Part shown: in pieces, positions 1 to 64,000 of the stretch | Position numbering within the stretch: position 1 is the stretch's first letter | How the letters are laid out: each line of letters begins with the position of its first letter | From: a bacterium | GTDB lineage: Bacteria; Patescibacteriota; Minisyncoccia; Phycocordibacterales; Phycocordibacteraceae | Length of the DNA: 64,000 nucleotides | Assembly: GCA_021811365.1 (NCBI GenBank) | Contig: JAJZPB010000002.1 | Location: 8,162-72,161 of the forward strand | Direction: 5' to 3' | Position numbers and translations under genes: made by a program | The notes under the pieces: model-generated | What the model was told of the DNA's origin: nothing | The model's database searches: none | Seen by the model: the letters and a program-made list of their open reading frames with translations, nothing else

Positions 1-344
1 GCAAGACGCGGGTCCGTGACCTTGTCGAGTACCGAGAGCGCATTTTTTACGCCCTTCTCTTCGACAGCGCGAACGAGACTTTCGAGAGCCGCATCCTGAT
101 TGCCGTTTTCGATCTGCGAAAGAATATCCTGGGCCGCAGTCTCCATGGCCGGAGAACCCATTTGGTGGGCGCGCGCTGGCTCTTCGTGCGGCAGTTGTGC
201 ATAGGCATGCACCTGTTCAGAAACCACCTGCGCGCGCTCCGGAACTGCAAGCGTCTGCTGCGCGAGCTCCCGTTCCTTTTGCGCAACCTGGGCGCGCAGG
301 TATGCAAGCTCATCTTCTGGCGAATGCAGCAGCGGGCGTTCCAT
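1..344 (-). CDS. Hypothetical protein, 3' partial (runs off the window start)
   Basis: Open frame on the minus strand from the ATG at 342-344 to position 1 with no stop. Translation MERPLLHSPEDELAYLRAQVAQKERELAQQ... has coding-like composition. It sits co-directionally just downstream of the holin-like gene. The ORF track misses it because it has no in-window stop. Confidence 0.5.
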   Translation of the reverse strand, partial: MERPLLHSPEDELAYLRAQVAQKERELAQQTLAVPERAQVVSEQVHAYAQLPHEEPARAHQMGSPAMETAAQDILSQIENGNQDAALESLVRAVEEKGVKNALSVLDKVTDPRL

Positions 345-419
345 TGCTCGTAAGTGTACCAGCTGAACGCCGGTATACTTTTCACAATCCCCGTCACCGC
401 CCCCGAACGAGTTGCTCCG

Positions 420-755
420 CTATGCGCGCTGCCAGAGGTGAAAAACCCAGTTAACCACCGCGAGCACGATAGCAAACAAAAGCGCGGCACCGAAGCTTGC
501 GATCGAGAACCCCGGAACCACGAAGGCGGCAAGCAGCACTATTACCCCGTTTATGATGAGCGAAAAAAGCCCAAGCGTAAGAATTGTCACCGGTAACGTG
601 AGCAAAAAAAGAATCGGACGTACCAGTATATTGAGCGCCCCGAGCACAACGGCGGCAACAAGCGCCCCCACCACCGTAACGGAAACGCCCGGGACAAGAT
701 ACGCGGCAATACCAATCGCTGCTGCTGAAATAAGCCAGTGGAATGCAATTTTCAT
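420..755 (-). CDS. DUF360 / phage-holin-4-like small membrane protein
   Basis: MKIAFHWLISAAAIGIAAYLVPGV... is four predicted TM helices rich in Gly/Ala/Val, typical of the YvlD/DUF360 family. The upstream part of the 201-aa ORF is Arg/Cys-rich and looks non-coding, so the internal ATG at 753-755 was chosen. Confidence 0.7.
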   Translation of the reverse strand: MKIAFHWLISAAAIGIAAYLVPGVSVTVVGALVAAVVLGALNILVRPILFLLTLPVTILTLGLFSLIINGVIVLLAAFVVPGFSIASFGAALLFAIVLAVVNWVFHLWQRA

Positions 756-814
756 GTGGAAATAGTAGCATACTGCGCAATCATCTTCTTGCGACGCCTG
801 CGCCTCTGGACGGG

Positions 815-1513
815 TTACGATACTAGATGCTCTCCTAGAAATGCGTCGACGAGGGCCCAAGCCTCCTTTGCGGACGATTCGTGATAGTGGTTGTCTGCTG
901 TACGCGCAAACGCATGGCCAGCCTCTGAAAACGTAACCTCGACAAACGGCTTGCCTCGAGCAGTAAGTGCATCGGAAACTGCACGCGTTTTTTCGGGCGT
1001 AATGTGGTCGTCCTTCCCTCCCCAAAGAAGCATTTGTGGACCAGCGAGCTTTTCTACGCGGTCAAGCAACTGCTCGGCAATGCCGCCACCATAAAAAGAA
1101 ACCGCGCACGCGAGCGGCAACGTTGCATTAGCAAGAAAACTTGCGCGGCCGCCCATACAGAAACCAAGCGCTGCTATACGACCTTCTGGTATGCCTTGCG
1201 CTGATAGCCAGTCATACGCAGCCTTGAGATCTGCAATGAGGCCCTCGTTTGTAAGCGCCTGCATGTGCGGCGCGACGCTCGGATAGTCGCTATATGAGAG
1301 TTCGGTGCCCGCTTCAGCACTTCGGTGGAATACTTCCGGCGCAATGGCGAGATACCCCTGCTGCCCAAACTGGTCGGTAACACTGCGGATATACTCGGTA
1401 ACCCCGAACGCCTCTTGAATAACAATGATGCCCGCGGCTGCGGTACCAAGCGGACGAGCGACGTGCGCTTGCATTTGCGTACTATCAGATACGGTGAGTG
1501 TGACGGTTTCCAT
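815..1513 (-). CDS. Dienelactone hydrolase family alpha/beta hydrolase
   Basis: 232 aa with a GFCMGG nucleophile elbow and an acid/His arrangement typical of dienelactone hydrolases. Confidence 0.85.
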   Translation of the reverse strand: METVTLTVSDSTQMQAHVARPLGTAAAGIIVIQEAFGVTEYIRSVTDQFGQQGYLAIAPEVFHRSAEAGTELSYSDYPSVAPHMQALTNEGLIADLKAAYDWLSAQGIPEGRIAALGFCMGGRASFLANATLPLACAVSFYGGGIAEQLLDRVEKLAGPQMLLWGGKDDHITPEKTRAVSDALTARGKPFVEVTFSEAGHAFARTADNHYHESSAKEAWALVDAFLGEHLVS

Positions 1514-1559
1514 ATGAGTTGACTATAGCAGGCGGATAACTAAACGGACGGTGAACCCG

Positions 1560-2276
1560 CTAGCTCGCGAGCAGTACCACAACGAACAGCGTCGCTGCGC
1601 CCAGCAGCGTCATGATCGTGGTAAGAAAGCGAGGATGCTCGTGATAGCTTTCCGGAATGAGATCGCTTGCGGAAAGATACAAGAACGTGCCGACAAATAC
1701 GGCAAGCACCAAGCTTATCGCGGAGGCAGGAATGCGGAATAGCAGCGTCGACGCAGCGCCCAACACCGGAGCGATAGCATCGACAAATAGCCAGCGTGCG
1801 GCTCGCCCTGCGCTGCCGCGATTACGCAGCACGAGATTGACCGTATTTATGCCATCCGAAAAGTCATGCGTCAGTACCGCAGCGGTTACGATCGCGCCGA
1901 CTGCGGCTGACGCCTGGAACCCTATCCCGATTGCAATGCCGTCGAGAAAGCTATGTACCGAGAGCGTGAGCGCGCCGAAGAAACCGCGCGGCTCATTCTC
2001 TTGGTGCGCCTCTCCGTGCGCATGCAAAAGAATGAGCCGGTCAAGCACTAAGTAGCCAAAAAGACCGAGTGATATGAAAAGCGCAATTGTTTTAGGAGGA
2101 TAGTAGGCCGTGCCGAGCGAGATTGCCTCAGGCAAAAGATCGTACAACGCAACACCGGCGACCGCACCCGCGGAGAACCCGAGAATGAGGTGGAGACGGT
2201 CACGAAACTTCAGCGCGAAAGAGCCGCCGATGAGCGTAGCGATAAACGCCCCGAGTGCCAAAAGGAGTACGAACAT
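1560..2276 (-). CDS. ZIP family metal (Zn/Fe) transporter
   Basis: Polytopic membrane protein with a His-rich loop (HAHGEAHQENE) and the HSFLDGIAIG / LTHDFSDG motifs of ZupT-like ZIP transporters. Start placed at MFVLLLALGAF because the upstream 18 codons look non-coding. Confidence 0.85.
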   Translation of the reverse strand: MFVLLLALGAFIATLIGGSFALKFRDRLHLILGFSAGAVAGVALYDLLPEAISLGTAYYPPKTIALFISLGLFGYLVLDRLILLHAHGEAHQENEPRGFFGALTLSVHSFLDGIAIGIGFQASAAVGAIVTAAVLTHDFSDGINTVNLVLRNRGSAGRAARWLFVDAIAPVLGAASTLLFRIPASAISLVLAVFVGTFLYLSASDLIPESYHEHPRFLTTIMTLLGAATLFVVVLLAS

Positions 2277-2333
2277 TGTGGGTATAGTAGCGCAACTACG
2301 AACCCGTAACAACACGCAGCTGCCATTCAAGAT

Positions 2334-2777
2334 TCAGAACCGCAATGGTTTTGCTGGCGTCAGTATAGCGGACGGGTCGGTTCGCCACGCGTCGCCAATG
2401 TCGGCATACAGCTCGAGCTCGTTGCCGTCTGGGTCGAGTATGTACAGGCTGTGGGTTACGGTATGATCGGCGGTACCAACGATGGTCACCCCCTGTGCAC
2501 GTAATTCCTGATACGCTTGTTTTGCGGCGCCCGGTCCGTCGCCAATCTTGAAGCCGATATGATACAAGCCCGGGCGCATCTCGCGCGCTCGCTCCGGTTG
2601 CGGGACTCCTCCCACCTCAATCAGCAGCAACTCGTGGTGCGTGCGGCCACCTGAGAAGAGCGCCATCGGCCACGTGCGCGCAATTTCCGTAAAACCAAGC
2701 GTGTCTCTGTAAAAATCTGCACTGCGTGCGAGGTTAGTAACATAAAGTACGACGTGCCCGAGCTCATGAATGCGCAT
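2334..2777 (-). CDS. VOC family protein (glyoxalase / bleomycin resistance / dioxygenase fold)
   Basis: MRIHELGHVVLYVTNLARSADFYRDTLGF... is a classic VOC N-terminus, with HIGFKI later. Internal start chosen because the upstream part of the ORF is Arg/Trp-rich. Confidence 0.8.
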   Translation of the reverse strand: MRIHELGHVVLYVTNLARSADFYRDTLGFTEIARTWPMALFSGGRTHHELLLIEVGGVPQPERAREMRPGLYHIGFKIGDGPGAAKQAYQELRAQGVTIVGTADHTVTHSLYILDPDGNELELYADIGDAWRTDPSAILTPAKPLRF

Positions 2778-2841
2778 ACGGTAATGATACCAAAGACAAA
2801 AGCGCGGCTGGTGGTACCAGCCGCGCTTTTGCGAAAATTCG

Positions 2842-3579
2842 CTAGCCCTGTGTGCTTGTTGCTGTGCCGCTCGATCCCAGCTCCTGGTCAATGGCTTGCT
2901 GGAACGTGGCGTACGGGTATGCCCCGGCGATCATTTGCGTACCAATAACGAATGACGGGGTCGCGCTGATGCCGAACTTCGCCGCTTCCGTTTTGTCTGC
3001 ATTGATTTGCGCATCGTACTTCACCTGGTTAGCAGCCACATCTGCCTCCACCTTAGCCACGTCTATGCCTTGAACCGTTGCGGTAGTTGTCTTCAGGAAG
3101 GCGAGGTTCGCTGACGCGCTCATGCTGTTTTCCTGCGGTTCGCTGCTGTAGATTGCGGTGCGCCACGCAAGGAACTGGTTCGGATACAAGCTCCAAATCG
3201 AACGTGCCCACTCGGCATCAACCATCGAGTCAGGCCCAAGGAACTGGAAGTCTTTGAACACCACGCGCACCTTCCCCGCGTTTACATAGTTTTGGAGAAT
3301 CTGCGGCAGGGTAGAAATTTCCCACTGTTTGCAGAATGGGCACTGGTAGTCAGACCACTCTGCAATGGTTACCGGAGCATTTGGGTTACCGATGAACGGC
3401 TCACCGTTCGTCTGGACATCCTTAATATTTACGCTTGGTGCAGCACCGGTATTCCCCGCCGTCGTTCCGGTAGTGCCCGAGGGGTGCGAACCATTCCAAA
3501 TCACCGCACCGGCAATGAGCAAACCCGCGACTACCACAGCGCCGCCTAAGAAAAGTGGATTGTTATTCGAATTATTCAT
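2842..3579 (-). CDS. DsbA-family thiol:disulfide oxidoreductase, N-terminally membrane anchored
   Basis: N-terminal TM helix followed by a thioredoxin fold with a CPFC active site (WSDYQCPFCKQW) and DsbA-like C-terminal helices. Confidence 0.85.
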   Translation of the reverse strand: MNNSNNNPLFLGGAVVVAGLLIAGAVIWNGSHPSGTTGTTAGNTGAAPSVNIKDVQTNGEPFIGNPNAPVTIAEWSDYQCPFCKQWEISTLPQILQNYVNAGKVRVVFKDFQFLGPDSMVDAEWARSIWSLYPNQFLAWRTAIYSSEPQENSMSASANLAFLKTTTATVQGIDVAKVEADVAANQVKYDAQINADKTEAAKFGISATPSFVIGTQMIAGAYPYATFQQAIDQELGSSGTATSTQG

Positions 3580-3658
3580 ATTGAGTGATTATGCCATCGC
3601 ATCAGACGAATGCAACGGATGTACTACAGCCGTACGCGCCTAATGCTACCATGCCGAC

Positions 3659-3961
3659 ATGGATTCATTTCGACAGGCCGTGTACAGAGCGACGGCGCAG
3701 ATTCCCAGCGGGAAAGTGGCTACCTATGGCCAAATTGCTCGCCTAGCGGGGCGCCCTAAAGCGGCGCGTGCAGTCGGCCAATTCATGGCAAAAAACAACG
3801 ACCCTAAGCACATCCCCTGCCATCGTGTAGTCGGCAGCACGGGCGCACTTACCGGCTACGCATTCGACGGTGTACTGATGAAGCGCAAGAAATTGCTCGA
3901 CGAGGGAGTCGTTTTCAAAGGGACGCGCGTGGACCTCGACCAGTCATGCTGGAATCGCTAG
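3659..3961 (+). CDS. MGMT-family (methylated-DNA-protein-cysteine methyltransferase DNA-binding domain) protein
   Basis: 100 aa with the IPCHRVV motif and a YGQIA helix-turn-helix, as in the Ogt C-terminal domain and alkyltransferase-like proteins. Confidence 0.8.
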   Translation: MDSFRQAVYRATAQIPSGKVATYGQIARLAGRPKAARAVGQFMAKNNDPKHIPCHRVVGSTGALTGYAFDGVLMKRKKLLDEGVVFKGTRVDLDQSCWNR

Positions 3962-4033
3962 ACGCGGTTGCCGAGCAGAATCCGCTTACTCACTACTACT
4001 TCCCGCCTGCGCAGCTACGAACGATTTGCGCGG

Positions 4034-5209
4034 TTACTGGTATTGAATGTAGATAGGGGTTGGCGTAAGGCTAAGAACCTCCTGCGGCGTTAGCATCCGT
4101 GTTGACGGCGGCTTAAGATCTGCATGGTAGAAAAGCTTCATGCCGGTGAACTGCACCGGGTACGGCTCAATGATCCGCTTGTAGGTATTAAATTTCCGTG
4201 CCGGTTCTCCCCAACCATCCATATCCATTACCACTTCTACTTGGGGAAGCGGCCGTATGTCGGAAACGCCCGTTACCATGTCGTAGGTAAAGCGATGCAC
4301 GATGAGGACCTTCGGCGCGAGGTGGTTTTCTTTTACTATCGTTGCGAGGAAACTCGCAGCATAATTCACATCGCCAGCGTTAAACGTGCCGATAACCGTG
4401 CCCGGGGCATTGCCGTATTTCATCGAGAACTCGGGGTCAATGCCAAGCTCGACATTCGGCAACTTAAGCCACTTCTCGAGCGGCGGCAGTTCCTGTTCCA
4501 GCGTGCTCTGCCCCACCTGCACGTCAAGAATAAGCAAACCATGAATTTGATTCGCCATGTCTAGCGCCTTTTGTATCTGACTGTCGGGCATGCGCGCTCG
4601 CCACTTCCCATCCGGCCCGGGCTGGCCCTGCGCCACAACAGCAATGTACTGGATTGCGGGAATGGTCGGCGTCGTCGGGTCGGCCTTTGCCCACATCTCG
4701 GTCGTAGACGCTAGCTTGGCGAGAACGACCGCGGGCGAGTATTCGCCGAGTACGCCCATCTTTGTCGAATAAAAATTCCCATAGTAGGCAACAATGCGCT
4801 TGAACGGCAACAGCGCGCCGCCCTGCGGGTATACCGTTGCCTTTGGCCAAAGCGCCCCTGGTATAGACACGCTTGTCGTTGCCGTCCACTGAGGCATAGC
4901 GACCGGTTTCGTCGACGTAGCTCCGGGTATAGGCGAAGGAGGTGCGACATAGTGTGCAAGAGCGAGCATTCGCTTGTTGTACGCGACCTTGTCGAGCGGC
5001 AGCGGCCAGAGCGGTTGCGCCGGTGCAACCGCTACCGTGCGCACATACACCATTGGTGAAATGTCCGCCCGGTTGGCAGCATAGGCTCCCGCCGCCACAA
5101 ACGCAGCAGCTCCTAAAAGGGCGAACGAACGAACGCTCACTGCGCTCGAAAGGTCAGAAGCGCGTGCGAAGATACGACGAGACCGACGCGGCTCTACGGG
5201 TTTGTTCAT
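4034..5209 (-). CDS. Hypothetical membrane-anchored/secreted protein
   Basis: 391 aa with an N-terminal basic stretch plus hydrophobic helix, then a Pro/Ala-rich linker and a globular domain. No family recognised by eye. Confidence 0.6.
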   Translation of the reverse strand: MNKPVEPRRSRRIFARASDLSSAVSVRSFALLGAAAFVAAGAYAANRADISPMVYVRTVAVAPAQPLWPLPLDKVAYNKRMLALAHYVAPPSPIPGATSTKPVAMPQWTATTSVSIPGALWPKATVYPQGGALLPFKRIVAYYGNFYSTKMGVLGEYSPAVVLAKLASTTEMWAKADPTTPTIPAIQYIAVVAQGQPGPDGKWRARMPDSQIQKALDMANQIHGLLILDVQVGQSTLEQELPPLEKWLKLPNVELGIDPEFSMKYGNAPGTVIGTFNAGDVNYAASFLATIVKENHLAPKVLIVHRFTYDMVTGVSDIRPLPQVEVVMDMDGWGEPARKFNTYKRIIEPYPVQFTGMKLFYHADLKPPSTRMLTPQEVLSLTPTPIYIQYQ

Positions 5210-5300
5210 GAAAGTATGACGTAAAAAGTACCGGTATTCTACCTTTCTATCGCAAAAACGCGAAGCGACTCGACAGCGTTTTCCGCATCCGGCAGCCGTT

Positions 5301-6644
5301 TTAGCCAGTAATCACTACTTTGTCGATACCGAAGATTTGACGCATTGAGTAGTGCGAGTTGAAACTGACGTCGTTTCCGTTTGGAATATACGGGTCGCGC
5401 ATAACGTAATTGCCCTTACTACCACTCACGAGCACGACATAGTGGGTGCCGCCATACGCGTTTATTCCTACAATGACCGGCGTGCCTTGTGCGAGCGACG
5501 GGTCAATAGCGGCTATCTTTTGACGCGTCGCCGTAACGCCGTCGGCGCTGATAGTGAAGAGCAAATATGCCGGGTAGTAAGCGGCAAAGTTCCCAGGATT
5601 ATCGTTAATCGTGAGTGGCGTCACATTGCGATAGCCGTAGTGCGTGAAGACCATTGCCATCGCCGTAATAAGGCAGCCGTCACTCTTTAGCTTGTACTGT
5701 GTTCCGTTGAGCGGGTCATTCCCCCAAGCCGCATCGCGCTGGTTATAGTAGCAACCCCAACTATCGCAGCTCGTTTGATTTGCGAGAAGCCCCGAACCGC
5801 CCGCGTTTTGCGTAAAGGCGGAGAAGCTGCCGAGTTCAGCTTTTGCCTGCGCAAGCAGTTTTTCGTACGTAGATTCTTTTGCATTCGTCTGGGCAAGCAG
5901 GTTTGCCTTCGACTGCTTTGTTTGCACAAGCGAACTTTGCTGCGACGCAAGGGTCGCACGCTGCGAAACCAAGGTCGCCTGTTTCTGCTGCGAGCTCGCC
6001 TGCGAGTAAGCAAGCTGCTGCACCTCGCCCTGCAGCTCCTGAAGCTTTTCACGAATAGCGACCTGTAGCTGCACGGTCTGATCAACATCCTGCCACATCT
6101 GCGTTAAGCTTTTCGATGAAAAAAACTGCACGATAAGCGGGCTCGCGTCCGCTTGCTGCATGAAGCGCAGATTTTCCCCTACCGCTGCTTGGTTCGCCTC
6201 AATTGCGCTCTGTGTACTCATTATATTATTTCCGAGCTGTCGGAGCTGTAGCTGAATGGAGTCAATTTGGTTCTGGGTAGCCGAAATCTGCGCCTGCACC
6301 TTTTTCCGCTGTAAATCAAGCGTGTTAATCGCCGCTTGAAGCGTCTTCTTATCGGCTCCCGCCTTTTGAATTGCCGATTCGTATTTTGCTATTTCAGCGT
6401 TGAGCTGAAGAATTTCTGCCGAATGCGCGTTAATCTGGCTTTGCAGATTACTGAGCGCAGTGGATGATGCACTCGTGTTGTTGGATGAATTTCCCGCGGC
6501 AGTAGCCGCTAAGACGACGCGTACGTTCTGAACAAACAGTGCAAACGCACCGAGCGCAAAAATGGCTGCACCCGCAATGACGAATGGCGTACGAAACCTG
6601 CCCATCTTCACTATCGTATCACTTCCCATTCCGCTTTTGAACAC
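5301..6644 (-). CDS. Membrane-anchored coiled-coil protein with C-terminal C39-like (papain fold) peptidase domain, likely cell-wall hydrolase
   Basis: N-terminal TM, then a long Q/A/L-rich coiled coil, then a C-terminal domain with DGCLITAMAMVFTHYG (Cys nucleophile) and a later HYVVLVSG (His). This matches peptidase_C39-like domains. Confidence 0.7.
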   Translation of the reverse strand: MFKSGMGSDTIVKMGRFRTPFVIAGAAIFALGAFALFVQNVRVVLAATAAGNSSNNTSASSTALSNLQSQINAHSAEILQLNAEIAKYESAIQKAGADKKTLQAAINTLDLQRKKVQAQISATQNQIDSIQLQLRQLGNNIMSTQSAIEANQAAVGENLRFMQQADASPLIVQFFSSKSLTQMWQDVDQTVQLQVAIREKLQELQGEVQQLAYSQASSQQKQATLVSQRATLASQQSSLVQTKQSKANLLAQTNAKESTYEKLLAQAKAELGSFSAFTQNAGGSGLLANQTSCDSWGCYYNQRDAAWGNDPLNGTQYKLKSDGCLITAMAMVFTHYGYRNVTPLTINDNPGNFAAYYPAYLLFTISADGVTATRQKIAAIDPSLAQGTPVIVGINAYGGTHYVVLVSGSKGNYVMRDPYIPNGNDVSFNSHYSMRQIFGIDKVVITG

Positions 6645-6786
6645 CTCGCGCGCTCCCTCAAGGAGTCACGTGCACATTCTTACTAAAGACTCGTAAAAAA
6701 AACTTTGTAACTACCGTACGGATTGGCGCTCATACAATAACCAACCCCCGACGCTACTGCGTCGGGGGTTGTATACAGTTGGTGCT

Positions 6787-7281
6787 TTACTTAGCCCACT
6801 TAGCCCGGAGCAGCCACCCGGGCAAGCTTTCTCCCTCCAAGCGAAGCAACCACGAGTTGTCCCGCACCACCCTCATGAGGGCCAGGTTCTGGCCATACGT
6901 TCCGCGATACACTGGCCATCGTGCACGCTGCTCCGCGGTGAGCGGCACCGTCGGTTGAATCGGGTGCCCATGTTGCGCCGCGAATCGCCACAACACCAGC
7001 CTTGAGCAGAAGTCGGCATGGTCACCTAGTCCTGCCTCGTCGAAGGCTTGCTGTAGTCTCTGTCCTGCTGGCGTACAATGGACCGTATCGCCCGCAACGG
7101 TTTTTTCCTGGCCATACGCCTCAGCAAGCGTATGCGTAATTGCCACTGAGCCCTCGTTAGCGATTGACGCACTTTTCTGATCTTGGAATCGCCAGTCCGC
7201 GATACCCAACACCAGAACAACAATCGATACCAGTATCGCCCCTGCAGTACGGAACGATACGTAACGTGTATGCGTACGCAT
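6787..7281 (-). CDS. Hypothetical membrane-anchored protein
   Basis: 164 aa with one N-terminal TM helix. No recognisable motifs. Confidence 0.45.
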   Translation of the reverse strand: MRTHTRYVSFRTAGAILVSIVVLVLGIADWRFQDQKSASIANEGSVAITHTLAEAYGQEKTVAGDTVHCTPAGQRLQQAFDEAGLGDHADFCSRLVLWRFAAQHGHPIQPTVPLTAEQRARWPVYRGTYGQNLALMRVVRDNSWLLRLEGESLPGWLLRAKWAK

Positions 7282-7443
7282 CGGGTTCTCCCTGTCTCTT
7301 TAGGTTGCTACGTATCCATCTAATATTCTGATGGATTCTTGCTATTATGTCAACTCTCGGTCTAAGCAGAGACATCCGGTGCCGCCCGCCGCATCACTGG
7401 CGCTCTGCACGAGATTACGAGAACGCGGTTGCGATTGCGGTTG

Positions 7444-8163
7444 CTACGCAGATACGCCAATAAGCGTGCCCACGTAATATGTAACGAGCATCGCAAGCGC
7501 ACCCCCAAGCACGACGCGCACGATAGCGCGCATATAGGGAGCACGACTCACTCTTGCGCTCGCATACCCCGTTATAAAAAGCGCACCGAGAACCGACAGA
7601 AACGTTACTGTAATCCGTATAGACGCGGGAGGGAGCAATATTGCAGCGAGCGGTATCGCGCCGCCGACACTAAAAGAAAGAAACGACGCGAGCGAGGCTT
7701 GCCATGGGTTGGTCAGGTCAGATGGATCAATGCCAAGTTCTGCCTCGGCATGCGCGAGAAACTCATCGTGAGCCGAGAGTTCGCGCGCAACCGTCGCGGC
7801 TGTTTCTTCCGAAAGCCCTTTTTCTCGATACAGCCGCTTCAGCTCCTCAAATTCTTCCCGCGGATAATCTCTCAGTTCTCCTCGTTCTTTCTCGAGTAGC
7901 GCTTTCTCAGTATCGCGCTGGCTCGATACCGACACGTACTCCCCCGCTGCCATCGAAAACGCTCCCGCAAGCAGTCCTGCAACGCCGCTAATGAGGATTA
8001 CGCGAGTATCGGCAGTTGCTCCCGCCACGCCCACGACAATCGAAGCATTTGAGATGATGCCGTCATTCGCCCCGAGTACTGCGGCGCGTAGTCGATTCAT
8101 CATACTGTTGCTTACCACAGCATCGCTTACATTGTGCGAAACCGGCCGCTGATTGTCATCCAT
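7444..8163 (-). CDS. VIT1/CCC1 family iron/manganese transporter
   Basis: ANDGIISNASIVVGVAG near the N-terminus, an acidic central helical region (EKERGELRDYPREEFEELK), and C-terminal TM helices: the VIT family layout. Internal start MDDNQRP chosen at 8161-8163. Confidence 0.8.
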   Translation of the reverse strand: MDDNQRPVSHNVSDAVVSNSMMNRLRAAVLGANDGIISNASIVVGVAGATADTRVILISGVAGLLAGAFSMAAGEYVSVSSQRDTEKALLEKERGELRDYPREEFEELKRLYREKGLSEETAATVARELSAHDEFLAHAEAELGIDPSDLTNPWQASLASFLSFSVGGAIPLAAILLPPASIRITVTFLSVLGALFITGYASARVSRAPYMRAIVRVVLGGALAMLVTYYVGTLIGVSA

Positions 8164-8230
8164 GCAGACAGTAGTATACCAAGAGTCGGGAAAGGTCCCC
8201 GGGAGCATCTGAGATGTAAGCCAGGGGACA

Positions 8231-8560
8231 CTAATTGTCAAAACCACTTTCGTGCCCTTCGCGAGAGCGGATTACCGGCGGCGCAGTAACCGGCTGCGAC
8301 GGAGCGCTAGCAGTTGTGTTACTCGGCGCTTGCGTCGAAGCTCCCGCTGCCCCCGAAAGTGTGGTGCTTGCTGGTTTCGAATTCTCAGCGCTTGTTTTCT
8401 GTGTAGAAGTAGCTGCGCTCGTTGTGGCAGAGCTGGGTCGCGCGACTACTTCCTGACCGACCGCGATGAGCCCGATCACGAGTACGGTTCCCAGAATGAA
8501 AACGAAGTTGTCTTCGATGCGTGGCATAGGTACGTGCATTTTCGCGTGGAATGATACCAC
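8231..8560 (-). CDS. Hypothetical small membrane protein with Ser/Thr/Ala-rich low-complexity tail
   Basis: One TM helix (FVFILGTVLVIGLIAV) followed by a T/S/A-rich tail. Weak. Confidence 0.4.
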   Translation of the reverse strand: MVSFHAKMHVPMPRIEDNFVFILGTVLVIGLIAVGQEVVARPSSATTSAATSTQKTSAENSKPASTTLSGAAGASTQAPSNTTASAPSQPVTAPPVIRSREGHESGFDN

Positions 8561-8619
8561 GCGCGTTCGTAGCCGAAAGCCTTCGCTGGTACCCTAACCT
8601 TCTGCTTATGGAGGGTTAC

Positions 8620-8976
8620 TTAATCGTGGCGCTTTGAAAGCGCGGCGGTGTGCGCTTCTATGGCGGCTGTCAGGCGGTCAATCTTTGCTCCCAACACCGC
8701 AAACGAATCTTCACCGTGCGTCATAGGAGCGCTGCGTCGCGGAGCATCATTGTGCGAGGGTCCGTCTTCCTTTCCTCTAAAGCAGTTCCGGCAGTAGACC
8801 GGCTTCTTGCCATTGGGCTTAAACGGAACTTCGCATGCATCCCCGCATTCGTTACAGGTAGCCTGGAAGCGTTCAGCGGGCGCATCGTCCCGAGCGTATC
8901 CTCGCTTGGCGCCATACGGAGCACGTACGCCAAACGGCTTCTTCGTAAAGCCCGGGGATTTTGTGAATGTTTTCAT
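8620..8976 (-). CDS. CxxC-x17-CxxC zinc-ribbon domain protein
   Basis: MKTFTKSPGFTKKPFGVRAPYGAKRG...CNECGDACEVPFKPNGKKPVYCRNCF is the widespread zinc-ribbon small protein seen in many Patescibacteria. Start at the ATG at 8974-8976, because the longer ORF adds a non-coding-like extension. Confidence 0.75.
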   Translation of the reverse strand: MKTFTKSPGFTKKPFGVRAPYGAKRGYARDDAPAERFQATCNECGDACEVPFKPNGKKPVYCRNCFRGKEDGPSHNDAPRRSAPMTHGEDSFAVLGAKIDRLTAAIEAHTAALSKRHD

Positions 8977-9252
8977 GTGATAGTTGTTATGTACCAGAAT
9001 ACCACATGTTCGTGTATATGACAACATTGCTGTCAGCTCTGCTGGTAGCAAGATCGCGCAGATGGTGGTGATGCGTGGCATGTGCACATGATCGTCTATG
9101 TGTGGCGCAGATGCATAAAGTGGTGGTGTGCCTCCGTGGACAATCGCCCGCCATACCGGGTCTGTATGGAAATGAGAACCCCGCGTCGTGGTAAACGCGG
9201 GGTAAGAGGACAAAAGCCCAAGGACCAAGATCCGAGGTTCAATGTTCCAAGT

Positions 9253-9774
9253 TCAACTTGCACGCACTGCGGCGGGGTTGCCGTTGTCCCAGCCGTCGTC
9301 GAGCCAGAAGTCGCTCCAGCGCCACCCGCCGTCGTCCCAGTAGAGGCAGCGGACGCCAAAGCAGCCGTTGCAGTCGCGGTAGACGGTGCCCCAGAAGAAG
9401 ATGTAGCGGGTGTTGCCCTGCCCATCCTTTTCCCACTCCTCGGGAATGAGGTGCGGATTGGCCAGCAGGTAGTCGAGGACGTTGGCATTGAGCACTGGCG
9501 TGCTCTTTTCCGTAAGCTCCTTGCGAAGCCTATTGCCTTCGATGACCTTCCCGTTCATCTGGCCGCTTGCGAGATAGAGTTCCACCTGCGAGGCGTCCCA
9601 CGTGAAGGTGCCCCCTTTCTGGTGTTCCTCCACCGTCCACCCGCCTTTCTCCCACGGGTTGAACGGGTCGGCGTCGCAGTCAATGACGTGTTCGACGACG
9701 CTGAAGTCCGCGCGGCGGAACGCCAGCTTGAGTTCGTTGGCTTGGCCAACATCGAGCATCAAATCTTTGCCCAT
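9253..9774 (-). CDS. Hypothetical protein (Trp/Asp/Gly-rich C-terminus with CNGC pair)
   Basis: Coding-like 174 aa starting at MGKDLMLDVGQ. C-terminal part reads YRDCNGCFGVRCLYWDDGGWRWSDFWLDDGWDNG. No known family recognised. Confidence 0.5.
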   Translation of the reverse strand: MGKDLMLDVGQANELKLAFRRADFSVVEHVIDCDADPFNPWEKGGWTVEEHQKGGTFTWDASQVELYLASGQMNGKVIEGNRLRKELTEKSTPVLNANVLDYLLANPHLIPEEWEKDGQGNTRYIFFWGTVYRDCNGCFGVRCLYWDDGGWRWSDFWLDDGWDNGNPAAVRAS

Positions 9775-10033
9775 CGTTGTACTCCGAATTACGGCGGTGT
9801 TCTTGCAAACCGTGGCGCGTGCCAGCGGGCTCCCTCGGGTTTGAGGGTTTGCCATGGCAGACAAAGGCCGAATATCGGCCGCTCTCTGCTACGGCAAACC
9901 GCGCACTAGCAAAGTACCGTTCCCTGTGAGTATTATTACACAATACGATGCGGTTAGTCAATAGTGTACGCCTAATGGGCACGCGAGACTCTGCTCACGT
10001 CGCGTAACACTATGTATTACTAAGTACTACTCG

Positions 10034-10106
10034 GCTGCCGGACTTGGAATCGAACCAAGATTGAGAGCTTCAAAGGCTCCTGTCCTACCTTTAGACGATC
10101 CGGCAA
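10034..10106 (-). tRNA. tRNA-Gln (anticodon TTG)
   Basis: The reverse complement folds as a cloverleaf: acceptor TGCCGGA/TCCGGCA, anticodon stem GGAGC/GCTCT with loop CTTTGAA (anticodon UUG), T-arm CTTGG-TTCGATT-CCAAG. CCA is not encoded. Confidence 0.8.
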
Positions 10107-10119
10107 TGGGACTACCCTA

Positions 10120-11202
10120 TCATTTTTCTGTGGTTTCTGAAAAAAGTTCGAGCACTGCGAGCTCAAGCGGCAGTGCTTGAATCGGCGCATAACGGATGCG
10201 CTCGGAAGCGGTCAGAAATACCAAAAGAACGTTGTGCGTAATTCCCTTTTCGTTTGCAATTTTCTCAAGCGCCACATACTCGTCCTCGCCAAGCTCGTTC
10301 TTAAATGCAGCTCTCATTTCTGGTGCATAGCGAATGAGTAGTACAGCTCGCAGTGTCTCTATAAGAAACTCGAGGAAGAGCTCCATGTCTGCGCCGGACT
10401 GTGCAGCCTTTTCAATGGCGGCAAGTGCAGCTCCGCGCTCGCCCTTGGCGAGCGCGGCTACGAGCGTATGCACGAGCTCGCGCGCTGGAGCGCCCGTAAG
10501 CTTTTCAACATCTTCCCTGCTGAGAGCTGCAGGATTCTTCTTCGACACTCCAATGGCATCCGAAGCTCCTTGTAGCGGCACAAGCGCGCGCTGTAAAATC
10601 GAAAGTGCATCGCGATACGAACCGTCAGCCAGTCGCGCAACCAAGTCTGCTGCATCAGCGTGAAGTGTATAGCCTTCTTTTTTTGCCACATTTGTAACAA
10701 CCGCAGCAAGCTCTGCACGATTTGGTTTTTTAAATTCAAACACTTGGCAGCGCGACTGGACCGTCTCCGGAACACGCTCAAGCTCAGTCGTAGCAAGAAT
10801 GAATACTGCGTGCCCGGGCGGTTCTTCGAGCGTTTTTAAAAATGCGTTCCATGCCGCTTTAGAAAGCATGTGTACTTCGTCAAGAATATATACTTTATAG
10901 TCAGAACCGAACGGCAATGTGTACACGCCCTCAGCGAGCGCGCGAACGTCTTCGACGCTATTGCTCGAGGCAGCATCGATTTCGTGCACGTCGTGTTCAT
11001 CGTAACGGCCTCTATTTATCTCTCGTGCGAAGATACGCGCAACGCTTGTTTTACCGAGTCCACGGCTTCCCGAAAAAAGATACGCGTGGCCAACTTTCCC
11101 CGCGCGCAGCGCCTCCGCAAGCGGCCGGGTTACCTGCTCCTGTCCGATCACCTCGTCAAACGAGCTGGGGCGATATTTGCGATAAAGCGACTCATGCGCC
11201 AT
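10120..11202 (-). CDS. dnaX: DNA polymerase III subunit gamma/tau (short form)
   Basis: YRPSSFDEVIGQE, Walker A GSRGLGKTS, DEVHML and SRC motifs, with AAA+ clamp-loader architecture. Only 360 aa, so no tau extension. Confidence 0.9.
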   Translation of the reverse strand: MAHESLYRKYRPSSFDEVIGQEQVTRPLAEALRAGKVGHAYLFSGSRGLGKTSVARIFAREINRGRYDEHDVHEIDAASSNSVEDVRALAEGVYTLPFGSDYKVYILDEVHMLSKAAWNAFLKTLEEPPGHAVFILATTELERVPETVQSRCQVFEFKKPNRAELAAVVTNVAKKEGYTLHADAADLVARLADGSYRDALSILQRALVPLQGASDAIGVSKKNPAALSREDVEKLTGAPARELVHTLVAALAKGERGAALAAIEKAAQSGADMELFLEFLIETLRAVLLIRYAPEMRAAFKNELGEDEYVALEKIANEKGITHNVLLVFLTASERIRYAPIQALPLELAVLELFSETTEK

Positions 11203-11220
11203 GGAACCAGTATATAGCTG

Positions 11221-12198
11221 CTACGCGCTGGTGGCTAGAAATGCCTGCGCCTTCGACTCGAGCTGCACTGCATTCTCAGTCGCCATAAGCGCGGCACGCA
11301 GTTCTGCGGCGCCATCAAAGCCGGTGACAAACGCTTTTATATGCTTTTTCAGTATCGAAAAGTTCTTTGCCGGACGAAGCGACTCAAAAGCATGCGCAAG
11401 CTTAGTAAGTGCTGCAAGTTTTTCACCGAGCGATATATCCTCCCTCGTACGTCCGGCAAAAACCCATGGGTTTCCAAACATGCCGCGGCCAATCATGACG
11501 CCATCAGCACCGCTTGCCCGTGCCTTTGCGCGAGCATCGTCGAGGTTCGTCACGTCGCCGTTGCCGAGCAGCAACACTTCCGGTGCAAGCGCATCACGTA
11601 GCGCAACCGCCTTTTGCATAAGCCCCCAGTTTGCTGGCACGAGCGACATTTCTTTGCGTGTACGCAGGTGAAGCGTCACGGCATCGGGCCCAGCAGCGAA
11701 GAGCGCAGGCAGCCACTCGTCGAGCGATTCTTTGCTATAGCCCACGCGCGTTTTCACTGACACGGGCAAACCGGCGCTTTTTGCCGAAGCAACGATCTCC
11801 TGAGCAACTTTCGGCGTCTTAATCATTGCCGACCCGCAACCCTGCCGTTCAATGGCACGGTCTGGGCAGCCCATGTTGATATCAATACCATCGAAGCCGA
11901 GCCTTGCAACGAGCTGCGCGGCATACGCCATGGTTTTCGAGTCGCTTGAAAAAAGCTGGGCGACGATAGGTCGTTCACCTTCGGTGAACGCAAGGTCGCG
12001 CATGAGCGGATTCTCTTCGTCTGGCATTTTTGCCTTCTCGCGGGTGTGATAGAGGCCGTCGGCTGAAACGAATTCTGTCCACGTGACATCCGGCTTGCCG
12101 TAGGTTGCAAGCAGCGCGCGAAAAGCCGAGTCGGTGACGTCTGCCATGGGAGCAGACACAAAAAAAGGCCTTGGTAGGCGGTGCCAAAACGATTGCAT
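11221..12198 (-). CDS. tRNA-dihydrouridine synthase (Dus family, DusB-like)
   Basis: APMADVTDSAFR, DINMGCP with a catalytic Cys, and a TIM-barrel FMN-binding pattern. Confidence 0.9.
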   Translation of the reverse strand: MQSFWHRLPRPFFVSAPMADVTDSAFRALLATYGKPDVTWTEFVSADGLYHTREKAKMPDEENPLMRDLAFTEGERPIVAQLFSSDSKTMAYAAQLVARLGFDGIDINMGCPDRAIERQGCGSAMIKTPKVAQEIVASAKSAGLPVSVKTRVGYSKESLDEWLPALFAAGPDAVTLHLRTRKEMSLVPANWGLMQKAVALRDALAPEVLLLGNGDVTNLDDARAKARASGADGVMIGRGMFGNPWVFAGRTREDISLGEKLAALTKLAHAFESLRPAKNFSILKKHIKAFVTGFDGAAELRAALMATENAVQLESKAQAFLATSA

Positions 12199-12270
12199 AC
12201 GGACATCCTACCACAAGGGTTGACAACACGCAGCTATGTAGTGTTAGGTATCGCAACTAAGCGGTGCCAC

Positions 12271-13278
12271 TTAGCCGCCTCCATGCGGAGCGGCGGTATT
12301 CTTTTTTACGTACACCTTGCCGCTGAAGCGCAGGTCGACATAGTCGATAGACCCATCTGCGAGGTTAATGTCCTGCCGTGCCGCAGTCAGCGCTGAGAGG
12401 GCTTGCGTGGCGTCGGCTAACAGATACTTCACCACGGTTCCAGACGCAAGCGTGTCGTCAACCTCTCCGTTTTGAATAGAAATAATTCGCACGACGGATC
12501 CGAATGGCGTAAGTTCCTGCGCAAATGAAAAAACTTGGGGGAATGCGGCTGCATTCGGCAGCGTCACGCCGATTGGCCCGACCGTACTCGTGGCCAGAGG
12601 CTCGTATACCACGTACGAATCAAGAGGCTGCGTTGACCCCCCGCTCGATACTGGCGCCGTAACCGCAGCAGCTATCTGCGTAGAGACGCTTGAAGTCGCA
12701 GTCGAAGTCGCAACAATAGTCGTCTGTCTGGTAAGCGGTGTGGTCGTGGCAAAAAGGAAACCGCTCGGATCAAATACGTAACACTGCTGGAACGCAGGAG
12801 TGCTGTCTGCTCCGCACCAGCGCGCAAGCGCGACCCTATCCGTCACAGTGATCCGCAAAGCGTTTCCTCCGAAACGATGCAAAGAAACGGCCGCGATGCT
12901 TGGATCACTTGACATGAGAGCTTGTCGGACGCTTCCCGCTGGATAAAAAAATACCGAGTTGCGCGGAATCAGGTGAAAGTACGTTCCGCGCATCGCACGC
13001 TGCGCGGTCGCTGTCATGGTGCTAGTGCCGCCTGATACAACCACCTGAGATAACCGCACCGACGGTTGCCAGAGACCCCATAGCGCAACTCCCAAAAGGA
13101 GTATTCCAAGGAGGACTTCTGCTGCATGCCTATAACGGCGGCGGCGTTTCCGCCGATCGGAGAGTCGCTTCGTCAGCGCGTGGCCGCGGCTACGCCGGGC
13201 CGATGATCTCTTTTCCAACATACGGAACCAGCGCTTCCGGCACCCGTATCGTGCCGTCTTCTTGCTGATAGTTCTCAA
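12271..13278 (-). CDS. FtsQ/DivIB-like cell division protein (POTRA domain)
   Basis: Basic cytoplasmic N-terminus, a single TM (LLGILLLGVALWGLW), then a POTRA-like beta-rich periplasmic domain. The start is uncertain; the 5' end overlaps the serS stop. Confidence 0.6.
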   Translation of the reverse strand: MRTISKKTARYGCRKRWFRMLEKRSSARRSRGHALTKRLSDRRKRRRRYRHAAEVLLGILLLGVALWGLWQPSVRLSQVVVSGGTSTMTATAQRAMRGTYFHLIPRNSVFFYPAGSVRQALMSSDPSIAAVSLHRFGGNALRITVTDRVALARWCGADSTPAFQQCYVFDPSGFLFATTTPLTRQTTIVATSTATSSVSTQIAAAVTAPVSSGGSTQPLDSYVVYEPLATSTVGPIGVTLPNAAAFPQVFSFAQELTPFGSVVRIISIQNGEVDDTLASGTVVKYLLADATQALSALTAARQDINLADGSIDYVDLRFSGKVYVKKNTAAPHGGG

Positions 13279-14455
13279 CTATCGAAACAAGAATGCGCGG
13301 AGTCGGAATGGCCGTTGAGTTGAGCGAGTGCGCGAAGCGCAGCGTGCCTTCAGCGTCTCGATACCGGATATTGAGGCGGCGTGTTTGGAAGTCGTGGAAA
13401 TACGACGCGGAGCTAATCTCGCGGTACGTCTTCTCGCCCGGCACCCAGAGTTCGATGTCGTACTTCTTAACCTGTCCGAGACCGAGGTCGCCGCCGCAGT
13501 TCACCACGGTGTGGTACGGGATCTTAAGAAGCTCGATAAATTCTTCAGTGTTGCGGTTAATCGCCGTATGCAACTGCACCGACTCGTCGTGCTCCGCCTT
13601 GCAGAGCACAACCTGCTCCCATTTAAAAAATTCGTGTACACGAATGAGTCCACGCACGTCTTTCCCGTGCGCGCCCGCTTCTCTGCGGAAACAGGGTGAA
13701 AACGCGAGAAATTGTATCGGCAGCTTCTCTAAGTCGAGCGTCTCGTCCATGTGGTATCCCATGGTGGCCACCTCTCCCGTACCCGCAAGGAAATCGCCGT
13801 CCTGTGTTTTGTAGAGATCCTCCTCTCCTTGTGGCAGATAGCCCGTGCCGAGAAACGTTTCGCGGCGTACAAGGGACGGTACGATCATGGGCGAAAGCCC
13901 TTTGCTTGAAAAATGCTTGAGCGCCAGTTGCCAAACCGCGTTCGTAAGCAGTACTCCGTCGCCCTTCAGAAAGTAGCCACGAAACCCTGCAACTTTCGAA
14001 CCCCGTTCGAAGTCCACCATACCGAGATTCGTCATGAGCTCAACGTGTCCTTTCGGCTCAAAAGCGAACTGCGTAGGCTCGCCCCATTTTTTTACCTCCT
14101 TGTTATCTGAGTCATCATCGCCGTCCGGGACGCTGATGTCCGGGACATTCGGTACCGAAAGCATAAGGCGCTGCCACTCCTCCATCACTGTCTTGAGCCG
14201 TTCTTCACTTTCCTGCATGCCCACCTTAAGTTGCCGCATCGCCTCTACAAGATTCTCGCGCGCGGCTCCCTGCGCGCGCTGTATGTCGCTAGAATGACGG
14301 TTCTGTTCAGCTTTTTTAGTATCTATTTCAAACCGCAGCGCGCGGCGTTCGTCGTCTACCACCAAAAGGCGGTCAATATCTACCTCGATGTGCTTTTTAA
14401 CCGCACCGGCTTTGACGATGTCCGCGTTTTCCCGGATGAACTTAATATCGAGCAT
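13190..14455 (-). CDS. serS: Seryl-tRNA synthetase
   Basis: N-terminal coiled-coil arm plus a class II core with motifs FRxE and GLGxxR (FRREAGAHGKDVRGLIRVHEF, GDLGLG). Confidence 0.95.
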   Translation of the reverse strand: MLDIKFIRENADIVKAGAVKKHIEVDIDRLLVVDDERRALRFEIDTKKAEQNRHSSDIQRAQGAARENLVEAMRQLKVGMQESEERLKTVMEEWQRLMLSVPNVPDISVPDGDDDSDNKEVKKWGEPTQFAFEPKGHVELMTNLGMVDFERGSKVAGFRGYFLKGDGVLLTNAVWQLALKHFSSKGLSPMIVPSLVRRETFLGTGYLPQGEEDLYKTQDGDFLAGTGEVATMGYHMDETLDLEKLPIQFLAFSPCFRREAGAHGKDVRGLIRVHEFFKWEQVVLCKAEHDESVQLHTAINRNTEEFIELLKIPYHTVVNCGGDLGLGQVKKYDIELWVPGEKTYREISSASYFHDFQTRRLNIRYRDAEGTLRFAHSLNSTAIPTPRILVSIVENYQQEDGTIRVPEALVPYVGKEIIGPA

Positions 14456-14551
14456 GGTAGTGTCATTCTACGGCATTATTGCGACCACGAAAAGCGCCGT
14501 ACGGGGATTTGCACCGATTGCGGATTCGGCCCGGTTTATACTCAGTACGCA

Positions 14552-15430
14552 ATGGATGCGACTGATGAGATTAGACTACTGCGGCGCGAGGAGTTTCCAC
14601 CCGAGCTACTCGAGTTGCCCGACCCGCCCGAACAGTTGTGGCTGCGGGGTGCACCCATCCCCGTACGCGTTGCACGCTTAGCTATCGTTGGCAGCCGCGC
14701 GCTCAGCTCGTACGGACGCGAGGCGTGCCAGACCCTCGTAGCCGGCCTTGCCGGCTACCCTATTGCGATCATTTCAGGTCTTGCTCTTGGCGCTGATGCC
14801 TGCGCGCACCGCGCGGCGCTTACCGCAGGACTGCCGGTTATTGCCGTTCCGGGCTCAGGTCTCGGCGATGACGCGCTCTACCCGCGCGCTAACTATGCGC
14901 TCGCACAGGACATTCTTGCGTCCGGCGGCACGCTTCTTTCCGAACACGAGCCATCGCACAAAGCGCGCGTGTACGACTTTCCGTCACGCAATCGCATTAT
15001 GGTCGGACTTGCTGACGCAGTACTGGTCATCGAGGCGGGCCAAAAATCCGGGACACTCATAACTGCGCGACTGGCAAGCGAATACAACCGCGAACTGCTT
15101 TTCGTGCCGCACCGCATCGGTGATCCGCACGGCTTCGGCGCACACCTTTTTTTACGCCTTGGCGCTGCACTTGCCGCAGAGCCGCGGCACATCCTTGAAG
15201 CCTTGCGCATACCGCCTCGGGAAGAAGCATTGGCGACAGAAATGCCAAGACTCGAGGGCGCGGACTTGCGCGTATGGGAGCTTCTCGCTGAACCTCGCTC
15301 GCGCGACGAGCTTTTGCGCGCCGGCAGAGCCAGCGCGCACCATGCAGCGGGCGACTTGCTTACCGCACTCATTTCGCTTGAACTGCGCGGCTTGGTCCGT
15401 GAAGAGTTCGGAGCCTGGCGGCGCACGTGA
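14552..15430 (+). CDS. dprA: DNA-processing protein DprA (Smf)
   Basis: Rossmann-like DprA core with IVGSR...ISGLALGADA...HR motifs. Start at MDATDEIRL (14552) so it does not run across the divergent serS start. Confidence 0.9.
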   Translation: MDATDEIRLLRREEFPPELLELPDPPEQLWLRGAPIPVRVARLAIVGSRALSSYGREACQTLVAGLAGYPIAIISGLALGADACAHRAALTAGLPVIAVPGSGLGDDALYPRANYALAQDILASGGTLLSEHEPSHKARVYDFPSRNRIMVGLADAVLVIEAGQKSGTLITARLASEYNRELLFVPHRIGDPHGFGAHLFLRLGAALAAEPRHILEALRIPPREEALATEMPRLEGADLRVWELLAEPRSRDELLRAGRASAHHAAGDLLTALISLELRGLVREEFGAWRRT

Positions 15431-15449
15431 ACTCCTCTGCACTTCCCCC

Positions 15450-16307
15450 ATGAAGGTACTCTCCTGGAATATGCTTTTTACCAATTCGCACCTGGAGCGC
15501 GCGCTGGCTTTTTTGCGCAGCGCTGATGCAGACATCATTTGTTTGCAAGAAGTGCCGAAGCAGTTTCTTCTGCAGCTACGCGCGCTTCCGTACGAACTCG
15601 TAAGCGCCCAGGAAATCGAGCGCGTACACCGCAGCGGTCGTTCGGCTCAGTACCTTGTAATACTCTCCCGCTACCCAATCCGGCGACGGCAAGCAGTGCG
15701 GCTCCCTTTGCGCGATACGCACGACCCGTTGCGTACACGCCTTTTTGTTCGCGTAATGCGAGCGCTCGGCGTGTGGGCGCAAGGCGTAGGCGATCGCCAC
15801 GCACTTATTGCCGACCTCGACACGCACGACGGCATCGTGCGCGTTTTTAACCTGCACCTGCCGCTTCACCGCTTCGCATGGCGGCAAGAGGAGTTCGAGC
15901 TTGCCCTGGCAGAACGGGACGCAACCATACCCACAATCGTCTGCGGCGATTTCAACACACTCGAGTCGCGCCGCATTGCGGTTCTGAGCTGGCTACTGGG
16001 CGGGCGATTCGCGAGCGCCGTCCGCTGGCGACGCGAACGCACAAACATGCAGGAGCGATTTGACGCACACGGCCTCACCAACCCGCTACGCGGCCGCATC
16101 ACGCATCCGCTTTCTAACAGCCAACTCGATCACATCCTCGCCTCGAAACATTTTTTCGTTGGCGAGTCAGCGGCGCAGCGGGAAACAATCGGTTCAGACC
16201 ACCGACCCATTTTCGCCGTACTTTCTCGCTTTCCCATAGCGCAAACAAACGACAACCACGAAGACAGAGGCCGCAGCGAGCGCTACGAGCTGATACAGAG
16301 GCGATAG
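15450..16307 (+). CDS. Endonuclease/exonuclease/phosphatase (EEP) family protein
   Basis: MKVLSWNMLF...DIICLQEV...GDFN...SDHRPI are EEP hallmarks. Start at the ATG at 15450, immediately after the dprA stop. Confidence 0.8.
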   Translation: MKVLSWNMLFTNSHLERALAFLRSADADIICLQEVPKQFLLQLRALPYELVSAQEIERVHRSGRSAQYLVILSRYPIRRRQAVRLPLRDTHDPLRTRLFVRVMRALGVWAQGVGDRHALIADLDTHDGIVRVFNLHLPLHRFAWRQEEFELALAERDATIPTIVCGDFNTLESRRIAVLSWLLGGRFASAVRWRRERTNMQERFDAHGLTNPLRGRITHPLSNSQLDHILASKHFFVGESAAQRETIGSDHRPIFAVLSRFPIAQTNDNHEDRGRSERYELIQRR

Positions 16308-16847
16308 CGTCCCGACAAACGCAAAATAAAATCCGAACGGCGAGACGCCGATCGCCGTTGCGAGAACATACTGCCACGACGGAATCGGTGCGAACAGCCC
16401 GAGCGCATAACTGAGCAAGTCTACCGGTACGAGCATCCGCAGTACGATTACCGACCAAAAAAGATTTGTCCGAGGTACTCGACGACGCAGCTGCTCGACT
16501 GCTCTTTTCCCCGCAATCATGCTCACGAGCGGAGTCCCGTACCGCCGCGCAAGCGCAAAAGATATGCTCGCGCCGATGGTCCAGCCTGTGATGCTCATGA
16601 GGGCCGTCGCGACCGGCCCGTACAGAACTACCCCGAGCGGCACGAGAAGCACCAAATCTAGCGGAATGAAAAAAATCTCGAAGCACATGGTAAGGAGTAC
16701 GAACGCGACCATGCCACTTACTCCGCCACTTCCCACGGCTGTAGCGAGCGTACCGCTGTACGAATGCGCAAGGAACGAGACGAGCACAAAAACAGCCACA
16801 ACCGCTAGCATGGTGCCTACCTGGCGCACGCCCAGCCGCCCGTTCAT
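16194..16847 (-). CDS. TVP38/TMEM64 (DedA-like, SNARE-associated) family membrane protein
   Basis: Multi-TM protein with the ITGWTIGASISFALARRYG motif typical of TVP38/TMEM64. The 3' end overlaps the convergent EEP gene by about 110 nt. Confidence 0.75.
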   Translation of the reverse strand: MNGRLGVRQVGTMLAVVAVFVLVSFLAHSYSGTLATAVGSGGVSGMVAFVLLTMCFEIFFIPLDLVLLVPLGVVLYGPVATALMSITGWTIGASISFALARRYGTPLVSMIAGKRAVEQLRRRVPRTNLFWSVIVLRMLVPVDLLSYALGLFAPIPSWQYVLATAIGVSPFGFYFAFVGTLSPLYQLVALAAASVFVVVVCLRYGKARKYGENGSVV

Positions 16848-16955
16848 GTGTCTAGTATACCCTTAGAAATACTGCAGTTTCTGAATCCTGAAGCCGTTCT
16901 CCCCACACCCGCCGAGGTTGACTATATAGAGGTATGCACGGTATGAGTTGAAATC

Positions 16956-19340
16956 ATGGCAAAGCAATTACTCATAGTGGAGTCGCCCACCAAGGCGCGA
17001 ACCATCGGCCAGTACGTCGGAAAGGAGTACGACGTGCTGGCCTCTGTGGGCCACGTGCGCGACCTTCCCAAAAGCAACAAAGACGCCGTTGACATCCCGG
17101 GCGGTTTCGTCCCGCACTACGTCGTGTCCCCGGACAAGCGAGATATCATCGAAAAGATTAGAGCTGCAGCGGCTAAGGCGAGTGTTGTGTATCTTGCAAC
17201 CGACCCCGACCGAGAGGGCGAAGCGATTGCCTGGCACCTCAAAGAGGCAGTAAACCTAAAAAAGCCAAAACGCGTCGTTTTCCACGAAATTACAAAAAGC
17301 GCGATCGAGGAAGCACTCAAACACCCGCGCGAAATCGACGAGAACTTGCGCCAAGCTCAGGAGGCGCGGCGTGTTCTTGACCGCATTGTCGGATACGACC
17401 TCTCCGGCCTTATTTGGAAAAAGGTACGGTACGGTCTTTCTGCAGGCCGTGTACAGTCGCCAGCGCTCCGTATCCTCGCGGAACGCGAGCGCGAAATCGC
17501 CGCATTCGTACCGGAAACATATTTTGTCATTACTGCCGAGTTTGGAGACACCCACGCAAACCAGTTTCCCGCAACCTGTGTTGAGCAGCCTAAGACGCGC
17601 GAGGAGGCGGACCGCATCGTCTCGCTCGGGAAAGACGCGTCGTGGAAAGTAGCGAACGTAACGGAAAAGTCTGAGGAGCGCAATCCGCGGCCTCCGTTTA
17701 CCACCTCTACCCTGCAACAGACCGCTTCGACGCGTCTCGGATTTGCACCGAGCCGCACCATGCGCGCAGCGCAAAAGCTCTATGAAGCAGGACACATTAC
17801 GTACATGCGGACCGACTCGGTAAACCTTGCCTCGGAAGCGGTGACTAAACTCGCAGCGGTCGTCCAGCAAGGGTTTGGATCGGAATACCTCGAGACACGC
17901 GCATACAAGACGACGAGTAAAAACGCTCAGGAGGCGCACGAAGCGATCCGACCGACTGAGCCCGCGCGCGAACACGCGGGCTCTACGGCAGACGAGCAAA
18001 GCCTCTACGAGCTCATTCGGACGCGTGCAATTGCTTCTCAAATGGCAAGCGCGCGCATCATGCGCACGAGCGTTTCGGCGGAAGCGTCCGCGGACATGCC
18101 GGTCTTTACCGCAAACGGTTCGCGCGTCATGTTCCCCGGATGGCTTGCGCTCGATACACGCGCGCGTGGAGAAGATGTGGAGCTGCCCAAGCTCACGAGT
18201 GGCGAACCGCTTTCCCTTACAACCCTTGACGCGCAGGAGAAGCAGACTGAACCGCCCCATCGCTACACGGAAGCCGGCCTCATTCGCGAACTTGAAAAGC
18301 GCGGCATTGGCCGCCCCTCGACCTATGCGAGCATTATGAAAACTATCCAGGATCGCGGCTATGTGGATCGAACCGGCCGTACGCTCACGCCCACTGCGAC
18401 CGGCATGGTGGTTTCTGGCTGGCTTGAAGAACATTTTCCACAGTATGTGAGCGATTCGTTTACGGCCGAGATGGAGGATGAACTCGACGAAATCGCACGA
18501 GGCGAACGTAGCTATCTTGAGACGCTTTCTGCGTTTTATGGCCCGTTTGAGAAAGAGGTCCGAGAGAAAGACTCCCTCCCAAAGGCAACCGCTCTCGGCG
18601 ATGCGCCGGCCGAGTTTCCCTGTCCGATTTGCGGCAGTCCCATGGAATACAAACTCGGCCGCGGCGGTATCTTCATGAGCTGCAAGCGATACCCAGAATG
18701 CACGGGTGCCCGTACGGAAAGCGGCGGCGAGATCAAAGCAGACGAACCAATTGGCCTGCATCCGCAAACCGGCATGCCGGTGTACGTCAAGACCGGACGT
18801 TTCGGTCCCTATGTCGAGATGCCGCTTACCAATACGGAAGCAAAAGAACCCGTAGACGACGAAGTCAAGCCGAAACGAAAAAAGCGTGCAGCAAAAAAGA
18901 CCGCGCCTCCGGTAAAGCGCGCAAGCATCCCGACAGATAAAAAACCAGAGGAGGTCACGCTGGAGGACGCCGTGAAATACCTGTCACTGCCGCGCGAGCT
19001 GGGCGTCGATCCGAATACTGAAAAGCCAGTTTTTGCGAACACAGGTCGTTTTGGTCCCTATGTTGGTCGAGATGGAGAATTTCGTTCTATCAAAAAAGGC
19101 GACCCGTATACGATCACGTTTGAAGAAGCGCTCAGCCTTCTTGCGCAGCCAAAGCTGCCGCCGCGCGGAGCAGAGATCGTACGCGACATCGGTAAAATGC
19201 CTAAAAGCGGTAAGCCGATCGTACTTTACAAATCAAAACAGGGTCTGTTTTTCAAGAAAGGCCTTCGGCGCATCTACCTTCCGGAAAATACCGATCCGAC
19301 GAGCATTACTCCTGCAGAAGCGGAGGCGTATATAAAGTAG
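16956..19340 (+). CDS. topA: DNA topoisomerase I
   Basis: Toprim N-terminus (LLIVESPTKART), catalytic Tyr region (GHITYMRTDS), C4 zinc ribbons (CPICGSPM...CKRYPEC) and a Lys-rich C-terminal tail. Confidence 0.95.
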   Translation: MAKQLLIVESPTKARTIGQYVGKEYDVLASVGHVRDLPKSNKDAVDIPGGFVPHYVVSPDKRDIIEKIRAAAAKASVVYLATDPDREGEAIAWHLKEAVNLKKPKRVVFHEITKSAIEEALKHPREIDENLRQAQEARRVLDRIVGYDLSGLIWKKVRYGLSAGRVQSPALRILAEREREIAAFVPETYFVITAEFGDTHANQFPATCVEQPKTREEADRIVSLGKDASWKVANVTEKSEERNPRPPFTTSTLQQTASTRLGFAPSRTMRAAQKLYEAGHITYMRTDSVNLASEAVTKLAAVVQQGFGSEYLETRAYKTTSKNAQEAHEAIRPTEPAREHAGSTADEQSLYELIRTRAIASQMASARIMRTSVSAEASADMPVFTANGSRVMFPGWLALDTRARGEDVELPKLTSGEPLSLTTLDAQEKQTEPPHRYTEAGLIRELEKRGIGRPSTYASIMKTIQDRGYVDRTGRTLTPTATGMVVSGWLEEHFPQYVSDSFTAEMEDELDEIARGERSYLETLSAFYGPFEKEVREKDSLPKATALGDAPAEFPCPICGSPMEYKLGRGGIFMSCKRYPECTGARTESGGEIKADEPIGLHPQTGMPVYVKTGRFGPYVEMPLTNTEAKEPVDDEVKPKRKKRAAKKTAPPVKRASIPTDKKPEEVTLEDAVKYLSLPRELGVDPNTEKPVFANTGRFGPYVGRDGEFRSIKKGDPYTITFEEALSLLAQPKLPPRGAEIVRDIGKMPKSGKPIVLYKSKQGLFFKKGLRRIYLPENTDPTSITPAEAEAYIK

Positions 19341-19417
19341 CGTAGCTGCATAGAACGGAGTAGTGCCAGTCGTACTTTCACTTTACTCTTGCCAGAATAG
19401 CGCTATTATAGCGCTTC

Positions 19418-21037
19418 ATGACTCCGCTCAAGGACATCCTGGGCGCGATGCGCGGTACCGCGGACACTGAACGCGATCTCGTACGGCGTGCGTACGAATT
19501 TTCGGAGCAGGCACATGCAGGCCAGACCCGCTATTCGGGCGAACCCTACTTCATTCACCCTGCCGCTGTCGCAAAAACACTTGCCGAATTCGGCATGGAC
19601 GCGGTAACCATAGCAGCTGGGCTGCTCCACGACACCGTCGAAGATGCACAAACGTCGGAAGAGGAGATTGAGAAAAATTTCGGGAAAGAGGTGCTTTTTA
19701 TTGTTGACGGAGTCACAAAACTTGGCCGCCACAAGTACCGTGGTGCAGAACGCCATGCCGAAAGCCTCCGTCGCCTGCTCGTCGCCACCGCGTCCGACAT
19801 CCGCGTTCTCATCGTGAAGCTTGCCGACCGTCTCCACAACATGCAAACGCTCGGACATGTCCCGCCGCACAAGCGCCACCGGATAGCGCTTGAGACGCTC
19901 GAAATTTATGCCCCGATTGCCGACCGGCTTGGTATGGGTCAGGTTAAGCGCGACCTAGAAGACCTTGCGTTCCCCCATATCGACCCCGATGCCTATGCGC
20001 ATACGCTTGAATTGCGCAAAGCAAAGACAAAAGAAACGGAAACAGGTCTTGCGAAAGTACAAAAAGAGCTCCGCAAAGAGTTTGCGAAGAAGGGCGTGCA
20101 GAACTTTCGCACCGACATTCGTACTAAAGGTCTCTGGAGTCTCCACCAGAAACTCATTCGCAAACACGACGACATTACGCTCATTCACGACATTGCGGCG
20201 TTGCGAATTATCGTGCCGAAACTCGAAGTCTGCTATGTTGCGCTCGGCATCGTGCATGCGCTCTATCGCCCGCTTCCAGGCGAGTTCAAGGATTACATAG
20301 CCTTCCCGAAACCGAACGGATACCAGTCCCTACACACGACCGTCATGACGAGTGAAGCGGGCGTAGTCGAAGTACAAATCCGCACTGAAGAAATGCATCG
20401 CCACGCCGAATTCGGCATTGCATCCCACATGAGCTACAAGCTTTTGGGAAAAGATATAGAGCTGCTCGCCCGCTCTGTCCAGCGCAGTCGTTTCTCTGCT
20501 CTCTCTTTTTCATGGATACGCTCGCTCATTCCGTCGCTCATGCACGTTTCAAGCGCTACGAAGGGAGCTGATAGGAACGCTGCGGAGTCTCCGCACTGGC
20601 TCACAGAGCTTGCGGACGCCCACGCAGCGATTGCGGAATCGCAGGTGTTTGTTGAAGGTCTTAAGGAGGACTTCTTCTCTCACCGTGTATTTGTGTTCAC
20701 GCCGCAGGGCGACGTGGTTGACCTACCAATCTCTTCAACACCTATCGATTTTGCTTACGCAATTCACACCGATCTTGGGGACCATCTCCAGGGAGCAAAG
20801 GTTAACAGCAAGCTTGTTTCTTTTGCAACGAAGCTTAACAATGGTGACATCGTTGAAATACTGCGGCGCGACAGCGCCCATCCATCTCCGAAGTGGCTCG
20901 AGCACGTAAAAACGGCTCTGGCGCGCAAGCATATTCGCCTCGCACTCGGAATGACCGAACCAGACAAGACGAAACGCCGAAAACGGCGTGGCGCAACGAA
21001 GCACGCTACCGTTACGCATGAGGACGTAAAGAAATAG
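19418..21037 (+). CDS. RelA/SpoT homologue (p)ppGpp synthetase/hydrolase, short form
   Basis: HD domain (HDTVED), synthetase domain (RIIVPKLEVCYVALGIVHALYRP...YQSLHTTV) and a TGS domain. At 539 aa it has no room for the usual C-terminal ACT/RRM region. Confidence 0.9.
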   Translation: MTPLKDILGAMRGTADTERDLVRRAYEFSEQAHAGQTRYSGEPYFIHPAAVAKTLAEFGMDAVTIAAGLLHDTVEDAQTSEEEIEKNFGKEVLFIVDGVTKLGRHKYRGAERHAESLRRLLVATASDIRVLIVKLADRLHNMQTLGHVPPHKRHRIALETLEIYAPIADRLGMGQVKRDLEDLAFPHIDPDAYAHTLELRKAKTKETETGLAKVQKELRKEFAKKGVQNFRTDIRTKGLWSLHQKLIRKHDDITLIHDIAALRIIVPKLEVCYVALGIVHALYRPLPGEFKDYIAFPKPNGYQSLHTTVMTSEAGVVEVQIRTEEMHRHAEFGIASHMSYKLLGKDIELLARSVQRSRFSALSFSWIRSLIPSLMHVSSATKGADRNAAESPHWLTELADAHAAIAESQVFVEGLKEDFFSHRVFVFTPQGDVVDLPISSTPIDFAYAIHTDLGDHLQGAKVNSKLVSFATKLNNGDIVEILRRDSAHPSPKWLEHVKTALARKHIRLALGMTEPDKTKRRKRRGATKHATVTHEDVKK

Positions 21038-21078
21038 CACGCAAATCAACCCTAGAGGCGCTAGGGCTGGTTCGCGGG

Positions 21079-22116
21079 CTACACCGTAAACGACGTGACC
21101 GAGTACAAATCCTCTTCTCCATCACGCGGTTCTTCTGACGCGGCGGGCGCCACCGGATCATCCGAGAGCTGAGTGGTATTGGGATACACCGGCATTTCCG
21201 CTACGACGATCTCCGCCTCTGATGCGTGAATGTCCTCATTTTGCATGTCACTGGAGGATACCTGAGCCTCGGTACTATGTTCTGCGGCGAGCGTCGCAAC
21301 GAGCACCGCAAGATCTTCAGGCGAAAAGAAGTCAATCATGAGACGACCACCCTCGACGCCCGCTTCGATAATGACTCGCGTGCCAAGACGCTCGGCGAGC
21401 GAGCGTTCGAGCTCAGCCATTTCTGGTGTCTTGCGATGGTGTTTACGCACGCGCTCCTGCGCAATAGAACGCGCAATGCGTTCGGCCACTCGCACGGTAA
21501 TTTTCTTGAGGACGATCTCCTTGAAGAGCGTCTCCTGCTCTTCAATTCGGTCAGCAAGAGCAAGCAGCGCACGGGCATGGCCTTCGGTAATCTCCTTGGT
21601 CGTTATTGCCATCTGCATGTGCTCGGGCAGTGAAAGGAGGCGCAGCGAATTGCTGACATACTCCCGGCTTTTCCCAATCTTTGCTGCTGTTTCACCGTGC
21701 GAAATACCAAATTCGTTTACCAACTGCTGGAGCGCTTTCGCGCGATCTATTGCGTTAAGATCCTCACGCTGAAGGTTTTCTATTATTGCGAGCTCAAGCT
21801 TGGTCAAGCTACTCTCGCCGGTACGAATTACTACCGGTACCTGCTTAAGACCGGCAAGTTTGCTCGCGCGCAAACGCCGTTCACCAGCAATGAGCTCGTA
21901 ATGTGTTTCGAGTCCCCCGTCGGGTTTCTCAACCTCCTCACGCGTGACGGTCAGTGGCTGCAAGAGGCCATACTGGCGAATACTATCAGCCAAGGAGCGC
22001 AGCCCTTCTTCACTAAAGTCGCGGCGTGGCTGATAGGGGTTTGGACGAATTTTCTCCGTATCTACCCAATACACCGAATCGTATCTTGTCGGAATGTAGC
22101 GTGTCTCCTCATTCAT
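21079..22116 (-). CDS. parB: ParB/Spo0J family chromosome partitioning protein
   Basis: ParB N-terminal box (IAGERRLRA), HTH, and an acidic C-terminal tail. Confidence 0.85.
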   Translation of the reverse strand: MNEETRYIPTRYDSVYWVDTEKIRPNPYQPRRDFSEEGLRSLADSIRQYGLLQPLTVTREEVEKPDGGLETHYELIAGERRLRASKLAGLKQVPVVIRTGESSLTKLELAIIENLQREDLNAIDRAKALQQLVNEFGISHGETAAKIGKSREYVSNSLRLLSLPEHMQMAITTKEITEGHARALLALADRIEEQETLFKEIVLKKITVRVAERIARSIAQERVRKHHRKTPEMAELERSLAERLGTRVIIEAGVEGGRLMIDFFSPEDLAVLVATLAAEHSTEAQVSSSDMQNEDIHASEAEIVVAEMPVYPNTTQLSDDPVAPAASEEPRDGEEDLYSVTSFTV

Positions 22117-22192
22117 GGCCGGATTGTACCACGATGAAATTACGAGCTGGAAATGCTACCGTATGCACAAGCGAGTTGCGTATGCGGCACGC

Positions 22193-22273
22193 GCCGGGAT
22201 GGCGGAATGGTAGACGCGGTGGATTCAAAACCCACTGTCGCAAGACATGAGAGTTCAAGTCTCTCTCCCGGCA
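22193..22273 (+). tRNA. tRNA-Leu (anticodon CAA), type II with long variable arm
   Basis: GCCGGGA acceptor, anticodon loop TTCAAAA, long variable arm, T-arm AGAGTTCAAGTCTCT. The anticodon arm is very similar to E. coli tRNA-Leu(CAA). Confidence 0.75.
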
Positions 22274-22289
22274 CACGTAAGTTTTCTGG

Positions 22290-22357
22290 AGTTCGGCTAG
22301 CGCCTCTCCCGGCACAAAGAGACCTTTCAAAGTTCGGCTAGCGCCTCTCCCGACATA
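22290..22357 (+). repeat. Two tandem copies of a 27-nt tRNA-Leu 3'-end-like sequence (AGTTCGGCTAGCGCCTCTCCCGRCAYA), spaced 41 nt apart
   Basis: Seen directly: copies at 22290-22316 and 22331-22357. Both resemble the T-loop/acceptor 3' end of the upstream tRNA-Leu (AGTTCAAGTCTCTCTCCCGGCACA). Confidence 0.6.
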
Positions 22358-22427
22358 CGTACCGTATCCTAAGGCTATTTAACGCGTGCTATCATGGCGG
22401 CGGACCTTAACAAGAGGAGTTCCGTTA

Positions 22428-23177
22428 ATGACGAAACACCGAACGGAAGTGGTGTTCGCATTCGATCGCAGTGTATACGGCCGGCAAGAGAGAGCGCTCC
22501 TCAAAGCAGTTCGCGGCTCAGGGATTGAGATACTCAAAGTCGGACTTGAAGCTATGACCGCACGCGCTGGCTGGAGGCGCAAGTCCGTTGCCGACCGAGC
22601 TGCTGCTGCCTGGGGCCCGGAACGCATACTTTGGGACCAGAAGATTCACGATATCCCGGAAACGGTTCAGCGAGCCGTCTACAACCTCACCGGTACCGTG
22701 TGGGGCGTTACGCTTCATGCCAGTGGAGGCACGGCAATGCTCCAAGCGGCCGTCACCGGCTGGCGCAAGAAACTCCATGACATCGGCGCCGAGGGCATTC
22801 GCACAACCTTGTTTGGCGTAACGGTGTTGACCTCGTTGAGCGGCGAGTGCGAGAGCATTTTTGGCAGTGAACCAGCAGCGAAGGTGTTGCAGTTTGTACG
22901 TTTCTGCGCAAATGAAGGAATCGGCGGTGTCGTATGCTCTGGACAAGAACTGCAGTCGCTATCGAACTCTGGGTTTTCTGGAGTCGTTAAAACGCTGGTG
23001 CCCGGCATACGACCCGCCTGGGCCACGGTGAACGACCAAGCCCGCACTATGACTCCAAGAGACGCAGCGCGTCTTGGGGCCGACTACATTGTTGTGGGTC
23101 GGCCAATCTCGGACGGGCCCTATGCGCCTAGCGAAGCAGTCCGACGCATACGTGAAGAGCTCGGAGCTTATGGATAG
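22428..23177 (+). CDS. pyrF: Orotidine 5'-phosphate decarboxylase
   Basis: Short-type OMP decarboxylase with a (beta/alpha)8 pattern, DxKxxD-like FAFDRS...KVGLE and a C-terminal YIVVGRPI. Confidence 0.8.
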   Translation: MTKHRTEVVFAFDRSVYGRQERALLKAVRGSGIEILKVGLEAMTARAGWRRKSVADRAAAAWGPERILWDQKIHDIPETVQRAVYNLTGTVWGVTLHASGGTAMLQAAVTGWRKKLHDIGAEGIRTTLFGVTVLTSLSGECESIFGSEPAAKVLQFVRFCANEGIGGVVCSGQELQSLSNSGFSGVVKTLVPGIRPAWATVNDQARTMTPRDAARLGADYIVVGRPISDGPYAPSEAVRRIREELGAYG

Positions 23178-23235
23178 CCCTAACCCCTACGGCGCGCCGT
23201 AGGGGTTCCTGCTTTTTTACTGCGCGTGTCGCTCG

Positions 23236-23901
23236 CTATGCGCCGCGCTTCTGCTTAAGCGCCTTTTCTACTTCAATTGTATCGCTACCGGGCTGCCAGG
23301 AAGCCGGACACACCTGTCCTTTGTGCGTATCAACGAACTGGCAGGCCTCAAGCTTGCGAAGCGCTTCAGCGGCACTGCGTCCGACTGCACTATCGCTCAC
23401 CTCCATCGCACGGAGCGTCCCGACCGTATCTATAATGAACGTACCGCGCTGGGCAAATCCCTCGTCTGCAACAAGCTCCGGCTCGCCGCCCTCGACGAGC
23501 ACCCCAAAAGCGTAGGCGAGCTTGCCGGAAGGGTCAGCGGCCATTGGGTACTGCACCTTTCCTACTTGCGGAGAACTTTCATGCCACGCCTTATGCACGT
23601 AGGCAGAGTCCGTCGACACAGAAATCACCTCGGCGTTGTGTTCCTTAAATTTTGTATAGAGATCCGCAAGTTCCTCAAGCTCGGTTGGACATACGAACGT
23701 GAAGTCCGCAGGATAGAACACCAGAACTACCCATTTGCCACGCAGCGACGAAATCGAGCGTGTCGATATATTCCCGTCCTGGTATGCCTCGAACTCAAAG
23801 TCGGGCACCGGCTCGCCAACCTTCACCTGAGAGGCGTAGTCACGCACGGTATCGTGGAATTCCCCGCAATGTTCGCAATAGTTGCTTTTAGTCTCCTTCA
23901 T
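23236..23901 (-). CDS. Peroxiredoxin (AhpC/Tsa family, typical 2-Cys)
   Basis: Peroxidatic FTFVCPTE motif and a resolving Cys in the C-terminal VCPA region. Confidence 0.9.
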   Translation of the reverse strand: MKETKSNYCEHCGEFHDTVRDYASQVKVGEPVPDFEFEAYQDGNISTRSISSLRGKWVVLVFYPADFTFVCPTELEELADLYTKFKEHNAEVISVSTDSAYVHKAWHESSPQVGKVQYPMAADPSGKLAYAFGVLVEGGEPELVADEGFAQRGTFIIDTVGTLRAMEVSDSAVGRSAAEALRKLEACQFVDTHKGQVCPASWQPGSDTIEVEKALKQKRGA

Positions 23902-23926
23902 GGCATTTTATTAATGTATAGGGGCC

Positions 23927-24826
23927 ATGATACCATCGCGTTCAATGGACGCCAAAAGCCAGACCTCGCTCGATATACTTTGCATCACGGGGCCAACCGC
24001 CTCGGGCAAGACCGCACGCGCGGTTGCCGAAGCGCTTGCCCGAGGTGGTGAGGTGATTTCGGTTGACTCTCGACAGGTATATCGACATCTCGACATAGGA
24101 ACGGAGAAAGCTAACAAGACTGAACTGCGCGGTGTGCCGCACCACCTCATCGACATACGCGAACCGACCGAGGTCTACTCTGCTGGCGACTTTGTGGATG
24201 ATGCCTCGAGGCTTATTGCGGAAATCAGCGCGCGCGGGAAGCTGCCGATACTCGCTGGAGGTACTCACTTCTATTTCGATGCCCTTCTGAACGGTCTCCC
24301 GGTCGCCACCGACCCCAACGACGCCTTGCGCAGTGCGCTTGAACCGCTCACCAATGAAGAACTGCTCGCGCGCATAGCAGCAGCGGACCCGCGGCGCGCT
24401 CAGGAACTCGACCCGCGCAATCGTCGTCGGCTCGTCCGTGCTCTTGAAATCATCAGCGCGCACGGTAGTGTTCCTTCGCGCACTACAAGAACCGCGCATT
24501 ACCGCACCGAATGGATTGTCATCGACCCTCCCCTGCTGCAATTACGCGAGCGCATCGACGCGCGGCTTGCGCAGGCGCTTGGACGCGGACTTATACATGA
24601 GACTGCGTGGGCACGAGATACACTCGGAGACGCGCGGTTAAACGAGCTCGGTCTTGAGTACCGCGTGGTGGGCGAATTCCTGCGAGGCGAGCGCAGCGAA
24701 GCATCTCTTCTTCCTGCGCTTTCAGCAAAACTCTGGCAGTATGCGCGGCGCCAGAAGGCGTGGCTAAGAAAACTGCGAGACGAGCACGCTATTGCGGAAG
24801 CACCGTCGCACCCGGGCAGAAACTAA
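23927..24826 (+). CDS. miaA: tRNA dimethylallyltransferase
   Basis: P-loop GPTASGKT, DSRQVYR, IPHHLID. Confidence 0.9.
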   Translation: MIPSRSMDAKSQTSLDILCITGPTASGKTARAVAEALARGGEVISVDSRQVYRHLDIGTEKANKTELRGVPHHLIDIREPTEVYSAGDFVDDASRLIAEISARGKLPILAGGTHFYFDALLNGLPVATDPNDALRSALEPLTNEELLARIAAADPRRAQELDPRNRRRLVRALEIISAHGSVPSRTTRTAHYRTEWIVIDPPLLQLRERIDARLAQALGRGLIHETAWARDTLGDARLNELGLEYRVVGEFLRGERSEASLLPALSAKLWQYARRQKAWLRKLRDEHAIAEAPSHPGRN

Positions 24827-25397
24827 ACCCGAGGTTTTTCCCCGCATACACCGGATTCACATCTACGGTTGTGCCGAGATAGTACGTGAGTGCGCACGCC
24901 TGTGCTTCAGTAATTCCAAGTGTTTGCAAGAGGAACTGCTGCGCAGCGAGACGAGCAGCGCCAATCGGCTCTTGCGTAAGCGCTATGAGGAAATACTGAC
25001 CGGTGCTGTCATAAAAAATATTGAAGTCGGTAGTCGAAGCGGTGCCGCACGGCCCGCCGCCAACTGGACAGTACCCAAGATCGCCCGCAAGCAGATATCG
25101 TCCAGGGTTCGCCGAGTCAGCTAGGGTAACGCCGTTATGAATAAAGTCCGGAACCGTTACGGGCGCCTGGCCGCGCTCTGCGATTGTTATCGTTTGCGCT
25201 GCTGAAGTAGCCGACGTCGTACCAGTGAACGAACCGCTTTGCGCTGGTATGGAGTTACTTACTGGCAATGTCCCCGTCGGTAGTGGTCCTGTGGTCTGCC
25301 GCGGCGCGGGCGACAGCAGGTACACCCACACAAACCCGAACACAACTGCGACAGCCACTACGATACCGGTCCACGCAAGAATGTGTTTCAGATACAT
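24789..25397 (-). CDS. Hypothetical membrane-anchored protein
   Basis: N-terminal TM helix followed by a Thr/Gly/Ala-rich extracytoplasmic domain. Overlaps the miaA 3' end by a few codons. Confidence 0.55.
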   Translation of the reverse strand: MYLKHILAWTGIVVAVAVVFGFVWVYLLSPAPRQTTGPLPTGTLPVSNSIPAQSGSFTGTTSATSAAQTITIAERGQAPVTVPDFIHNGVTLADSANPGRYLLAGDLGYCPVGGGPCGTASTTDFNIFYDSTGQYFLIALTQEPIGAARLAAQQFLLQTLGITEAQACALTYYLGTTVDVNPVYAGKNLGFSFCPGATVLPQ

Positions 25398-25407
25398 ACG
25401 TTTAGCA

Positions 25408-26367
25408 TTAGTACTGCGCTATGCAAGCAGCCTGATTTGCACTATGCGAATCAGCAGTCCAAGGACTGAAGCTTCCGCCGTTGTTTGCCAGAAGACATGC
25501 TGCAGCCGATGAACTACAACTGATGCTCGCAGCAGCCTGTACACACTGAGCGACTACCGGGCTCCCGGGAATCGGGTTGCCGCCGCTAAAGCCGCTCGCA
25601 CAGTTGAGCGGCCCCGTGGCGCCCGCTGCCGTCTCGCACGCTTGGTTGTTGTAACATGAGCTGTTGCTCTGCATAAGAACCTGAAAAGCTCCTGCAGCGC
25701 TTGAACCTTTACCCCAGGCATAATTTTTGTTAGCTGCTCCGCACCCGCTTTCGAATTTGGCAATGCAGGCAAGCGTTTGCGATTGCGCTACTGAGAGAGA
25801 ATAGCCACCTGCAGCTGCACCCTGCTGCACGAGTGTGGGGTCGCACGCACCCATGCCCGTTGGCGAAAGGTTAGCCACGACCGACCCTGTCGTCGCGCCC
25901 ATAGTGCCCGTATAGGTTTCGCTTACATTAACCGGTAAACACACGGCCGTTCCGCCCCCAAACATACCGCTCGTCCACTGGGCGATGCCCTTAGCAGTAA
26001 GGCTAACAAGCACCATGTTTACGATTAGCCACGCAGCAAGCGCCACCACGATTCCGACCACCAGGTTAACCAGCAGTTTGCGTGCCTTTTGGTGCCCGCC
26101 TGGAGACGCAGGTTCGAACACCATCAGAAAGCCCGCGTAAGCAATCATGAGTGGTGCAATGAACACGATGGCCATCGTAACCGTAAACGCCAGCAGATTG
26201 TTTACGGTTTGTATAAGGCCATTGAAATTCCCCGCGCAGGTCTGGTTGAGCGTGGGCACAATTGGTCCAAAAAACGGGACGCCGGTAGCGTGCGCCAGAG
26301 GCGGCAAGACCGTAGCTACCCCTAACGCAAGAAGCGCAGACCCTGTAAGCATCCTGCGAGAACTCAT
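25408..26367 (-). CDS. TrbC/VirB2-like pilin family protein with Cys-rich Gly/Ala/Ser-rich C-terminal extension
   Basis: Signal peptide, then VPFFGPIVP...CAGNFNGLIQTVNNLLAF, then two hydrophobic helices ending in AAWLIVNMVLVSL. This matches the Patescibacteria 'TrbC/VIRB2 pilin' family from recollection. The C-terminal ~190 aa is low-complexity with 13 Cys. Confidence 0.6.
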   Translation of the reverse strand: MSSRRMLTGSALLALGVATVLPPLAHATGVPFFGPIVPTLNQTCAGNFNGLIQTVNNLLAFTVTMAIVFIAPLMIAYAGFLMVFEPASPGGHQKARKLLVNLVVGIVVALAAWLIVNMVLVSLTAKGIAQWTSGMFGGGTAVCLPVNVSETYTGTMGATTGSVVANLSPTGMGACDPTLVQQGAAAGGYSLSVAQSQTLACIAKFESGCGAANKNYAWGKGSSAAGAFQVLMQSNSSCYNNQACETAAGATGPLNCASGFSGGNPIPGSPVVAQCVQAAASISCSSSAAACLLANNGGSFSPWTADSHSANQAACIAQY

Positions 26368-26445
26368 GCGCCCATGATAGCGCGACGCGGCAGGGCGTGG
26401 CGCGCTTTCCCCACTCGTCGCTCTCTGGTATCGTAAAGCGCGTTA

Positions 26446-26515
26446 GGGCCTATAGTTTAGTGGTAAAACAGCGGTCTCCAAAACCGCCGTCCCAGGTTCG
26501 AGTCCTGGTGGGCCC
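26446..26515 (+). tRNA. tRNA-Trp (anticodon CCA)
   Basis: GGGCCTA acceptor, anticodon arm GCGGTCTCCAAAACCGC (near-identical to E. coli tRNA-Trp), T-arm CCAGGTTCGAGTCCTGG, 3' acceptor TGGGCCC-G. CCA is not encoded. Confidence 0.8.
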
Positions 26516-26625
26516 GCCCGAAGACTTTTGTATCGGACAGACCCGAAGGCCTTATTCTTAGCCGTTATTGCGCAGCACGTTTTTAGAAAAGCTAGATAGG
26601 GCGAAGGGACACCGAACTTTGGCCG
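26508..26625 (+). repeat. att-like repeat copy a (native tRNA-Trp 3' end plus ~110-nt downstream flank)
   Basis: Reads gcccgcccgaagacttttgtatcggacagacccgaaggcc...agaaaagctagatagggcgaaggg. It is the prototype of the copies listed below. Confidence 0.7.
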
Positions 26626-27018
26626 TTAGTGCAGTAGTGCGAGAAGGTACGGTCCGAAGATAAGAAGCCCTATTATGGCAGCTGCGATGGCGGCAATGAG
26701 CACTGCTCCGGCGGCAACATCCTTCGTATCACGCGCGAACGGATGGTACTCGGGCGATGTCAGGTCGATATCTATCTCTATCGCCGTATTAAACGCTTCT
26801 GCGGCGAGCACCAGTCCAGCGGCGAAGACGATGAGCATCCAATCGGCTTGCGTGATGCGGAAATAGAAGCCGAGTGCGATTACGACGAGAAGGATTGCAA
26901 TGTCTACCCATGCGTTGTGAGTCGTTTTGATGACAAGCCAGATCCCGCGCCCCGCATGAGTGAAGCTTTTCGCTCGCTTCACAATTGAAAATCGTTTCTC
27001 TTCTTGTTTGGTTGCCAT
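26626..27018 (-). CDS. Diacylglycerol kinase family protein (prokaryotic DgkA / undecaprenol kinase type)
   Basis: 130 aa with three TM helices and EAFNTAIEIDIDLTSPEYHPFARDTKDVAAGAVL, matching the DgkA signature. Confidence 0.85.
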   Translation of the reverse strand: MATKQEEKRFSIVKRAKSFTHAGRGIWLVIKTTHNAWVDIAILLVVIALGFYFRITQADWMLIVFAAGLVLAAEAFNTAIEIDIDLTSPEYHPFARDTKDVAAGAVLIAAIAAAIIGLLIFGPYLLALLH

Positions 27019-27024
27019 AGCAAT

Positions 27025-27666
27025 TTATCCGATTACGCGAATCGCTAATCTGCGGAACAGGAAGTATATAGCGGCGCAGAGCATCCCGAACAAGATCACC
27101 AATCCCAAAAGATATGCAGAAGCGAAAATGGATGCGATCAGTATTAGTAGGTGGAGCGGATCAGTAAAAATTACGTTGGAATTTATGTGCTCAAATCTGC
27201 CTAATACAATTCCAAATCCGACGACAAGGTTGAATACTATCAGCCACAGAATTTTCCTTTCTCGGAAGATTCGTACACGATCCGTGATGATCTCGAACGG
27301 ATAGAACGAAAAAATGAACGTCGGTACGGCGAACAGCTCAAGCAATATATATTGTGCGATGAGCAAGGTATGGCCGGATGCGGGCACCACGTATTCCCAT
27401 TGATACACGACGTGCCCCGCATCGGTGAATAAATATGCAGCGTTAGGCAAAAAGAGCAGCCATACTATTCCGAAAATAATCTGCGCGACTTTTGATCTGC
27501 TCCGCAGCGTCAACAAAAAGAGCCACGTGAATGCAACTGCGACAAGTGCGACGACGCAGTTGGAAACATCAACCCTGTTGATCAGAAAGAATATGACAAG
27601 GAGGAAAACAGCGGTAACGGTGTTCCGCCCAGTCTTGCCCGGTATAAATCTTTTCACAGCCTCCAT
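27025..27666 (-). CDS. Hypothetical polytopic membrane protein
   Basis: 213 aa, about six hydrophobic helices. Co-directional with the DgkA gene. Confidence 0.55.
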   Translation of the reverse strand: MEAVKRFIPGKTGRNTVTAVFLLVIFFLINRVDVSNCVVALVAVAFTWLFLLTLRSRSKVAQIIFGIVWLLFLPNAAYLFTDAGHVVYQWEYVVPASGHTLLIAQYILLELFAVPTFIFSFYPFEIITDRVRIFRERKILWLIVFNLVVGFGIVLGRFEHINSNVIFTDPLHLLILIASIFASAYLLGLVILFGMLCAAIYFLFRRLAIRVIG

Positions 27667-27674
27667 CGCATTGA

Positions 27675-27766
27675 TTTTACACCCGCCGAGATTCGAACTA
27701 ACGCGTAAAAATAAAAAGCTATATTCTAAGCCATAGGCGAAGGTACGACTCGAGAGCTTTCGTATC
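27675..27766 (+). repeat. Conserved ~90-nt element (copy 1) immediately upstream of att-like copy b
   Basis: gagattcgaac...aagctatattctaagccataggcgaaggtacgactcgagagctttcgtatcc. A second copy lies at 29385-29470. Confidence 0.55.
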
Positions 27767-27880
27767 CTGCCGCCCGAAGACTTTAGTATCGGACAGACCC
27801 GAGAGTCTTATTTGTAGCCATTATTACGCAGCACGTTTTTAGAAAAGCTAGATAGGGCGAAGGGATTCCGAACTTTTCCC
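27767..27880 (+). repeat. att-like repeat copy b
   Basis: Near-identical by eye to 26510-26620 over about 110 nt, including the ...cgcagcacgtttttagaaaagctagatagggcgaaggg tail. Confidence 0.7.
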
Positions 27881-27918
27881 TGAAATTCTAATCGATCGGC
27901 AATGCTACGATTATAGTC

Positions 27919-28593
27919 ATGAAGAACCCCGCGCTAAAGCTTTTCACGATGACGGCCATCTCTTTGGCCGTCATCTCACTTGCACTATTCCTTTCTGCGG
28001 GCACGCTCGCATACTGGCAAGCATGGACGTATCTCGCGGTGACACTACTCGCGAGCGTGCCGTACGTACGGATCATGCTTAAGGACCCGGTGCTTCGCGA
28101 AGGCAGAACGAAACTCGGTCCGCTCGCTGAGAAACGGCCCATCCAGAAAATCATCGTCGCGCTCTCAGGATTGCCGGGCATCGCTTTGTTCATTGTGCCC
28201 GGTCTCGACCATCGCTTCCACTGGTCAAGTGTGCCCTTCGGACTGATGCTGGCAGGAGATGTACTTATTTTCGTGAGCATGTGGATGGTGTACCGCGTTG
28301 TGAAAGAAAACTCCTTTGGTTCGGCAACGATCGAGGTGACCGAGAATCAGAAGGTCATTTCCACCGGCCCCTATGCCATCGTGCGCAATCCTATGTATGC
28401 GAGCGCACTCGTGTATTTCATCGGCATGTCCTTTGCGCTCGGCTCCTACTGGACTCTGGTTCCTGCTGCACTCACGACACTCGGTTTCGTATGGCGGCTC
28501 TTCGACGAAGAGAAATTTCTCTCCGCCAACCTCTCGGGCTACAAAGAATACTGCGCCAAAGTTCGTTGGCATCTCGTGCCGGGAATTTTTTAA
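27919..28593 (+). CDS. Isoprenylcysteine carboxyl methyltransferase (ICMT) / phospholipid methyltransferase family membrane protein
   Basis: Multi-TM protein with a C-terminal ISTGPYAIVRNPMYASALVYFIGMSFALGS...E motif, characteristic of the ICMT/PEMT superfamily. Confidence 0.8.
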   Translation: MKNPALKLFTMTAISLAVISLALFLSAGTLAYWQAWTYLAVTLLASVPYVRIMLKDPVLREGRTKLGPLAEKRPIQKIIVALSGLPGIALFIVPGLDHRFHWSSVPFGLMLAGDVLIFVSMWMVYRVVKENSFGSATIEVTENQKVISTGPYAIVRNPMYASALVYFIGMSFALGSYWTLVPAALTTLGFVWRLFDEEKFLSANLSGYKEYCAKVRWHLVPGIF

Positions 28594-29376
28594 TTGAGTG
28601 CAATGACCCTATTCTTGCCTGAATTCTCCATCCTTTTTCTCGCCTCGATTGTCGGCACGGCGGCCGTTGTTCCGTATAGCTTGCGGCTATTGAGATCGTC
28701 CGCGCAAAAGAAACCTTTGAAGATATCCGTTCCGATACTAACTCTTCTATCGGTGGTTCAGACTGCAGTTCTCTGTGGAATCGCGATTGCGGTAGGCTTG
28801 CTTGCATCTCACACAGTCGCACTTGGTGCTCCATACATTGAAGCAATACTCGCCAGCACACCCCTTCCTTCAGGTGTCGGTCTTGAGATCGCGGTTGCTT
28901 TCGGCGTTCTTGCTGGAGCAGTTCTTTTGATCGCAGATTTGTTCTTCCTGCCGTACTGGCCCCAACCGATTCTTGATGCGGCAAAAAGTACGACTATGCT
29001 GGAAAATTTCCTCGCAGCTTTCTATGGCGGTATCAACGAAGAGCTGTTGATGCGCCTGTTTGGGTTTTCTGTGCTCGTCTGGCTCCTGTCGTTTGTATGG
29101 CAGCCGAACCCGCTTATCTTTTGGAGCGTAAACGTCGTGATGGCGATTGTGTTCGGTATCGGCCATTTGCCTGCGCTGAAAGCACTGGTTGGTAACATAT
29201 CGGGGGTAATGCTTGCGCGAACACTGATCCTCAATGCTCCGGTCGGGCTTGTGTGCGGCTGGCTATTTTGGACATACGGCATAGAAGCTGCGATCATCGC
29301 GCACTTCTCGGCAGATATTGCGTATCACGTTTTTGGGACAGTAGTACTTCGGCGCAAGTTGGAGGTGGCAAATTAA
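28594..29376 (+). CDS. CPBP family intramembrane glutamic endopeptidase (CAAX protease / Abi domain)
   Basis: The three CPBP motifs are present: EELLMRLFG (EExxxR), FGIGHL (FxxxH), HFSADIAYH (HxxxN/D-like). Starts one nucleotide after the ICMT stop. Confidence 0.8.
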   Translation: MSAMTLFLPEFSILFLASIVGTAAVVPYSLRLLRSSAQKKPLKISVPILTLLSVVQTAVLCGIAIAVGLLASHTVALGAPYIEAILASTPLPSGVGLEIAVAFGVLAGAVLLIADLFFLPYWPQPILDAAKSTTMLENFLAAFYGGINEELLMRLFGFSVLVWLLSFVWQPNPLIFWSVNVVMAIVFGIGHLPALKALVGNISGVMLARTLILNAPVGLVCGWLFWTYGIEAAIIAHFSADIAYHVFGTVVLRRKLEVAN

Positions 29377-29384
29377 AACAGTCG

Positions 29385-29470
29385 AACCCCGACGAGATTC
29401 GAACCAAACACCGAAAATAAGGAAGCTATATTCTAAGCCATGGCGAAGGTACGACCCGAGAGCTTTCGTA
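29385..29470 (+). repeat. Conserved ~90-nt element (copy 2) immediately upstream of att-like copy c
   Basis: gagattcgaaccaaacaccgaaaataaggaagctatattctaagccatggcgaaggtacgacccgagagctttcgtatcc, closely matching 27675-27766. Confidence 0.55.
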
Positions 29471-29570
29471 TCCCTTCGCCTCCGCCAACACACTTTTTTA
29501 TCGGTGTCAACCCGAAGGCCCAAATCCACTACCCTCAGACTTTTTTATCGTGCAGACCCGGGAGCCTTAT
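29461..29570 (+). repeat. att-like repeat copy c (two tandem degenerate cores)
   Basis: cgccaacacacttttttatcggtgtcaacccgaaggcccaaatccactaccctcagacttttttatcgtgcagacccgggagcc. Closely matched by copy g at 51861-51960. Confidence 0.6.
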
Positions 29571-29636
29571 ACTGGAAAGCACCATGTTTTGTGCATGGTG
29601 CTTTCTGGGATAGCCGTGCTTCTCCAGGTACCTTTG

Positions 29637-29906
29637 TTACTTGCCCTTGTGCTGGATTTTGTCCGATTTCTCGCGGTTTTCCTCCCAATGCAGCGGCTGC
29701 AAATTTCGCGCATGGTCCGTTCCGCCATTGGCCACTGGATTTTTATGGTCGATTTCCCAACCATAATCACCACACGTGCCATATGAGCCAAAACGAATCG
29801 TGTTTCCGTATGTGTCTTTCCGCCACGTGTCAGGATCTTTGCCGCGTATCTCTCGGCCCTTCCCCCAGACCTCCTCGACTTGTTTTCTCGAAGCCATATG
29901 CCTCAA
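29637..29906 (-). CDS. HNH endonuclease
   Basis: GYGWEIDHKNPVANGGTDHARNLQPLHWEEN fits the HNH motif (His-metal finger, paired Asn). Confidence 0.75.
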   Translation of the reverse strand: MRHMASRKQVEEVWGKGREIRGKDPDTWRKDTYGNTIRFGSYGTCGDYGWEIDHKNPVANGGTDHARNLQPLHWEENREKSDKIQHKGK

Positions 29907-30029
29907 TGTCTTAATGCTGATAAACCTGATTCATCGACCACAAGGGGGACCCTTGACCGCCAGGTGGTATCTATAATATACTTCCCGCTATGGGAGTCAA
30001 CATGGAGGTACTAAGAGCGAACCACGGCT

Positions 30030-30317
30030 ATGCAATTAGTTGGAAAAGACACCTTGGATACCTTCAAAAATGAGCATCCCGATGCGCGCTCACAGGTCGA
30101 AGCGTGGGAAGCCGAAGTGGAGAACGCTAGTTGGGGAACACCGCACGACCTCAAACGGCGTTATCCGAAGGCAAGCCTTCCCGGTAAACAACAAGCCATA
30201 TTCGACATTTGCTGGAACAGGTATCGGTTGTGGGTCAAGGTCGCATACAACACCGGTATCGTGATAGTGAAGGCGATCGGTACACACCAAGAGTACGAAG
30301 AGTGGCCTATTGAATAG
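30030..30317 (+). CDS. higB: Type II toxin-antitoxin system HigB-family toxin (RelE-like mRNA interferase)
   Basis: 95 aa ending ...LWVKVAYNTGIVIVKAIGTHQEYEEWPIE, like the HigB C-terminus (THKEYD). The antitoxin gene starts 3 nt downstream. Confidence 0.75.
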   Translation: MQLVGKDTLDTFKNEHPDARSQVEAWEAEVENASWGTPHDLKRRYPKASLPGKQQAIFDICWNRYRLWVKVAYNTGIVIVKAIGTHQEYEEWPIE

Positions 30318-30320
30318 CAT

Positions 30321-31532
30321 ATGGACGATATAAAAATTATAAAAACCAAAGAAGACTACGAACGCGCGCTTCGACTCGTCGAGACGCTTGTCGATCGCGA
30401 CCCGGAATCCGGTTCCGCAGACGCAGATCGACTCACACTTCTCACGGCGCTCGTCAAGGAATACGAATCGAAGAGCTTTCCGGAGCATCTCCCCGACCCG
30501 ATTGAGGCAATCAAGTTCCGCATGGAGCAGGAAGATCTTAAGCCTGTGGATCTTGTGCCATATATCGGCAGTGCGGGAAGAGTCTCTGAAGTACTTTCTG
30601 GGAAACGTCAGCTCACGCTTGACATGGTGAGGGCGCTTTCTGCCGGTCTTGGCATTCCAGCGAAAGTTCTCATACAAAAACCGTCAAGAGATTTCGAATC
30701 ACAGAATTGGGATACTGCGCTCGTTAAGACGATGGAGCGGCGCGGCTACTTCGGCAAGAAGACAATGAAAGATCACACCAAATCCGAACTGATAAGCGGA
30801 TTCTTCGCAGCATTCGGTCACATGCAACCAGCCGTTTTATATCGGAAGACAAGCTTTCGGTCCGCGCCACGTACCGACAATAATGCCCTGCTCGCTTGGG
30901 GGAAGCGTGTGTTGCAGAAATCAGAGAAAATAAAAGTGCCAGCGAAATTCAAAGACGGCACGGTAACGCTCTCATTTATGTGCGCGGTACTGAATCTGAG
31001 TACCAGAGATAAAGGACCTGTGCTTGCACGAGATTACCTTAAAAAACACGGCATTAAATTAGTCATTGAGCCGCATCTCCCAAAAACACACCTCGATGGT
31101 GCCACGTTCTTCGCATTCAAGGCGAATCCCGTTATAGGACTCACTATCCGTCACGACCGACCTGATAACTTTTGGTTCACATTGATGCACGAGCTTGCAC
31201 ATGTTGCCCTCCATTACAACAACGGTGTTGAATCCTTCTATGACGAAAAATTGCAGGATAAGGACGGTATAGACATTGATCCCAAAGAGCAGGAGGCAGA
31301 CAAACTTGCAGAGGAATCTATTCTTCCGGAAAGCAAATGGGAGACGAGCGCGGCGAAGTCAACGCCGAACCAGTTCTCTACCGAAGACTTAGCTAACGAG
31401 CTCGGCGTACAGACCGCAGTCATAGCGGGAATGATTCGGTTCAAGCATCAGAACTTCTTCTACCTGAATAAAATCGTGAACGACGAGACTCTATCCGTTA
31501 AGAAGTATTTTGCCGAGGAATTTACCGACTAA
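30321..31532 (+). CDS. HigA-like HTH (XRE) antitoxin fused to ImmA/IrrE-family zinc metallopeptidase domain (COG2856-like)
   Basis: The N-terminal ~100 aa resemble HigA antitoxins (MDDIKIIKTKEDYERALRLVETL...). The C-terminal domain carries an HEXXH zinc site (LMHELAHVALH) in an ImmA/IrrE-type context. Confidence 0.8.
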   Translation: MDDIKIIKTKEDYERALRLVETLVDRDPESGSADADRLTLLTALVKEYESKSFPEHLPDPIEAIKFRMEQEDLKPVDLVPYIGSAGRVSEVLSGKRQLTLDMVRALSAGLGIPAKVLIQKPSRDFESQNWDTALVKTMERRGYFGKKTMKDHTKSELISGFFAAFGHMQPAVLYRKTSFRSAPRTDNNALLAWGKRVLQKSEKIKVPAKFKDGTVTLSFMCAVLNLSTRDKGPVLARDYLKKHGIKLVIEPHLPKTHLDGATFFAFKANPVIGLTIRHDRPDNFWFTLMHELAHVALHYNNGVESFYDEKLQDKDGIDIDPKEQEADKLAEESILPESKWETSAAKSTPNQFSTEDLANELGVQTAVIAGMIRFKHQNFFYLNKIVNDETLSVKKYFAEEFTD

Positions 31533-31535
31533 ACT

Positions 31536-32660
31536 ATGGCTACCATTAAACCCTACATCCCAATATTGCGATGGCGACCAGCTGAAATAAAGGCGCTGGA
31601 GAAGCTTTTCCCGCAAGACCGAGGGAATATCACGCCGTTAATAGAATTTGTGATGCCCGCTCCGTCAATCACTCGTAAAGGCGACAAAATCATCATTACA
31701 AAGACGCGTAAGGAGAAATTCTTGGAAGAGCTCCCGGATGTTGCCAAGAATTTGTTGAAGTCATGCGGTCAGATGCACATGCTTATCGACGTCCAGCAGC
31801 TCGACGCAGACATCAGGGCATCTTCGCTTGAGCAAATTCTCGCATCGTCGAAGGATTTGGATCTGTTTTCAATTCCTGTAACGTACATTATTCCTATGAT
31901 GGGCACGAGCGCCGATGCGGCTACCCGTGCTGCTGCCGTAAAATACGCCAAATCGAGCGGACATGGACTCTGCATACGTATCGATAAGTCACATCTCAAA
32001 GAGCCCAACCTGTCGTCTCAAATCGCTACCTTCGTCAAGGAGAACCAGCTCGATATAGGGAAAATAGATCTACTCATCGACCTGCGCGTCATTGATCAGG
32101 ATACGGCCGTCGCTGATGTTGTGAAGAAACTGAAGATCCTCCCGGACTTGCAAAAGTGGCGTTCATTCATCGTATCGGGAGGTGTGTTTCCTAAAGATTT
32201 GTCCGACTTTCTCCCGGGCGATGTACACCAGCTAGAGCGGTTTGATTGGAAACTGTGGAATAAGCTTCAAAAGACAGACTTACTTCGTAAGCCGTTGTTC
32301 TCCGACTACACCATTCAACATCCGTTCTATGAGTATGTAGCTGCCATTGGCAGTGCGAGCGTGCGATACACGGATGATGGTGAATGGTGGATTTTCCGGG
32401 GGACGAAGCCGGGTCATATCAACAGCAAGACTGGTAAAAAAGGGCCCGGGCGAGAGCAATACATCGGCCATGCACGCACGCTCATCAATCGAGTTTTCTA
32501 CAAAAAGTCTGGTTTTAGTTTTGGTGATGCAGAAATCACTCGAATTGCAGCAGCTGAAAATCAAAAGCCGGGGAGCCCGGCGACCTGGCTTACCATTGGT
32601 ATCAACCACCACATCACGCTAGCTGCACGTCAGACCGCCAGTCTTGCCGGGAAGATTTAA
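31536..32660 (+). CDS. Beta-protein-like (sce7725-like) protein, partner of the ImmA/HTH gene
   Basis: 374 aa beginning MATIKPYIPILRWRPAEIKALEKL. From recollection this matches the N-terminus of the 'beta protein'/sce7725 family that pairs with COG2856 ImmA genes. Family assignment is from memory, not a search. Confidence 0.5.
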   Translation: MATIKPYIPILRWRPAEIKALEKLFPQDRGNITPLIEFVMPAPSITRKGDKIIITKTRKEKFLEELPDVAKNLLKSCGQMHMLIDVQQLDADIRASSLEQILASSKDLDLFSIPVTYIIPMMGTSADAATRAAAVKYAKSSGHGLCIRIDKSHLKEPNLSSQIATFVKENQLDIGKIDLLIDLRVIDQDTAVADVVKKLKILPDLQKWRSFIVSGGVFPKDLSDFLPGDVHQLERFDWKLWNKLQKTDLLRKPLFSDYTIQHPFYEYVAAIGSASVRYTDDGEWWIFRGTKPGHINSKTGKKGPGREQYIGHARTLINRVFYKKSGFSFGDAEITRIAAAENQKPGSPATWLTIGINHHITLAARQTASLAGKI

Positions 32661-33228
32661 GAACATCCCACACGTACTCTTTAAGAGAGTCGATCTTCTG
32701 CGATTCAGCGAGCCGTTGATACACAGCCTCTCGTGGTTTTGTTCGAACACCATCGGCTTTGCCCAAATCCTCAAGCCTCTCGAGAGCCTCGTGCCTCCAT
32801 AGCAGTCGTGCAATCGAAATACTATCCTGCTCAAGATTATTTTGTGGACTCCTGATGTGGTTAAAAAAGACCGTACCATTCTCGTCCACGCGGGCCGTCT
32901 CGATACCCCACCAATCGGGCACCATTCTAAACGCATCCACGAAATGTTTGCTGCCCACTACAAGGGTTACCTGGTCGAATATGCTGTTGTAGGCATGCAT
33001 TTGCTCTGGCAAGCGGGTAAGCGTATCGCGATCACTCTTGATCTCGAAACCCCGCAGAGAACCGTTCACGACGGCGACGTCGATCCTAGCAGCTCCATGC
33101 CAGACTCCTAACTCAGGTATGACGCGGTAATTCGGATAGTCAACGACGAGCCGATTGACCAACGCTTCCCGAATGATTGTGTCGTTTGTTTGATTCATTT
33201 CTTGAAGATCAATACGACACGGGTCCAT
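32614..33228 (-). CDS. sce7726-like protein with PD-(D/E)xK nuclease-like motif
   Basis: VIPELGVWHGAARIDVAVVNGSLRGFEIKSDRD fits a D...E-x-K restriction-endonuclease-fold core. Convergent with the beta-like gene and overlapping it by about 47 nt. Confidence 0.5.
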   Translation of the reverse strand: MDPCRIDLQEMNQTNDTIIREALVNRLVVDYPNYRVIPELGVWHGAARIDVAVVNGSLRGFEIKSDRDTLTRLPEQMHAYNSIFDQVTLVVGSKHFVDAFRMVPDWWGIETARVDENGTVFFNHIRSPQNNLEQDSISIARLLWRHEALERLEDLGKADGVRTKPREAVYQRLAESQKIDSLKEYVWDVLKSSRQDWRSDVQLA

Positions 33229-33291
33229 GGATATATTTTACACGTAACATGCGCTGGCCGGATAGTCGCTCGCTGTGGATGCGACGCGCAT

Positions 33292-35772
33292 TCACATCTC
33301 CACGACTTTCATCGCTTCGTCGCCGTAGTGGTTGATGACCTTTACGGCGATCTTGCCTGTCTTAGGCTTCGGGAACGAACGTGATGTAGTCGAATGGAGT
33401 TCATCCCACACATCCTCCGGAATGTCCGCCTTCAGGGCCTTTTTGAGCTTCTCATACGGGTTGTCTGCCCCTAGGAAATACGCGTGAGTGACGAAAAATG
33501 CTTCGTCACTGTAGTTCGTGTCGATGAACCACGCGGCAATATCGTGCTCGAGCTCACCATCACCGGATGAGCGGATTTCGCTTTTCACGGGGTCATATAC
33601 GTCCATACCGACGATTTCGACGGTGACACCATCTTTCGATTCCTTCACATTTACCTGCGGCTCGCCAAAGGCAATGAATAGGTTGCCGGAGCCGGTCTTC
33701 TTGAGGAGATCGCCCATCGAGAGATCTGGGTTGATTTTCACCTTCATAAGGCGCAATCCCTCCTGTTGTTCGGATTCGGTAAACGCTGAGGCGTCAAAAG
33801 AAGTTGCTGCGACCACGAGCAAATCGGCAAAGTTCTTCGCTACGCGGATAGCGTCGCGGACGAAGTCATCGTCAACGCTACCGAATTCAGGACCGATGGC
33901 GACCGCGACCTTTTTAAGGCCCTCGACAGTCTTGTATTCGCCAACCGCTTGCACTTCGGGTCCACTCGGCAGGATCTCAAGATTCTCGAATTCGACACGG
34001 GCGCCTTTCTCACCGGTCTGCACCCCCGCAGACCTTAGGTTCTCAACAACTGTTTCGACGAATCGCTCCGACGCGATCATTTCCTGTGCATCGGATACAC
34101 GATGTGGCGCTAGCGACTCGACCGTAAAAGGACCGGAGACGCGTACGACATCCTTATTTTCTAGGGGCTGGTCATAAAGCACTTCCTCTTCGGGCTGCTC
34201 ATCATTCGCAAGCGACCTGAGTGTCACGTGCGGGACGGTCTTGTAGATGAATCCATCTGCCACGTTTGCTCTCTCGTCGCTCCCGTTTTCTTTGAGCTTA
34301 AAGTATGGGTATTGAGCTGTCATGAGCCGCGTGCGAGCAAGTGCGAGCGCAACGCGTGACGTGTCAGTTGTGATCCAGCGTCGGCCCCATTGCTCGGCAA
34401 CATATGCAGTCGTCCCTGACCCACATGTTGGGTCTAGGACGATATCTCCCGGATCGGTTGTCATTAAAATACATCGCCGAATAACCTCTGTGTTTGTTTG
34501 AACAACGTATTTTTTGTTGTCAGCACCAACGGTATCTCCCCAGGAGGCCAATAATTTGCTTACGGGGTAGTCTTCCTCGAAGTACCGGTAGGTTAGTCTG
34601 TTTCCTTCAACTTGAACCCTACCCTTCATTACAAGCCTCTCAAGGCCTTCTCTGGTGGTTCCGTAACCCGGCGGTCCCGGCGAATATTTCTTTCCTTCGA
34701 ATTCAAAATCGAATTGGCCGCTTGGGTTCGTGCCAGATGCGATGAGAGATTTCAGTAAATAAACCTGAGCGCCTTTTGGTAGCAGCTTGTGGTTATTTAG
34801 TTGCTCACGTGTCATTTGATGATGAGAACCATCTGGCATGCGATACCACTTGTAATGGAAATCACCCTCAGTGATTGTCTCAACAAAAAGACCACGGTAT
34901 TTAAGCGAGTCCTTGTCTTTCGCGTACCAAATTATGAAATCGTTCATTTGTTCCAAGAATTTTGCGCCGAGGGGCATTGTCTTTTTCCTGAATGGGATAA
35001 GCGCAATGAAATTCCCGCTTCCGAAGACCTCGTCCATGAGTACTCTAACCAGATGAACATTGGCATCATCAATCTGCACAAAGCACGAGCCGCTTTCTGT
35101 CAGAAGATCACGGGTGACAAGGAAGCGATCGCGCAAATACGAAAGGTAAGAATGGGTACCGAGCTCCCAAGTGTCGCGGAATGCCTTGATCTGTTCCGGC
35201 TGGCGGATCATGTCGTCGAGCTTGTTATCCTTCACGTCACGCTTGCGCGTTGAGACCTGCCAATTGCTACCGAATTTGATGCCGTATGGCGGATCGATGT
35301 AGACGGTTTGTACTTTCCCGCGCATACCCTCCTTCTCGAGAAGCGAATTCATGACGACGAGCGAGTCGCCCAGGATCATGCGGTTCTTCCAGTTATCTTC
35401 GTGCTTATAGAAATCGACCGCCTGATGCGCCTGGTCGGCCGCGAAGTCGCCAAAGAGCGAGATCATCGGCAATTCTTCATTAGCCCGCATCTTGAGCCGC
35501 GCGATGATGCCTTCCGGAGCGATATTTTCCTGTACGTAAATCGGTACAGTTGAGACGCTCATCTCAGCGCCCTCTTCCTCCTTACCAGCCCAGACGAGCT
35601 GCGGATCGAGCGACGGATCGTATGCGTATTTTTTCTTCACTTGCTGCTTTTCGCGCGGAGAAAGATCCCGCGATTCCTCCTGCGTCGGGATGCGTGTACG
35701 CGTCGTCTTGTGTTTGTAGCTTTTTACAGCTGCCGCCGTTGATAGTTCTGGTGTTTTCTTTCGTGATGCCAT
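33292..35772 (-). CDS. mod: Type III restriction-modification system methyltransferase (Mod), N6-adenine specific
   Basis: LVWAGKE N-terminal box, DPPYG (motif IV), and DPTCGSGTTAYVA (SAM-binding motif I) in the permuted order typical of type III Mod. Confidence 0.9.
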   Translation of the reverse strand: MASRKKTPELSTAAAVKSYKHKTTRTRIPTQEESRDLSPREKQQVKKKYAYDPSLDPQLVWAGKEEEGAEMSVSTVPIYVQENIAPEGIIARLKMRANEELPMISLFGDFAADQAHQAVDFYKHEDNWKNRMILGDSLVVMNSLLEKEGMRGKVQTVYIDPPYGIKFGSNWQVSTRKRDVKDNKLDDMIRQPEQIKAFRDTWELGTHSYLSYLRDRFLVTRDLLTESGSCFVQIDDANVHLVRVLMDEVFGSGNFIALIPFRKKTMPLGAKFLEQMNDFIIWYAKDKDSLKYRGLFVETITEGDFHYKWYRMPDGSHHQMTREQLNNHKLLPKGAQVYLLKSLIASGTNPSGQFDFEFEGKKYSPGPPGYGTTREGLERLVMKGRVQVEGNRLTYRYFEEDYPVSKLLASWGDTVGADNKKYVVQTNTEVIRRCILMTTDPGDIVLDPTCGSGTTAYVAEQWGRRWITTDTSRVALALARTRLMTAQYPYFKLKENGSDERANVADGFIYKTVPHVTLRSLANDEQPEEEVLYDQPLENKDVVRVSGPFTVESLAPHRVSDAQEMIASERFVETVVENLRSAGVQTGEKGARVEFENLEILPSGPEVQAVGEYKTVEGLKKVAVAIGPEFGSVDDDFVRDAIRVAKNFADLLVVAATSFDASAFTESEQQEGLRLMKVKINPDLSMGDLLKKTGSGNLFIAFGEPQVNVKESKDGVTVEIVGMDVYDPVKSEIRSSGDGELEHDIAAWFIDTNYSDEAFFVTHAYFLGADNPYEKLKKALKADIPEDVWDELHSTTSRSFPKPKTGKIAVKVINHYGDEAMKVVEM

Positions 35773-35784
35773 ATGCCTATTGTA

Positions 35785-38712
35785 CTAGCTTTGGTTCGCG
35801 ATGACTTCGCGTATTGTTTTCTGCGTCTCGTGAATGTCGCGGATCTCGACCATCGCCCAACGACCGAAGCCGCCGTGGTTATTGACCGCCGGAATCCAGA
35901 GGTCATTCGTGATCTTCACCTTCGATACTTTTTTCTGATCCTTCTCGCCGGTTACCTCGATAAGTAAATTCAGCACGTCGCCGTTCGGCAAGCGGATCCG
36001 CGCGATGTAATCGGGGTAGTAGAGATGGATCGCGCCGTTGCGCTCGTACGGGATGGTGAAATCGAGCTTGTAGTTCTTCGCATACGAGATGACTTCCTCC
36101 ATGTCTTCGAGTCGCTTCGCGACGCCCTGTTCCCAAACCTCGGTGTCGGCGACGACGTAGTTTAAATGGCTCTTCGTCGTCTCGAAGACCGGCCGTGTCG
36201 TGAGAAAATCGACGCCCGCGGTTGAGCCGCGCGGGTTGCGACTGGAAAGGACGGGGAGGAGTTTGCGCTCGCCCTCCTGATCGTCGAGATTCGCTTTCAC
36301 GATCGCGTGCTGGGTCTTCTCGGATGCGCCATGGAGATATTCGCCAATTGAGAGATAACCGATGAACATGTTGTCCTTAAGGATGACCTGCGTCCGCACG
36401 TACTTCTCGGCAATCTTGCGGAGCTGTGGGTAGAGCCAGTATTTCGATGCCCCGGACGCGTCGCGGTAATACCGCTCAAGGAGTTCCTTCGCCAGCATCT
36501 CGACGACCGTACCTTCCCGTCGTTCGCGGATCTTTTCCATCGTCTCGGTCGTCTCCGCGCCGATGATGCCCTCAAGCACGACCTTCGTCGTCTCGTTTTC
36601 GATGACCGTTTTCGAGTCGTCGGTAAATTTCGCCGCAAGTCTTTTCTCGTCGATTTCATAGTGATAGCCCTCGACGCGCGGGAATTCGATCTGGTATGTA
36701 GCAGCGCGTTCTGGAAGCGTCTTCACGTGATGGTACTCGACTGGCTCCGGAGGCGGCGTCGGCGTACCGCTCGAATCCCAAAGAATGAACGGCACGCCGT
36801 ACACTTCCGCGTACTCGGCGCGGAATAGGCCGTTCTCGTCCGGCGTGTAGTCGACGCGGCGGAGCGCACGCCCGACAACCTGCTCGCAGAGGAGCTGTGT
36901 CGAAAAGGCACGGACGCCGAGAATATGCGTCACCGTGTTCACGTCCCATCCTTCCGTGAGCATGGAGACCGATACGACGCACTTGATGTTTTCGCCAAGG
37001 CGTCCCGGCTTGCCGACCGTATTCATAACCTCTCGGAGGATCTCCTCATCCGTCGGCTCATCGCGGCCTGGGAAGCGGCGCTTGTATTCTTGCTTGAATT
37101 CGTCGATCTCTCGCGCGAATGTTTTCTTGAACTCAGGCGTCACACTCTCGCCACTCTCGAGACTCGCGCTGTCGATAAGGAGGGTGTTGGGCTTTTCGCG
37201 GAGCGCGAAGCCGTCCTCGTTTCGGAATACGTCGAGATGTCCTTTTTCGATTGATACCTGGCCGCTCGCAGTCTGCGATTCGTATCCGGCTATCCAGTCG
37301 TATACAAGCTTCGAAACCGCCATGTTGTTGCAGACAACAATCATCACGGGCGGCATGACGTTATGTCGCTTCTTCTTTTCCTCTTCGTATAGTTTGTAGT
37401 TTTTCTCGTAGCTGCCGTAAAGGGAGAGAAGCGCCGTCTCGAGTTTGCCCGGTAGACGCTCGGCCGGAAGCTCCTCGCGAATGTGTACCCAGAGATTCCG
37501 GAACTCCGGCAACGACTCGCGCCCGATACGATCGTCAGCGCTCGGAAGGCGCGGGATCTTTACGATGCCGCTTTCAAGGGCGTCGAGAAGCGAGAAATCG
37601 TATGTGACCCAGGGGAAAATCGTACCCTCAGGATAGCCGGAGCCCGAGAGGAAATACGGCGTCGCTGAGAGGTCGATGACCGCGTTCACGGTTGAACGCG
37701 ACGCGAGTGTCGTGAGCCCCGCGAGCCAGACTCTCGCGGCCTTGTTGTTTTCAGCCGCCTCGGCGTGCTCATCAGCAGAGAGCTTTTCGTCCGTAGGTTT
37801 CTCCTGGTAGCAGTGATGCGCCTCGTCGTTGATGACAAGAATGCGCGACTTGCCGGCGACCTGCTTGAAGACGCGTCGCGCCATCGCTTCCGGCGTTTCC
37901 TGTACGACATCCTCGTTGATGAGCCCTGCGGCTTTCATGACGCCACCGATCGCAAAGCGAGGATTCTGACGAAGCACCATCTGCTGGTAGTTGACGATAA
38001 GAATGTTCGCGCGATTGAGATCCTCCATGTCGGTAATCGTCACCACTTCGCGCTCGCGGTAATAGTTGTGCGGATTGTTCGGTTGGAGTACGTTCAGACG
38101 ATCGCGAATCGTGATGCCTGGCGCGACGACCACGAACGTATCCGTGAAGCGCGTGTCCTGCGGATATCGAATTTTGTTGAGCGTGTTGTACGCAATGATC
38201 ATCGCCATGACGACGGTCTTGCCGGAGCCGGTCGCGAGCTTAAACGCGAGGCGGTAGAGACCGCCGTTCGCATCGCGATTGACCGTCTTGAGCTCGTTGA
38301 TGATCCAGTGCTCGCCGACTTTCTCCGCGACCTCGTTTATATAAATGAGTGTTTCGAGCGCTTCGATCTGACAAAAGAAAAGGCGGTTCTCGCGCGTGTC
38401 GTCGGTCCAGTACCGGAGGAGGTCTTGGGTTGTCTTGGTCGTGCCGGAATATCCAGCCTTCCGCCATTCGGTCACTTTCACCCGAATCTTGTTGACGAAT
38501 TCGTTTTCCTGAAGGCGCTCGCTGCTCCACGCCTGCGCCGCAGGGTCGTGCCGTGCCTGGGCAACACCACGCCCACGCGGACGGGCTATGGGGATCTGAA
38601 CCGTGCTCGGACGCCGCGACTCGATAACCTCTTCAGTCAGGCCGCGTTCGTCGGATTTAAAATAGCGGCCTGGTTCCGCATAGGGAGAATTGAGAATCGG
38701 CGAGATTTTCAT
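35785..38712 (-). CDS. res: Type III restriction enzyme Res subunit (SF2 helicase plus C-terminal endonuclease)
   Basis: Walker A (ATGSGKT), DEAH box (INDEAHH), helicase C motifs (TEGWDV, QVVGRALR). Its stop lies 13 nt upstream of the mod start. Start placed at MKISPILNSPYAEPG (38710-38712). Confidence 0.9.
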   Translation of the reverse strand: MKISPILNSPYAEPGRYFKSDERGLTEEVIESRRPSTVQIPIARPRGRGVAQARHDPAAQAWSSERLQENEFVNKIRVKVTEWRKAGYSGTTKTTQDLLRYWTDDTRENRLFFCQIEALETLIYINEVAEKVGEHWIINELKTVNRDANGGLYRLAFKLATGSGKTVVMAMIIAYNTLNKIRYPQDTRFTDTFVVVAPGITIRDRLNVLQPNNPHNYYREREVVTITDMEDLNRANILIVNYQQMVLRQNPRFAIGGVMKAAGLINEDVVQETPEAMARRVFKQVAGKSRILVINDEAHHCYQEKPTDEKLSADEHAEAAENNKAARVWLAGLTTLASRSTVNAVIDLSATPYFLSGSGYPEGTIFPWVTYDFSLLDALESGIVKIPRLPSADDRIGRESLPEFRNLWVHIREELPAERLPGKLETALLSLYGSYEKNYKLYEEEKKKRHNVMPPVMIVVCNNMAVSKLVYDWIAGYESQTASGQVSIEKGHLDVFRNEDGFALREKPNTLLIDSASLESGESVTPEFKKTFAREIDEFKQEYKRRFPGRDEPTDEEILREVMNTVGKPGRLGENIKCVVSVSMLTEGWDVNTVTHILGVRAFSTQLLCEQVVGRALRRVDYTPDENGLFRAEYAEVYGVPFILWDSSGTPTPPPEPVEYHHVKTLPERAATYQIEFPRVEGYHYEIDEKRLAAKFTDDSKTVIENETTKVVLEGIIGAETTETMEKIRERREGTVVEMLAKELLERYYRDASGASKYWLYPQLRKIAEKYVRTQVILKDNMFIGYLSIGEYLHGASEKTQHAIVKANLDDQEGERKLLPVLSSRNPRGSTAGVDFLTTRPVFETTKSHLNYVVADTEVWEQGVAKRLEDMEEVISYAKNYKLDFTIPYERNGAIHLYYPDYIARIRLPNGDVLNLLIEVTGEKDQKKVSKVKITNDLWIPAVNNHGGFGRWAMVEIRDIHETQKTIREVIANQS

Positions 38713-38784
38713 GTAGATAAAGGGCCAAGCTAGAAAAGAATACTTAGCGCAGTACTTGCATATTGGACCATTTTTCATAATATT

Positions 38785-40107
38785 TCAATCAGCCGAAATT
38801 GCGCCTCTAGTTACGCGCAGCTTTGTCTTTAGGCAGCCCAGCAGTTCTCGCTTCTCCTCCTTCGAACCGTCGACCAGGATATATTTGGCGTAGGTTGAGA
38901 CATCGATTTCTTGATCGGGACTTGCCGGGTTCGGCAGCCCAAGTACGGTCCGTTGGAAGCGGCCATAACGCCTTAGCTCATCCCGCAACTTCGCTTTTAC
39001 GTCGAGCTCGTTGAAGTCGATCTTGTCGAATATCTTTATAAGCTGCTCGATGAGCTCCTCCTCACGCAGATATTTGTTCCCCTTGCAGTAGTGGTCCTTG
39101 GAGCGGTTGCAGCCGTAGTAGACATAGCGGGCGGTGGTGCCGTTTTTGCGTGGCTTGTATTTCTCCTCCGCGCTTATGCCGGAGCCGCACTGGCCGCAGG
39201 TCATGAGCCGCGTGAAGGCGAACTCCCTGCTCTCGCGCACTACGACCTCTCGGCGCAGCTGCGACTGCACCTGGTCGAAGAGCTCTTTCGTAATCAGGGG
39301 CTCGTGCTTGCCCTGGTACCAATTGCCACTTCCTTTCGGAAACTCGAAGGTGCCGCAGTAGAAGGTATTCTGGAGGGTGCGGAACACATTGCTGAATGCC
39401 AGGTTCTTGTTCCCTTTCGTTTTGAAGTTGAGCTCGAACTTGAGCCAGTGGTGCACTTTCCGGCCCGACCATTTCTCGTATGCCACCTTTTCGAACATCT
39501 TGCGCACAACCGGTCCGCGTTCGGGGTCGATAACCATCTGACAGCGCTTCTCCATATCTTTCTGGGAGCGGTATCCGGTCGGCGGCACGGTTGGCCACAG
39601 TCCCATCTCCACTCTCGCCCTGAGCCCTCGCTTCACGTTTATGCCACGATTATCGTTCTCAAGCTTTGCCTGACCTCCCAAGATCGTGAGGAGGAATTTT
39701 TCATTCGGATTGTTTGAGAACCGTTGCCCGAAGGTGCGTATTTCCTCGAGGTACCCGGCGTCCATAAGGTCTACGACACGGCCGAGGTCGCCAGCGTTCC
39801 TGCTGATGCGGTCCGTTGCCCAGGTAAGGATGCCGTTGTACTTGCCGCTTTTAATTTCTTCCACGATCTCGTTGAAGACCGGCCGCTGGCCGGTATCCTT
39901 AGCCGAATGGCTTTCCCGCTTGAGCGCCACCACCTCAAGGCCGTCGCGCTCCGCGAGCGCAAGCATCTCTTTGATTTGGCTATCTATACTCAGGACCTGC
40001 CGTTCCTCGCTCTCCGTGCTCTTACGAGCATAAAGGCAGAATTTGACCTTAATGGGGGCTTGTATCTGCTTGGCTGGGAATCCTGCTGGTGCTTCTATTG
40101 TGTTCAT
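38785..40107 (-). CDS. Large serine recombinase (resolvase/invertase N-terminal domain plus recombinase and zinc-ribbon domains)
   Basis: YARKSTESEERQVLSIDSQ gives the catalytic Ser in the resolvase-type N-domain. GILTWATDRISRN, a recombinase domain, and a Cys cluster (CGQCGSG...CNRSKDHYC) follow. Confidence 0.9.
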   Translation of the reverse strand: MNTIEAPAGFPAKQIQAPIKVKFCLYARKSTESEERQVLSIDSQIKEMLALAERDGLEVVALKRESHSAKDTGQRPVFNEIVEEIKSGKYNGILTWATDRISRNAGDLGRVVDLMDAGYLEEIRTFGQRFSNNPNEKFLLTILGGQAKLENDNRGINVKRGLRARVEMGLWPTVPPTGYRSQKDMEKRCQMVIDPERGPVVRKMFEKVAYEKWSGRKVHHWLKFELNFKTKGNKNLAFSNVFRTLQNTFYCGTFEFPKGSGNWYQGKHEPLITKELFDQVQSQLRREVVVRESREFAFTRLMTCGQCGSGISAEEKYKPRKNGTTARYVYYGCNRSKDHYCKGNKYLREEELIEQLIKIFDKIDFNELDVKAKLRDELRRYGRFQRTVLGLPNPASPDQEIDVSTYAKYILVDGSKEEKRELLGCLKTKLRVTRGAISAD

Positions 40108-40330
40108 ACAACACCATTGATGACGCAGACCCCCTAATGAGTCTAGGGCGTCCTGAGAGCCCGAGAAGTTGGTAACCCCTTCGAGCTAGACAAAGACAGC
40201 GGCCTCACACTTGGCGAAGCGCAGAAGGTTCAGAATGTCGCCGACGAACTCGGCCTCGATCTCGACGATGCGTTTGAGATCTCAGAGGCGCCGTAGCGCC
40301 ACGACCTAGGACCTTGCTAAAATAGCAGCT

Positions 40331-40465
40331 ATGGAAAAGATCGGCGACGAATGGCAAGTATGTAGCAAAGGACACCAGTATCGCGGTAGCGGTTCATGCC
40401 CCGTCTGTCGACCGAAACGCAAGAAGCGAGACGCGAAGGGTGGGCAAAAGGGTTCTCCTAAGTGA
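40331..40465 (+). CDS. Possible small zinc-ribbon protein (44 aa), below the ORF-track length cutoff
   Basis: MEKIGDEWQVCSKGHQYRGSGSCPVCRPKRKKRDAKGGQKGSPK has a C..H...C..C arrangement and a basic tail. Speculative. Confidence 0.25.
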   Translation: MEKIGDEWQVCSKGHQYRGSGSCPVCRPKRKKRDAKGGQKGSPK

Positions 40466-40973
40466 GCCTCACTTCTCCAGCTTCACGAACGACACTTCGA
40501 TACTGGCTTTCTTGAGGGAGGGTATTTAAGTCCTCTTCCCGGCAAGATGTGCGACCCATTGGTTGCCCATTGGTTGCCCAAGATTCTGATTGAGCATTGT
40601 TCGTGGGCTCAGCATTTCAAATGCCTGACTCAGCCGTTCTCGCAGAGTATGTGCAGACGGCGTTGCAGATAGCCACCCGTCGAGTGACTGGCCGTTGTCT
40701 TTGGTGAACACATGCCCCATCCCCTTTTTTGCGCAAAGGGCGCAGCACATACGTCTACATTCGTGAGCATGGGGCGCTCGCGGTTGCTCTTGGTGGTTTC
40801 GAGCTTCTTGATGTCGTCGTTCCAGGAGTGTCGGATAATGCTGCTCTGACTCTGCCAGTCAACAGAGCCCCGTACGAGGATATGTAAAAACGGCAATTAC
40901 TATCACGGGCGAGCAACGGGACTACTGCTATTGCTTCCTGTGAACGCTGACTCACTATAGTAACCACTACGCT

Positions 40974-43472
40974 CTACGTACGGCCCTGTCGGTAGTAAAA
41001 GACCTTCGCAAAATCAAGGGCAAACAAATAAACGGCCATAAGGGCAAAGATTGTGATAACCGATCCGGTTGGTAGTGATGCAAAAGAAAGCCAAGATTGA
41101 AACTGGGGAATATAAACTATGGCCAAGGAAAACACCGACGCAAGCAGAAATGATACGTTTAGTAGGTGAGATGGCGCTCTCGTTTTCCAAAAGTGGCCTC
41201 TGTTACGAATCGCGTAAAACACGACAAACGACAGGAATGTAATGAATACATAGAGACTTGTTTGTGCCTGCTTTTCCGGTTGCGACTTTACGAGCACAAA
41301 GTAAAAGATCTCAAACAATGCCGTCGGCACACCGAGCACTAACGACAACAGCATGATCTCTTTCATGTTGTGTTTTTCCGGTCGCATGACCTCGGCGTCA
41401 TCAACGGTATCTGTAGATACCGCAATGAGAGGGATATCGGCAACGACAGACGTTAGAAGCACCTGTACCGGAAGCAACGGCAACTCAGTGGACAAGAGAT
41501 ACAAGACGCCGAGCGCAATGAAATTGCCGAAATTACTGACCATGGTATACGCGACGTATTTATTGATGTTTACGAAAATCGATCGGCCATACTTGATACC
41601 GTTCACAATAACCTCAAGACTTTTATTAAGAAGTACTATATCGGAATTTTCTTTCGCAATGTCGGTTGCCGTATTAACGGCAATAGCAACATCCGCTAGT
41701 TTCAGCGCAGGTGCGTCATTGATCCCATCACCCTGATAGGCGACGACGTATTCCTTCTTGAGTGCGGCGATGATATTAAACTTTTGCGCAGGCGAGACCC
41801 GCGCAAAGACATTTGAGCTGAGTACTGTAGCGCTGAATTCTTGAGGAGACAATGTTTCCAGCTCATCTCCGAGATATACGCGCTCTCCTTCCTGTACAAG
41901 CCCAATTTGTTTGCCAACATACTCAGCCACCTCTCTGCTATCGCCGGTCAACACTTTAATCTCGATGCCCAATTTCTGAGCATGTTGAATTGTTGTCTTA
42001 GTGCTCGGTCGTAATGGGTCCTCAAAGCTGGCGTAGCCCAGGAAGTGCATTCCGTGTTCGTTTTTCAAAATATCAAAATCGTCTGTATAGGTGATTTCTT
42101 TGTATGCCAAAGCAAGGTGATGCAGGCCCGACTTCCCTTCTTCAATGAGCGTGCGGGAATATTCCGACTTTTTACCGGATGTGGAAATTTCAATCAACAT
42201 TTCCGGAGCTCCTACAGCAACCAGGTATTGCGTATGAGTCTTCGCATCCTCAAGAATGACCCTGTTTCTGCGAACGTCAGGATCAAATGGTATCTCTTTG
42301 ACGATGGAAAGTTCTTTTGCTTCCCGGGCGACCTGTTCCTGGACGTAGTTAAGAAACGCGTCGTCGTACGAATTTTGAGATCTCCGTTTCTTACCCTTAA
42401 GCGGCGTTATGGTTGCGTACATCAGCTTCTCGAACAAGTCGTCGTCGTTTGTGGCAATTGAGCGAATCACCATTTTATTTTCGGTAAGAGTGCCGGTCTT
42501 ATCGGTGCACAGTAGGTTTACGTTACCAAGATCCTCCAAGGACGAGAGGCGCTTTACGACCACATGTTTCTTTGCAAGCTTTATAGCGCCAATTGAAAGC
42601 GTTACCGTTGAAATCACTGGCAGCACCTCGGGTACAACCGCGACAGCGAGAGCAATGACGAACAACAGCAAGCCGGGTATATCGTAGCGGCCGGAGCTGA
42701 GAAGTAGTTTGACAATGAATATGAGAGTCAACCCAATGAGAGTGGCCCGCACCAAAAGTGCGCTCAATGACTGAAGAGACTTCTCGTACTGAGTTTGCTT
42801 CTTAGTTTCTGTAGATAACTTTGCAATCGTCCCCAGTTCCGTATCTCTTCCTGTCGCATACACCACGCCAGTGCCGACTCCTTTTTCGATACTACTGCCG
42901 GTATAAAGAAGTGTTTCCGATGGCGCATTCGATACGGGCGAGACGCGTTTAATAACAGGAACCGATTCACCGGTAAGCTGCGATTCATTGACTTGCAGGT
43001 AGTCGGCCTCAAGAAGCCGCATGTCGGCTGGAACGATGTCTCCTTCGCGTACTGTGAGTACATCGCCAGGAACAACCTGGGAGTCGTCAAGAAGTCTTAT
43101 TTTGCCATCGCGTTTCAACCTAACCTGTTTCGAGATGAATTGTGATAATTTTTCGATTATTTTTTCCGACTTATATTCTTGATAGAAACCGAGCGACGTA
43201 TTGATGAGGAGAATCAACAAAATGATGGTGCCATCGGTGTAGTCGTGGATGCTATACGAAATGACACTTGCTATGACGAGCAGGTATACTAGTGAACTTT
43301 TCAGTTGGCGACCGAGAACGACTAGGGCATTAGCAGTTTTCTTGCCCATGACATTTGGACCATACTTAACAATGCGTTTTTCTGCCTCCTTCTGATTAAG
43401 CCCGCTGAACGAGGTCTGGAGACGGTCTATGAGCTCGGATTGACTGAGTTGGCGTGCTAGATCTTTATTCAT
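40974..43472 (-). CDS. Cation-transporting P-type ATPase, MgtA-like (magnesium-importing type)
   Basis: CTDKTGTLTEN phosphorylation site, TGDS, GDGINDAPALK hinge, ten TM helices. The N-terminus LSQSELIDRLQTSFSGLNQKEAEKR resembles MgtA. Confidence 0.85.
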   Translation of the reverse strand: MNKDLARQLSQSELIDRLQTSFSGLNQKEAEKRIVKYGPNVMGKKTANALVVLGRQLKSSLVYLLVIASVISYSIHDYTDGTIILLILLINTSLGFYQEYKSEKIIEKLSQFISKQVRLKRDGKIRLLDDSQVVPGDVLTVREGDIVPADMRLLEADYLQVNESQLTGESVPVIKRVSPVSNAPSETLLYTGSSIEKGVGTGVVYATGRDTELGTIAKLSTETKKQTQYEKSLQSLSALLVRATLIGLTLIFIVKLLLSSGRYDIPGLLLFVIALAVAVVPEVLPVISTVTLSIGAIKLAKKHVVVKRLSSLEDLGNVNLLCTDKTGTLTENKMVIRSIATNDDDLFEKLMYATITPLKGKKRRSQNSYDDAFLNYVQEQVAREAKELSIVKEIPFDPDVRRNRVILEDAKTHTQYLVAVGAPEMLIEISTSGKKSEYSRTLIEEGKSGLHHLALAYKEITYTDDFDILKNEHGMHFLGYASFEDPLRPSTKTTIQHAQKLGIEIKVLTGDSREVAEYVGKQIGLVQEGERVYLGDELETLSPQEFSATVLSSNVFARVSPAQKFNIIAALKKEYVVAYQGDGINDAPALKLADVAIAVNTATDIAKENSDIVLLNKSLEVIVNGIKYGRSIFVNINKYVAYTMVSNFGNFIALGVLYLLSTELPLLPVQVLLTSVVADIPLIAVSTDTVDDAEVMRPEKHNMKEIMLLSLVLGVPTALFEIFYFVLVKSQPEKQAQTSLYVFITFLSFVVFYAIRNRGHFWKTRAPSHLLNVSFLLASVFSLAIVYIPQFQSWLSFASLPTGSVITIFALMAVYLFALDFAKVFYYRQGRT

Positions 43473-43520
43473 ATTGCGACTGGCAGGATATCAGTCTCAG
43501 TATACTCGACCTAGGATAGG

Positions 43521-44120
43521 TTACTTCACTGCGAGCGCGCCGCTCTTCTCGACAATTGCTGCAAGTTCGGCCTGCGTCTTTGGGAGATGGTTTATATCCA
43601 CATGTCCCACAACACGAATTGTGACACCTTTACAGATACCCAGCACATTGGCAGCATTTACAACACTTCCGTTAGGTGCAATGTAATTCGTTTTCGTATC
43701 AAGCAGGACGTCAATGCGATTGGTGTACCGCGCATTCATCGTGTCTCCGATGACTCGATATCCTATATGGGGAACGACGACATTGTATCCACAGGTGTTG
43801 TCGGACGAAATGTTTGAACCGTCGAGCTGAATGATGGTACCGAAAGGTAGCTCGTCCGCAAGATCTTGTGAACGCGCTGCGATGATTTCTGGATTTGAAT
43901 ACGCGCCTGAAGCGGTGACAAAAGGGTGATTGCTCGTTTGTTCTGGAACAGCATTATAGGCCGTAAGTGTAACGGTATAGCTCGGCATCACTGTTGCAGT
44001 TTGTGCGACAATGGTTGGTGCAGCGGCGTTTCTAACAGAAAACGACATGCTGCCGAGCAAAAGAGAAAAGCCCATAAGGGCTCCTAAATATTGCATTGAA
44101 TGAAAGTGATGAAACAGCAA
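43521..44120 (-). CDS. 3D-domain protein (MltA-like / YuiC-like cell-wall binding or lytic domain), secreted
   Basis: Signal peptide, then TAYNAVPEQTSNHPFVTASGAYSNPEIIAARSQDL...PFGTIIQLDG, which matches the 3D (Asp-rich) domain. Confidence 0.7.
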   Translation of the reverse strand: MLFHHFHSMQYLGALMGFSLLLGSMSFSVRNAAAPTIVAQTATVMPSYTVTLTAYNAVPEQTSNHPFVTASGAYSNPEIIAARSQDLADELPFGTIIQLDGSNISSDNTCGYNVVVPHIGYRVIGDTMNARYTNRIDVLLDTKTNYIAPNGSVVNAANVLGICKGVTIRVVGHVDINHLPKTQAELAAIVEKSGALAVK

Positions 44121-44183
44121 GTAACTGCCTCGTATTTACAATACTAGCACATCGACCCTTTTCAAGGAAGAAACGAGGCGCAG

Positions 44184-44402
44184 ATGACTGGCGCTGAATC
44201 CGTGCTCGACGAACCACCCCCAAAGACCAACCGAGCTGTTCCGTTTGTGACAACCATAAGCGGTCGCGCGCTCGGTGAGAAGTACTCTCAATTTGCAGAA
44301 CTCGCCACGGCTTCTGGTTACACCCTTCACGAAATACTTTTTCTTGCCATTGAATCTAGGTTCAAACATCGTCCTACATGCGAACGTTTCCATACAGCCT
44401 AA
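44184..44402 (+). CDS. Possible small hypothetical protein (72 aa)
   Basis: MTGAESVLDEPPPKTNRAVPFVTTISGRALGEKYSQFAELATASGYTLHEILFLAIESRF has protein-like composition in an otherwise gene-poor stretch. Weak. Confidence 0.3.
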   Translation: MTGAESVLDEPPPKTNRAVPFVTTISGRALGEKYSQFAELATASGYTLHEILFLAIESRFKHRPTCERFHTA

Positions 44403-44687
44403 TCAATGACGCCTATCCCGGCGATAGTCCAGCGATGCGGGAGTTGGTAACTACCCCCTTCGCAAGTCTCCAAATCTAAGCTAGGGTCTACACCGGTAGG
44501 TTAATACAGGCTATCATGTACCCGTTCCGCAACTTAATGAAAGGCATAAACCCTGTGCCGGGCATGGCTGCAAAACCTAGTAGAGATCAAAGGACTCCCA
44601 GTCAAATCATTAACGTAAGTACCCTGAGTGAAAACGGAAGCATCCACCGACGTGTGATTTTTATGCGTCTGTCAAAACTAACAAACC

Positions 44688-45263
44688 ATGAGCCTGTCTA
44701 AAAACGTCCAGAGAGAAAAGGAATCTTCAGATGGCAAAGCAGCGTACATCCGATCTTTAACCATTAGGGAGGTAAAGACTATAGTCGTTGTAGTCATACT
44801 GCTAATCGGAGCTGGTTACGTTCTAAGTATGCAGGACTCCACTCAAGGGGAGGTTTTGACTATTTTGATATTTGCCACAGTGCTCTTTAGTTTTAGAACT
44901 CGCTATCTAGTTCGAAGAGAGGAGAATCGGAATAGAATATTGCAAGCATACATCGCAGCCGTTGTTCGCAGCGTTACGGACTATGCAGGCTTTACCGACA
45001 CTGCACATAACACGCCGAAACTTAACTTCAAATTGCCAATTCCTTACGAGAACTTTCGTGAAGCAGTCAAGTACGAGCTAGAGAAAACCAATCCTCGATA
45101 CATCTTTAACTCTCCAAAGTGGAAAGAATTATACTCAGTTTGGTTGTATGAGAGTAGACAGCTATTTACTGACAAGTGGGAATACATGGACGGATTTGTC
45201 ATGATGAACTATGACGTGTTCGATTACATAATTGATGAGCATGGCGATAAAAACCCTCAATAG
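44688..45263 (+). CDS. Hypothetical membrane protein
   Basis: 191 aa with two TM helices near the N-terminus. The segment is visibly AT-richer than its surroundings. Confidence 0.5.
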   Translation: MSLSKNVQREKESSDGKAAYIRSLTIREVKTIVVVVILLIGAGYVLSMQDSTQGEVLTILIFATVLFSFRTRYLVRREENRNRILQAYIAAVVRSVTDYAGFTDTAHNTPKLNFKLPIPYENFREAVKYELEKTNPRYIFNSPKWKELYSVWLYESRQLFTDKWEYMDGFVMMNYDVFDYIIDEHGDKNPQ

Positions 45264-45735
45264 GATTCGGCAAGAATTCCATGACTGGCCAGTACTCTCA
45301 TGGGTTCTTACCACTTTTTCTGTATTGATGCTGTTCCTTGTTGCCATGGCTTTCATACATCCCACTCCGCCAAATGTCCCCATGTCTCCGGCATCAGCAT
45401 TGTATTCCGGAACCGCTACCACGTCAGAACCGACACCAGAGTCCCCATCGCAACTCGCTTTTTATGCCACGCTTAAATGCCCTGACGACTACGCCACGTT
45501 CAATGAGAAAATGGCTGCCTTTAAGCAATTCACAAATTTCTACTATTCTCAACATCCAGCAGCCACAGTAAACGACATGCTCGCGGCACGGTATCAATTT
45601 TATGAAATTAAACACTGCACGGCAGCGCTCGCAAGATACCAGGCGGTAGTATCCGGTACAGTGAATGCAACAACCTCCGCCACATTGAATTCGGCTTATA
45701 AGCGGGTGTACAGCAACGCCTCGACTACTCAGTAA
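45232..45735 (+). CDS. Hypothetical membrane-anchored protein
   Basis: 167 aa with an N-terminal TM. Overlaps the previous gene by about 30 nt. Confidence 0.45.
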   Translation: MMSMAIKTLNRIRQEFHDWPVLSWVLTTFSVLMLFLVAMAFIHPTPPNVPMSPASALYSGTATTSEPTPESPSQLAFYATLKCPDDYATFNEKMAAFKQFTNFYYSQHPAATVNDMLAARYQFYEIKHCTAALARYQAVVSGTVNATTSATLNSAYKRVYSNASTTQ

Positions 45736-45786
45736 GGGGTCCACGACTCCCGCACCGTCCTTACGAGCTGTTTCCACTTACCATAT

Positions 45787-46230
45787 TCAGCTGCCCACAT
45801 CTCGCGAGCTCTTAGGCTCGCGTTCGCGCTTCCGCCTCTGCAGTTCGAACGTTTCTTTGCTGACGAGAATTCCATCGTCCTGGTCCTCAATATCGACAAG
45901 CATAGGACTCTCCCGCCGCCTCTGACGCGTGTCCGAATACTCAGATGCCTTTGGTGCGTAGCGCGGGGAGTTGTTCGATAGGAAGTACTTTATTGCTCCC
46001 ATGTCCCCCGCTTTGACTTTGTTCACGAGCTGCATTTCGCCGACGTCGCAGAGGTCTTCCCGGGCGAACTCCATAGTCTCTTCGACGAGACGGCCGAATT
46101 CCGGATTGCGCTTCATCCAGCGGTATATGGTTGAGCGGTCAATGCCGTGCTTACGCGCAACATGCGCGATGAACGGGGTCCTCGCAAGGTCTTCGAGCAC
46201 CTTCTTCCGTATGTTCTTGCTATACGCCAT
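45787..46230 (-). CDS. HTH-domain protein (terminase-small-subunit-like / transposase-HTH-like)
   Basis: IAHVARKHGIDRSTIYRWMKRNPEF is a helix-turn-helix. The C-terminus is acidic/basic. Sits immediately downstream of the ParB-methylase. Confidence 0.5.
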   Translation of the reverse strand: MAYSKNIRKKVLEDLARTPFIAHVARKHGIDRSTIYRWMKRNPEFGRLVEETMEFAREDLCDVGEMQLVNKVKAGDMGAIKYFLSNNSPRYAPKASEYSDTRQRRRESPMLVDIEDQDDGILVSKETFELQRRKREREPKSSRDVGS

Positions 46231-47563
46231 TCACTTTTACGCGCTTCTGCCCCGTGTGCTTTTCCCAGCGATTGAGAATCACCTCTGCGTATACGGGACT
46301 CTTCTCCATGATGCAGCAGCGTCGCCCGAGCGCGACCGACGCCATGAGGGTTGAGCCCGAACCGCCGAACGGCTCGAGCACGAGCTGCCCGCGGCGCGTG
46401 AGCACCTTGATGTACGGGATGAGCAGTGGCAGCGGCTTCACACCGAAGATGATGCCCTGGCCCGAAGACTTCTCGTCAGCGGCATTGTAGTCAAGGAAAT
46501 CGGTCGGGCAGTACTTCTTGTCCTTGCCGTACGGCTCCCAGTGCGGCTTTCCCGCGATACCGAAGAGCGCGGTGCGGTATTCCTCCTCGAACAAACCCTC
46601 CTCGTCGCCCAAGTTAAGGCCGCCGAATTCCTCGGTCGTTCCAACCATGGCGATGTCGTGTTTGCTGAAAAACTTATGCTGTCCGGCATACCCCTGGTTG
46701 CGGTTCGGGAGGTGCCAGACGAGCATGTTGCGCACCTTCCAGTGCTTCTCCATTTCGCCCCACACCTCGCGCAGGTTCTTCCAGTTTTCGTAGCAGATGA
46801 TGGCAAAGTCGGGAGCCGCCACCTTCGCCACGTTATCCATCCAGAGAGTCGTGAAGTCGGGCGGAATTGACTCGGTTTCAAGATATCGACGGTTCTTTTT
46901 CGCGCCAAAGCCTACCGTAGGTTCACCTGCACGCGTCTTGCCGTGGAGATAATCTAAACGGTATGGTGGGTCGGTCATCACCATATCGGCTTTTTCCGTG
47001 CCCATGAGCGCGAGCATGTCGGCTTCGATAGTGCTGTCGCCAATATAGAGACGGGAGCCGTCGAGATCGTACAAGTCGCCCTTCTGGCTCGTTATGGCGC
47101 TGATGCCAGCCTTGCCGAGCGCTTTCTCGAGGTCGAAATGTTCTTCTGCGCTCTCTTCTTCAAAAATCGCATCGAGCTCTTCTGAGCTGAACCCCACCTC
47201 CGTGAGGAACGATTCGTCGAATTCAGCGAGCAGCTCATAGTCCCATTCCCCTACGGCCTTGTTTAGCCTTAGGCATAGGTCTCTTTCCCTTTCGATATCG
47301 GGAATGTCGACGTACACAATGGGGACGAATTCGTACTTAAGCTGCTTGAGCGCCTCGTACCGAAGATTGCCCCCAATAATAATGCCTTCGCGCCCGGGAG
47401 CGTGGTTCACAACGAGCGGGTCGACGACGCCGTGCTTCGCGATGCTGTCGGTTACGGCTTTTTTGGTCGACTCGTCAATTACTCTCGGATTATAGGGGGC
47501 ATGCCTAAGCGAGTCGGTTGGAACGTACTCGATGCGGAGCTCGGTTTGGGTGGTGTTGGCCAT
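46220..47563 (-). CDS. ParB-like nuclease domain fused to DNA methyltransferase (N6-A/N4-C, DPPY type)
   Basis: The N-terminus has ParB N-domain motifs (NPRVIDESTKKAVTDSIAKHGVVDPLVV). The core has DPPY and a C-terminal EPFGGSGSTL SAM-binding motif. This architecture is common on phages and plasmids. Confidence 0.85.
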   Translation of the reverse strand: MANTTQTELRIEYVPTDSLRHAPYNPRVIDESTKKAVTDSIAKHGVVDPLVVNHAPGREGIIIGGNLRYEALKQLKYEFVPIVYVDIPDIERERDLCLRLNKAVGEWDYELLAEFDESFLTEVGFSSEELDAIFEEESAEEHFDLEKALGKAGISAITSQKGDLYDLDGSRLYIGDSTIEADMLALMGTEKADMVMTDPPYRLDYLHGKTRAGEPTVGFGAKKNRRYLETESIPPDFTTLWMDNVAKVAAPDFAIICYENWKNLREVWGEMEKHWKVRNMLVWHLPNRNQGYAGQHKFFSKHDIAMVGTTEEFGGLNLGDEEGLFEEEYRTALFGIAGKPHWEPYGKDKKYCPTDFLDYNAADEKSSGQGIIFGVKPLPLLIPYIKVLTRRGQLVLEPFGGSGSTLMASVALGRRCCIMEKSPVYAEVILNRWEKHTGQKRVKVNGV

Positions 47564-47767
47564 TACGGTTGGGTCTTTAAAGGGGCGCGTTGTAAAAGGA
47601 AGCCCCTCTATCCACACTACGGCCGGTTTTGCGAAATTTGAGAAATTTGACAGGCGTCTAGTTTTAATTTACTGTGCGAACAGCTTCTCGCATGCCAACG
47701 TTCCCAAATAGGGCTGAAACAAGCCGCCTTTGGGAGGCGTATAGGCAAATAGAGTATCCCGTTCCTT

Positions 47768-47950
47768 TTGGAGGCACCCATGCTCGCACGCACCGTCGAC
47801 CACCCCTACATGCTCGCCATGTTCAAGGACCTCGAACTCACCGAAACCGAGATCCGAAACCTCACGACCCAGCGGACTCCGGAACAGGACAGGGCGCATA
47901 CCCCAAACCCCGTTCCCGCACTAGCCCTTCCCGGTCCGGCGGCAAGCTGA
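47768..47950 (+). CDS. Possible small conserved protein (paralogue at 52443-52631)
   Basis: MFKDLELTETEIRNLTT versus MFADLELTQTEIRAYTT are conserved at the amino-acid level between the two duplicated segments, while the nucleotides have diverged. Confidence 0.35.
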   Translation: MEAPMLARTVDHPYMLAMFKDLELTETEIRNLTTQRTPEQDRAHTPNPVPALALPGPAAS

Positions 47951-48018
47951 CCAAGCCAGCAGCCTCTGACTCATCTCACGCCACCCCAGACGCTCGACGT
48001 CCTTGGGGTGGTTTTTCT

Positions 48019-48405
48019 TTAGCGCACCCAGCGCAGCATCGGCGCTTTGGCGCCTTTCGGGAAGTCTTTTTGAAGACGCGGCGCAAATAGAGCGAGGTCG
48101 GTCCTGGAGGACTTCCTCAACTTGGCTATCTCCGCGTCGGTCTCGACGGGCAGGTAGGTGCTGTACTGCGGGTCATCTCCGTCCACCCAGTCTATTTCCT
48201 CGTAGAACTCAAAGAAGTAGCGCTGATCGCACTCCCGGCATCGGAGAAGGTACCGCCAGAAGTGGCTATCCTTGTAGTATGTTTCGAGCAATTCGAACGG
48301 TCCTGAGATCGGTGCGTTCACGAGCTCCGGATACTTCCAGAGCGCGCATTGCGTGGGAGCCTTTAATCGGTTATACGCCGCACTCTCTTTTCTTCTGTTG
48401 GGCAT
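48019..48405 (-). CDS. Hypothetical protein (paralogue of 52702-53103)
   Basis: 128 aa reading ...LWKYPELVNAPISGPFELLETY...RCRECDQRYFFEFYEEIDWVDGDDPQYSTYLPVETDAEIAKL. The second copy is conserved. Confidence 0.5.
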   Translation of the reverse strand: MPNRRKESAAYNRLKAPTQCALWKYPELVNAPISGPFELLETYYKDSHFWRYLLRCRECDQRYFFEFYEEIDWVDGDDPQYSTYLPVETDAEIAKLRKSSRTDLALFAPRLQKDFPKGAKAPMLRWVR

Positions 48406-48420
48406 AGTGGTGATGTGCGT

Positions 48421-48745
48421 TATCGGCTAATCTCCTCGCCGATTCCGCAGACGACTACTATGCAAAAGCGGCTCGGAGTTTTGATCCAGCCCATTGGCTG
48501 AATGAAATCTCCCAACCGCTTTGCGATCAGTCGCGCGCGCCATCTGGCTCCCCGCAGATTTCCCAGTTCGCCTACCCTCATCAGGAGGCGCGCGCGGTCC
48601 GCATTCGGTGCGCGGACTGCACTATTTCCTCTCAAGGAACAACTTAATTGTACCAGAAATGAAGGTAGTAACGGAGTGTCGCATTTGTTGCATTTCCAAA
48701 GACAGACCTTAGACCCGAAGGGTTCCGAATCCACCATTAGAGGAA
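48421..48745. repeat. Non-coding repeat R, copy 1 (copies 2 and 3 at 53105-53445 and 63866-64000)
   Basis: The shared core reads ...gcgatcagtcgcgcgcgccatctggctccccgcagatttcccagttcgcctaccct... An indel between copies 1 and 2 breaks any frame, so the repeat is non-coding. Confidence 0.65.
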
Positions 48746-48781
48746 CCAGGAATAGCCTTATGTTGCCTCAGCGACAAAGTT

Positions 48782-48860
48782 TGAATCCCGAGTGGCCCGC
48801 CCGAAGACTTTTGTATCGGACAGACCCGAGAGTCTTGTTTTGAGCCATTTTACGGTACGC
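48782..48860 (+). repeat. att-like repeat copy d (truncated)
   Basis: tttgaatcccgagtggcccgcccgaagacttttgtatcggacagacccgagagtcttgttttgagcc. It includes a degenerate T-loop/acceptor tRNA 3' fragment. Confidence 0.65.
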
Positions 48861-48951
48861 ATATGAAAAAATCTAGACAACCCCCAACGGGACTCGAGGT
48901 GCTGTTCCATGCCACAAAAAGAATAGTGGCGACCGCAGGGTTCGGTTGCCA

Positions 48952-49518
48952 CTATTTTGGCGTGACAAGGATTGCCTTGCCAGCACCGTAGTCTTTTTTC
49001 ATGTCTGCCAATGTTGCGATTTCAACGTCGCCGCCTCCACCATAGACAGACACATACATTCCGAAACCAACGTATATGGCGGCATGGTGGAAAAATAAGT
49101 CTGAGTCCAGTAAAAATACTATGTTGCCAGGCGTACCTTCCTCAGCTTCACACCAGGACGTATTCCACCACTGGCCCCACTCAAAACCCCAGTGGGGATG
49201 TTGGTCTGATGGAATACCAGCAACAAGACAGGCGAATGCGTAGCAGTCAAAAGTCATGTTCACCTTGGCGTGATGGCAATGAAGAAATTCAACGAGGGCT
49301 TTCTTTGTCTCAGGCGTGAGTACAAGCTTCGTTGAGCAAAACGCCAGATACCAGGGCCGTATAAGAATCTCCACGTCATCAACAGCACGATAGTCCTCGC
49401 GCTCATGGAAGCAGCGTAGCTCGCCTTCTTCTTTAATCATGAGCGGGAAGACTCTCATCCTCCTCCCATCAGCGGTCATGACAGTCTGTTTTCTTGGAGT
49501 GACGAAGATCGTAAGCAC
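48952..49518 (-). CDS. Hypothetical protein with NlpC/P60-like (papain-fold) Cys-His signature
   Basis: TFDCYAFACLVAG (Cys) followed by FHHAAIYVGFGMYV (His), in the order seen in NlpC/P60/LRAT-like hydrolases. No signal peptide. Confidence 0.45.
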   Translation of the reverse strand: MLTIFVTPRKQTVMTADGRRMRVFPLMIKEEGELRCFHEREDYRAVDDVEILIRPWYLAFCSTKLVLTPETKKALVEFLHCHHAKVNMTFDCYAFACLVAGIPSDQHPHWGFEWGQWWNTSWCEAEEGTPGNIVFLLDSDLFFHHAAIYVGFGMYVSVYGGGGDVEIATLADMKKDYGAGKAILVTPK

Positions 49519-49779
49519 GGGGCACCTCCATATGCCAATCTCTTTTCAACAGATACCACAATACTGTAGTCATGTCTATGGCTACGAGTGCCAACGTATT
49601 TGACTCACTTCTTGTCGAATCTCGTCCCACAGGGCCCGCCAAGAAAAGCGCCGAAGGACGCTTTTTGCATGACGGGACCAAGTGAGGCGCGGGACGTCTC
49701 ACGTCCAGGACTCGAAAACCTTGCGAGCATATTTTTGGAGCACTGCGCACTAAAATATCCGCAAGGTGTACTGAACCTG

Positions 49780-49860
49780 TACGGTTCGAGAAAGGTAATC
49801 CTGGTCCTGGTGGGCCCGCCCGTAGTATTATTTTATTTATAGGACAGACCCGAACACTTA
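49780..49860 (+). repeat. att-like repeat copy e (tRNA-Trp 3'-end remnant with internal insertion)
   Basis: ggttcgagaaaggtaatcctggtcctggtgggcccgcccgtagtattattttatttataggacagacccgaacac. Confidence 0.55.
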
Positions 49861-50532
49861 ATGAGCTTCAATAATCCCTTCAAATCTGGCCCGGAGAAAA
49901 AACCAGCTGCGACGGTTGAAGTCGAGCTGGAATATTCCGCTTTCGTTCCACCCGTTTTCCAGGCCGACCCTGTCGGATACTTTGAACGCGAAGGGCAGAA
50001 TATTAAGACTGGAAAAATAAAAACTGACGAAGCTGGCAGGGTTCGCGAAGATACGACGGCAGTAAAGGATTTACCGATTTGGAGAGACGACCATGGCGTA
50101 GAACTTCAGACAGTCGGGCGGCGCGTGGATATTACCAAAGGTGCAGTGGGAGAATCTGGAGATCCTTTTTATGAGTATAAAATCCTTCAACGACTTCATG
50201 GAATGGGATTGCCCGCTGCGCGCCCGATAGCTAAGGCAGAACAAGGAGGCGTGCATATTATCGTCATGGAGCGTATTCCCGGCGTCCGATGGTCAGAGAA
50301 AGAAAGCCTCCAGTTGCGCGAACGTGGGTATTCGAACGAAGACATCACCGAACTCCAAACACAGGCTGAGCAAAAGATGGATCAATTGCGTCAGCAGTTT
50401 GGAGCTGCCGGTGTAGTGCGAGGATGGAAATTGAAGGATATGGTATTTCAGATTGATATTGAAAGTAAGAAGGTTCTTGCTGTTGTACCGACAGACTGGG
50501 AGCGAACTCGAATTGAAGAAAAGGCCGCCTGA
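49861..50532 (+). CDS. Hypothetical protein (possible kinase-like fold)
   Basis: 223 aa, coding-like. ...ILQRLHGMGLPAARPIA...HIIVMERIPG loosely resembles aminoglycoside/choline kinase-like N-lobes. Weak. Confidence 0.45.
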   Translation: MSFNNPFKSGPEKKPAATVEVELEYSAFVPPVFQADPVGYFEREGQNIKTGKIKTDEAGRVREDTTAVKDLPIWRDDHGVELQTVGRRVDITKGAVGESGDPFYEYKILQRLHGMGLPAARPIAKAEQGGVHIIVMERIPGVRWSEKESLQLRERGYSNEDITELQTQAEQKMDQLRQQFGAAGVVRGWKLKDMVFQIDIESKKVLAVVPTDWERTRIEEKAA

Positions 50533-50597
50533 CCCGGAACCTTTGCTGCGACGCGAGGGAATCGGCTAGAACACCCTTATGGCGTGATACTAAAAGT

Positions 50598-50715
50598 CTG
50601 AATCTCGGGTAGCCCGCCAAACATTTTTGTCGGACAAACCTGAGAGCCTTGTTTTATGGCGTTATTATGCAACATGTTTTCAAAAGGCTAGATGAGAGCA
50701 GAGCGATTAGGACTC
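50598..50715 (+). repeat. att-like repeat copy f (diverged full-length copy)
   Basis: ctgaatctcgggtagcccgccaaacatttttgtcggacaaacctgagagccttgttttatggcgttattatgcaacatgttttcaaaaggctagatgagagc aligns along the full length of copy a. Confidence 0.6.
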
Positions 50716-50834
50716 CCCTACTAAAGCACCCCTCGCGTTAATGTGTGCCTTTCGGATGGTTTTGAGGTGTGAAAAAGATCGCCAAGCTTGTGGCTTGGCG
50801 ATCATCGGTGACTTGCGGCAACGTTAGTGCTGGT

Positions 50835-51386
50835 TCACTTCTTCGAATCTTCCCCTTCACACAATCTCGACATGTCTTGCGCTAATGCGCCACTCGCAAT
50901 TCTGCCATGACGACCTAAGTAATCGCCAAAACGGTAGAGTGCACTGGCCGCTGTGTGTCGCGCAATAACGCGCAATGCTTGTTGCTGCCCCGGACGCAGA
51001 TCGCAGTATCGTCGGCGTACTTCGCAACTTAGCTGAACAGTTGCCTTGCTGACTTTGTGCGCCGGTGTCATTTCCAGTGGCAGTGACGTGCTGGTGAGCC
51101 AACTCGTCATAACACCAATGAGAGGACTTAGAAAAGCTACGAGAAAGTATATGCCGCTAAGAATGAGCTTATAGGTGAAGACGTTCGTGTCGTCGAGATT
51201 TGTGTTGGTGAGCACGAGTGCATCCACCAGCTCGTAAATCCCGAGCCCGAACCAGACGAGTGCCCAAGTAAAGGCAACTGCAAAGGCGCGACGAACTCGT
51301 ATGAGTCCGAAAAACGCACCTAAGACAAGCACTATGACCGGAACGGTCACTAATATATCGAACATGACGACCTCCCCTTTGTTCAC
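50835..51386 (-). CDS. Hypothetical membrane protein
   Basis: 183 aa, 3-4 TM helices in the N-terminal half, charged C-terminus. Confidence 0.5.
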   Translation of the reverse strand: MNKGEVVMFDILVTVPVIVLVLGAFFGLIRVRRAFAVAFTWALVWFGLGIYELVDALVLTNTNLDDTNVFTYKLILSGIYFLVAFLSPLIGVMTSWLTSTSLPLEMTPAHKVSKATVQLSCEVRRRYCDLRPGQQQALRVIARHTAASALYRFGDYLGRHGRIASGALAQDMSRLCEGEDSKK

Positions 51387-51498
51387 TCTAGATGAGAGAG
51401 TGTCACGGAGTTAAGCATAAGTCAATAGGACTATTGACGCCACATACAACTTATGATACGGTTTCTATGGTTCTTCGCTCGTCAGGAAGGGGAAACAC

Positions 51499-51735
51499 AT
51501 GCCTGGTTCGCACTTTGTTCGTGCCGTTCATAGGGTCCGCTACCCGGTCGCGGCTGTATGCGGCTTGCTTGCGCTCGTGTTCGCGAGTGCAATACTGCAA
51601 GTTGCGGGGTGGATACCGCGTATTACTGTGCGGACAGATTTCATTCCGGGGCCGGGGTACGACCTCGGCATGACTCTGGCTACCCTGTTCTTCATCTTTT
51701 TGGCTTGGTTCGTCTTCAGGGTTCCGAAACACTAA
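51499..51735 (+). CDS. Possible small membrane protein (78 aa)
   Basis: Two hydrophobic helices. Weak. Confidence 0.3.
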   Translation: MPGSHFVRAVHRVRYPVAAVCGLLALVFASAILQVAGWIPRITVRTDFIPGPGYDLGMTLATLFFIFLAWFVFRVPKH

Positions 51736-51860
51736 TGGCCGATTGTCCGGTGGAAGCATACTTCCACCGGACAATTTCTATTTCCATCACCGTGATGGAC
51801 CAGTCCCAGGGCAAAGATTTTCTGCATTAGGTAAGTATTCGATTTAGAATAATCTCTCGT

Positions 51861-51960
51861 TTGACCTCGTCCCACAAGGCCCGCCACACACTTTTTTATA
51901 GGTGTCAACCCGAAGGCCCAAATCCCCTACCCTCGGACTTTTTTTGTGTAGACCCAAAGG
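51861..51960 (+). repeat. att-like repeat copy g (paralogue of copy c, two degenerate cores)
   Basis: cgccacacacttttttataggtgtcaacccgaaggcccaaatcccctaccctcggactttttttgtgtagacccaaagg. Confidence 0.6.
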
Positions 51961-52028
51961 ATTCAATTGCTTTTTGCAATCCTTAAAAAAAATAGATTCG
52001 ACGCACCTATAACTTACTTCCTTACACG

Positions 52029-52247
52029 TCAGCAAACAACTCCGCCGCCAATAATGATGCCTTCGCGCCCGGGAGCGTGGTTCACAACGAGCGGGTCGAC
52101 GACGCCGTGTTTCGTACTGCTCTCTACAATCGCCCTTTTGGTTGAGTCATCGACGACTCGCGGATTGTACGGCGCGTGCGTGAGTGAGTCAGTCGGAACG
52201 TATTCGATACGGAGTTTTGTTTGTGCGGTGGTGGCCATGGTGAGCGT
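52029..52247 (-). pseudogene. Truncated N-terminal fragment of a ParB-like/methyltransferase gene (paralogue of 46220-47563)
   Basis: MATTAQTKLRIEYVPTDSLTHAPYNPRVVDDSTKRAIVESSTKHGVVDPLVVNHAPGREGIIIGG, then an immediate stop. The nucleotide sequence matches about 47380-47565. Confidence 0.7.
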
Positions 52248-52442
52248 AAATAGCAAGGTGTGATAATGGAATGTCCTCTCTTTATGGGAGTGGTGAATTT
52301 GCAAAATTAGAACCATTTGACACCGTCCGTGTTGTAATTTACAATACATACAGCTTCTCGCACGACACGCTTCCCAAAGGGGCTGAAACAAGCCATATTC
52401 TGGCAGCGTATACATAAACGGAGACCAAAACGTTCCTTTTCC

Positions 52443-52631
52443 ATGGAGGCAGCATTGCCCAACACAGCGCCCAATGTCGACCCGTTCATCGCTGAGATGT
52501 TCGCGGACCTCGAACTCACCCAAACAGAGATCCGGGCCTACACAACTCACCCGTCCCGGGAGGGGCAGAACCAAGCGCGGAAGCCTAGCCGTGACTATGA
52601 GACTCCTCCCCGTTCGGAGGCGGCATGCTGA
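52443..52631 (+). CDS. Possible small conserved protein (paralogue of 47768-47950)
   Basis: See 47768-47950. Confidence 0.35.
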   Translation: MEAALPNTAPNVDPFIAEMFADLELTQTEIRAYTTHPSREGQNQARKPSRDYETPPRSEAAC

Positions 52632-52701
52632 CGAAATCAGCTTGTTCTTCCATCACCTGTGCCACCCCAAAGCGCTTAACGGCGTTGGGGGTGGCTTTTC
52701 T

Positions 52702-53103
52702 TTATTGCACCCAGCGCAGCGTCGGCTCCTTGGCGCCCTTTGGGAAGTCCTTCTGGAGGCGTGGCGTGAATTGAAGGAGTTCAACCTGCGTGGCGTTTTG
52801 CAACTTTGCTATTTCCGCGTCGGTCTCGACGGGCAGGTAGGTGCTGTACTGCGGGTCCTCGCCGTCGACCCAGTCGATCTCTTCGTAGAACTCAAAGAAG
52901 TAGCGCTGCCCGCACTCGCGACATCGGAGAAGGTACCGCCAGAGGTGGCTATCCTTGCTATATGTTTCGAGCAATTCGAACGGTCCTGAGATCGGTGCGT
53001 TCACGAGCTCCGGATACTTCCAGAGCACACACTGGGTGGGGGTGCGCAGTTGATTATATGCTGAGCACGTTTTCTTTTTGTTAGTCATAGCGATGATGTA
53101 CAA
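52702..53103 (-). CDS. Hypothetical protein (paralogue of 48019-48405)
   Basis: 133 aa with the same LWKYPELVNAPISGPFELLETY...RCRECGQRYFFEFYEEIDWVDGEDPQYSTYLPVETDAEIAKL core. Confidence 0.5.
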   Translation of the reverse strand: MYIIAMTNKKKTCSAYNQLRTPTQCVLWKYPELVNAPISGPFELLETYSKDSHLWRYLLRCRECGQRYFFEFYEEIDWVDGEDPQYSTYLPVETDAEIAKLQNATQVELLQFTPRLQKDFPKGAKEPTLRWVQ

Positions 53104-53104
53104 T

Positions 53105-53445
53105 ATCGGCTAATCTCCTCGCCGGTTCCGCAGACGACTTCAATGCAAAAAGCGGCTCGGAGTTTTGATCCAGCCCATTGGCTGAATGAAATCTCCCAAC
53201 CGCTTTGCGATCAGTCGTGCGTACCATCTGGCTCCCCGCAGATTTCCCAGTTCACCTACCCTTTCGGGAGGTACGCACGGTCCGCAGTAAGTGCGCGAAC
53301 TGCACGATTTCCTTTCAAGGAACATCGTAAGTATACCAGAAAGGTGGTCGTAAACAGAGTATTGGATGTGTTGCATTCTCCACAAGCGGCGCCGGAGAGT
53401 AAACCCGAAGGGCTTTGCGTCGCTACCGAAGAAAGTCAAGAATAG
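53105..53445. repeat. Non-coding repeat R, copy 2
   Basis: Aligns with 48421-48745 for most of its length (copy 1 diverges in the last ~100 nt) and with 63866-64000 over the shared core. Confidence 0.65.
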
Positions 53446-53464
53446 TCCTGTACTGCCCTGACGA

Positions 53465-53520
53465 TATAGTTTGAATCCCGAGTTTGCCGTCCGAAGACTT
53501 TCCTATCTTTGTAACCTGAG
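53465..53520 (+). repeat. att-like repeat copy h
   Basis: tagtttgaatcccgagtttgccgtccgaagactttcctatctttgtaacctgag. Confidence 0.55.
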
Positions 53521-53811
53521 ATCTAGAATCTACATGCAATGAGTCACGTCAGTGAAATAAACCTGTCGTCTTTCCGCTCAAATACCGCAAAGCATTCCTG
53601 ACGCCACACAGCAGCAGAGCAATTCTGAAAAACGTCAAAGAAGTCGAAGAGCGATACGATATGGGGATATTGGAAAACAATCGAACGGTACGTCGCGAAC
53701 CAGGAAAGTTGGCGGACCCAGCTTAGCTCACGCTCTGGCATTGAGCCCAAGCATAGCGTCATACCCCGTCGCTTCGGCGGGGTTGTTGATTCGGAAATAG
53801 CGATGAATAGC

Positions 53812-54489
53812 TCAGCGCTCTTCGAATCGATCGATTCTCCCATCACTAAGCCATATACTCCGATCTATGAACGGCCGCGCCTCATCGGGTTCATGAGTTA
53901 CGAGCAGGATGGTTTGACCCGTTTCGTTTCTGAGTTTAGCGAAAAGCTCTAAGACGACTTTTGCCGACAGATGGTCAAGATTCGCCGTTGGTTCATCGGC
54001 AAACAACACCTTTGGGTTATTAATGAGAGCACGCGCCACCGCAACCCGTTGCTGTTCACCGCCCGATAGTTCACTCGGGTAGTGATCAAGCCGCTCGCCA
54101 AGACCGACAGTGGTGAGAAGTTGCTTGGCATGCTGTTTATATGCAGCAGATTCAACACCTAATGCCATAGCCGGAAGGTACACATTCTGTAGTGCGGTAA
54201 ATTCAGCAATGAGGGCATACTCTTGGAAAACATACCCGAGGCGTTTAAGACGGAATTGAGACCTTTCAGCATCCGTTAGATTCAGTACGTCGATACCATC
54301 TATGGAGATCGAACCTCCTGAGGGTACATCGAGCAACCCAAGCTGATGCAGAAGTGTTGATTTCCCCGAACCACTCCTCCCTGAAATAATAATGAACTCT
54401 CCCTCAGTAACGGAAAAGGAAATATCTTTGAGCGCGGGGTTCGGTACCTTTCCAGGATACGTCTTACTGAGATGCGATACCGTAATCAT
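53812..54489 (-). CDS. ABC transporter ATP-binding protein (MacB/LolD/FtsE-like)
   Basis: Walker A GRSGSGKST, Q-loop, signature LSGGEQQR, Walker B ILFADEPT, H-loop. Confidence 0.9.
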   Translation of the reverse strand: MITVSHLSKTYPGKVPNPALKDISFSVTEGEFIIISGRSGSGKSTLLHQLGLLDVPSGGSISIDGIDVLNLTDAERSQFRLKRLGYVFQEYALIAEFTALQNVYLPAMALGVESAAYKQHAKQLLTTVGLGERLDHYPSELSGGEQQRVAVARALINNPKVLFADEPTANLDHLSAKVVLELFAKLRNETGQTILLVTHEPDEARPFIDRSIWLSDGRIDRFEER

Positions 54490-54501
54490 GGTGTGTTGAG
54501 G

Positions 54502-55746
54502 TTAGCGGTCAATTGCCGTAAGAATGTTTTCCCGTGCTACCAGTTTACTTGGGAAATAGCCCGCCAACATGCTCGCAGCAACCAGCATTAAAGTACTAAT
54601 CGCGATTGTCACGGGCACATATACTGGGTACAACACGCCGATAGGAAGAACGATTGGATGCGCATCCATGAACGGGGTTACGACCCCGAAGGCAAGTCCT
54701 GCACCGATGATACTGCCTACCGTCATGTAGAAGAGCGACTGAAACACGTAGGATAGTACGATGATGGACTGCCGAAGGCCTATTGCTTTCAAAATACCGA
54801 TTTGTCGTCGCCTATTCACTGCGTTGATATAAATGAGCACAAATATAATGACCGCAGCAATCAGAATACTTATAGCGCTTACGATGTAGGAGATTAAATT
54901 AAACGCAGCAATAACCGGCGCCACCACGGCTAGCAGCTGCTTATAGGTCTGCACTTTTAGGTTCGGAAATAGCGCTCGGATCTTCGCGGCATACTGATCA
55001 ACTGACGCATACTGTAGATTCGTCTTAACGAGAATCTGCGAAGCCTCGTCATGCACCCCCAATTCCGACTCAGCCTCTCGTGACGTGATGATCGCGGAAT
55101 CACCAAGATTGCCGAGCAAGATGCTGTAAATGCCTTTTACGGTATACGTGCGAATGTCGCCATTACTGTAGGTAACACGCACCTTATCTCCTACCTTTAC
55201 TCCTCCGAGGTCTGCTGGTTGCGGGTATTTCCCGCCTCCGGCAACCCCCACGCCTAAGAGTATCTGGTCCGTATCCGAGGGGGAAAGGAATTGTCCAGCA
55301 ATAAGGTCTTTTTTGAAAGACAATACTGTATTTACATCACTTGGGTCGACGCCATACACTTCGCCCGAAGTGGTGACGTACTGTCCATCATGGTACTTAT
55401 CGAACGCAACTGACGAAGCTAGCAAGTACTCTCGCGTAGTTGCTTCGACACCTGGAATGGTCTGGATCTCTGCCCGTAACCGCGCTTGATCAGGAATGTA
55501 TGTCCGCACAGTCGGATACTGCTGCGGATTTATGACGACATCGGACGTACTGTTATCGACCAAGTTGGCATACACCGCTTGTGGGAATCCAGCAAGAATG
55601 CCCGCAGTAAAAGTCACGTTTAGAAACGAAAGTGCAAGAATACAGATCATAAGAAGCATCGAGGCTTTACTCCCTTGCACGATCGACTTTGTCGCTATAA
55701 AAAGTGCGGTGCGAACTGTTCTCATGCGTTTACTTTGGGACTGCAA
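54502..55746 (-). CDS. ABC transporter permease, FtsX-like/MacB-type (four TM helices plus large periplasmic domain)
   Basis: N-terminal TM, large extracytoplasmic domain, then three C-terminal TM helices. Sits directly upstream of the ATPase gene. Confidence 0.85.
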   Translation of the reverse strand: MQSQSKRMRTVRTALFIATKSIVQGSKASMLLMICILALSFLNVTFTAGILAGFPQAVYANLVDNSTSDVVINPQQYPTVRTYIPDQARLRAEIQTIPGVEATTREYLLASSVAFDKYHDGQYVTTSGEVYGVDPSDVNTVLSFKKDLIAGQFLSPSDTDQILLGVGVAGGGKYPQPADLGGVKVGDKVRVTYSNGDIRTYTVKGIYSILLGNLGDSAIITSREAESELGVHDEASQILVKTNLQYASVDQYAAKIRALFPNLKVQTYKQLLAVVAPVIAAFNLISYIVSAISILIAAVIIFVLIYINAVNRRRQIGILKAIGLRQSIIVLSYVFQSLFYMTVGSIIGAGLAFGVVTPFMDAHPIVLPIGVLYPVYVPVTIAISTLMLVAASMLAGYFPSKLVARENILTAIDR

Positions 55747-57337
55747 GCGCTTCCCCTTGTGTCAGACCGGAGGTAATCTCAATCATGCCATCCTGTCCTA
55801 CGATGCCGGTAGTAACCACTTGGGGAATAAGTGCCCTGCCCTCAACACGCATCACGGTGGTCGTAGTTCCTGTTTGCGTGAGTGCGCTCGCCGGCACAAG
55901 AAGCGCATTTGTGCTTGATGCTGTGGTAATCCACACGTTTGCGGTCATACCGGAACGCAAATTTGGGTAACTTTTATCAAACAGAATCGTCGTTGTGTAG
56001 TAAACCGAACCATCAACTATGGTCTCTGCTGGGTCTATTTCGGTCACTTTCCCGTAAAAAGAATCTGTTGAAGGAAACGCATACAATCCGATACGCACCG
56101 AGTCACCGACCGCGACACCCACAATATCGTCTTCTGATACATTTGCTTTCACTTCAAGGGGGTCAAGAGGGATAAGCGAAATAATGGTACGGCCCGGTCC
56201 GACCACCTCTCCCACTGATCCGTGCGTGTCCGTAACAACGCCATTGAAGGGCGCCACTATCTCATCATTGCGAATTTGAGCTTCAATCGCCGACGCATTT
56301 GCCTGTGCTTCGCGCACCATCGCCTGAGTAGCGGCAATGTTGTTTGTTGTTGACGTTGCAGTAGTGAGTGCAAGCTGGGACTGCGTCTGATCGAGCGTTG
56401 CCTTTGCAAGCGCAATCGTGTTCATCAAGGCGCGAACCTCTGATATAGCTGCGTTGGTCTCACTGAGTCCCGTCGACGCGCCGAGACGATACGCTGCTGC
56501 CTGCGCACTTGAAAGATTGTTGCTGTCTGCCACAACGGTCACCGCATCATTCATAAATGAATGTACCGCATCCAAACGACTTAACGCCGACGAGAGCGCC
56601 GAGTCGAGCACGGCTGGTGTACTCGCGCTGTCTAACAAGGCCGTGCTGCGCGTCCAGGCTGCGAGAGCCTGCCCTGCCGACACCCGCTCACGCGGGAACG
56701 CCAGTGTAAGCGCCGCATTGCTTACCACAAACGTTAACTCCGGGTTAGCGGTGCTCGCGCTCGTAAAGAAATTAGCAAGCTGCGTTGTAACAGCGTCGTT
56801 TGCCTTTGAGTATGCATCTGCCAGCGTACTTGGCACCTCCGCATAGGCGTTTTGTAGCTGCTGCTTCGCAACGGAGACCTGCGCCTGAGACACCCCCACA
56901 CTCTGCGGCGTTGCTCCGCTAAGCAGCTGATTGAGATTCGCGGTCGCTGCGCTTACGCTTGCCTGCGCCTGGGCAAGTTCCGCCTCAAGCACACTTGCGC
57001 TCTGCTTTGCAAGTACTTGACCACTTACGACCGTCTCTCCCACATGCACATTCAGCGCCGCAAGTTTCCCGGGCGCTTCAAAAAATAAATTGCTCGTCGT
57101 AGGTGGCTGAAGGTTTCCAGTTGCTAGCACCTCTTGTGCGACTGCCCCGCGCTGCACGGTAATCTGCATATATGTAGGCCCTCTGGCATACCCATACGCA
57201 TACCACCCAGCACCTACTGCGATAGCGATAAGGATGAATACGGGAACAATTATCCTCACGATGATAACTATACACCCGGCCCACGAAGTAAATATCTTGT
57301 TCTCCCCTATCGAACATCGAGCATCCCCTGGGCCCAA
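55730..57337 (-). CDS. HlyD-family membrane fusion (periplasmic adaptor) protein with extended Ala/Gln-rich coiled coil
   Basis: N-terminal TM, a long coiled-coil hairpin, and C-terminal beta-barrel/lipoyl-like segments (...VTEIDPAETIVDGSVYYTTTILFD...). Overlaps the permease start. Confidence 0.8.
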   Translation of the reverse strand: MGPGDARCSIGENKIFTSWAGCIVIIVRIIVPVFILIAIAVGAGWYAYGYARGPTYMQITVQRGAVAQEVLATGNLQPPTTSNLFFEAPGKLAALNVHVGETVVSGQVLAKQSASVLEAELAQAQASVSAATANLNQLLSGATPQSVGVSQAQVSVAKQQLQNAYAEVPSTLADAYSKANDAVTTQLANFFTSASTANPELTFVVSNAALTLAFPRERVSAGQALAAWTRSTALLDSASTPAVLDSALSSALSRLDAVHSFMNDAVTVVADSNNLSSAQAAAYRLGASTGLSETNAAISEVRALMNTIALAKATLDQTQSQLALTTATSTTNNIAATQAMVREAQANASAIEAQIRNDEIVAPFNGVVTDTHGSVGEVVGPGRTIISLIPLDPLEVKANVSEDDIVGVAVGDSVRIGLYAFPSTDSFYGKVTEIDPAETIVDGSVYYTTTILFDKSYPNLRSGMTANVWITTASSTNALLVPASALTQTGTTTTVMRVEGRALIPQVVTTGIVGQDGMIEITSGLTQGEALAVPK

Positions 57338-58407
57338 ATGACTACCTCATCGGGCGGACGCCTTGATGTACGGAACCGCGGTCCGGGACCTGTGCCGATT
57401 CGGAATACGAACGGGAGCGTCGCAGAATCGGTAGCGAACGCGTCTGCGAGTGACCGGTTTGCTTCAAGAATTCGGGCGCGCTCCGCGGGCGTAAATAGGC
57501 GCGCTTTATCAGGAGCCTGCAGAGACGCACCTAGGTACAGGATACCCGTCATGGGTTGCAGATTGAGACCGTTAAGCTGAGCGGTAAGCCAAAACCGCTC
57601 AACTGCGCGCCCCGCCTCAAAATAATCATGGGGAGTCGACCCCAGCATAAGGAGCGCGCCAAATGCGCCGGAACTCATGTACACACGCCTATTGCGCGCG
57701 GCTATTCCTTTTTGCATGCCAAATACATTTAGCAGACGCTGCAGACTCCAGTACCGAAGAAGCCGGAACGCTAGCTCTACGTGAGGCGGCGCAGCGAGGG
57801 TAGGGTAATAGAATCCTTTTCGTCGTAAGCGATCTTGCTGCTTAGTCCAGTTTATGGTTGAGAAAAATCCTTGGTGCACCGCATAGTTCCCGAAAATGAG
57901 TTCGTCGTAGACGCTCACTGCCTTTGCGATTTTGCGCATCAGTGCGCGATCATCGCACAAGCGCAGCGTTACGGTCGGCGTTTGGTCGAGGGAACTGCGC
58001 AGTGCTGCCCGCTGCGCAGTTGTGAGCGACGTACGCTTAAAGGGATTTCGATTCGTCGCGCGCGTCAATAAGCATCTCAAGAGAGGGTCAATGCTTTCCT
58101 GCGAATGTTTCGTTAACCGAAGTACGGCAACGCACCGCTCACCCTTCTCACGCGGGAAAGGTTCGAGCCTCGTCTCGTACCCTCTCGCACGCGCGGCAAT
58201 GCAAGCGCTTTCGCAAGCTGCCCCAAGTGAGACGTAGTCCGATGCGCTCGTAAATACCGAATCCGTCGTTTGCGGGCCCGGTTCGTAATACAGCTCCAGC
58301 GTCGCAAGGTCCCGCACAACCCACTGCCAGGGCTGATTATTGTCGCCCGAGGGGGCCTGTAGCGCAGCTGTGAGTATGTATTGTATATCGTCGACAGAGC
58401 GTTCCAT
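57307..58407 (-). CDS. Tandem nitroreductase-fold protein (SagB/ThcOx-type dehydrogenase-like)
   Basis: The N-terminal domain has SGDNNQPWQWVV, typical of the FMN nitroreductase family. A second nitroreductase-like half (GILYLGASLQAP...) follows, giving 366 aa overall. Confidence 0.7.
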   Translation of the reverse strand: MERSVDDIQYILTAALQAPSGDNNQPWQWVVRDLATLELYYEPGPQTTDSVFTSASDYVSLGAACESACIAARARGYETRLEPFPREKGERCVAVLRLTKHSQESIDPLLRCLLTRATNRNPFKRTSLTTAQRAALRSSLDQTPTVTLRLCDDRALMRKIAKAVSVYDELIFGNYAVHQGFFSTINWTKQQDRLRRKGFYYPTLAAPPHVELAFRLLRYWSLQRLLNVFGMQKGIAARNRRVYMSSGAFGALLMLGSTPHDYFEAGRAVERFWLTAQLNGLNLQPMTGILYLGASLQAPDKARLFTPAERARILEANRSLADAFATDSATLPFVFRIGTGPGPRFRTSRRPPDEVVIWAQGMLDVR

Positions 58408-58453
58408 ATAGCTACTCTAGTGGTGTGTAGGGTACCACGTCCCGGAACACAAA

Positions 58454-59389
58454 GTGTACAGAAGGAGAATCGTGGCGCGTATTCGGTATACTATCGTCAT
58501 GGACCAAACTCCGCCCCCTCTAACAAACGAAGCGTCTTACTATGCCGAAGCATTTTCCAGAAATATAGGGCTCCTCACAGAGGAAGAACAGCAGCGGCTT
58601 AAAAACTCTACCGTAGCAATAGCAGGTTTAGGCGGTGTGGGAGGCATTTTTACGCTTGGCTTCGCTCGGCTCGGCGTCGGCGGATACCACCTCGCCGACC
58701 CTGACGAATTTGAACGCGCAAACACTAACCGTCAAGCAGGAGCAATGACCTCAACCGAGGGAAAAGCGAAGGCAGCCGTTATGAAGTCAATGGTGCTCGA
58801 CATAAATCCCTACGCCCGAGTAAAGACGTTCTCGGGCAAAGAAGAGAACTTTGATGAGTTCCTTGGAGAGGCCGATGTCGTTGTCGACGCAATAGATTTT
58901 TTTTCTATCGACGCGAGACGGCGGCTTTACCCTGCGGCACGTGCCCAGAAAAAATTCGTCGTGTCTGCAGGTCCAATTGGTTTCGGATCGGCAATGCAGG
59001 TTTTTGACCCGTTTGGGATGAGCTTTGACGAATACTTCGACCTTCATGACAGAATGACCCAAGAAGAGATGCTGATTCGATTCGGCGTCGGCATTACCCC
59101 CACCCTGCTACAACGACCGTACTTTCATCCAGACAAAGTGGGGCTCAAGAACCACACGGCTCCGTCCCTCGTTACGGGTACATTTCTTGCAGCTAACCTT
59201 GTAACTTGCGAGGTGGTTAAATTGCTGCTGAAGCGTGGGAAAGTGAAATGCATACCGCACTCAAGCCACATCGACCCGTATGTGCGCAAATACAAAAAAG
59301 TACACCTTCGTCGAGGGAACCGTTCGCTTATTCAACGCTTGAAGATACGATACGTCGAGCGCTTAGTAGCAAGAGAAGTATCGCTGTGA
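58454..59389 (+). CDS. ThiF/MoeB/HesA family E1-like adenylyltransferase
   Basis: Glycine-rich nucleotide loop VAIAGLGGVGG and the LADPDEFERANTNRQ motif. Divergent from the nitroreductase gene. Confidence 0.85.
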   Translation: MYRRRIVARIRYTIVMDQTPPPLTNEASYYAEAFSRNIGLLTEEEQQRLKNSTVAIAGLGGVGGIFTLGFARLGVGGYHLADPDEFERANTNRQAGAMTSTEGKAKAAVMKSMVLDINPYARVKTFSGKEENFDEFLGEADVVVDAIDFFSIDARRRLYPAARAQKKFVVSAGPIGFGSAMQVFDPFGMSFDEYFDLHDRMTQEEMLIRFGVGITPTLLQRPYFHPDKVGLKNHTAPSLVTGTFLAANLVTCEVVKLLLKRGKVKCIPHSSHIDPYVRKYKKVHLRRGNRSLIQRLKIRYVERLVAREVSL

Positions 59390-59632
59390 CATAAAAATGC
59401 TGCGCGCTACTGTCGCGGAACCATACTGTGCGTTTCGTTCTCTCCGGAAATCTCGAGTCTCTCCGGCGGCAACGAAATCGCCGTAGCGGATTACCGCAAA
59501 AACGCAAGACAGAATTACCCAGTTCTCCTTTGTGCAACATTTGACGCACGGCGTACGATGCTCGCCTTTTTCCCGCGAAGCAATCCTTCTGATCGGCACC
59601 CATTAAAATCGGTGTATACTCGACGCAATTCC

Positions 59633-60283
59633 ATGAGGTCGCTTTTGGTTTACCCTGAAACCGTTCTGCAACGCGCCAAAAGAAGCTGCCGATCACCCTT
59701 TGATGCATTTTGGCTTTTGAGCCAGCTTTCAACCTACCCTTTTATAGGGCTTCTCATGCTGCGATGGCGCGTCCAAATACACCGCCCCGACTCGTTTGAT
59801 GTCCCACAAGGAACACTTATCCTAGCAAACCACCAATCATACTACGACCCATTTCTTATTACCTACGGCCTTGGCCCTCACAACTGGCCTCGCGTCTTGC
59901 CCTGCCGGTATCCGGTCGCGCAAGACGTCATTCGCGACCGCGCCCTCGCGCTTCCTATTCGAGCACTTGGCGGTTACGACATTGGGGGATCTAAAATTGA
60001 ACGCGCCAAAAAATTACTCTATACACGAGAGTTGCTTGACCGGGGTTACACGATCATCATTTTCCCGGAAGGGGCGATTACGAAGACGGGCGAAATGATT
60101 AGCGACTTCAAGTTAGGGGCGCAGATGCTATTTTCTCGAGCCTACCCAGTCGTATTTACAAAGCTCCAGGGCTTTACGAAAACGGCGCGGCGAGAGCGCA
60201 CGTACTCGATTACATACAGCCCTGTGTTGCGAGGATCCTCTGAGGAATTGAGCCAACGAATGCGGGACTTCTATCGATCCTGA
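59633..60283 (+). CDS. Lysophospholipid acyltransferase family protein (PlsC / OlsA-like)
   Basis: NHQSYYDP (HxxxxD acyltransferase motif) and IFPEGAITK (FPEG motif). Start placed at MRSLLVYPETV. Confidence 0.8.
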   Translation: MRSLLVYPETVLQRAKRSCRSPFDAFWLLSQLSTYPFIGLLMLRWRVQIHRPDSFDVPQGTLILANHQSYYDPFLITYGLGPHNWPRVLPCRYPVAQDVIRDRALALPIRALGGYDIGGSKIERAKKLLYTRELLDRGYTIIIFPEGAITKTGEMISDFKLGAQMLFSRAYPVVFTKLQGFTKTARRERTYSITYSPVLRGSSEELSQRMRDFYRS

Positions 60284-60538
60284 CCGCTGATACACACAAA
60301 TCGACTGCCCATAGACACTTCTATTCACACCTGCCACTCAGCGCTTCAGAGCGCGTATGCCAAGGTTCCTCGTCCGCATATCCTATACGGATTCGGCAGT
60401 AACCACTGGCAATAAAAGACGTGGGGAACTGCTTGTGGTACCGTATAGCGCAGCACGAGAGGCTCACAATCGTTTCCCTGAGCAGGTAAAATGAATCCTC
60501 GTGGCACTGCGCAGGCTTTTCGATAATGCATCGGCGCA

Positions 60539-61399
60539 CTATTCTCGACCCGTGTTGACTGCCGCGTTTGCAGGATTTCTATTTTCATCTTCAAACTGAT
60601 AGCCGCGTGCTTGCATCTCACGCCACATGCGGTTATACCACAGTCGGTATCCCTCGCTGCTTGGGTGGGTGTAGTCATATGAAAAATACCGCTTTGGATC
60701 TTCTGAGAATGGGTTGTTCAAGTCTGTCTCGGGGAATAGCTCTATGTATGCCACGTTATGAAGGTTGCATACTTGTATGAACAAATCCCGCACCTTTAGC
60801 ATGCGTCGGACGAGTACAGAGCGAATAAAAGGCGGGAAGAGAGGTGAGAGACCGAAATTTGCGTAAAAAAGAACAACCACCTTGTGATCGCTTATTGCTG
60901 CAGTTTCTGAAATGAGTCTGGTCAGTGCCCGAGTAAGCACCGGTAGACTGGTGAAATGCCAGATATCATTCCCGCCCGTGAAGAGTAAGACGAGATTGAA
61001 ATGCTGCCCTTGAACCTTTGCTAACTGTTGTACTACCTCGCTTGTCGTTGCACCATTCACTCCCAAATTAATGATTTCCGTGTGTGGGAAATCGCGCCCA
61101 AGCCTTCCAGCTATGGAGTCTTCGGGCTGCGCAGCACCCCTGCCAAACGCGGTACTGTCCCCCAGTATCAGTATCCGTTTCCCATTAGGGCGCAGTGCGG
61201 AATACGATTTTCGGTGCTTGCGCCACGTTACGAAATGAACAAAATCAAACCACAGAAGGCGTCCCGCCATCCTGAGCGCCTGCAGCACCACGAAGGCGAT
61301 GCCGAGTAGTGCAAATATGGTTAAAGCATCAAGTAAAAGCTGAACAGGCGATGTCCCCCGAGTCGTAAAGTCATGCACTATCTGAGAAAAAAATATCAT
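60539..61399 (-). CDS. SGNH/GDSL hydrolase family protein, membrane anchored
   Basis: ILGDSTAFG (block I, Ser), GGNDIW (block III), DYTHPS (block V, Asp-x-x-His). Confidence 0.8.
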   Translation of the reverse strand: MIFFSQIVHDFTTRGTSPVQLLLDALTIFALLGIAFVVLQALRMAGRLLWFDFVHFVTWRKHRKSYSALRPNGKRILILGDSTAFGRGAAQPEDSIAGRLGRDFPHTEIINLGVNGATTSEVVQQLAKVQGQHFNLVLLFTGGNDIWHFTSLPVLTRALTRLISETAAISDHKVVVLFYANFGLSPLFPPFIRSVLVRRMLKVRDLFIQVCNLHNVAYIELFPETDLNNPFSEDPKRYFSYDYTHPSSEGYRLWYNRMWREMQARGYQFEDENRNPANAAVNTGRE

Positions 61400-62133
61400 G
61401 CTGAAAGTAAGCGTTCTACATGGGGACGAATTTGTACATACCAGAGTGCATAGCCCTCATCTGTGGGGTGAGTCTGATCTCCAGCAAAATGACCGCCCAA
61501 CGCAACAGGATCATCCTCACGATGGAGCGAGAGGCACGCCACGCTATTTTCCGCACAGGTGTGCATAAACCGCTCTTGCCACGCCATTCCGCGTCTCCTG
61601 TAAACGCGATTAAACGGAAAATGGAACAAAGGGGCGGCTGCAGGATTGTTCGGACCAACATAGAGCACCTTTAGACCAAGCCGTCTTGCCTCCTGAATAG
61701 CAGCGCGAAGAGCGCGGTCCATTCGCTCGAGAGACGTAGCGTGTACGATGTCCATACCGCCAACCGCAAGAACAACCAAATCATAGGGATGCTCGGGTGT
61801 CAGCGCTTTCGAAAGCGCTGACGCTAGCGTGCGAAGCTTAAGACCACGCCGCGACCAGTTTTCAATATGCGCGTCCGGATAGTCAAGCCCAATTCGTCCT
61901 GGTACCGTTCGAACCGAGTCGCTCGCGCCAGTGCCGTAACCCGTACTATCGCCCACATAGAGTATCCGTGGACTCCCGTCAGCGCTCATGCGTTCAAACG
62001 GCCGTATACGATGTGTCAATTGACGGGAGATACATAGGTACCATCCGATCCTGAGGCCAATAACAGCCGACACTAAACCGCAGGTCGCGACAACTGCTAA
62101 AAGTATGCGGAAACAGAGCGCCATATCGACCAT
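61396..62133 (-). CDS. SGNH/GDSL hydrolase family protein, membrane anchored (paralogue of the adjacent gene)
   Basis: YVGDSTGYG, GGMDIV, DQTHPT. Its stop overlaps the start of 60539-61399 by 4 nt. Confidence 0.8.
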   Translation of the reverse strand: MVDMALCFRILLAVVATCGLVSAVIGLRIGWYLCISRQLTHRIRPFERMSADGSPRILYVGDSTGYGTGASDSVRTVPGRIGLDYPDAHIENWSRRGLKLRTLASALSKALTPEHPYDLVVLAVGGMDIVHATSLERMDRALRAAIQEARRLGLKVLYVGPNNPAAAPLFHFPFNRVYRRRGMAWQERFMHTCAENSVACLSLHREDDPVALGGHFAGDQTHPTDEGYALWYVQIRPHVERLLSA

Positions 62134-62210
62134 TCAAGTATAGCTGATTAACCAAACCAGAAAGGATTCACACGTCCAGACATTGGGATTATACTCTAGA
62201 ATGTCAAGAT

Positions 62211-62933
62211 ATGCTGATACGGATTGTGCGAACACAGCACTCAACAAAGACGAATATTTTGTCCCGCGCCGCGGAAAGCGCCCTGGCACACCGTGCCGCA
62301 AGCCAAGTGATTAGCGCGCTTTGGAACGGCGAACCAGCACTCTCTTTTGAGGTTATTAAAGATGCGCTCGGCAAACCTCGCGTGAATATAGACTGTGACG
62401 GGACACAAAGCGCGTGTCCGATCTCATGGGCGCACGCCTACCCATACGCACTCGCGGCAGGCATACGCAACGAGTCCATGGACATTGGCGCCGATATCGA
62501 GCGCGTGCGTAGATTCCGTCGAGAGGTAATCACCGCATTTCTCACAGACCGCGAATGCGCACATGTACTCGAAAGAGAAGAAGCGACCCGCGCTTACCAC
62601 ACAACCCTTACCTGGTCGATTAAAGAGGCGATACTGAAAAGTATCGGTCTTGGACTACGCCTGAACCCTCGACGCATTGATGTAACTGAGGCACTCACGC
62701 TCCCGAATTACCACATCGGCTTCGCATACGTCGACAATATACGCGTCCCGTTGCAAATATGGAAACACCGTACTGCTGACTCGCACTTCGTGGCAGCAGC
62801 CGTTGCAATTCACCGCAACTACACCTACACTTTACGGAATGGCTTCTTCCTCGAGCGTTCCCTCGGAAGCGCGCCGGGTTGTGCTCTCGGTTATCGCCCA
62901 GACGGTCGGCCTCCCTTCGGAGAGCATCTCTGA
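62211..62933 (+). CDS. 4'-phosphopantetheinyl transferase (Sfp-type)
   Basis: GKPRV, GADIERV (Mg-binding), WSIKEAILKSIG (W/KEA motif). Confidence 0.75.
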   Translation: MLIRIVRTQHSTKTNILSRAAESALAHRAASQVISALWNGEPALSFEVIKDALGKPRVNIDCDGTQSACPISWAHAYPYALAAGIRNESMDIGADIERVRRFRREVITAFLTDRECAHVLEREEATRAYHTTLTWSIKEAILKSIGLGLRLNPRRIDVTEALTLPNYHIGFAYVDNIRVPLQIWKHRTADSHFVAAAVAIHRNYTYTLRNGFFLERSLGSAPGCALGYRPDGRPPFGEHL

Positions 62934-63138
62934 TGAGGCGCATCTGGCTGACATAGCGCCTGACTCGATTGCGCTGTTTGAGTTGCTCGTGTGTTTCGAA
63001 AACGTGCTCGGTACAACAGTACGGTACGAAGACATTGCGGCTATTGAGACTGTCGGTGACGTCATTGCATACGCGGAACACTTGCCGCAAGAAGTTATCA
63101 ATGCCGCCCTCGAACGCACCGCCTCTACCGCCATATGA
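62839..63138 (+). CDS. Acyl carrier protein
   Basis: LADIAPDSIALFELL contains the phosphopantetheine Ser in a DSI/L context, and the size is ACP-like. The start is uncertain: the frame overlaps the PPTase 3' end, and a GTG/TTG start further in is possible. Confidence 0.6.
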   Translation: MASSSSVPSEARRVVLSVIAQTVGLPSESISDEAHLADIAPDSIALFELLVCFENVLGTTVRYEDIAAIETVGDVIAYAEHLPQEVINAALERTASTAI

Positions 63139-63857
63139 CCACGGACGTACGCTTTACCATTCTCTCAATGCCTGCAGACATAGCACAAGCACGCTCTATG
63201 GTGAGCCGCGTATATGCCGAATCCGGCTATCATCCTGACCAAGAGGAGCACGCTATTCCGCGCACCCTTGACCGCGCAGACACTATTACCTTGGGAGCAT
63301 TCCACGGCGATACGCTTGTTGGAACGATTTCTCTCGTGATCGACGGCCCACAGGGTCTTCCTATGGACTGCATTTATAGTGAGGAACTTACGCCCTTGCG
63401 CGCATCACAGTTACGTATAGCCGAGGTGGGACAGTTTGCTATTGACTCTGAAACCTACCGCGCGAGCACCGGCAGAGCAGTGCCCCGATTCCTTGCGCTT
63501 GCATTCTTTGGCGCTGCACTGTCCGGAGCAATCGCGCATGAGTGCGCGTACATATGCGTTGCGGTGAATCCGAAGCATGCTCGATTTTATCGATTGCTCG
63601 GGTTCCGTAAAATTGGTGAGGAAAAACGCTACGGAGCAGTAAGTGCCCCCGCAATCGCACTGGTCTTCCGCACGGAAGACTGGCAGCGCCAAAGCACGTT
63701 GCTAGGACTACTTGGGCGAGAAGTGGAGAAGCACCTGCTTCCGCAGGAGTTCTTTTTCTCCGCAACTACGCGCCCCTCTCAGACACTCAGTACCGCACGT
63801 GTTGAACTGGCTACAACGCAGGATACTGCAGCCAGGCTTCCTCAAACCGCGCCGTAA
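63135..63857 (+). CDS. GNAT-fold N-acyltransferase resembling acyl-ACP-dependent N-acyl amino acid synthases (OlsB/FeeM-like)
   Basis: RIAEVGQFAI resembles the E-x-[SG]-R/Q-[FL]-A-V core of OlsB/LuxI-like acyl-ACP N-acyltransferases. The start codon overlaps the ACP stop. Family call is by motif recollection only. Confidence 0.55.
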   Translation: MTTDVRFTILSMPADIAQARSMVSRVYAESGYHPDQEEHAIPRTLDRADTITLGAFHGDTLVGTISLVIDGPQGLPMDCIYSEELTPLRASQLRIAEVGQFAIDSETYRASTGRAVPRFLALAFFGAALSGAIAHECAYICVAVNPKHARFYRLLGFRKIGEEKRYGAVSAPAIALVFRTEDWQRQSTLLGLLGREVEKHLLPQEFFFSATTRPSQTLSTARVELATTQDTAARLPQTAP

Positions 63858-63865
63858 CTAGGACA

Positions 63866-64000
63866 AAGTCTTCGCGATTAGTCGCGCGTGCCATCTGGCT
63901 CCCCACAGATTTCCCAGTTCGCCTACCCTTTCGGGAGGTACGCACGGTCCGCAGTAGGTGCGCGAACTGCACGATTTCATTTCAATGAACATCGTAATCA
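63866..64000. repeat. Non-coding repeat R, copy 3 (truncated by window end)
   Basis: tcgcgcgtgccatctggctccccacagatttcccagttcgcctaccctttcgggaggtacgcacggtccgcagtaggtgcgcgaactgcacgatttc matches the core of copies 1 and 2. Confidence 0.65.

Follow-up and report, generated by a model that had tools for sequence, protein, structure and literature searches.

A repeated intergenic element of a Patescibacterium with the features of a structured, riboswitch-like leader RNA

The stretch of DNA analyzed here, called the window throughout, comprises 64 kb from an organism that is itself a Patescibacterium. It carries a tRNA-Trp gene, several degenerate repeats of the 3' end of this gene, two paralogous genes for a 128-amino-acid protein (ORF128) and a repeat termed R, found at 48410-48830, 53094-53510 and 63863-63997. 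The features of the wider locus are:

26446..26518, plus strand: tRNA-Trp(CCA) gene, from which the att-like repeats derive and which forms the proximal border of the island
48019..48405, minus strand: ORF128, a 128-aa conserved protein with 69 homologues, downstream of copy 1
48464..48646, minus strand: copy 1 RNA of 183 nt, beginning right behind the -10 box and ending with the U tract; covariance model score 200.8 bits (E 1e-43)
48776..48842, plus strand: att-like site by copy 1, a degenerate tRNA-Trp 3' end with about 35 nt of flank, 87.5% identity over 56 nt to 26511-26566
52702..53088, minus strand: second ORF128 paralogue, downstream of copy 2, 79% identical to the ORF128 of copy 1
53147..53329, minus strand: copy 2 RNA; covariance model 199.5 bits
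53462..53507, plus strand: att-like site by copy 2, a degenerate tRNA-Trp 3' end with downstream flank, matching 26511-26566
63863..63997, minus strand: copy 3, an internal fragment with H1, H2 and the three-way junction; covariance model 123.7 bits

The three copies reported by the first-pass annotation were all recovered by repeat search, alignment, blastn and a core probe. Using blastn and MAFFT, 87% identity was obtained for 48410-48760 versus 53094-53382 and 85% for 48519-48648 versus 63870-63998. A 22-nt probe of the core, with as many as 3 mismatches allowed, matched at exactly the three R sites, with a shuffle expectation of 0, and neither nhmmer nor the covariance model found a further copy in the window. 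Repeat search and blastn also agreed with the annotation in placing copies 1 and 2 beside att-like tRNA 3' fragments and inside a larger segmental duplication of about 1.45 kb (47369-48817 versus 52044-53507), in which identity ranges from 70 to 97% depending on the segment. Copy 3 had been taken for a copy cut by the end of the window, and each copy was thought to adjoin an att-like site or segment boundary. Both statements have to be revised, as copy 3, read on a longer contig of this organism (L032), is an internal fragment of about 130 nt with no att-like site next to it. Neither in the window nor on this longer contig were a -10 box, P3, a terminator or a downstream gene found at copy 3, which is a shortened remnant of the leader RNA element.

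The informative strand of R is the minus strand, which had been left out of the first-pass view. Along this strand a TGnTAYAMT box, a hairpin, a three-way junction, a long hairpin and a U tract follow each other, with a start codon about 60 nt further on. The individual parts, for copy 1 unless indicated, are:

48673..48694, minus strand: direct repeat AATGCAAC-AA-ATGCGAC upstream of the -10 box, candidate operator
48647..48655, minus strand: extended -10-like box TGGTACAAT, pattern TGnTAYAMT
53330-53338, minus strand: -10 box of copy 2, TGGTATACT, adjoining the copy 2 RNA
48626..48639, minus strand: hairpin H1, UUCCU-UGAG-AGGAA, seen in some of the copies, with 75% of cells paired
48597..48617, minus strand: hairpin H2, GUCCGC...GCGGAC, 4 of 6 pairs altered on both sides, 91% of cells paired
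48532..48596, minus strand: three-way junction, a 10-bp stem P2 around P2a (48575-48585) and P2b/P2c (48546-48572)
48555..48563, minus strand: invariant loop GGAAAUCUG, of which 7 nt can base-pair with AGAUUUC of the terminator-like hairpin (5' arm)
48512..48532, minus strand: conserved GACU, then hairpin P3, CUGAUCGC-AAA-GCGGUUGG, 93% of cells paired
48464..48519, minus strand: terminator-like long irregular hairpin with U tract, 20 pairs in copy 1
48406..48463, minus strand: leader past the terminator-like hairpin; it contains AGUC, a potential partner of the GACU behind P2, and a small hairpin whose loop carries GGAG

The fold was evaluated by RNAalifold and pair counts, which gave 95.4% paired cells for 13 distinct sequences and 91.1% for 15. 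For the final structure of 45 pairs, 96.2% of cells were paired in 15 distinct sequences, a small sample with several closely related members, compared to 33-48% on a closely related structure when the partners were slid by 1-3 columns. Compensatory changes, with both sides altered, were counted for 18-19 pairs, and 0 of 500 shuffles reached the observed paired fraction or covariation score. In stem P2, 95% of cells are paired and 8 of 10 pairs covary; copy 2 carries CGUGCGUACC/GGUACGCACG at this place, fully compensated relative to copy 1. Exchanges on both sides were likewise seen for P2c (C-G and U-G to G-C and G-C in L037), for P2b (GGC/GCC to GGU/ACC in L031) and for H1 of copy 3, which reads UUCAU/AUGAA. 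One pair of P3 is altered on both sides, and the one-sided changes in this hairpin preserve pairing. The strands between the helices of the junction are 1, 2 and 4 nt long. A covarying and conserved structured domain, as generally expected of a riboswitch, is thus present in R.

The direction of the RNA follows from its G-U pairs. With 72 G-U cells, the modeled strand pairs 96.2% of cells versus 86.0% for the opposite strand, which fixes the RNA strand as minus. An RNA from the plus strand was rejected, as its folding z-score was -2.75 versus -4.9 for the minus strand and the G-U pairs would become A-C mismatches. The first-pass annotation had counted a lack of copies outside this locus and a lack of covariation as arguments against a structured RNA. 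Covariation was found in three helices and copies occur in unrelated genomes, which favors the RNA reading.

R is not a gene, just as had been proposed. Its copies are separated by indels of 1 nt (twice) and 7 nt, the stems change in a compensatory manner, and ORFs overlapping R have no Pfam match. The 1-nt indel on which this proposal was partly based is real in the alignment and on the RNA strand corresponds to a U tract of U4 versus U5. Leader-peptide attenuation was considered and rejected, since the 29-codon ORF of copy 1 is not conserved and stops after one codon in L014. A hammerhead ribozyme was rejected as well: its CUGAUGA core occurs only in copy 1, reads CCCGAAA in copy 2 and varies elsewhere, and there is no Rfam match. 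At the level of comparative sequence analysis we regard the RNA structure, its strand and the potential for the competing pairings described below as established.

All 14 complete copies are immediately preceded by a TGnTAYAMT box; as the copies were anchored on this regular expression, the box stands for positional conservation only. A simple sigma-70 promoter scan did not call it because a -35 match is missing. The direct repeat further upstream, which only copy 1, copy 2 and L001 have in common, is a possible operator. At the other end of the RNA, the terminator-like hairpin comprises 23 pairs in the RNAalifold consensus with 95% of cells paired and has a folding energy of -25 to -31 kcal/mol. 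Its 5' arm is invariant and its 3' arm varies (AAAACUCCGAG versus AAAUCUCUUAG), covarying to fit. The stem contains three internal mismatches and the loop is long; a simple terminator scan did not call the hairpin. Tracts of U4-U7 follow it in all 14 complete copies, copy 1 having four U only. A same-strand ORF starts within about 95 nt downstream of the U tract in each of these 14 copies, the co-oriented 5' leader location that is another generic feature of riboswitches, and conservation runs beyond the U tract up to the start codon.

The 5' arm of the terminator-like hairpin has two potential pairing partners further upstream. Complementarity of the invariant loop to this arm is found in 14 of 14 sequences that have both segments (duplex energy -11.5 kcal/mol); as both sides are invariant, covariation lends no support to this helix. 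The second partner involves P3, which is a candidate anti-terminator because GCGGUUGG is common to P3 and to the base of the terminator-like stem. In folds ended before the 3' arm of the terminator-like hairpin P3 forms, and several also form the helix between loop and arm. The terminator-like hairpin is far more stable than P3 (-5.5 to -7.4 kcal/mol, for the three insert-free copies) and the loop duplex taken together, so that any switching would need to be kinetic or factor-assisted. Furthermore, GACU is able to pair with RGUC past the U tract in 12 of 14 copies. This pairing, together with a sequence conservation of the hairpin that most riboswitch expression platforms do not show, means that the hairpin could be a structural domain of a longer RNA instead of a terminator.

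The genes behind R are diverse, with a recurring set among them. A RelA/SpoT-type HD_4 hydrolase is the first or second gene after R in 7 of 14 complete copies. In L034-L036, R, HD_4 and an ORF128 homologue form a single operon with HD_4 directly before the ORF128 family member, which in L034 is 61% identical to ORF128. When HD_4 proteins were picked without reference to R, the operon was preceded by R in 2 of 3 cases. A 288-aa family recurs downstream of R in L023 and L037. Unrelated small proteins follow R in L014, L021 and L031, and this heterogeneity weakens the logic of a single ligand. For ORF128 itself, the AlphaFold model (pLDDT 89.5) had no fold match in the PDB. Distant ORF128 homologues sit just upstream of dnaX, and at those loci R is absent. 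Because of the neighborhood to dnaX an SRP RNA was considered, and it was rejected, as no SRP model of Rfam matched and R is missing from the dnaX-linked ORF128 loci.

Outside the window, R was searched for in other genomes as the first-pass annotation had advised, with matches in Saccharibacteria, Niyogibacteria and others. Using a core pattern of 21 nt with 19 specified bases, one further GTDB species genome was found beyond the MAG of L001, that of a member of the Niyogibacteria (L014). In metagenomes, 9 of 11 matches of this pattern lay in a homologous non-coding stretch, and one of the metagenome matches (L024) corresponds to a Saccharibacteria MAG contig (L013). In addition to L001, a total of 11 further distinct sequences (L013 to L037) contain the R RNA, always as 5' leader of a downstream gene. 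Identity in distant Patescibacteria amounts to 70-80% while the flanks are unrelated. Judged from these sequences, both the conservation of R across Patescibacteria and its constant place upstream of genes can be considered demonstrated. Pattern scans of IMG/VR gave a single true match, contig L031, with a type I restriction-modification system rather than phage genes as neighbor. A viral origin of R was rejected on the grounds of this context and of the BLAST search, which gave no match to cultured phages or plasmids.

An Rfam/Infernal scan, also suggested earlier, assigned R to no known family. For the whole window, only three tRNAs reached the gathering threshold among the 4227 covariance models of Rfam 15. 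For 47500-49000, searches with E up to 10 gave only microRNA models and RsmY, at 16-17 bits versus thresholds of 57-78. In the twelve homologous loci only tRNAs and LOOT were detected, located elsewhere in those loci, and nothing relevant was found in L014 with E up to 10. Literature searches by topic and by literal sequence returned unrelated primers only. Based on these model comparisons, R is an RNA family absent from Rfam.

The att-like site at 48776..48842 lies upstream of the promoter-like box and outside the RNA element. Within the window, blastn detected att-like repeats without R alongside at 27770, 29537, 49804 and 50593. Conversely, R occurs without att at copy 3, in L016 and in L019, so that an att or arm region is not constantly linked to R. 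No repeat of nearby tRNA 3' ends was found by R in L016 and L019, the two homologues with a tRNA gene, and no tRNA gene was detected in the other R homologue sequences scanned (L034 and L037 were outside the scan). Among the window ORFs tested there was no tyrosine integrase to explain the att-like repeats; the recombination genes that the integrase search found were a large serine recombinase (38785-40107) and an HTH transposase fragment. A ParB-methylase gene is located near the R locus. In the window, R and att are neighbors simply because the R-ORF128 module forms the final cassette of an island inserted at tRNA-Trp. Of the two possibilities originally offered, the structured RNA is strongly supported, with covariation, strand-specific G-U pairs and unrelated genomes in its favor, and the terminal region of integrating elements or recombinase arm site is not supported, given R without att.

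Taken together, we consider it probable that R is the DNA of a cis-acting structured leader on the minus strand which exerts riboswitch-like transcription attenuation. Promoter and terminator function, switching and any ligand, including which one it is, are inferred for this leader. From a sigma-70-type promoter with an extended -10 box, transcription would begin a few bases upstream of the first hairpin. The nascent RNA would then fold into H2 and the three-way junction (P2, P2a, P2b/c) with its invariant junction and loop nucleotides. About 15 nt past the junction, the long hairpin and U tract would act as an intrinsic terminator, with a default stop after about 185 nt. The GACUrAyCG stretch, which forms P3, and the invariant loop GGAAAUCU may each pair with the terminator-like 5' arm. 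Since these two upstream segments compete for the arm, a signal sensed at the three-way junction would decide whether the terminator forms or polymerase reads on. Most simply this signal would be a small molecule, and the regulated gene makes one think first of a nucleotide alarmone. The regulated operon would be a variable set around the HD_4 phosphohydrolase, the ORF128 family and the 288-aa family. In the window, two full switches would control the two ORF128 paralogues at the ends of two tandem tRNA-Trp island cassettes. More tentatively, R may represent a new riboswitch class specific to Patescibacteria (CPR) that senses an alarmone or second messenger, e.g. (p)ppGpp, pGpp or (p)ppApp, and switches on the HD_4 alarmone-hydrolase operon together with its partner proteins, which have no known fold, a possibility we advance with considerable doubt.

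Other explanations account for parts of these data. An independent sRNA (about 185 nt) that has a promoter and terminator to itself and acts in trans or binds a protein would leave the downstream gene separate or incidental. It would agree with the promoter-like box and the hairpin with U tract flanking a compact RNA in all complete copies, with a terminator hairpin that is strong and sequence-conserved like that of many sRNAs, with the heterogeneous downstream genes, and with copy 3, where core helices are retained without a downstream gene. However, a free-standing sRNA would be expected in mixed orientations, and all 14 complete copies are co-oriented with a near ORF. HD_4, ORF128 and the 288-aa family recur downstream, conserved segments compete with the terminator stem, and conservation extends from the U tract to the start codon, which makes such an sRNA unlikely, albeit worth considering. 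The placement of a terminator-like hairpin immediately after a promoter-proximal structured RNA, in variable or defence-type islands, would also suit a processive-antitermination or factor-dependent leader of the kind of HK022 put, EAR or protein-dependent attenuators, in which the RNA or a bound protein modifies the polymerase and no small-molecule ligand is involved. We give this little credit, as no conserved protein partner occurs in the examined neighborhoods, the mutually exclusive pairing of P3 and terminator is typical of structure-switching attenuators and not of put-type RNAs, and the Rfam families of such RNAs do not match R.

Two readings at the level of DNA fare worse. That R is the terminal recombinase-binding (arm-site) region of elements integrating at tRNA-Trp was suggested by copies 1 and 2 and the copy of MAG DBS1-3.bin59, which adjoin att-like tRNA-Trp fragments, the RNA starting about 130 nt away. 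Yet among the 11 other distinct sequences there is neither a tRNA 3'-end repeat (L016, L019) nor, in the remaining ones that were scanned, a tRNA gene; att is missing at copy 3, R is missing at four att-like sites, and no tyrosine integrase was among the ORFs tested. In addition, R is present in non-mobile contexts and is conserved like an RNA, with compensatory changes and one-strand G-U pairs, so that an arm site is very improbable. Hardly any weight is given to functionless duplicated intergenic DNA or to a single-stranded DNA hairpin (ssi/Frpo-type) from the leading region of a mobile element. The 1.45-kb duplication around copies 1 and 2 and the nearby ParB-methylase gene, a type of gene common in leading regions of mobile elements, fit these ideas. 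They are opposed by the 70-80% identity in distant Patescibacteria despite unrelated flanks, by the strong covariation and by the missing plasmid or phage match; moreover, on the opposite DNA strand the 72 G-U cells would turn into A-C mismatches, which are of low stability in DNA.

Much of bacterial diversity belongs to the Patescibacteria, whose genomes are tiny and of which hardly any have been brought into culture. To our knowledge, little has been learned about their gene regulation, and a covarying leader RNA is therefore a rare and directly testable regulatory element. The R leader is common to Saccharibacteria, Paceibacteria-type lineages and the organism of the window. Its position before a RelA/SpoT-type hydrolase suggests a tie to stringent-response-like signaling, the use of alarmones in these organisms being unclear. 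If the alarmone-sensing interpretation were true, these ultra-small episymbionts would have in R their first defined RNA switch for a metabolite, and through it one could approach the signal they monitor. An inducible switch for Patescibacteria genetics is lacking according to the field (PMC11665869). If R binds a ligand, it would add a riboswitch class and possibly provide such a switch. Even without a ligand, R would be a new RNA family grouping ORF128, the 288-aa family and an HD_4 subfamily into one regulon.

Among known RNAs, LOOT (RF03000) shares with R the occurrence on Patescibacteria contigs and lies about 5 kb from the R-like motif in L013 and L018; R, however, has an unrelated structure at a separate locus and gave no score against the LOOT model. 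Like HK022 put/EAR and the 6S transcript of lambda PR'-tR', R is promoter-proximal, structured, followed by a terminator-like hairpin and accessory genes, and found in variable or mobile regions. As with the lambda transcript, the expected default product would be a short terminated RNA of about 190 nt. In contrast to these RNAs, compared through Rfam only, R has no sequence or structure similarity to them, and we know of no competing terminator/anti-terminator pairing in RNAs of this type and of none in Patescibacteria. The ykkC class sensing ppGpp controls mainly amino-acid biosynthesis and transporter genes in Firmicutes. R could similarly link a leader RNA to alarmone metabolism, given HD_4 in 7 of 14 operons, but it folds in a wholly different way and gives no match to the ykkC models. 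The ppGpp riboswitch is ykkC subtype 2a in the work of Sherlock et al. (2018) as cited in PMC11109978. From the three-way-junction transcriptional riboswitches (purine, TPP), R differs in matching no riboswitch model of Rfam, in its very short junctions and in the conserved sequence of its terminator-like hairpin. It resembles them in its location in the 5' leader on the strand of the regulated gene, in a closing stem that covaries and encloses two hairpins, in the conservation of nucleotides of junction and loop, and in the hairpin with U tract that follows, the 5' arm of which can alternatively pair with upstream sequence.

The first-pass annotation had described R as a three-copy repeat that is not a gene, and both points held. 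Repeat search, MAFFT and blastn aligned copy 1 with copy 2 (48410-48760 to 53094-53382, 87% identity) and with copy 3 (48519-48648 to 63870-63998, 85% identity). Allowed 3 mismatches or fewer, a 22-nt probe matched exactly the three R sites (0 expected from shuffles), and neither nhmmer nor a covariance model found a fourth copy in the window. Indels of 1 and 7 nt between copies exclude a shared reading frame, and ORFs overlapping R gave no Pfam match.

R and its surroundings in the window
48410-48830, minus strand: R copy 1
53094-53510, minus strand: R copy 2
63863-63997, minus strand: R copy 3
48019-48405, minus strand: ORF128, directly 3' of R
52702-53088, minus strand: ORF128 paralogue
47369-48817 and 52044-53507: segmental duplication, 1.45 kb
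46220-47617: ParB-N/DNA-methylase gene
47780-47950 and 52443-52631, plus strand: small ORF, convergent with ORF128

The larger segmental duplication proposed around copies 1 and 2 was confirmed; besides R it holds the 5' end of the ParB-methylase gene, a 56-codon ORF and the 128-codon ORF. Its second segment has just the first ~65 codons of the methylase gene (52044-52238, matching 47369-47563), which is a truncated pseudogene. The small ORF (56-62 codons, common core FxDLELTxTEIR, no family match) was kept in both segments and in the related MAG DBS1-3.bin59 (locus L001, 3454-3624). Judged from L032, a contig of this organism that extends further, copy 3 is an internal fragment of ~130 nt whose -10 box, P3, terminator and gene are gone. 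Its H1 (UUCAU/AUGAA) is altered in both arms and its P2 carries one new mismatch; the simplest view of this copy is that it is a recent remnant.

A structured RNA and recombinase arm sites had both been suggested for R, together with a covariation test, an Rfam scan and a search of related genomes, all of which were carried out. The fold was consistent between alignments of 13 (A3) and 15 distinct (A5) sequences. The 10-bp stem P2 differs between copies by fully compensated substitutions; 8 of its 10 pairs covary, and U-A, G-C and A-U were all found at single positions.

Arms of the P2 stem
Copy 1: CGCGCGCGCC/GGCGCGCGCG
Copy 2: CGUGCGUACC/GGUACGCACG
L001: CGUGCGCGCC/GGCGCGCACG

Covariation was also observed in 4 of the 6-7 pairs of H2 and in P2b/P2c, where GGC/GCC becomes GGU/ACC in L031 and CUG/CGG becomes GGG/UCC in L037, under an invariant loop cap, GGAAAUCUG. 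In P2a, the hairpin inside P2, one compensated change was seen by eye (C-G to U-A, L037). The terminator-like hairpin is irregular, with 20-23 pairs followed by U4-U7. Standard pairs filled 91-96% of pair cells, compared to 33-48% with partners slid by 1-3 columns; 18-19 pairs changed on both sides (A3/A5), and in 500 shuffles neither the paired fraction nor the covariation score of the real data was ever reached. The structure includes 72 G-U cells; as 96.2% of all its cells were paired on the modelled strand versus 86.0% on the complement, the RNA was assigned to the minus strand of the window. Fold, covariation, strand bias and homologues elsewhere support the structured RNA.

No Rfam 15 family matched R at gathering thresholds, nor at E values up to 10. 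An exact-pattern search of GTDB species genomes with the best-conserved segment of R, GGGTAGGNNAACTGGGAAATC (minus strand), yielded L012 (the contig of L001's own MAG), L013 (a Saccharibacteria MAG contig, sequence-identical to metagenome locus L024), L014 and L015; L014 (Niyogibacteria) is one further true homologue besides L001's MAG. JGI metagenomes yielded 11 loci, 9 of them true. By blastn and sequence reading the homologues share 70-81% identity over 80-190 nt in non-coding DNA, and L015 and L020 were rejected as chance matches. A different pattern picked up a single copy in IMG/VR (contig L031); cultured phages and plasmids contained none. Copies thus exist outside the window locus. LOOT RNA (RF03000) was observed ~5 kb from the R-like motif on two CPR contigs that are unrelated (L013, 689-812; L018, 1668-1792). 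The window's topoisomerase I (TopA, 16956-19340) is ~75% identical to Parcubacteria, Paceibacterota and Kaiserbacteria proteins, which places the window in a Patescibacteria (Paceibacteria/Kaiserbacteria-like) genome, one with an unusually high G+C content of ~55%, and makes R an element spread across the CPR.

Fourteen copies are complete, carrying a -10-like box, the terminator-like hairpin and a U tract. The box, TGnTAYAMT, was found at the expected place upstream of each (L034 and L037 read separately). Since copies were anchored on this regular expression itself and a simple sigma-70 scan did not call the box, the promoter is putative, and we infer it from the box. Just 5' of the box lies a direct repeat, AATGCAAC-AA-ATGCGAC (48673-48694, minus strand; same place in copy 2 and L001). 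Its conservation is restricted to this lineage, and a lineage-specific regulator might use it as operator.

Two pairings compete with the long, terminator-like hairpin. Conserved GACUrAyCG, located between P2 and this hairpin, pairs with GCGGUUGG at the foot of the hairpin's 5' arm to give a short stem-loop, P3, which was 93% paired, with pairing-preserving changes (G-U to A-U, U-G to C-G or U-A, one double change). Furthermore, the invariant loop GAAAUCU could base-pair with AGAUUUC of that arm in 14 of 14 sequences with both segments; being invariant on both sides, this pairing has no covariation support. The 5' arm never varies, while the 3' arm shifts to keep complementarity (AAAACUCCGAG versus AAAUCUCUUAG), as would be expected of a 5' arm that also pairs elsewhere. 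In folds cut before the 3' arm P3 formed, in several sequences together with the loop-arm helix. Computed energies were -25 to -31 kcal/mol for the terminator, -5.5 to -7.4 for P3 and -11.5 for the loop duplex, so that the putative terminator should be the default state. In 12 of 14 complete copies RGUC was observed 5-12 nt past the U tract (copy 1: ~48450-48456), pairable with the GACU after P2 over 4-10 bp with flanking co-variation (e.g., CGACU/AGUCG versus UGACU/AGUCA); a read-through RNA may carry this further long-range helix.

A co-oriented ORF begins within ~95 nt past the U tract in every complete copy. A RelA/SpoT-type HD_4 phosphohydrolase is the first or second gene in 7 of the 14 (L013, L017, L019, L025, L026, L034, L037), and among three further HD_4 proteins chosen blind to R, two had R ahead of the operon. 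With 69 homologues, ORF128 is a genuine conserved gene; its window copy is tied to the HD_4 operon by the order R, HD_4, ORF128 homologue (61% identical, stop and start codons overlapping) in L034-L036. Distant homologues beside queC and dnaX had no R, which is therefore not bound to ORF128 as such. The family was observed in three settings: behind HD_4 in one operon, by itself behind R, and next to queC/dnaX with no R. Its Cys, Trp and Asp positions are invariant, and the AlphaFold model was confident (pLDDT 89.5), with no Foldseek match in PDB and no Pfam family.

Genes of these families at other loci
L034, 4789-5142: ORF128 homologue after HD_4
L007-L011, 3001-3384: ORF128 family
L037, 2110-2976: 288-aa family, 3' of R, immediately ahead of HD_4
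L023, minus strand, from about 636: 288-aa family, 3' of R

The two members of the uncharacterised 288-aa family share 55% identity over 112 aa. Unrelated small proteins follow R in L014, L021 and L031.

The island reaches from tRNA-Trp to ~900 nt past the window end and stands between this tRNA and a methyltransferase/GH15 pair; in MAG DBS1-3.bin59 the tRNA and the pair are only ~3.5 kb apart.

Features of the tRNA-Trp island
26446-26518: tRNA-Trp
26511-26566, 27770-27856, 29537-29573, 48794-48849: tRNA-Trp 3'-end (att-like) copies 1-4
49804-49854, 50593-50693, 53462-53507: copies 5-7
30321-40107: defence-type block, with an IrrE-like M78 peptidase and 'Beta protein' pair
33292-35772: DNA methylase, within the block
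35785-38778: ResIII helicase, within the block
38785-40107: large serine recombinase, within the block

The seven progressively degenerate copies of the tRNA 3' end with ~35 nt of downstream flank split the island into a series of cassettes 0.8-19 kb long. The serine recombinase was the sole recombinase seen, and the ORFs tested included no tyrosine integrase. The att-like sites noted beside copies 1 and 2 were confirmed; copy 3 has none on L032. Att-like repeats at 27770, 29537, 49804 and 50593 lack an adjacent R. In both genomes the R-ORF128 module sits at or near the island end farthest from tRNA-Trp. In L001 it adjoins the island border; in the window, copies 1 and 2 each neighbour an internal att-like repeat. 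This position accounts for the proximity to att-like sites with no recombination role needed, and att arm sites, or terminal regions of integrating elements, are very improbable for R. That R is inert DNA copied by the duplication, or a hairpin of single-stranded DNA, deserves equally little credence.

Conserved fold, flanking signals, competing pairings and gene position together point to a riboswitch-type transcription-attenuation leader acting in cis as the simplest reading. A three-way-junction sensor would choose between P3 plus the loop-arm helix, giving read-through, and the terminator. As the HD_4 gene recurs after R, a nucleotide alarmone is the obvious guess for a candidate ligand. 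A free-standing sRNA is unlikely, given co-orientation with the downstream ORF in 14 of 14 copies and the competing pairings at the terminator-like hairpin; a factor-dependent or put-like antitermination leader we regard as improbable.

A search of the literature, including by literal sequence, yielded no description of R, and R has neither sequence nor fold in common with any Rfam family, ykkC subtype 2a included. We therefore rate R as a new class of an already known kind of system, with transcription, termination and ligand putative. In working principle it would resemble three-way-junction transcriptional riboswitches; judged by the associated genes, the ppGpp riboswitch (ykkC subtype 2a) comes closest to it in theme.

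Follow-up and report, generated by a model that had tools for sequence, protein, structure and literature searches.

The biochemistry of three systems close to the locus described here is published. OxzAB is an oxazolone synthetase of Pseudoalteromonas rubra and other Proteobacteria (de Rond, Asay & Moore, bioRxiv 10.1101/2020.06.11.147165), and Mycobacterium tuberculosis encodes TyzACB (Rv2336, Rv2337c, Rv2338c; PMC10404671) and TrzAS (Rv1356c, Rv1355c; PMC12856293). FeeM, an N-acyl-tyrosine synthase from a soil eDNA clone (PDB 2G0B), is ACP-dependent (PMC10404671). OlsB/OlsA and GlsB/GlsA carry out two-step aminolipid synthesis (PMC11631085).

The window is the whole stretch of 64,000 nt that was analysed. 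The host is a Patescibacterium, and its SerRS has 81–83% identity to Kaiserbacteria, Paceibacterota and Parcubacteria proteins. Judging from sequence, a block at 53812–63857 is probably a self-contained cluster that makes and exports a lipidated amino-acid derivative by an ACP-dependent acyl-oxazolone / N-acyl-dehydro-amino-acid pathway. Other bacteria already provide examples of the core chemistry; the self-contained version is new, with a FeeM-type carrier-dependent synthase, a private ACP, an Sfp-type PPTase, a rare dedicated PlsC-like enzyme, a MacB-type exporter and two SGNH hydrolases. Lipid synthesis is reportedly absent from Patescibacteria as a group (PMC11665869), in line with the premise of a preliminary description of this DNA that small symbiotic genomes have no lipid biosynthesis of their own. 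An ultrasmall symbiont not expected to make lipids carries a conserved 10-kb gene set whose most likely product is a fatty-acyl amino-acid derivative, an acyl-oxazolone.

Gene content, flanks and related loci

The 11 genes listed in the preliminary description are all present in the block, where each passes a family test with a family-level match at the position assigned to it. The features are as follows.

26446–26518: tRNA-Trp
53199..53335, no strand assigned: conserved repeat element of ~135 nt, left copy, within repeat R copy 2 (52044–53507)
53437..53507, plus strand: att copy h, a degenerate tRNA-Trp 3′-end / att-like repeat, 75% identical to 48747–48817
53812..54489, minus strand: ABC ATPase of LolD/MacB/DevA type (PF00005, 115.7 bits)
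54502..55746, minus strand: FtsX/MacB-type permease, separate polypeptide with 4 TM (PF02687, E 3.2e-16)
55730..57337, minus strand: membrane-fusion adaptor of HlyD/MacA/YknX type with long helical insert (TIGR01730, 140.4 bits, cut-off 94.9)
57307..58407, minus strand: tandem-lobed nitroreductase-superfamily protein of 366 aa, putative flavin-dependent oxidase (TyzC / OxzB C-domain / Acg type)
58454..59389, plus strand: ThiF-family putative adenylating cyclase of TyzB / OxzB N-domain type (PF00899; PRK08223, 334.5 bits, cut-off 266)
59558..60283, plus strand: PlsC-family (HX4D) acyltransferase of a small cluster-specific subfamily (PF01553, E 3.6e-15)
60539..61399, minus strand: SGNH/GDSL hydrolase 1 with N-terminal membrane anchor (PF13472, E 8.2e-23)
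61396..62133, minus strand: SGNH/GDSL hydrolase 2, its paralogue, with N-terminal membrane anchor (PF13472, E 1.5e-14)
62211..62933, plus strand: Sfp-type 4′-phosphopantetheinyl transferase, PPTase (PF01648, E 2.4e-14)
62839..63138, plus strand: dedicated acyl carrier protein, ACP (PF00550, 34.4 bits, cut-off 20.8)
63135..63857, plus strand: FeeM-type long-chain N-acyl amino acid synthase (PF21926, E 5.1e-36)
63866..63997, no strand assigned: repeat element of ~135 nt, right copy, in direct orientation and 93% identical to the left copy

All domain assignments in the block lie above family thresholds, and motif inspection found the catalytic motifs intact in every enzyme. The profiles PF01553, PF13472, PF01648 and PF00550, with which the preliminary description had proposed to check its assignments, all matched proteins of the window.

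The block had been described as bracketed by copies of repeat R. This holds for the left copy, while the supposed copy 3 on the right is not a full one: only a core of ~135 nt is common (63866–63997 aligned with 53203–53330 at 93% identity). At this flank the likeness to R ends with the core and does not continue past the window end. No Rfam family matched the element. Better copies of the tRNA-Trp 3′-end / att-like repeat than copy h are found at 26517, 27773 and 48800. The proposal that the block is mobile cargo is plausible from its island-like surroundings, the flanking 135-nt repeats and neighbours that differ in every relative; no recombinase lies inside the block, and no empty site was found. 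The best promoter-like site of the block (62167–62195) lies directly upstream of the PPTase gene.

The window was compared with 12 related loci, of which several come from Patescibacteria, giving 13 loci sampled through ThiF. Synthase, ACP and PPTase accompany ThiF in all 13. The PlsC-like gene is present in 11, being missing from L090 and L091, and a serine hydrolase in 11 (the SGNH pair in eight, an alpha/beta hydrolase in three others); the ABC/FtsX exporter is found in ten and a nitroreductase, within 10 kb, in eight. Gene order is shuffled among the loci and genomic neighbours differ in each, with one relative (L097, Patescibacteria group) sharing all 11 genes and the two-arm layout of the window. 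A methyltransferase tailoring gene is present in three Patescibacteria-type loci (L091, L095, L096). Of 80 ThiF-profile loci from species-representative genomes, a nitroreductase lies within 10 kb in 52 and a FeeM-like synthase in 31. Pseudoalteromonas locus L038 is arranged like the published oxzAB, with a 672-aa ThiF-nitroreductase fusion behind a 294-aa N-acyltransferase, and Pirellulaceae loci L016, L013 and L009 have multiple FeeM-like synthases beside ThiF and nitroreductase. ACP, PPTase and PlsC-like genes are confined to Patescibacteria-type loci and absent from 78 proteobacterial, planctomycete and other loci.

A candidate carrier-dependent acyl-oxazolone pathway

The closest sequence relative of the synthase is FeeM (2G0B, E 2.2e-37 over residues 9–191). 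The possibility that this GNAT-fold protein is an ordinary acetyltransferase can be set aside, since it is a long-chain N-acyl amino acid synthase by its match to FeeM. Its likeness to OlsB, named in the preliminary description beside FeeM, was not upheld at family level: PF21926 (FeeM) matched instead, and PF13444 (OlsB type) gave no match at E<=0.01 in a profile search of the window proteins. The start of the synthase gene overlaps the ACP stop by 4 nt, and its final ~14 codons extend into the repeat fragment. For the ACP, ATG 62839 is the most likely start (99 aa), rather than 62803, from which the frame is open; the source annotation uses 62881. Depending on the start, its overlap with the PPTase tail amounts to 53 to 95 nt. 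It is not a fragment of the PPTase frame: it lies in another reading frame, its DSI serine is conserved, and the related loci that were aligned or annotated encode it separately. A PP-binding gene was found in 12 of 12 related loci, and an alignment of nine orthologues shows the DSI serine and a YEDxxxIETVGD block conserved. The PPTase contains the motifs GADIE and WSIKEAILK and has Sfp (1QR0) as best PDB match. The private ACP and the PPTase, as proposed, are real and dedicated, both accompanying ThiF in every locus.

The likely start of the ThiF gene is ATG 58499. The protein has the GLGGVG and DAID motifs and lacks CxxC, and it shares 44% identity (E 2e-70) with the ThiF half of the Pseudoalteromonas fusion. 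Its scores with the models for ThiF, MoeB and TcdA proper stay far under the cut-offs. Divergent from it, the nitroreductase is the first gene of a minus-strand operon that runs on into the exporter. Over its full length it aligns to the C-terminal half of the Rv1355c (TrzS) family NF005901 (positions 376–720, E 5.5e-49). It matches the Acg family at E 1.2e-39, with Acg 2YMV as best PDB match. Its alignment with the C-terminal half of the Pseudoalteromonas fusion (E 5e-13) runs from one end to the other. Three window proteins match NCBIfam PRK14852 (989 positions) in order, the synthase at 33–196 (E 1e-13), ThiF at 308–587 (E 2e-61) and the nitroreductase at 614–798 (E 9e-19), so that a natural fusion of all three domains exists. 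By homology, synthase, ThiF and nitroreductase are recognisable as the known three-enzyme acyl-oxazolone / N-acyl-dehydro-amino-acid pathway (OxzAB, TyzACB, TrzAS). ThiF and nitroreductase are not the unrelated neighbours for which they had been taken, being established synthase partners in acyl-oxazolone biosynthesis, with ThiF linked in every related locus.

The following route is suggested. The PPTase would convert the private ACP to its holo form, as the families and their strict co-occurrence indicate. A fatty acyl chain would then be loaded onto ACP. No ACP-loading enzyme is evident within the cluster; candidates are an unlinked acyl-ACP synthetase or the two SGNH hydrolases, which might work as transacylases with scavenged (lyso)phospholipids as substrates. 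The synthase would N-acylate an amino acid with the acyl chain of acyl-ACP, the use of acyl-ACP being suggested by the strong full-length match to the ACP-dependent FeeM and by the translationally coupled ACP gene. The amino acid is probably aromatic (Tyr, Phe or Trp), a guess from FeeM similarity. The ThiF-like enzyme would adenylate the free carboxylate with ATP and close a 2-alkyl-oxazol-5(4H)-one ring, and the flavin oxidase would desaturate the C-alpha/C-beta bond; both steps, demonstrated in biochemical work on OxzB, TyzB/TyzC and TrzS, are proposed here by homology. Finally, the MacB-type system, co-transcribed downstream of the oxidase, would export the product, as operon structure and co-occurrence in ten loci suggest.

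Some points stand against this route. The characterised oxidases need O2, and many Patescibacteria inhabit anoxic environments. Acyl-CoA, not acyl-ACP, is the donor in the characterised oxazolone pathways (10.1101/2020.06.11.147165; PMC10404671; PMC12856293). With the same three genes, Stieleria, Massilia and Thalassotalea make open-chain N-acyl-dehydrotyrosines, and no oxazolone was seen (PMC12479983). Five of the 13 loci have no nitroreductase within 10 kb, so that a desaturated oxazolone cannot be what all of them finally make.

The adaptor of the exporter, with one N-terminal TM helix, matches MacA at E 3e-23, and source annotations start it later (479 or 509 aa). It had been credited with an unusually long coiled coil. 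Such a coiled coil is at most tentatively indicated: the protein exceeds NF008606, the NCBIfam MacA model of 371 positions, by ~130 residues, and a single-sequence structure model of low confidence (pLDDT 44) shows helices from residue ~76 to 327. Permease orthologues in relatives carry MacB_PCD. The ATPase has Walker A and LSGG and matches LolD (E 2.6e-66) and MacB (E 1.7e-54), both under the equivalog cut-offs.

The PlsC-like acyltransferase and the SGNH hydrolases

The PlsC-like protein, whose start is uncertain (59558, 59633, 59645 or 59756), has the intact motifs H92x4D and FPEG169. Among 1.84 billion representatives it has just 46 relatives at E<=1e-10, all of which best-match cluster-linked copies. 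It is not the housekeeping plsC but a true pathway member. Our favoured guess is that it would form an ester using the same acyl-ACP or a ThiF-activated intermediate.

O-acylation of the OlsA kind by this protein is possible, and the preliminary description had read the whole block as an OlsB/OlsA-type set. The N-acyl amino acid synthase, the ACP/PPTase pair and a dedicated PlsC-like gene agree with that reading; it took the synthase as OlsB-like, whereas the protein belongs to the FeeM family, and had missed the ThiF and nitroreductase partners. In full, the synthase would N-acylate an amino acid from (3-hydroxy)acyl-ACP and the PlsC-like enzyme would esterify a further fatty acid to yield a membrane aminolipid with two tails, while ThiF and nitroreductase would be unrelated neighbours. 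Ornithine, glutamine and glycine lipids are indeed defined by this pairing of an N-acyltransferase with a PF01553 O-acyltransferase (PMC11631085), and in L089 the PlsC-like gene directly follows the synthase. In most loci, however, it adjoins ThiF or PPTase-ACP rather than the synthase, and two loci do without it. The PF21926 match is contrary to this reading, the universal ThiF linkage and the PRK14852 fusion of ThiF to synthase and nitroreductase are left unexplained by it, and if this genome, like those reported for Patescibacteria (PMC11665869), has no fatty-acid synthesis, there is no evident source of 3-hydroxyacyl-ACP. We regard this reading as improbable.

The gene arrangement also bears on a model in which ThiF makes no end product. 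The PlsC-like HX4D enzyme would transfer the activated intermediate to a hydroxyl acceptor (lysolipid, glycerol phosphate or wall polymer), yielding an ester-linked lipo-amino-acid conjugate, with the nitroreductase as optional tailoring. ThiF is universal and the nitroreductase is not; the ThiF and PlsC-like genes lie side by side on one strand in the window, L004, L084 and L097, with a 4-nt overlap in L084. Against this, a PlsC-family enzyme with an oxazolone or acyl-adenylate donor is not known, L090 and L091 have ThiF without a PlsC-like gene, and the characterised homologues release free oxazolones. Oxazolones (azlactones) are reactive acyl donors, described by de Rond et al. as versatile intermediates in synthesis, and the role of ThiF has been called enigmatic in producers of open-chain products only (PMC12479983). 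The model is unlikely, if the foremost of the alternatives.

SGNH1 contains GDS80, GGND142 and DYTH242 with one hydrophobic helix (residues 21–39), and SGNH2 contains GDS61, GGMD125 and DQTH219 with one at residues 7–25. Their genes overlap by 4 nt, and their orthologues are likewise paired. ACP, PPTase, PlsC-like protein and SGNH pair might mainly dismantle and re-use host-derived (lyso)phospholipids for the symbiont membrane, the N-acyl amino acid branch being a side activity. No mechanism of lipid uptake or breakdown has been identified for Patescibacteria, and lysolipids of their neighbours are the suspected source (PMC11665869). Lysophospholipases and lysophospholipid acyltransferases occur among the SGNH and PlsC families, an Aas-type NCBIfam model matches at E 1e-8, and the restriction of ACP, PPTase and PlsC-like genes to Patescibacteria-type loci fits. 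Yet in 13 loci, sampled through ThiF, these genes never occur without synthase and ThiF, the PlsC-like subfamily is rarer than an essential membrane role across a huge phylum would allow, and the cluster sits in variable, island-like contexts. Salvage is the most doubtful of the alternatives.

Comparison with known systems

The favoured reading, an ACP-dependent acyl-oxazolone cluster, resembles OxzAB in its N-acyltransferase, ThiF domain and nitroreductase domain. OxzB, however, is one fused protein, whereas the window has a divergent pair of genes; OxzA, of the PF13444/autoinducer-synthase type, takes acyl-CoA, in contrast to a FeeM-type synthase with its own ACP and PPTase; and neither a PlsC-like gene nor an SGNH pair nor a linked exporter accompanies OxzAB. 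Synthase and carrier-protein genes abut, a likeness to FeeM, whose carrier protein is named FeeL.

TyzACB shares separate genes for ThiF (TyzB) and a ~370-aa single-chain flavin oxidase (TyzC) beside a divergent acyltransferase. TrzS resembles the window nitroreductase, with Acg 2YMV the closest solved structure for both (PMC12856293). TyzA and TrzA differ in using acyl-CoA (C12, C5) and, by their authors' description, are not of the FeeM Pfam family; export in these systems is at most hinted at by a neighbouring mmpL9, and the hosts are Actinomycetota with full lipid metabolism. The NasY-ThiF-nitroreductase clusters (stieleriacines, kyonggic acids, thalassotalic acids) follow the same three-gene logic, but have open-chain products and producers in three other phyla (PMC12479983) and lack a private ACP/PPTase, a PlsC-like gene and an SGNH pair.

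Compared with OlsB/OlsA, synthase and PlsC-like genes are non-adjacent in the window, the synthase falls outside the OlsB Pfam family, and Ols systems have nothing that corresponds to the obligatory ThiF partner. The exporter shares ATPase, FtsX-fold permease and membrane-fusion adaptor with the type VII ABC exporters MacAB, YknXYZ and DevBCA; it differs from them in its separate ATPase and permease, in the absence of an outer-membrane partner gene from the block, and in an adaptor of ~480–535 aa with a long helical insert.

Gene content and layout of the block

The block at 53812-63857 contains eleven genes. All the genes named in the preliminary description were found again by ORF listing and profile searches, and motif inspection showed that the catalytic motifs are complete in all block enzymes.

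Genes of the block (coordinates, strand, product)
53812-54489, minus, ABC ATPase
54502-55746, minus, FtsX permease
55730-57337 at most, minus, membrane-fusion adaptor
57307-58407, minus, nitroreductase-fold protein of 366 aa
58454-59389, plus, ThiF-family enzyme, divergent from the nitroreductase gene
59558-60283, plus, PlsC-family acyltransferase
61399-60539, minus, SGNH hydrolase
62133-61396, minus, SGNH hydrolase, paralogue of the preceding one (4-nt overlap)
62211-62933, plus, PPTase
about 62839-63138, plus, ACP
63135-63857, plus, FeeM-type synthase

The nitroreductase, adaptor, permease and ATPase genes are tightly spaced on the minus strand and form one apparent operon. The ATPase, the FtsX-fold permease and the adaptor, contiguous and downstream of the nitroreductase gene, make up a MacB-type (type VII) set. 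Charge counts beside the membrane anchors of the two SGNH proteins gave no clear preference for either membrane orientation. A poor single-sequence AlphaFold model of the adaptor (pLDDT 44) was used solely for the extent of its secondary structure. The linkage to an exporter suggests that the molecule made by the block is aimed at the host or at competitors. In a promoter scan, sites were no commoner than in shuffled sequence. A GC-rich hairpin (53763-53783; 9 bp, 7 of them GC) lies 29 nt 3′ of the ABC ATPase stop codon; it lacks a T-run on the minus (coding) strand and is a possible terminator of the minus-strand operon.

A probable acyl-oxazolone gene trio and its proposed acyl supply

One NCBIfam model, PRK14852 (989 positions), was matched in order by the synthase (33-196), the ThiF protein (308-587) and the nitroreductase (614-798), indicating that these proteins, which the preliminary description had treated as unrelated neighbours, are fused in other organisms. 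The PRK14851 and Rv1355c family models represent ThiF-nitroreductase fusions, of which each of the two window proteins matches one half. The window ThiF shares 44% identity (E 2e-70) across its full length with the N-terminal half of an oxzB-type fusion from Pseudoalteromonas, and the nitroreductase aligns, from one end to the other, with the C-terminal half of that fusion (E 5e-13). The published oxzAB layout was found at L038, a locus of Pseudoalteromonas ardens from the genome scan.

The ThiF protein scored 334 bits with PRK08223 (cut-off 266), and its best solved-structure matches were TcdA and E. coli ThiF. TcdA closes an oxazolone ring on tRNA. GLGGVG and DAID are both present in the window protein, so that its adenylation motif is intact; the Asp of DAID is the residue mutated in TrzS D217A (PMC12856293). 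The nitroreductase covers positions 376-720 of the Rv1355c-family model (E 5.5e-49) and also matches the Acg family (E 1.2e-39). Its best PDB match is Acg 2YMV, likewise the nearest structure reported for TrzS (PMC12856293). The divergent ThiF and nitroreductase genes are separated by 46-91 nt, and the synthase gene, 3.7 kb from ThiF in the window, is linked to it in 12 of 12 related loci.

Several characterised systems use such proteins. In Pseudoalteromonas rubra, OxzA and OxzB convert acyl-CoA plus Tyr or Phe into tyrazolones and phenazolones; ATP-dependent cyclisation is the task of the OxzB ThiF domain, and oxidation that of its nitroreductase domain (10.1101/2020.06.11.147165). TyzA, TyzB and TyzC of M. 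tuberculosis yield C12-tyrazolone (PMC10404671). TrzA and TrzS (Rv1356c and Rv1355c) yield tryptazolones, with cyclisation before an O2-dependent desaturation (PMC12856293). The stieleriacines, kyonggic acids and thalassotalic acids are open-chain N-acyl-dehydrotyrosines made by the same gene trio (PMC12479983). Identified through this literature, the trio in the window is, by sequence comparison, the putative gene set of an acyl-oxazolone pathway.

Two other roles for an E1-like enzyme were considered and rejected. Models of thiamine or molybdopterin ThiF/MoeB proteins scored only 59-76 bits against cut-offs of 152-376, and the CxxC motif is missing; no ThiS/MoaD-family gene was seen among the annotated genes of the ten related loci for which gene calls and Pfam lists exist (all but L004 and L008, two metagenome-assembled loci). 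A TOMM/RiPP pair of E1-like enzyme and dehydrogenase would be another possibility; no YcaO-family gene is among the eleven of the block, and no precursor peptide gene was recognised. Close relatives of the window ThiF (matches P0078, P0103, P0117 and P0121; 44-47% identity) are annotated as Omnitrophota and even as a Nanoarchaeota MAG, suggesting that the gene has spread widely by horizontal transfer among lineages that are ultrasmall or uncultivated.

The N-acyltransferase had been described as resembling OlsB/FeeM. Membership of the OlsB family was not borne out: PF13444 gave no match at E≤0.01, and the sole Pfam match was PF21926 (124 bits, cut-off 27). The protein also matched the FeeM structure sequence 2G0B over its full length (E 2.2e-37), by which an ordinary acetyltransferase is ruled out. 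FeeM is acyl-carrier-protein dependent (PMC10404671), and for the window synthase a dedicated ACP is indicated by the genome alone. The ACP gene shares 4 nt with the start of the synthase gene and is translationally coupled to it, an Sfp-type PPTase gene precedes it, and all 13 loci have an ACP. The type of synthase, the coupled ACP and the private PPTase, all genomic evidence, point to acyl-ACP as the probable acyl donor. The possibility that the ACP is just a piece of the PPTase reading frame was discarded, as the two frames differ, the ACP scores above the PP-binding threshold and it keeps the DSI serine; it is also a separate gene in the related loci that were aligned or annotated. According to which ACP start is taken, the overlap of the PPTase frame with the ACP gene is 53 to 95 nt (62839-62933), and the C-terminal tail of the PPTase is only partly conserved, in the related locus L090.

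The PlsC-like protein matched PF01553 (E 3.6e-15) and contains H92x4D and FPEG. When 1.84 billion representatives were searched exhaustively with HMMER, only 336 relatives passed E≤1e-3 and only 46 passed E≤1e-10, and for all 46 the best match was to cluster-linked copies in the studied loci. From this small number and these best matches, the protein belongs to a small dedicated subfamily; its match to PDB PlsC 5KYM was marginal (E 0.04). A housekeeping plsC, which the preliminary description had itself named as a finding that would count against its reading, was rejected, in favour of that description: the protein scored 38.7 bits with TIGR00530, under the subfamily cut-off of 102.95, and its relatives are few and all nearest to cluster-linked copies. 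The gene mostly lies directly after ThiF or directly before PPTase-ACP, positions which fit the use of acyl-ACP or of a ThiF-activated intermediate. Two functions are possible: a second acylation of the OlsA kind, in which the hydroxyl of a 3-hydroxy fatty acid amide takes the second chain and for which no OlsA-specific NCBIfam model was matched, and transfer of a ThiF-activated acyl-amino acid to an acceptor. For the ACP, PPTase, PlsC-like protein and serine hydrolases together we favour a role in acyl supply or acyl transfer, because these genes appear only in lineages reported to lack lipid synthesis (PMC11665869).

Related loci, surroundings and repeats

A word-indexed homologue search with the synthase returned only 2 relatives, and ThiF was then used as the handle. 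A first set of 80 loci from species-representative genomes was fetched with a ThiF profile, and all their ORFs were searched with the 11 window proteins. Within 10 kb of ThiF, a nitroreductase was found in 52 of the 80 loci and a FeeM-like synthase in 31, mostly from Planctomycetota and Proteobacteria, while ACP, PPTase and PlsC-like genes occurred in two only, L008 (Saccharibacteria MAG) and L004 (unclassified MAG). The second set comprised the contigs of ten closer ThiF homologues (50-65% identity), whose source names include two Moranbacteria/Moraniibacteriota and one Patescibacteria group. The window, L004, L008 and these ten give 13 Patescibacteria-type loci, all of them sampled through ThiF.

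Genes beside ThiF in the 13 Patescibacteria-type loci
Synthase, ACP and PPTase: 13/13
PlsC-like acyltransferase: 11/13
ABC/FtsX exporter: 10/13
SGNH pair: 8/13
Nitroreductase: 8/13
Alpha/beta hydrolase in place of the SGNH pair: 3/13

Gene order varies between the 13 loci, and the neighbours of the cluster differ from locus to locus (ribosomal operon, ATP synthase, dnaA/dnaN, hydrogenase maturation genes, ClpP). In L097 the window's 11 genes recur in the identical two-arm arrangement. Some loci contain extra tailoring genes, for UbiE-type methyltransferases, a DHO-dehydrogenase-like flavoenzyme and an FAD monooxygenase; a natural-product cluster that is diversifying would be expected to gain such genes. 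L091, L095 and L096 form a sub-variant with one alpha/beta hydrolase for the SGNH pair plus a UbiE-type methyltransferase, which recalls the methylated stieleriacines. Further neighbours in three loci (L084 1594-2733, 6031-6624 and 7774-8532; L094 13704-14321; L089 2617-3513) include VTT/DedA-like membrane proteins, found in two loci, as well as an FAD monooxygenase of the aromatic-hydroxylase type, a protein with an Lnb_N domain and one with a weak PEP-CTERM motif.

The window SerRS is 81-83% identical to Kaiserbacteria, Paceibacterota, Parcubacteria and Minisyncoccia proteins; by this marker the host is a Patescibacterium (candidate phyla radiation), in support of the earlier premise of a small symbiotic genome. 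Core genes (topoisomerase I, RelA/SpoT, SerRS) lie upstream, and core genes follow again downstream of the block in the source contig (ClpB and IF-2). An Rfam scan found three tRNAs only. A tRNA-Trp gene is at 26446-26518. The DNA between it and about 53.5 kb has the look of an island and encodes a large serine recombinase, a type III restriction-modification pair, a P-type ATPase and a ParB-methylase. In the defence and mobility stretch at 30321-40107, an IrrE/M78 peptidase adjoins a "Beta protein" (PF14350, E 5e-63), and a type III-like DNA methylase (826 aa), a ResIII helicase/nuclease (997 aa) and the large serine recombinase (38785-40107) are also encoded.

The tRNA-Trp 3′ end with about 50 nt of downstream sequence is repeated (26446-26566, 27752-27822, 48779-48849 and 53437-53507). 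At 27773 and 48800 these att-like copies show 0-1 mismatch in 30 nt, whereas the one at 53437 is degenerate. The copies suggest a tandem array of elements integrated at tRNA-Trp. Distinct from these copies and from the repeat R described below is a 59-nt direct repeat (29488-29546 and 51886-51944; 95% identity), with copies 22 kb apart.

The block had been described as bracketed by a repeat, R. R is about 1.45 kb long and occurs at 47369-48817 and 52044-53507 (75% identity). On the right side there is no full copy, only a core of about 135 nt (63866-63997), 93% identical to 53203-53330, which ends there in the source contig. What does flank the block is the ~135-nt element itself, present three times in direct orientation (48515-48650, 53199-53335 and 63866-63997). 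In the only long ORFs spanning the element, a 1-nt indel lies upstream of the core, at a distance of about 60 nt, which argues against conserved coding; there was no Rfam match, folding z-scores were weak and inconsistent (-0.6 to -2.9), and exact-pattern scans of viral and JGI metagenome collections did not find it. Candidate roles for the element are recombination site, regulatory region and small RNA. A public contig, L003 (Logan SRR13189623, 10,692 nt), corresponds to window 53260-63951; both its ends lie inside the 135-nt copies and share a 25-nt identical terminal overlap. It is either a repeat-induced assembly break or a circular or excised form, and a break explains the ends equally well.

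As to the proposal that the block is mobile cargo, the island-like left flank, the direct 135-nt repeats, the changing chromosomal context and a G+C content slightly below that of the core region (0.49-0.55 vs 0.54-0.59) speak in its favour. However, no recombinase or integrase was found between 53.8 and 63.9 kb, the nearest being the serine recombinase at 38785-40107, and no empty site was retrieved from a relative. ThiF relatives in the viral collection were confined to a single contig of 527 kb, and a phage origin is therefore not supported.

Proposed pathway and comparison with known systems

From the gene structure, the PPTase would convert the private ACP to its holo form, and acyl-ACP would serve as donor. 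By analogy with the homologues, the synthase would form an N-acyl amino acid, probably an aromatic one, ThiF would adenylate its carboxylate and close the oxazolone ring, and the flavin oxidase (the nitroreductase-fold protein) would desaturate the product to a 4-arylidene-oxazolone. The MacB-type pump, in an apparent operon with the oxidase gene, would then export it. A caveat for the desaturation step is that the oxidase is absent from 5 of the 13 loci, and its dependence on O2 may be a problem for anaerobes. The end products of some characterised producers are open-chain (PMC12479983).

A wider reading, which we consider rather unlikely when taken as a whole, is that Patescibacteria carry a horizontally shuffled, self-contained acyl economy. 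Membrane-anchored SGNH (or alpha/beta) hydrolases would move acyl chains from host (lyso)phospholipids to the private ACP, and the FeeM-type synthase, ThiF and the flavin oxidase would convert them to a reactive acyl-oxazolone. The PlsC-like enzyme, with acyl-ACP or the oxazolone as donor, would build an ester-linked lipid, which the pump with its extra-long adaptor would bring to the cell surface or the host. If so, the product would act as a signal or antimicrobial, or be one of the episymbiont's envelope lipids.

Patescibacteria are regarded as incapable of lipid synthesis, and machinery for handling lipids has not been identified in the group (PMC11665869). The conserved ACP, PPTase, PlsC-like protein and paired lipase-family hydrolases are a rare genomic handle on acyl-chain handling in reduced symbionts, and the block is a concrete, clonable 10-kb target of 11 genes with all catalytic motifs intact. 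In the literature searched we found no paper that ties N-acyl amino acids, oxazolones or ACP/PPTase systems to Patescibacteria, which is not proof of absence.

N-acyl-tyrosine and oxazolone lipids are so far documented in Pseudomonadota, Actinomycetota and Planctomycetota (PMC12479983), and their physiological role is an open question (PMC12856293). If the acyl-oxazolone assignment is true, Patescibacteria would join these phyla, with the first version fed by a carrier protein and not by acyl-CoA. OxzAB, TyzACB and TrzAS all use acyl-CoA, whereas the window cluster has a FeeM-type synthase with a private ACP and PPTase. The novelty lies not in the core chemistry, which is known, but in its presumably carrier-protein-fed, exporter-linked version, equipped with PlsC and SGNH proteins, in Patescibacteria.

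Follow-up and report, generated by a model that had tools for sequence, protein, structure and literature searches.

A candidate acyl-oxazolone lipid gene cluster with split ThiF-type and Acg/FDO-type tailoring enzymes in a probable CPR-like bacterium

We analysed a stretch of 64,000 nucleotides (the window), whose host is probably an uncultured, ultra-small (CPR-like) bacterium. An earlier note had singled out a ThiF-type adenylating enzyme and a nitroreductase-fold protein encoded there, with an efflux pump and lipid-acylation genes as neighbours. Both open reading frames were confirmed, with family matches far above chance, and Pfam and NCBIfam searches likewise placed an efflux pump and lipid-acylation genes beside the pair. 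The features of the locus are as follows.

53812 to 54489, minus strand: ATPase subunit of the ABC exporter (PF00005, from the record of the identical gene)
54502 to 55746, minus strand: FtsX/MacB-type ABC permease (PF02687, E 3.2e-16)
55730 to 57337, minus strand: membrane-fusion adaptor (HlyD/MacA-like) of the exporter (TIGR01730, E 6.3e-41; HlyD_D23, HlyD_3)
57307 to 58407, minus strand: Acg/FDO-type flavoprotein of the nitroreductase superfamily, 366 aa (PF00881, NCBIfam, AlphaFold/Foldseek)
58408 to 58498, no strand: 91-bp intergenic gap separating the divergent reductase/exporter and ThiF operons
58499 to 59389, plus strand: predicted ThiF-family ATP-dependent adenylating cyclase, TyzB-like (PF00899, PRK08223, AF2 fold)
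59558 to 60283, plus strand: PlsC/LPLAT-type acyltransferase (PF01553, E 3.6e-15)
60539 to 61399, minus strand: GDSL/SGNH hydrolase 1 with an N-terminal hydrophobic anchor (PF13472, E 8.2e-23)
61396 to 62133, minus strand: GDSL/SGNH hydrolase 2 with an N-terminal hydrophobic anchor (PF13472, E 1.5e-14)
62211 to 62933, plus strand: Sfp-type 4'-phosphopantetheinyl transferase, PPTase (PF01648, E 2.4e-14)
62881 to 63138, plus strand: predicted dedicated acyl carrier protein, ACP (PF00550, E 2.7e-8; 85-aa gene call)
63135 to 63857, plus strand: predicted FeeM-type N-acyl amino acid synthase (PF21926, E 5.1e-36)

The Pfam match of the reductase to PF00881 (E 1.5e-7) was confined to residues 6-36. 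In NCBIfam, the full-length protein aligned with the C-terminal halves of PRK07877, the 'Rv1355c family' (E 5.5e-49), and PRK14851 (E 1.1e-47), and it also matched the Acg family (E 1.2e-39). The top PDB sequence match was Acg (2YMV), and the same monomeric protein was the top Foldseek match (E 2.9e-14, TM 0.73) of the AlphaFold (AF2) model (pLDDT 85), about half of which was spanned by canonical nitroreductases of ~190-220 aa (TMq 0.31-0.39). The description of this protein as a tandem nitroreductase held insofar as it is one chain of about twice the canonical length, but an internal duplication was not detectable by sequence when one half was aligned with the other (hhalign, E 0.13). More than 3388 relatives were found by profile search, many of them fused to ThiF. 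The reductase keeps 26 family-invariant residues and forms a divergent branch: its best relative is 45% identical and typical family members 24-30%, and it deviates from the consensus at many positions that are nearly invariant in the family. Judged by sequence and predicted structure, the reductase is of the Acg/FDO type, as in Rv1355c (TrzS), and not of the SagB/McbC or NfsB type. Acg 2YMV has likewise been reported as the nearest solved structure to the FDO domain of TrzS (PMC12856293).

The ThiF open reading frame spans 58454-59389 on the plus strand (311 aa). Its likely start is the ATG at 58499 used in public gene calls (296 aa), and an alternative GTG at 58472 is preceded by AAGGAG at 58462-58467. 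The ThiF and reductase genes point away from each other and lie 46-91 bp apart; a Patescibacteria locus (L012) shows the divergent arrangement as well. The ThiF protein matched PF00899 in Pfam (E 5.8e-38) and, in NCBIfam, PRK08223 with 334.5 bits, above the curated cut-off of 266. It also matched the ThiF segments of two fusion models, PRK14851 and PRK14852, and the ThiF half of the 'Rv1355c family' (E 4e-15); the PRK08223/PRK14851 type was a far better fit than that of Rv1355c. The residues R21, N22, G43xG45xxG48, D67, R78, Q79, K91, D130 and D133 are invariant; 'ADVVVDAID' aligned with 'ADVVLDCTD' of E. coli ThiF, and the invariant adenylation residues include the Asp motif equivalent to D217 of TrzS, which is essential in that enzyme (PMC12856293). 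Only two cysteines are present and neither is conserved, and therefore a Zn site and a catalytic cysteine are lacking. The AF2 model (pLDDT 92.8) matched the E. coli ThiF fold at TM 0.85. The best PDB sequence match was TcdA/CsdL (E 1.1e-11), the tRNA t6A cyclodehydratase, also a ThiF-family enzyme performing ATP-driven cyclodehydration of an N-acylated amino acid moiety. However, TcdA acts on tRNA, only the N-terminal adenylation half is similar, and the TcdA model NF011696 gave 56.7 bits, far under its cut-off of 304.

The FeeM homologue lies 3.7 kb downstream of the ThiF/reductase pair, with oppositely oriented genes in between, and aligned with the ACP-dependent FeeM, whose crystal structure is known (PDB 2G0B), with 41% identity over 180 residues (E 2.2e-37). 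The start of its gene overlaps the stop codon of the ACP gene, whose open reading frame begins at 62803 (called start 62881) and whose translation contains the DS(I) phosphopantetheine-attachment motif; an ACP-loading enzyme was not evident within the cluster. The PlsC-like translation carries HX4D (NHQSYYD) and FPEG motifs. The two GDSL genes overlap by 4 bp, and hydrolase 1 shows GDS and DxxH motifs. The adaptor gene (called start about 57259) is co-directional with the reductase gene and directly downstream of it.

The association of these genes extends well beyond the window. Across a set of 80 species, other than the host, that carry this ThiF type, the reductase was present in 60, FeeM in 57 and at least one of the two in 68. 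Where the reductase was present, it was fused to ThiF in 15 species and separate, mostly adjacent, in 45. When the count was restricted to the 43 loci flanked by 5 kb or more on each side, the numbers were 36 (reductase), 37 (FeeM) and 40 (at least one). All three domains are joined in a 989-aa protein of Desulfovibrio vulgaris Hildenborough (pDV1, WP_011176612.1), to whose successive segments, beginning with the N-terminal domain, the window FeeM, ThiF and reductase proteins aligned with 33%, 39% and 25% identity, respectively; a second FeeM-ThiF-nitroreductase fusion was found in Desulfobacula (L083). Patescibacteria-type relatives keep the whole 11-gene set (reductase, ThiF, PlsC-like acyltransferase, two GDSL hydrolases, PPTase, ACP, FeeM and MacAB-type exporter) in shuffled order, including the PlsC-like gene and the tandem GDSL pair. 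The PPTase gene adjoins that of the ACP in relatives too. The ABC ATPase is conserved together with the permease and adaptor, the permease adjoins ThiF/FDO/FeeM in both Patescibacteria and Planctomycetota loci, and an ABC/MFP exporter recurs in the latter. The efflux-pump and lipid-acylation neighbours are thus conserved partners, not bystanders. Among the lipid-acylation genes, treated in the earlier note as unrelated context, is the putative substrate-forming FeeM-type synthase.

ThiF and nitroreductase domains together with a FeeM-type synthase define a published oxazolone pathway, represented by OxzAB, TyzACB and TrzAS (10.1101/2020.06.11.147165; PMC10404671; PMC12856293), in which Rv1355c (TrzS) is a demonstrated ThiF-cyclase/FDO oxazolone synthetase (PMC12856293). 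We consider it probable that the reductase and ThiF are the split tailoring enzymes of a pathway from N-acyl amino acid to acyl-oxazolone (azlactone) lipid; the kinship to TyzB, TyzC, OxzB and TrzS is drawn from NCBIfam models, homologous fusion proteins and published work. The Sfp-type PPTase would prime the dedicated ACP, and the FeeM-type synthase would acylate the amino group of an amino acid with a fatty chain taken from acyl-ACP; this amino acid is likely aromatic, by analogy with FeeM, OxzA and TyzA. The ThiF-like enzyme would adenylate the free carboxylate with ATP, and attack by the amide oxygen would close the 5(4H)-oxazolone ring. The Acg/FDO flavoprotein would remove two hydrogens from C-alpha and C-beta, giving a conjugated 4-arylidene oxazolone; as in Tyz, cyclisation and desaturation may occur in either order. 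The earlier suggestion that a small molecule is adenylated and oxidised with FMN is in essence supported, but the step is not 'unrecognised', as its chemistry has been published for OxzB, TyzB/TyzC and TrzS. Several points count against this pathway: the characterised synthases OxzA, TyzA and TrzA use acyl-CoA as donor, not ACP; the reductase and ThiF genes are divergent instead of co-transcribed, and the FeeM gene is distant from them; the reductase is a divergent family member; and the cluster shows no evident ACP-loading enzyme. In addition, characterised FDOs need O2 and many relatives are strict anaerobes (Desulfobacterota); therefore, the electron acceptor may differ.

Among the known systems, TyzACB of Mycobacterium tuberculosis comprises the acyltransferase TyzA (Rv2336), the ThiF-type cyclase TyzB (Rv2338c/'MoeW') and the FDO desaturase TyzC (Rv2337c) (PMC10404671). 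It resembles the window, as seen through models and literature, in its stand-alone ~300-aa ThiF, ~370-aa monomeric Acg-like FDO and N-acyl amino acid synthase, in the position of the synthase on the strand opposite part of the set, and in an adjacent lipid transporter (mmpL9, compared to the MacAB-like pump). However, TyzA takes acyl-CoA, whereas the window synthase is closely related to FeeM and accompanied by a dedicated ACP and PPTase, and acyl-ACP would be its expected donor. Furthermore, ThiF and FDO share one operon in Tyz, and the window, whose host is not an actinobacterium, adds a PlsC-like gene and a pair of GDSL genes. In Pseudoalteromonas rubra (OxzAB) and mycobacteria (TrzAS, Rv1356c/Rv1355c), an N-acyltransferase is paired with a fused ThiF-nitroreductase synthetase (10.1101/2020.06.11.147165; PMC12856293). 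The two catalytic domains and the class of the partner enzyme are shared with the window, where the domains are split and divergently transcribed. The uncharacterised fusions PRK14852 (989-aa D. vulgaris type) and PRK14851 (~680 aa, ThiF plus nitroreductase, Desulfobacterota) are the closest named-model sequence type for the window ThiF after PRK08223; the D. vulgaris fusion differs in being one polypeptide among exosortase/PEP-CTERM genes, without the ACP, PPTase and GDSL set. In the Fee cluster from soil eDNA, the gene for the N-acyl tyrosine synthase FeeM also adjoins that of its ACP, FeeL. To our knowledge, this cluster has no ThiF/FDO pair, and its downstream tailoring differs.

The alternative that survives best, although we regard it as unlikely, is that the same enzymes make another product. 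The azlactone would be transient, and would be hydrolysed to an N-acyl 2,3-dehydro-amino acid like stieleriacine, kyonggic acid or thalassotalic acid, or would serve the PlsC-type or GDSL/SGNH enzymes in acylating a different acceptor, e.g., a lipid head group or envelope polymer. The clusters for these three compounds (NasY, ThiF and nitroreductase) likewise encode ThiF and nitroreductase separately, close to FeeM-type synthases; a cluster of this kind in Stieleria, a genus found among the relatives, has been linked to stieleriacine, an N-acyl dehydrotyrosine (PMC12479983). Producers accumulate N-acyl dehydrotyrosines with no oxazolone detected, and the role of ThiF was called enigmatic (PMC12479983). 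The ThiF of Stieleria mannarensis is 44% identical to that of the window, and an ABC/MFP exporter is often adjacent in the Planctomycetota clusters. Moreover, oxazolones are electrophilic synthetic intermediates, and the two GDSL genes and PlsC, conserved in the Patescibacteria-type cluster, are absent from the oxz, tyz and trz loci. However, the oxazolone was a stable, isolable product in every reconstituted system, and the GDSL and PlsC proteins could equally supply acyl chains. The stieleriacine-type clusters, whose products are open-chain and often methylated, also lack the ACP, PPTase, GDSL and PlsC set.

The earlier note had read the pair as the hallmark of azoline-forming RiPP (TOMM) machinery without YcaO. 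According to this reading, an E1-like protein and a SagB-type dehydrogenase would form a TOMM remnant or variant acting on a ribosomal peptide, with YcaO elsewhere or replaced. The likeness is at superfamily level only: E1-like and nitroreductase-fold proteins are both found in TOMM clusters (SagBCD, McbBCD, ocin-ThiF-like docking), where the last step is also flavin-dependent dehydrogenation of a five-membered heterocycle, and the RiPP enzymes PaaA and MccB appeared among the sequence and structure matches of ThiF. However, no TOMM, docking or ocin-ThiF model matched at E ≤ 0.01, while PRK08223 passed, and the reductase groups with Acg/FDO. TOMM ThiF-like proteins are non-catalytic or docking, whereas the window ThiF is a predicted ATP-dependent cyclase on a small lipid. 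The absence of YcaO and of a precursor, both required in TOMM systems, was borne out: no YcaO was found by Pfam among 30 of the longer ORFs of the window or in the 10 proteins of the cluster, none of the families conserved beside this ThiF type in the 80 other species is YcaO-like, and the intergenic gaps of 91, 168 and 255 bp contain no small Cys/Ser/Thr-rich ORF. The conserved partner is instead an N-acyl amino acid synthase. We consider the TOMM reading effectively refuted and its probability very small.

An equally improbable explanation is a housekeeping MoeB/ThiF-type activator of ThiS/MoaD lying by chance beside a generic NfsB-type nitroreductase. Database names of relatives ('molybdopterin/thiamine biosynthesis adenylyltransferase', 'MoeY', 'MoeW') and the E. 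coli ThiF fold as the closest one point that way. However, the models of ThiF, MoeB, MoeZ and TcdA scored 47-76 bits against cut-offs of 152-647, the ThiF protein has no conserved cysteine, no ThiS/MoaD-like ORF with a GG end was found near the two genes, the pairing with reductase and FeeM recurs across phyla in conserved or fused form, and TyzB ('MoeW') was shown to be no molybdenum-cofactor enzyme; this reading is also effectively refuted. An E1-like anti-phage enzyme (CBASS Cap2 or 6A-MBL type), suggested by a defence island 5-25 kb upstream and weak PADLOC matches of ThiF to E1-E2 models (≤43 bits) and NF058523 cap2_3 (32.9 bits), is hardly credible, as these matches, in profiles of 430-780 residues, are confined to ~100 residues in a common Rossmann adenylation core, ThiF has no E2 or JAB domain, PADLOC gave no match for the reductase or FeeM, and the cluster sits outside the att-bounded island.

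In the favoured acyl-oxazolone pathway, the PlsC-like protein and the two membrane-anchored GDSL hydrolases would be conserved accessories, possibly supplying acyl chains, or alternatively processing the product further or opening the ring to give an N-acyl dehydro-amino acid. The extended cluster conserved in CPR-type genomes is undescribed in the literature searched, and its MacAB-like ABC exporter, predicted to be co-transcribed with the reductase, would carry the lipid to the envelope or outside.

We found that the ThiF-reductase pair shows all the testable features that define the oxazolone-synthetase pathway (OxzAB/TyzACB/TrzAS): a ThiF enzyme with an intact adenylation site, a double-length Acg-like flavin-dependent oxidoreductase (FDO) adjacent to and divergent from it, an N-acyl amino acid synthase nearby, and co-occurrence of these genes, separate or fused, in relatives. 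The divergent pair described in the earlier note is indeed present, and both protein families were confirmed with Pfam and NCBIfam. The three core genes are as follows.

57307-58407, minus strand: reductase gene, 366 aa, divergent from the adjacent ThiF gene
58454-59389, plus strand: ThiF gene, with an ATG at 58499 in public gene calls for identical DNA, giving 296 aa
63135-63857: FeeM-type N-acyl amino acid synthase gene (PF21926, 124 bits, E 5.1e-36)

The reference pathways differ in how these activities are divided among proteins. In Pseudoalteromonas rubra, OxzA N-acylates Tyr or Phe and OxzB, a fused ThiF-nitroreductase, yields 4-arylidene oxazolones, namely tyrazolones and phenazolones (10.1101/2020.06.11.147165). 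Mycobacterium tuberculosis carries out the OxzAB chemistry with the separate proteins TyzA, TyzB (a ThiF protein, 'MoeW') and TyzC, a monomeric Acg-like FDO (PMC10404671), and produces tryptazolones with TrzA and TrzS (Rv1355c, the namesake of PRK07877), where the ThiF aspartate D217 of TrzS is needed for cyclisation (PMC12856293). Cyclisation and desaturation can occur in either order in the Tyz system, and cyclisation comes first in TrzS (PMC12856293). A related set of NAS, ThiF and nitroreductase is found in producers of the N-acyl dehydrotyrosines stieleriacines, kyonggic acids and thalassotalic acids (PMC12479983).

The window ThiF protein matched PF00899 (E 5.8e-38) and passed the curated NCBIfam cut-off of PRK08223 (334.5 bits versus 266). 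The ThiF segments of the fusion families PRK14851 (288 bits), PRK14852 (208 bits) and PRK07877 were matched too. An alignment of 27 sequences showed that the adenylation residues R21, N22, G43xG45xxG48, D67, R78, Q79, K91, D130 and D133 are invariant, and the window segment ADVVVDAID pairs with ADVVLDCTD of E. coli ThiF. The only cysteines are C237 and C251, and no conserved cysteine was found among the invariant or near-invariant columns of the 27 sequences, indicating that the protein has neither a Zn site nor the catalytic cysteine of the sulfur-carrier-activating enzymes. The structural model adopted the ThiF fold with high confidence. On the NCBIfam models and these residues, the protein is assigned to the type related to TyzB, OxzB and TrzS, with a predicted intact adenylation site. 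An alternative start codon, GTG at 58472, has AAGGAG in front of it.

Among the nearest structural neighbours of the ThiF model (E 7e-16) were 9EGB, 9EGC and 9EGD, recent depositions of the Tenacibaculum discolor ThiF-fold enzyme 'AclA', described as 'in complex with substrate'. [quoted passage not shown] Our literature search found no publication on the T. discolor AclA, which may be another such enzyme.

The reductase matched the Pfam nitroreductase family only over a short stretch (residues 6-36, E 1.5e-7). Three NCBIfam models matched the whole protein: PRK07877 ('Rv1355c family', E 5.5e-49) and PRK14851 (E 1.1e-47), each through its C-terminal half, and the FMN oxidoreductase family Acg (E 1.2e-39). 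For an AlphaFold2 model built from a 62-sequence alignment (pLDDT 85, pTM 0.88), the best solved match by a wide margin was M. smegmatis Acg (2YMV; E 2.9e-14, TM 0.73), and 2YMV was the top match by sequence as well as by fold. The same Acg structure is the nearest solved structure to the FDO of TrzS (PMC12856293). Canonical nitroreductases, BluB and iodotyrosine deiodinase matched the model with E of 7e-5 or higher and covered about half of the chain. A comparison of the N-terminal and C-terminal halves with hhalign gave a 24-column motif match (E 0.13), and a duplication is not demonstrable at the sequence level. Membership in the Acg/DosR-regulon group FDO-B (Rv2032, Rv3127, Rv3131) was rejected, because the protein scored 136.7 bits against the Acg-family model NF047509 (cut-off 199) and its gene is linked to ThiF and FeeM. 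Linkage to ThiF and acyltransferase genes has been tied to FDO-A rather than FDO-B (PMC10404671).

The synthase on the substrate side showed 41% identity over 180 residues to the crystallised FeeM (PDB 2G0B, E 2.2e-37), and was matched by the N-terminal domain of the 989-aa fusion family PRK14852 in NCBIfam. Directly upstream lies an ACP gene (PF00550), whose stop codon overlaps the FeeM start, with an Sfp-type PPTase gene beside it. The FeeM-fold synthase thus has a dedicated ACP, on which it is predicted to depend. The PlsC-like protein encoded in the cluster retains intact HX4D and FPEG motifs in translation, and both GDSL proteins retain GDS and DxxH motifs and carry N-terminal hydrophobic anchors; with these motifs intact, the enzymes are probably active. 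The adaptor gene of the MacAB-type exporter starts about 47 bp downstream of the reductase gene on the same strand. The cluster resembles TyzB/TyzC in having ThiF and FDO as split proteins, but differs in its FeeM/ACP-type acyl donor module, its extra GDSL and PlsC genes, and its MacAB-type exporter. A consensus scan of 53.5-64 kb yielded promoter-like sites at the level expected from shuffled sequence (8 versus 8.4) and no convincing terminators, and the operon structure could therefore not be refined. Just past the right end of the window, downstream of FeeM, positions 15805-17092 of the source-contig locus (L001) encode a 177-aa protein without a Pfam match and, on the opposite strand, a small class I methyltransferase. 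Methyltransferases are also encoded close to the ThiF/reductase pair in 11 further loci, as well as in the Stieleria clusters.

The earlier note had described the pair as the hallmark of azoline-forming (TOMM) RiPP machinery lacking a YcaO partner, and had suggested that it could be an unrecognised system. YcaO was absent from the 40 window proteins searched with Pfam (10 from the cluster and 30 others, including all real ORFs of at least 300 aa), and clustering of the neighbouring ORFs in 80 loci of ThiF relatives gave no YcaO-like family among the conserved neighbours. A six-frame scan of 56.5-60.5 kb, where intergenic gaps of 91, 168 and 255 bp surround the pair, found no small, non-overlapping ORF rich in Cys, Ser and Thr; the sole ORF with more than 35% of these residues, of 23 aa, overlaps the reductase gene over 94% of its length. 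No TOMM-related model occurred among the 23 NCBIfam families matching ThiF or the 4 matching the reductase (E ≤ 0.01), and no SagB/McbC-type entry was among the top 50 structural matches of the reductase model. The profile search that the note had proposed, setting ocin-ThiF (TIGR03693) against MoeB/ThiF, placed the window protein in neither family, with PRK08223 taking their place. We therefore rejected the TOMM/azoline assignment, since YcaO, precursor, ocin-ThiF docking protein and SagB-type dehydrogenase were all absent from these searches, and a false RiPP call for this gene pair is averted. Nor is the system unrecognised, as the chemistry of the oxazolone pathway has already been described.

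A housekeeping role, with a MoeB/ThiF-type activating enzyme next to an NfsB-type reductase, was likewise rejected. The window ThiF scored 47-76 bits against the ThiF, MoeB, MoeZ and TcdA models, whose cut-offs are 152-647 bits; a ThiS/MoaD-like small ORF ending in GG was not found near the pair, and the lack of a conserved cysteine is also inconsistent with this role. A defence function as a CBASS E1-like ThiF was ruled out on PADLOC scores.

The oxazolone-pathway assignment was examined further among relatives. ThiF had 854 database relatives at E ≤ 1e-10, with the named top matches coming from Patescibacteria (Moranbacteria), Omnitrophota and Nanoarchaeota MAGs. A word-index search with the reductase returned 9 relatives (best identity 45%), and the profile built from them retrieved more than 3388 proteins, including stand-alone forms of about 360 aa and ThiF-fused forms of about 650-670 aa, some named 'MoeY' (Massilia, Duganella, Janthinobacterium). 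PRK14851, with 679 aa, likewise joins ThiF to the window reductase type. A scan of one genome per species with an alignment of ThiF relatives returned 80 loci, and we searched their called ORFs with iterated HMMs of the 11 window cluster proteins. The reductase was present in 60 of the 80 loci (fused to ThiF in 15, separate in 45), FeeM in 57, and at least one of the two in 68. For the 43 loci with at least 5 kb on both sides, the corresponding numbers were 36, 37 and 40. Most separate reductase genes lay within 350 bp of the ThiF gene. Three gene arrangements were as follows.

Gene arrangements at loci of ThiF relatives
Desulfobacterota: FeeM, then a ThiF-reductase fusion of about 680 aa
Planctomycetota (including Stieleria mannarensis, Roseiconus and Rhodopirellula): at least one FeeM, an FtsX/ABC/adaptor exporter, then reductase and ThiF
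Patescibacteria type (Moraniibacteriota, Saccharibacteria, Doudnabacteria and 2 MAGs labelled Bdellovibrionales): full window set in shuffled order, namely reductase, ThiF, 2 membrane-anchored GDSL hydrolases, FeeM, PlsC-like acyltransferase, Sfp-type PPTase, ACP and the MacAB-type ABC exporter

The best matches of all 11 window proteins came from the Patescibacteria-type loci; the closest of these loci (L012) has the divergent reductase/ThiF layout seen in the window. The two Bdellovibrionales-labelled GTDB MAGs with the full cluster are loci L008 and L013. Other conserved neighbour sets comprised a LolA-like protein with an MMPL/RND transporter and an outer-membrane protein, exosortase with PEP-CTERM proteins, and methyltransferases. 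The trio of LolA-like protein, MMPL/RND-type transporter and outer-membrane protein of about 480 aa flanks this ThiF type in Omnitrophota and Desulfobacterota loci (L015, L017, L020, L028, L031, L033, L034, L043, L044, L050 and others), where exosortase and PEP-CTERM proteins are often present and the MacAB pump is absent. The lipid-export partner varies with the type of cell envelope.

Fusions of all three activities were found in two loci. WP_011176612.1 (989 aa), from plasmid pDV1 of Desulfovibrio (Nitratidesulfovibrio) vulgaris Hildenborough, contains FeeM (43-198), ThiF (316-565) and nitroreductase (609 onward) domains in Pfam. Its gene (NC_005863.1, 37254-40223; locus L087) is annotated only as 'ThiF family adenylyltransferase'. 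The protein showed 33% identity to the window FeeM (E 9e-19), 39% to the window ThiF (E 2e-42) and, over residues 613-989, 25% to the window reductase (E 3e-20). In Desulfobacula (L083), an ORF of 904 aa encodes the three domains in this order too. These fusions are strong evidence that the FeeM, ThiF and reductase activities work on one substrate chain. From its sequence, WP_011176612.1 is a putative synthetase of the oxazolone type, and its host is a strict anaerobe amenable to genetic work. Its gene sits among genes for XrtA/PEP-CTERM glycosyltransferases and PEP-CTERM proteins. Separately, pBdHAGR2 of Bdellovibrio sp. HAGR004 (AP029178.1, a 48-kb 'plasmid'; L088/L089) carries an ABC ATPase, permease, adaptor and ThiF in this order. 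This ThiF is 41% identical to that of the window; a weak reductase-like stretch, partly annotated, lies about 9 kb from it, and no FeeM was detected on pBdHAGR2.

The window is chromosomal, carrying SerRS, TopA, DnaX, RelA/SpoT, ParB, Dus and MiaA, with no rRNA in it. Relatives of its SerRS reach at most 62% identity (named ones: Patescibacteria bacterium 44%, Chloroflexota bacterium 45%), and on this ground the host lineage is deep-branching and only tentatively CPR-like. An att-bounded island is present at tRNA-Trp and does not include the cluster (53.8-63.9 kb). Repeats of the tRNA-Trp 3' end (26446-26518) and about 50 nt downstream occur at 27752-27822 (72%), 48779-48849 (82%) and 49804-49825. 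These repeats flank a lower-GC block of about 22 kb within 26446-49854, with a large serine recombinase gene inside (38785-40107), and the block looks like one or more elements integrated at tRNA-Trp. The island carries PD-Lambda-2 B (30321-31532, 443 bits) and C (31536-32660, 143 bits; Pfam 'Beta protein') and a Type III restriction-modification pair, Mod (33292-35772, 691 bits) and ResIII helicase (35785-38778). Near its right end, a gene (46220-47617) joins a ParB_N domain to an N6/N4 DNA methyltransferase, and a P-type cation ATPase is encoded at 40974-43472. Elsewhere in the window, the product of 25408-26367, beside tRNA-Trp, weakly matched the type IV secretion pilin family PF18895, with a score below the cut-off, and 5301-6644 encodes a coiled-coil protein that has a C39-like peptidase domain.

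From homology and gene context, we infer that the pair would perform ATP-dependent cyclisation and flavin-dependent desaturation of an N-acyl amino acid to an acyl-oxazolone. The ACP would be primed by the PPTase, and FeeM would move the acyl group of acyl-ACP onto an amino acid, which is probably aromatic. ThiF would adenylate the carboxylate, letting the amide oxygen close the oxazolone ring; the FDO would desaturate the C-alpha/C-beta bond, and the MacAB-like exporter would move the product outward. No acyl-ACP synthetase, ACP-loading enzyme or other extra gene was common to more than 3 of the 10 Patescibacteria loci. Because many of the relatives are strict anaerobes, some family members may lack the dependence on O2 that TyzC and TrzS display.

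The 11-gene module occurs, in shuffled order, in Patescibacteria (CPR) genomes of several classes and in a few Bdellovibrionales-labelled MAGs. Our literature search found no papers on this pathway in Patescibacteria, and this conserved 11-gene module of CPR-type genomes therefore appears undescribed. CPR bacteria are widely regarded as incapable of fatty acid synthesis, and the module might for this reason harvest acyl chains from the host or environment. These would be loaded onto the private ACP by the GDSL and PlsC enzymes, and an electrophilic acyl-oxazolone or dehydro-amino-acid lipid would be built and exported as a signal, antimicrobial or envelope modifier, possibly with an electron acceptor other than O2. 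We consider this joint reading, in which an undescribed 11-gene module serves an episymbiotic or predatory interaction, speculative and rather unlikely.

The assignment would provide a concrete biochemical role for a gene pair labelled 'molybdopterin/thiamine biosynthesis adenylyltransferase', 'MoeY/MoeW', 'nitroreductase' or 'hypothetical'. The recurrent linkage to dedicated exporters (MacAB-type here, MMPL/LolA-like or exosortase sets elsewhere, and mmpL9 in M. tuberculosis) supports the view that the cell places these lipids in its envelope or releases them. The oxazolone/N-acyl dehydro-amino-acid lipid pathway has been studied so far in Proteobacteria, Actinobacteria and Planctomycetota. 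Our data suggest that it also reaches CPR-type bacteria, Omnitrophota, Nitrospirota and strictly anaerobic Desulfobacterota, and its distribution in anaerobes poses the question of what serves the flavoenzyme as oxidant when O2 is absent. Being compact and conserved, such a lipid cluster of ultra-small symbionts would lend itself to heterologous expression. With the chemistry itself known already, the finding corrects misleading annotations and widens the taxonomic and ecological range of acyl-oxazolone lipids.
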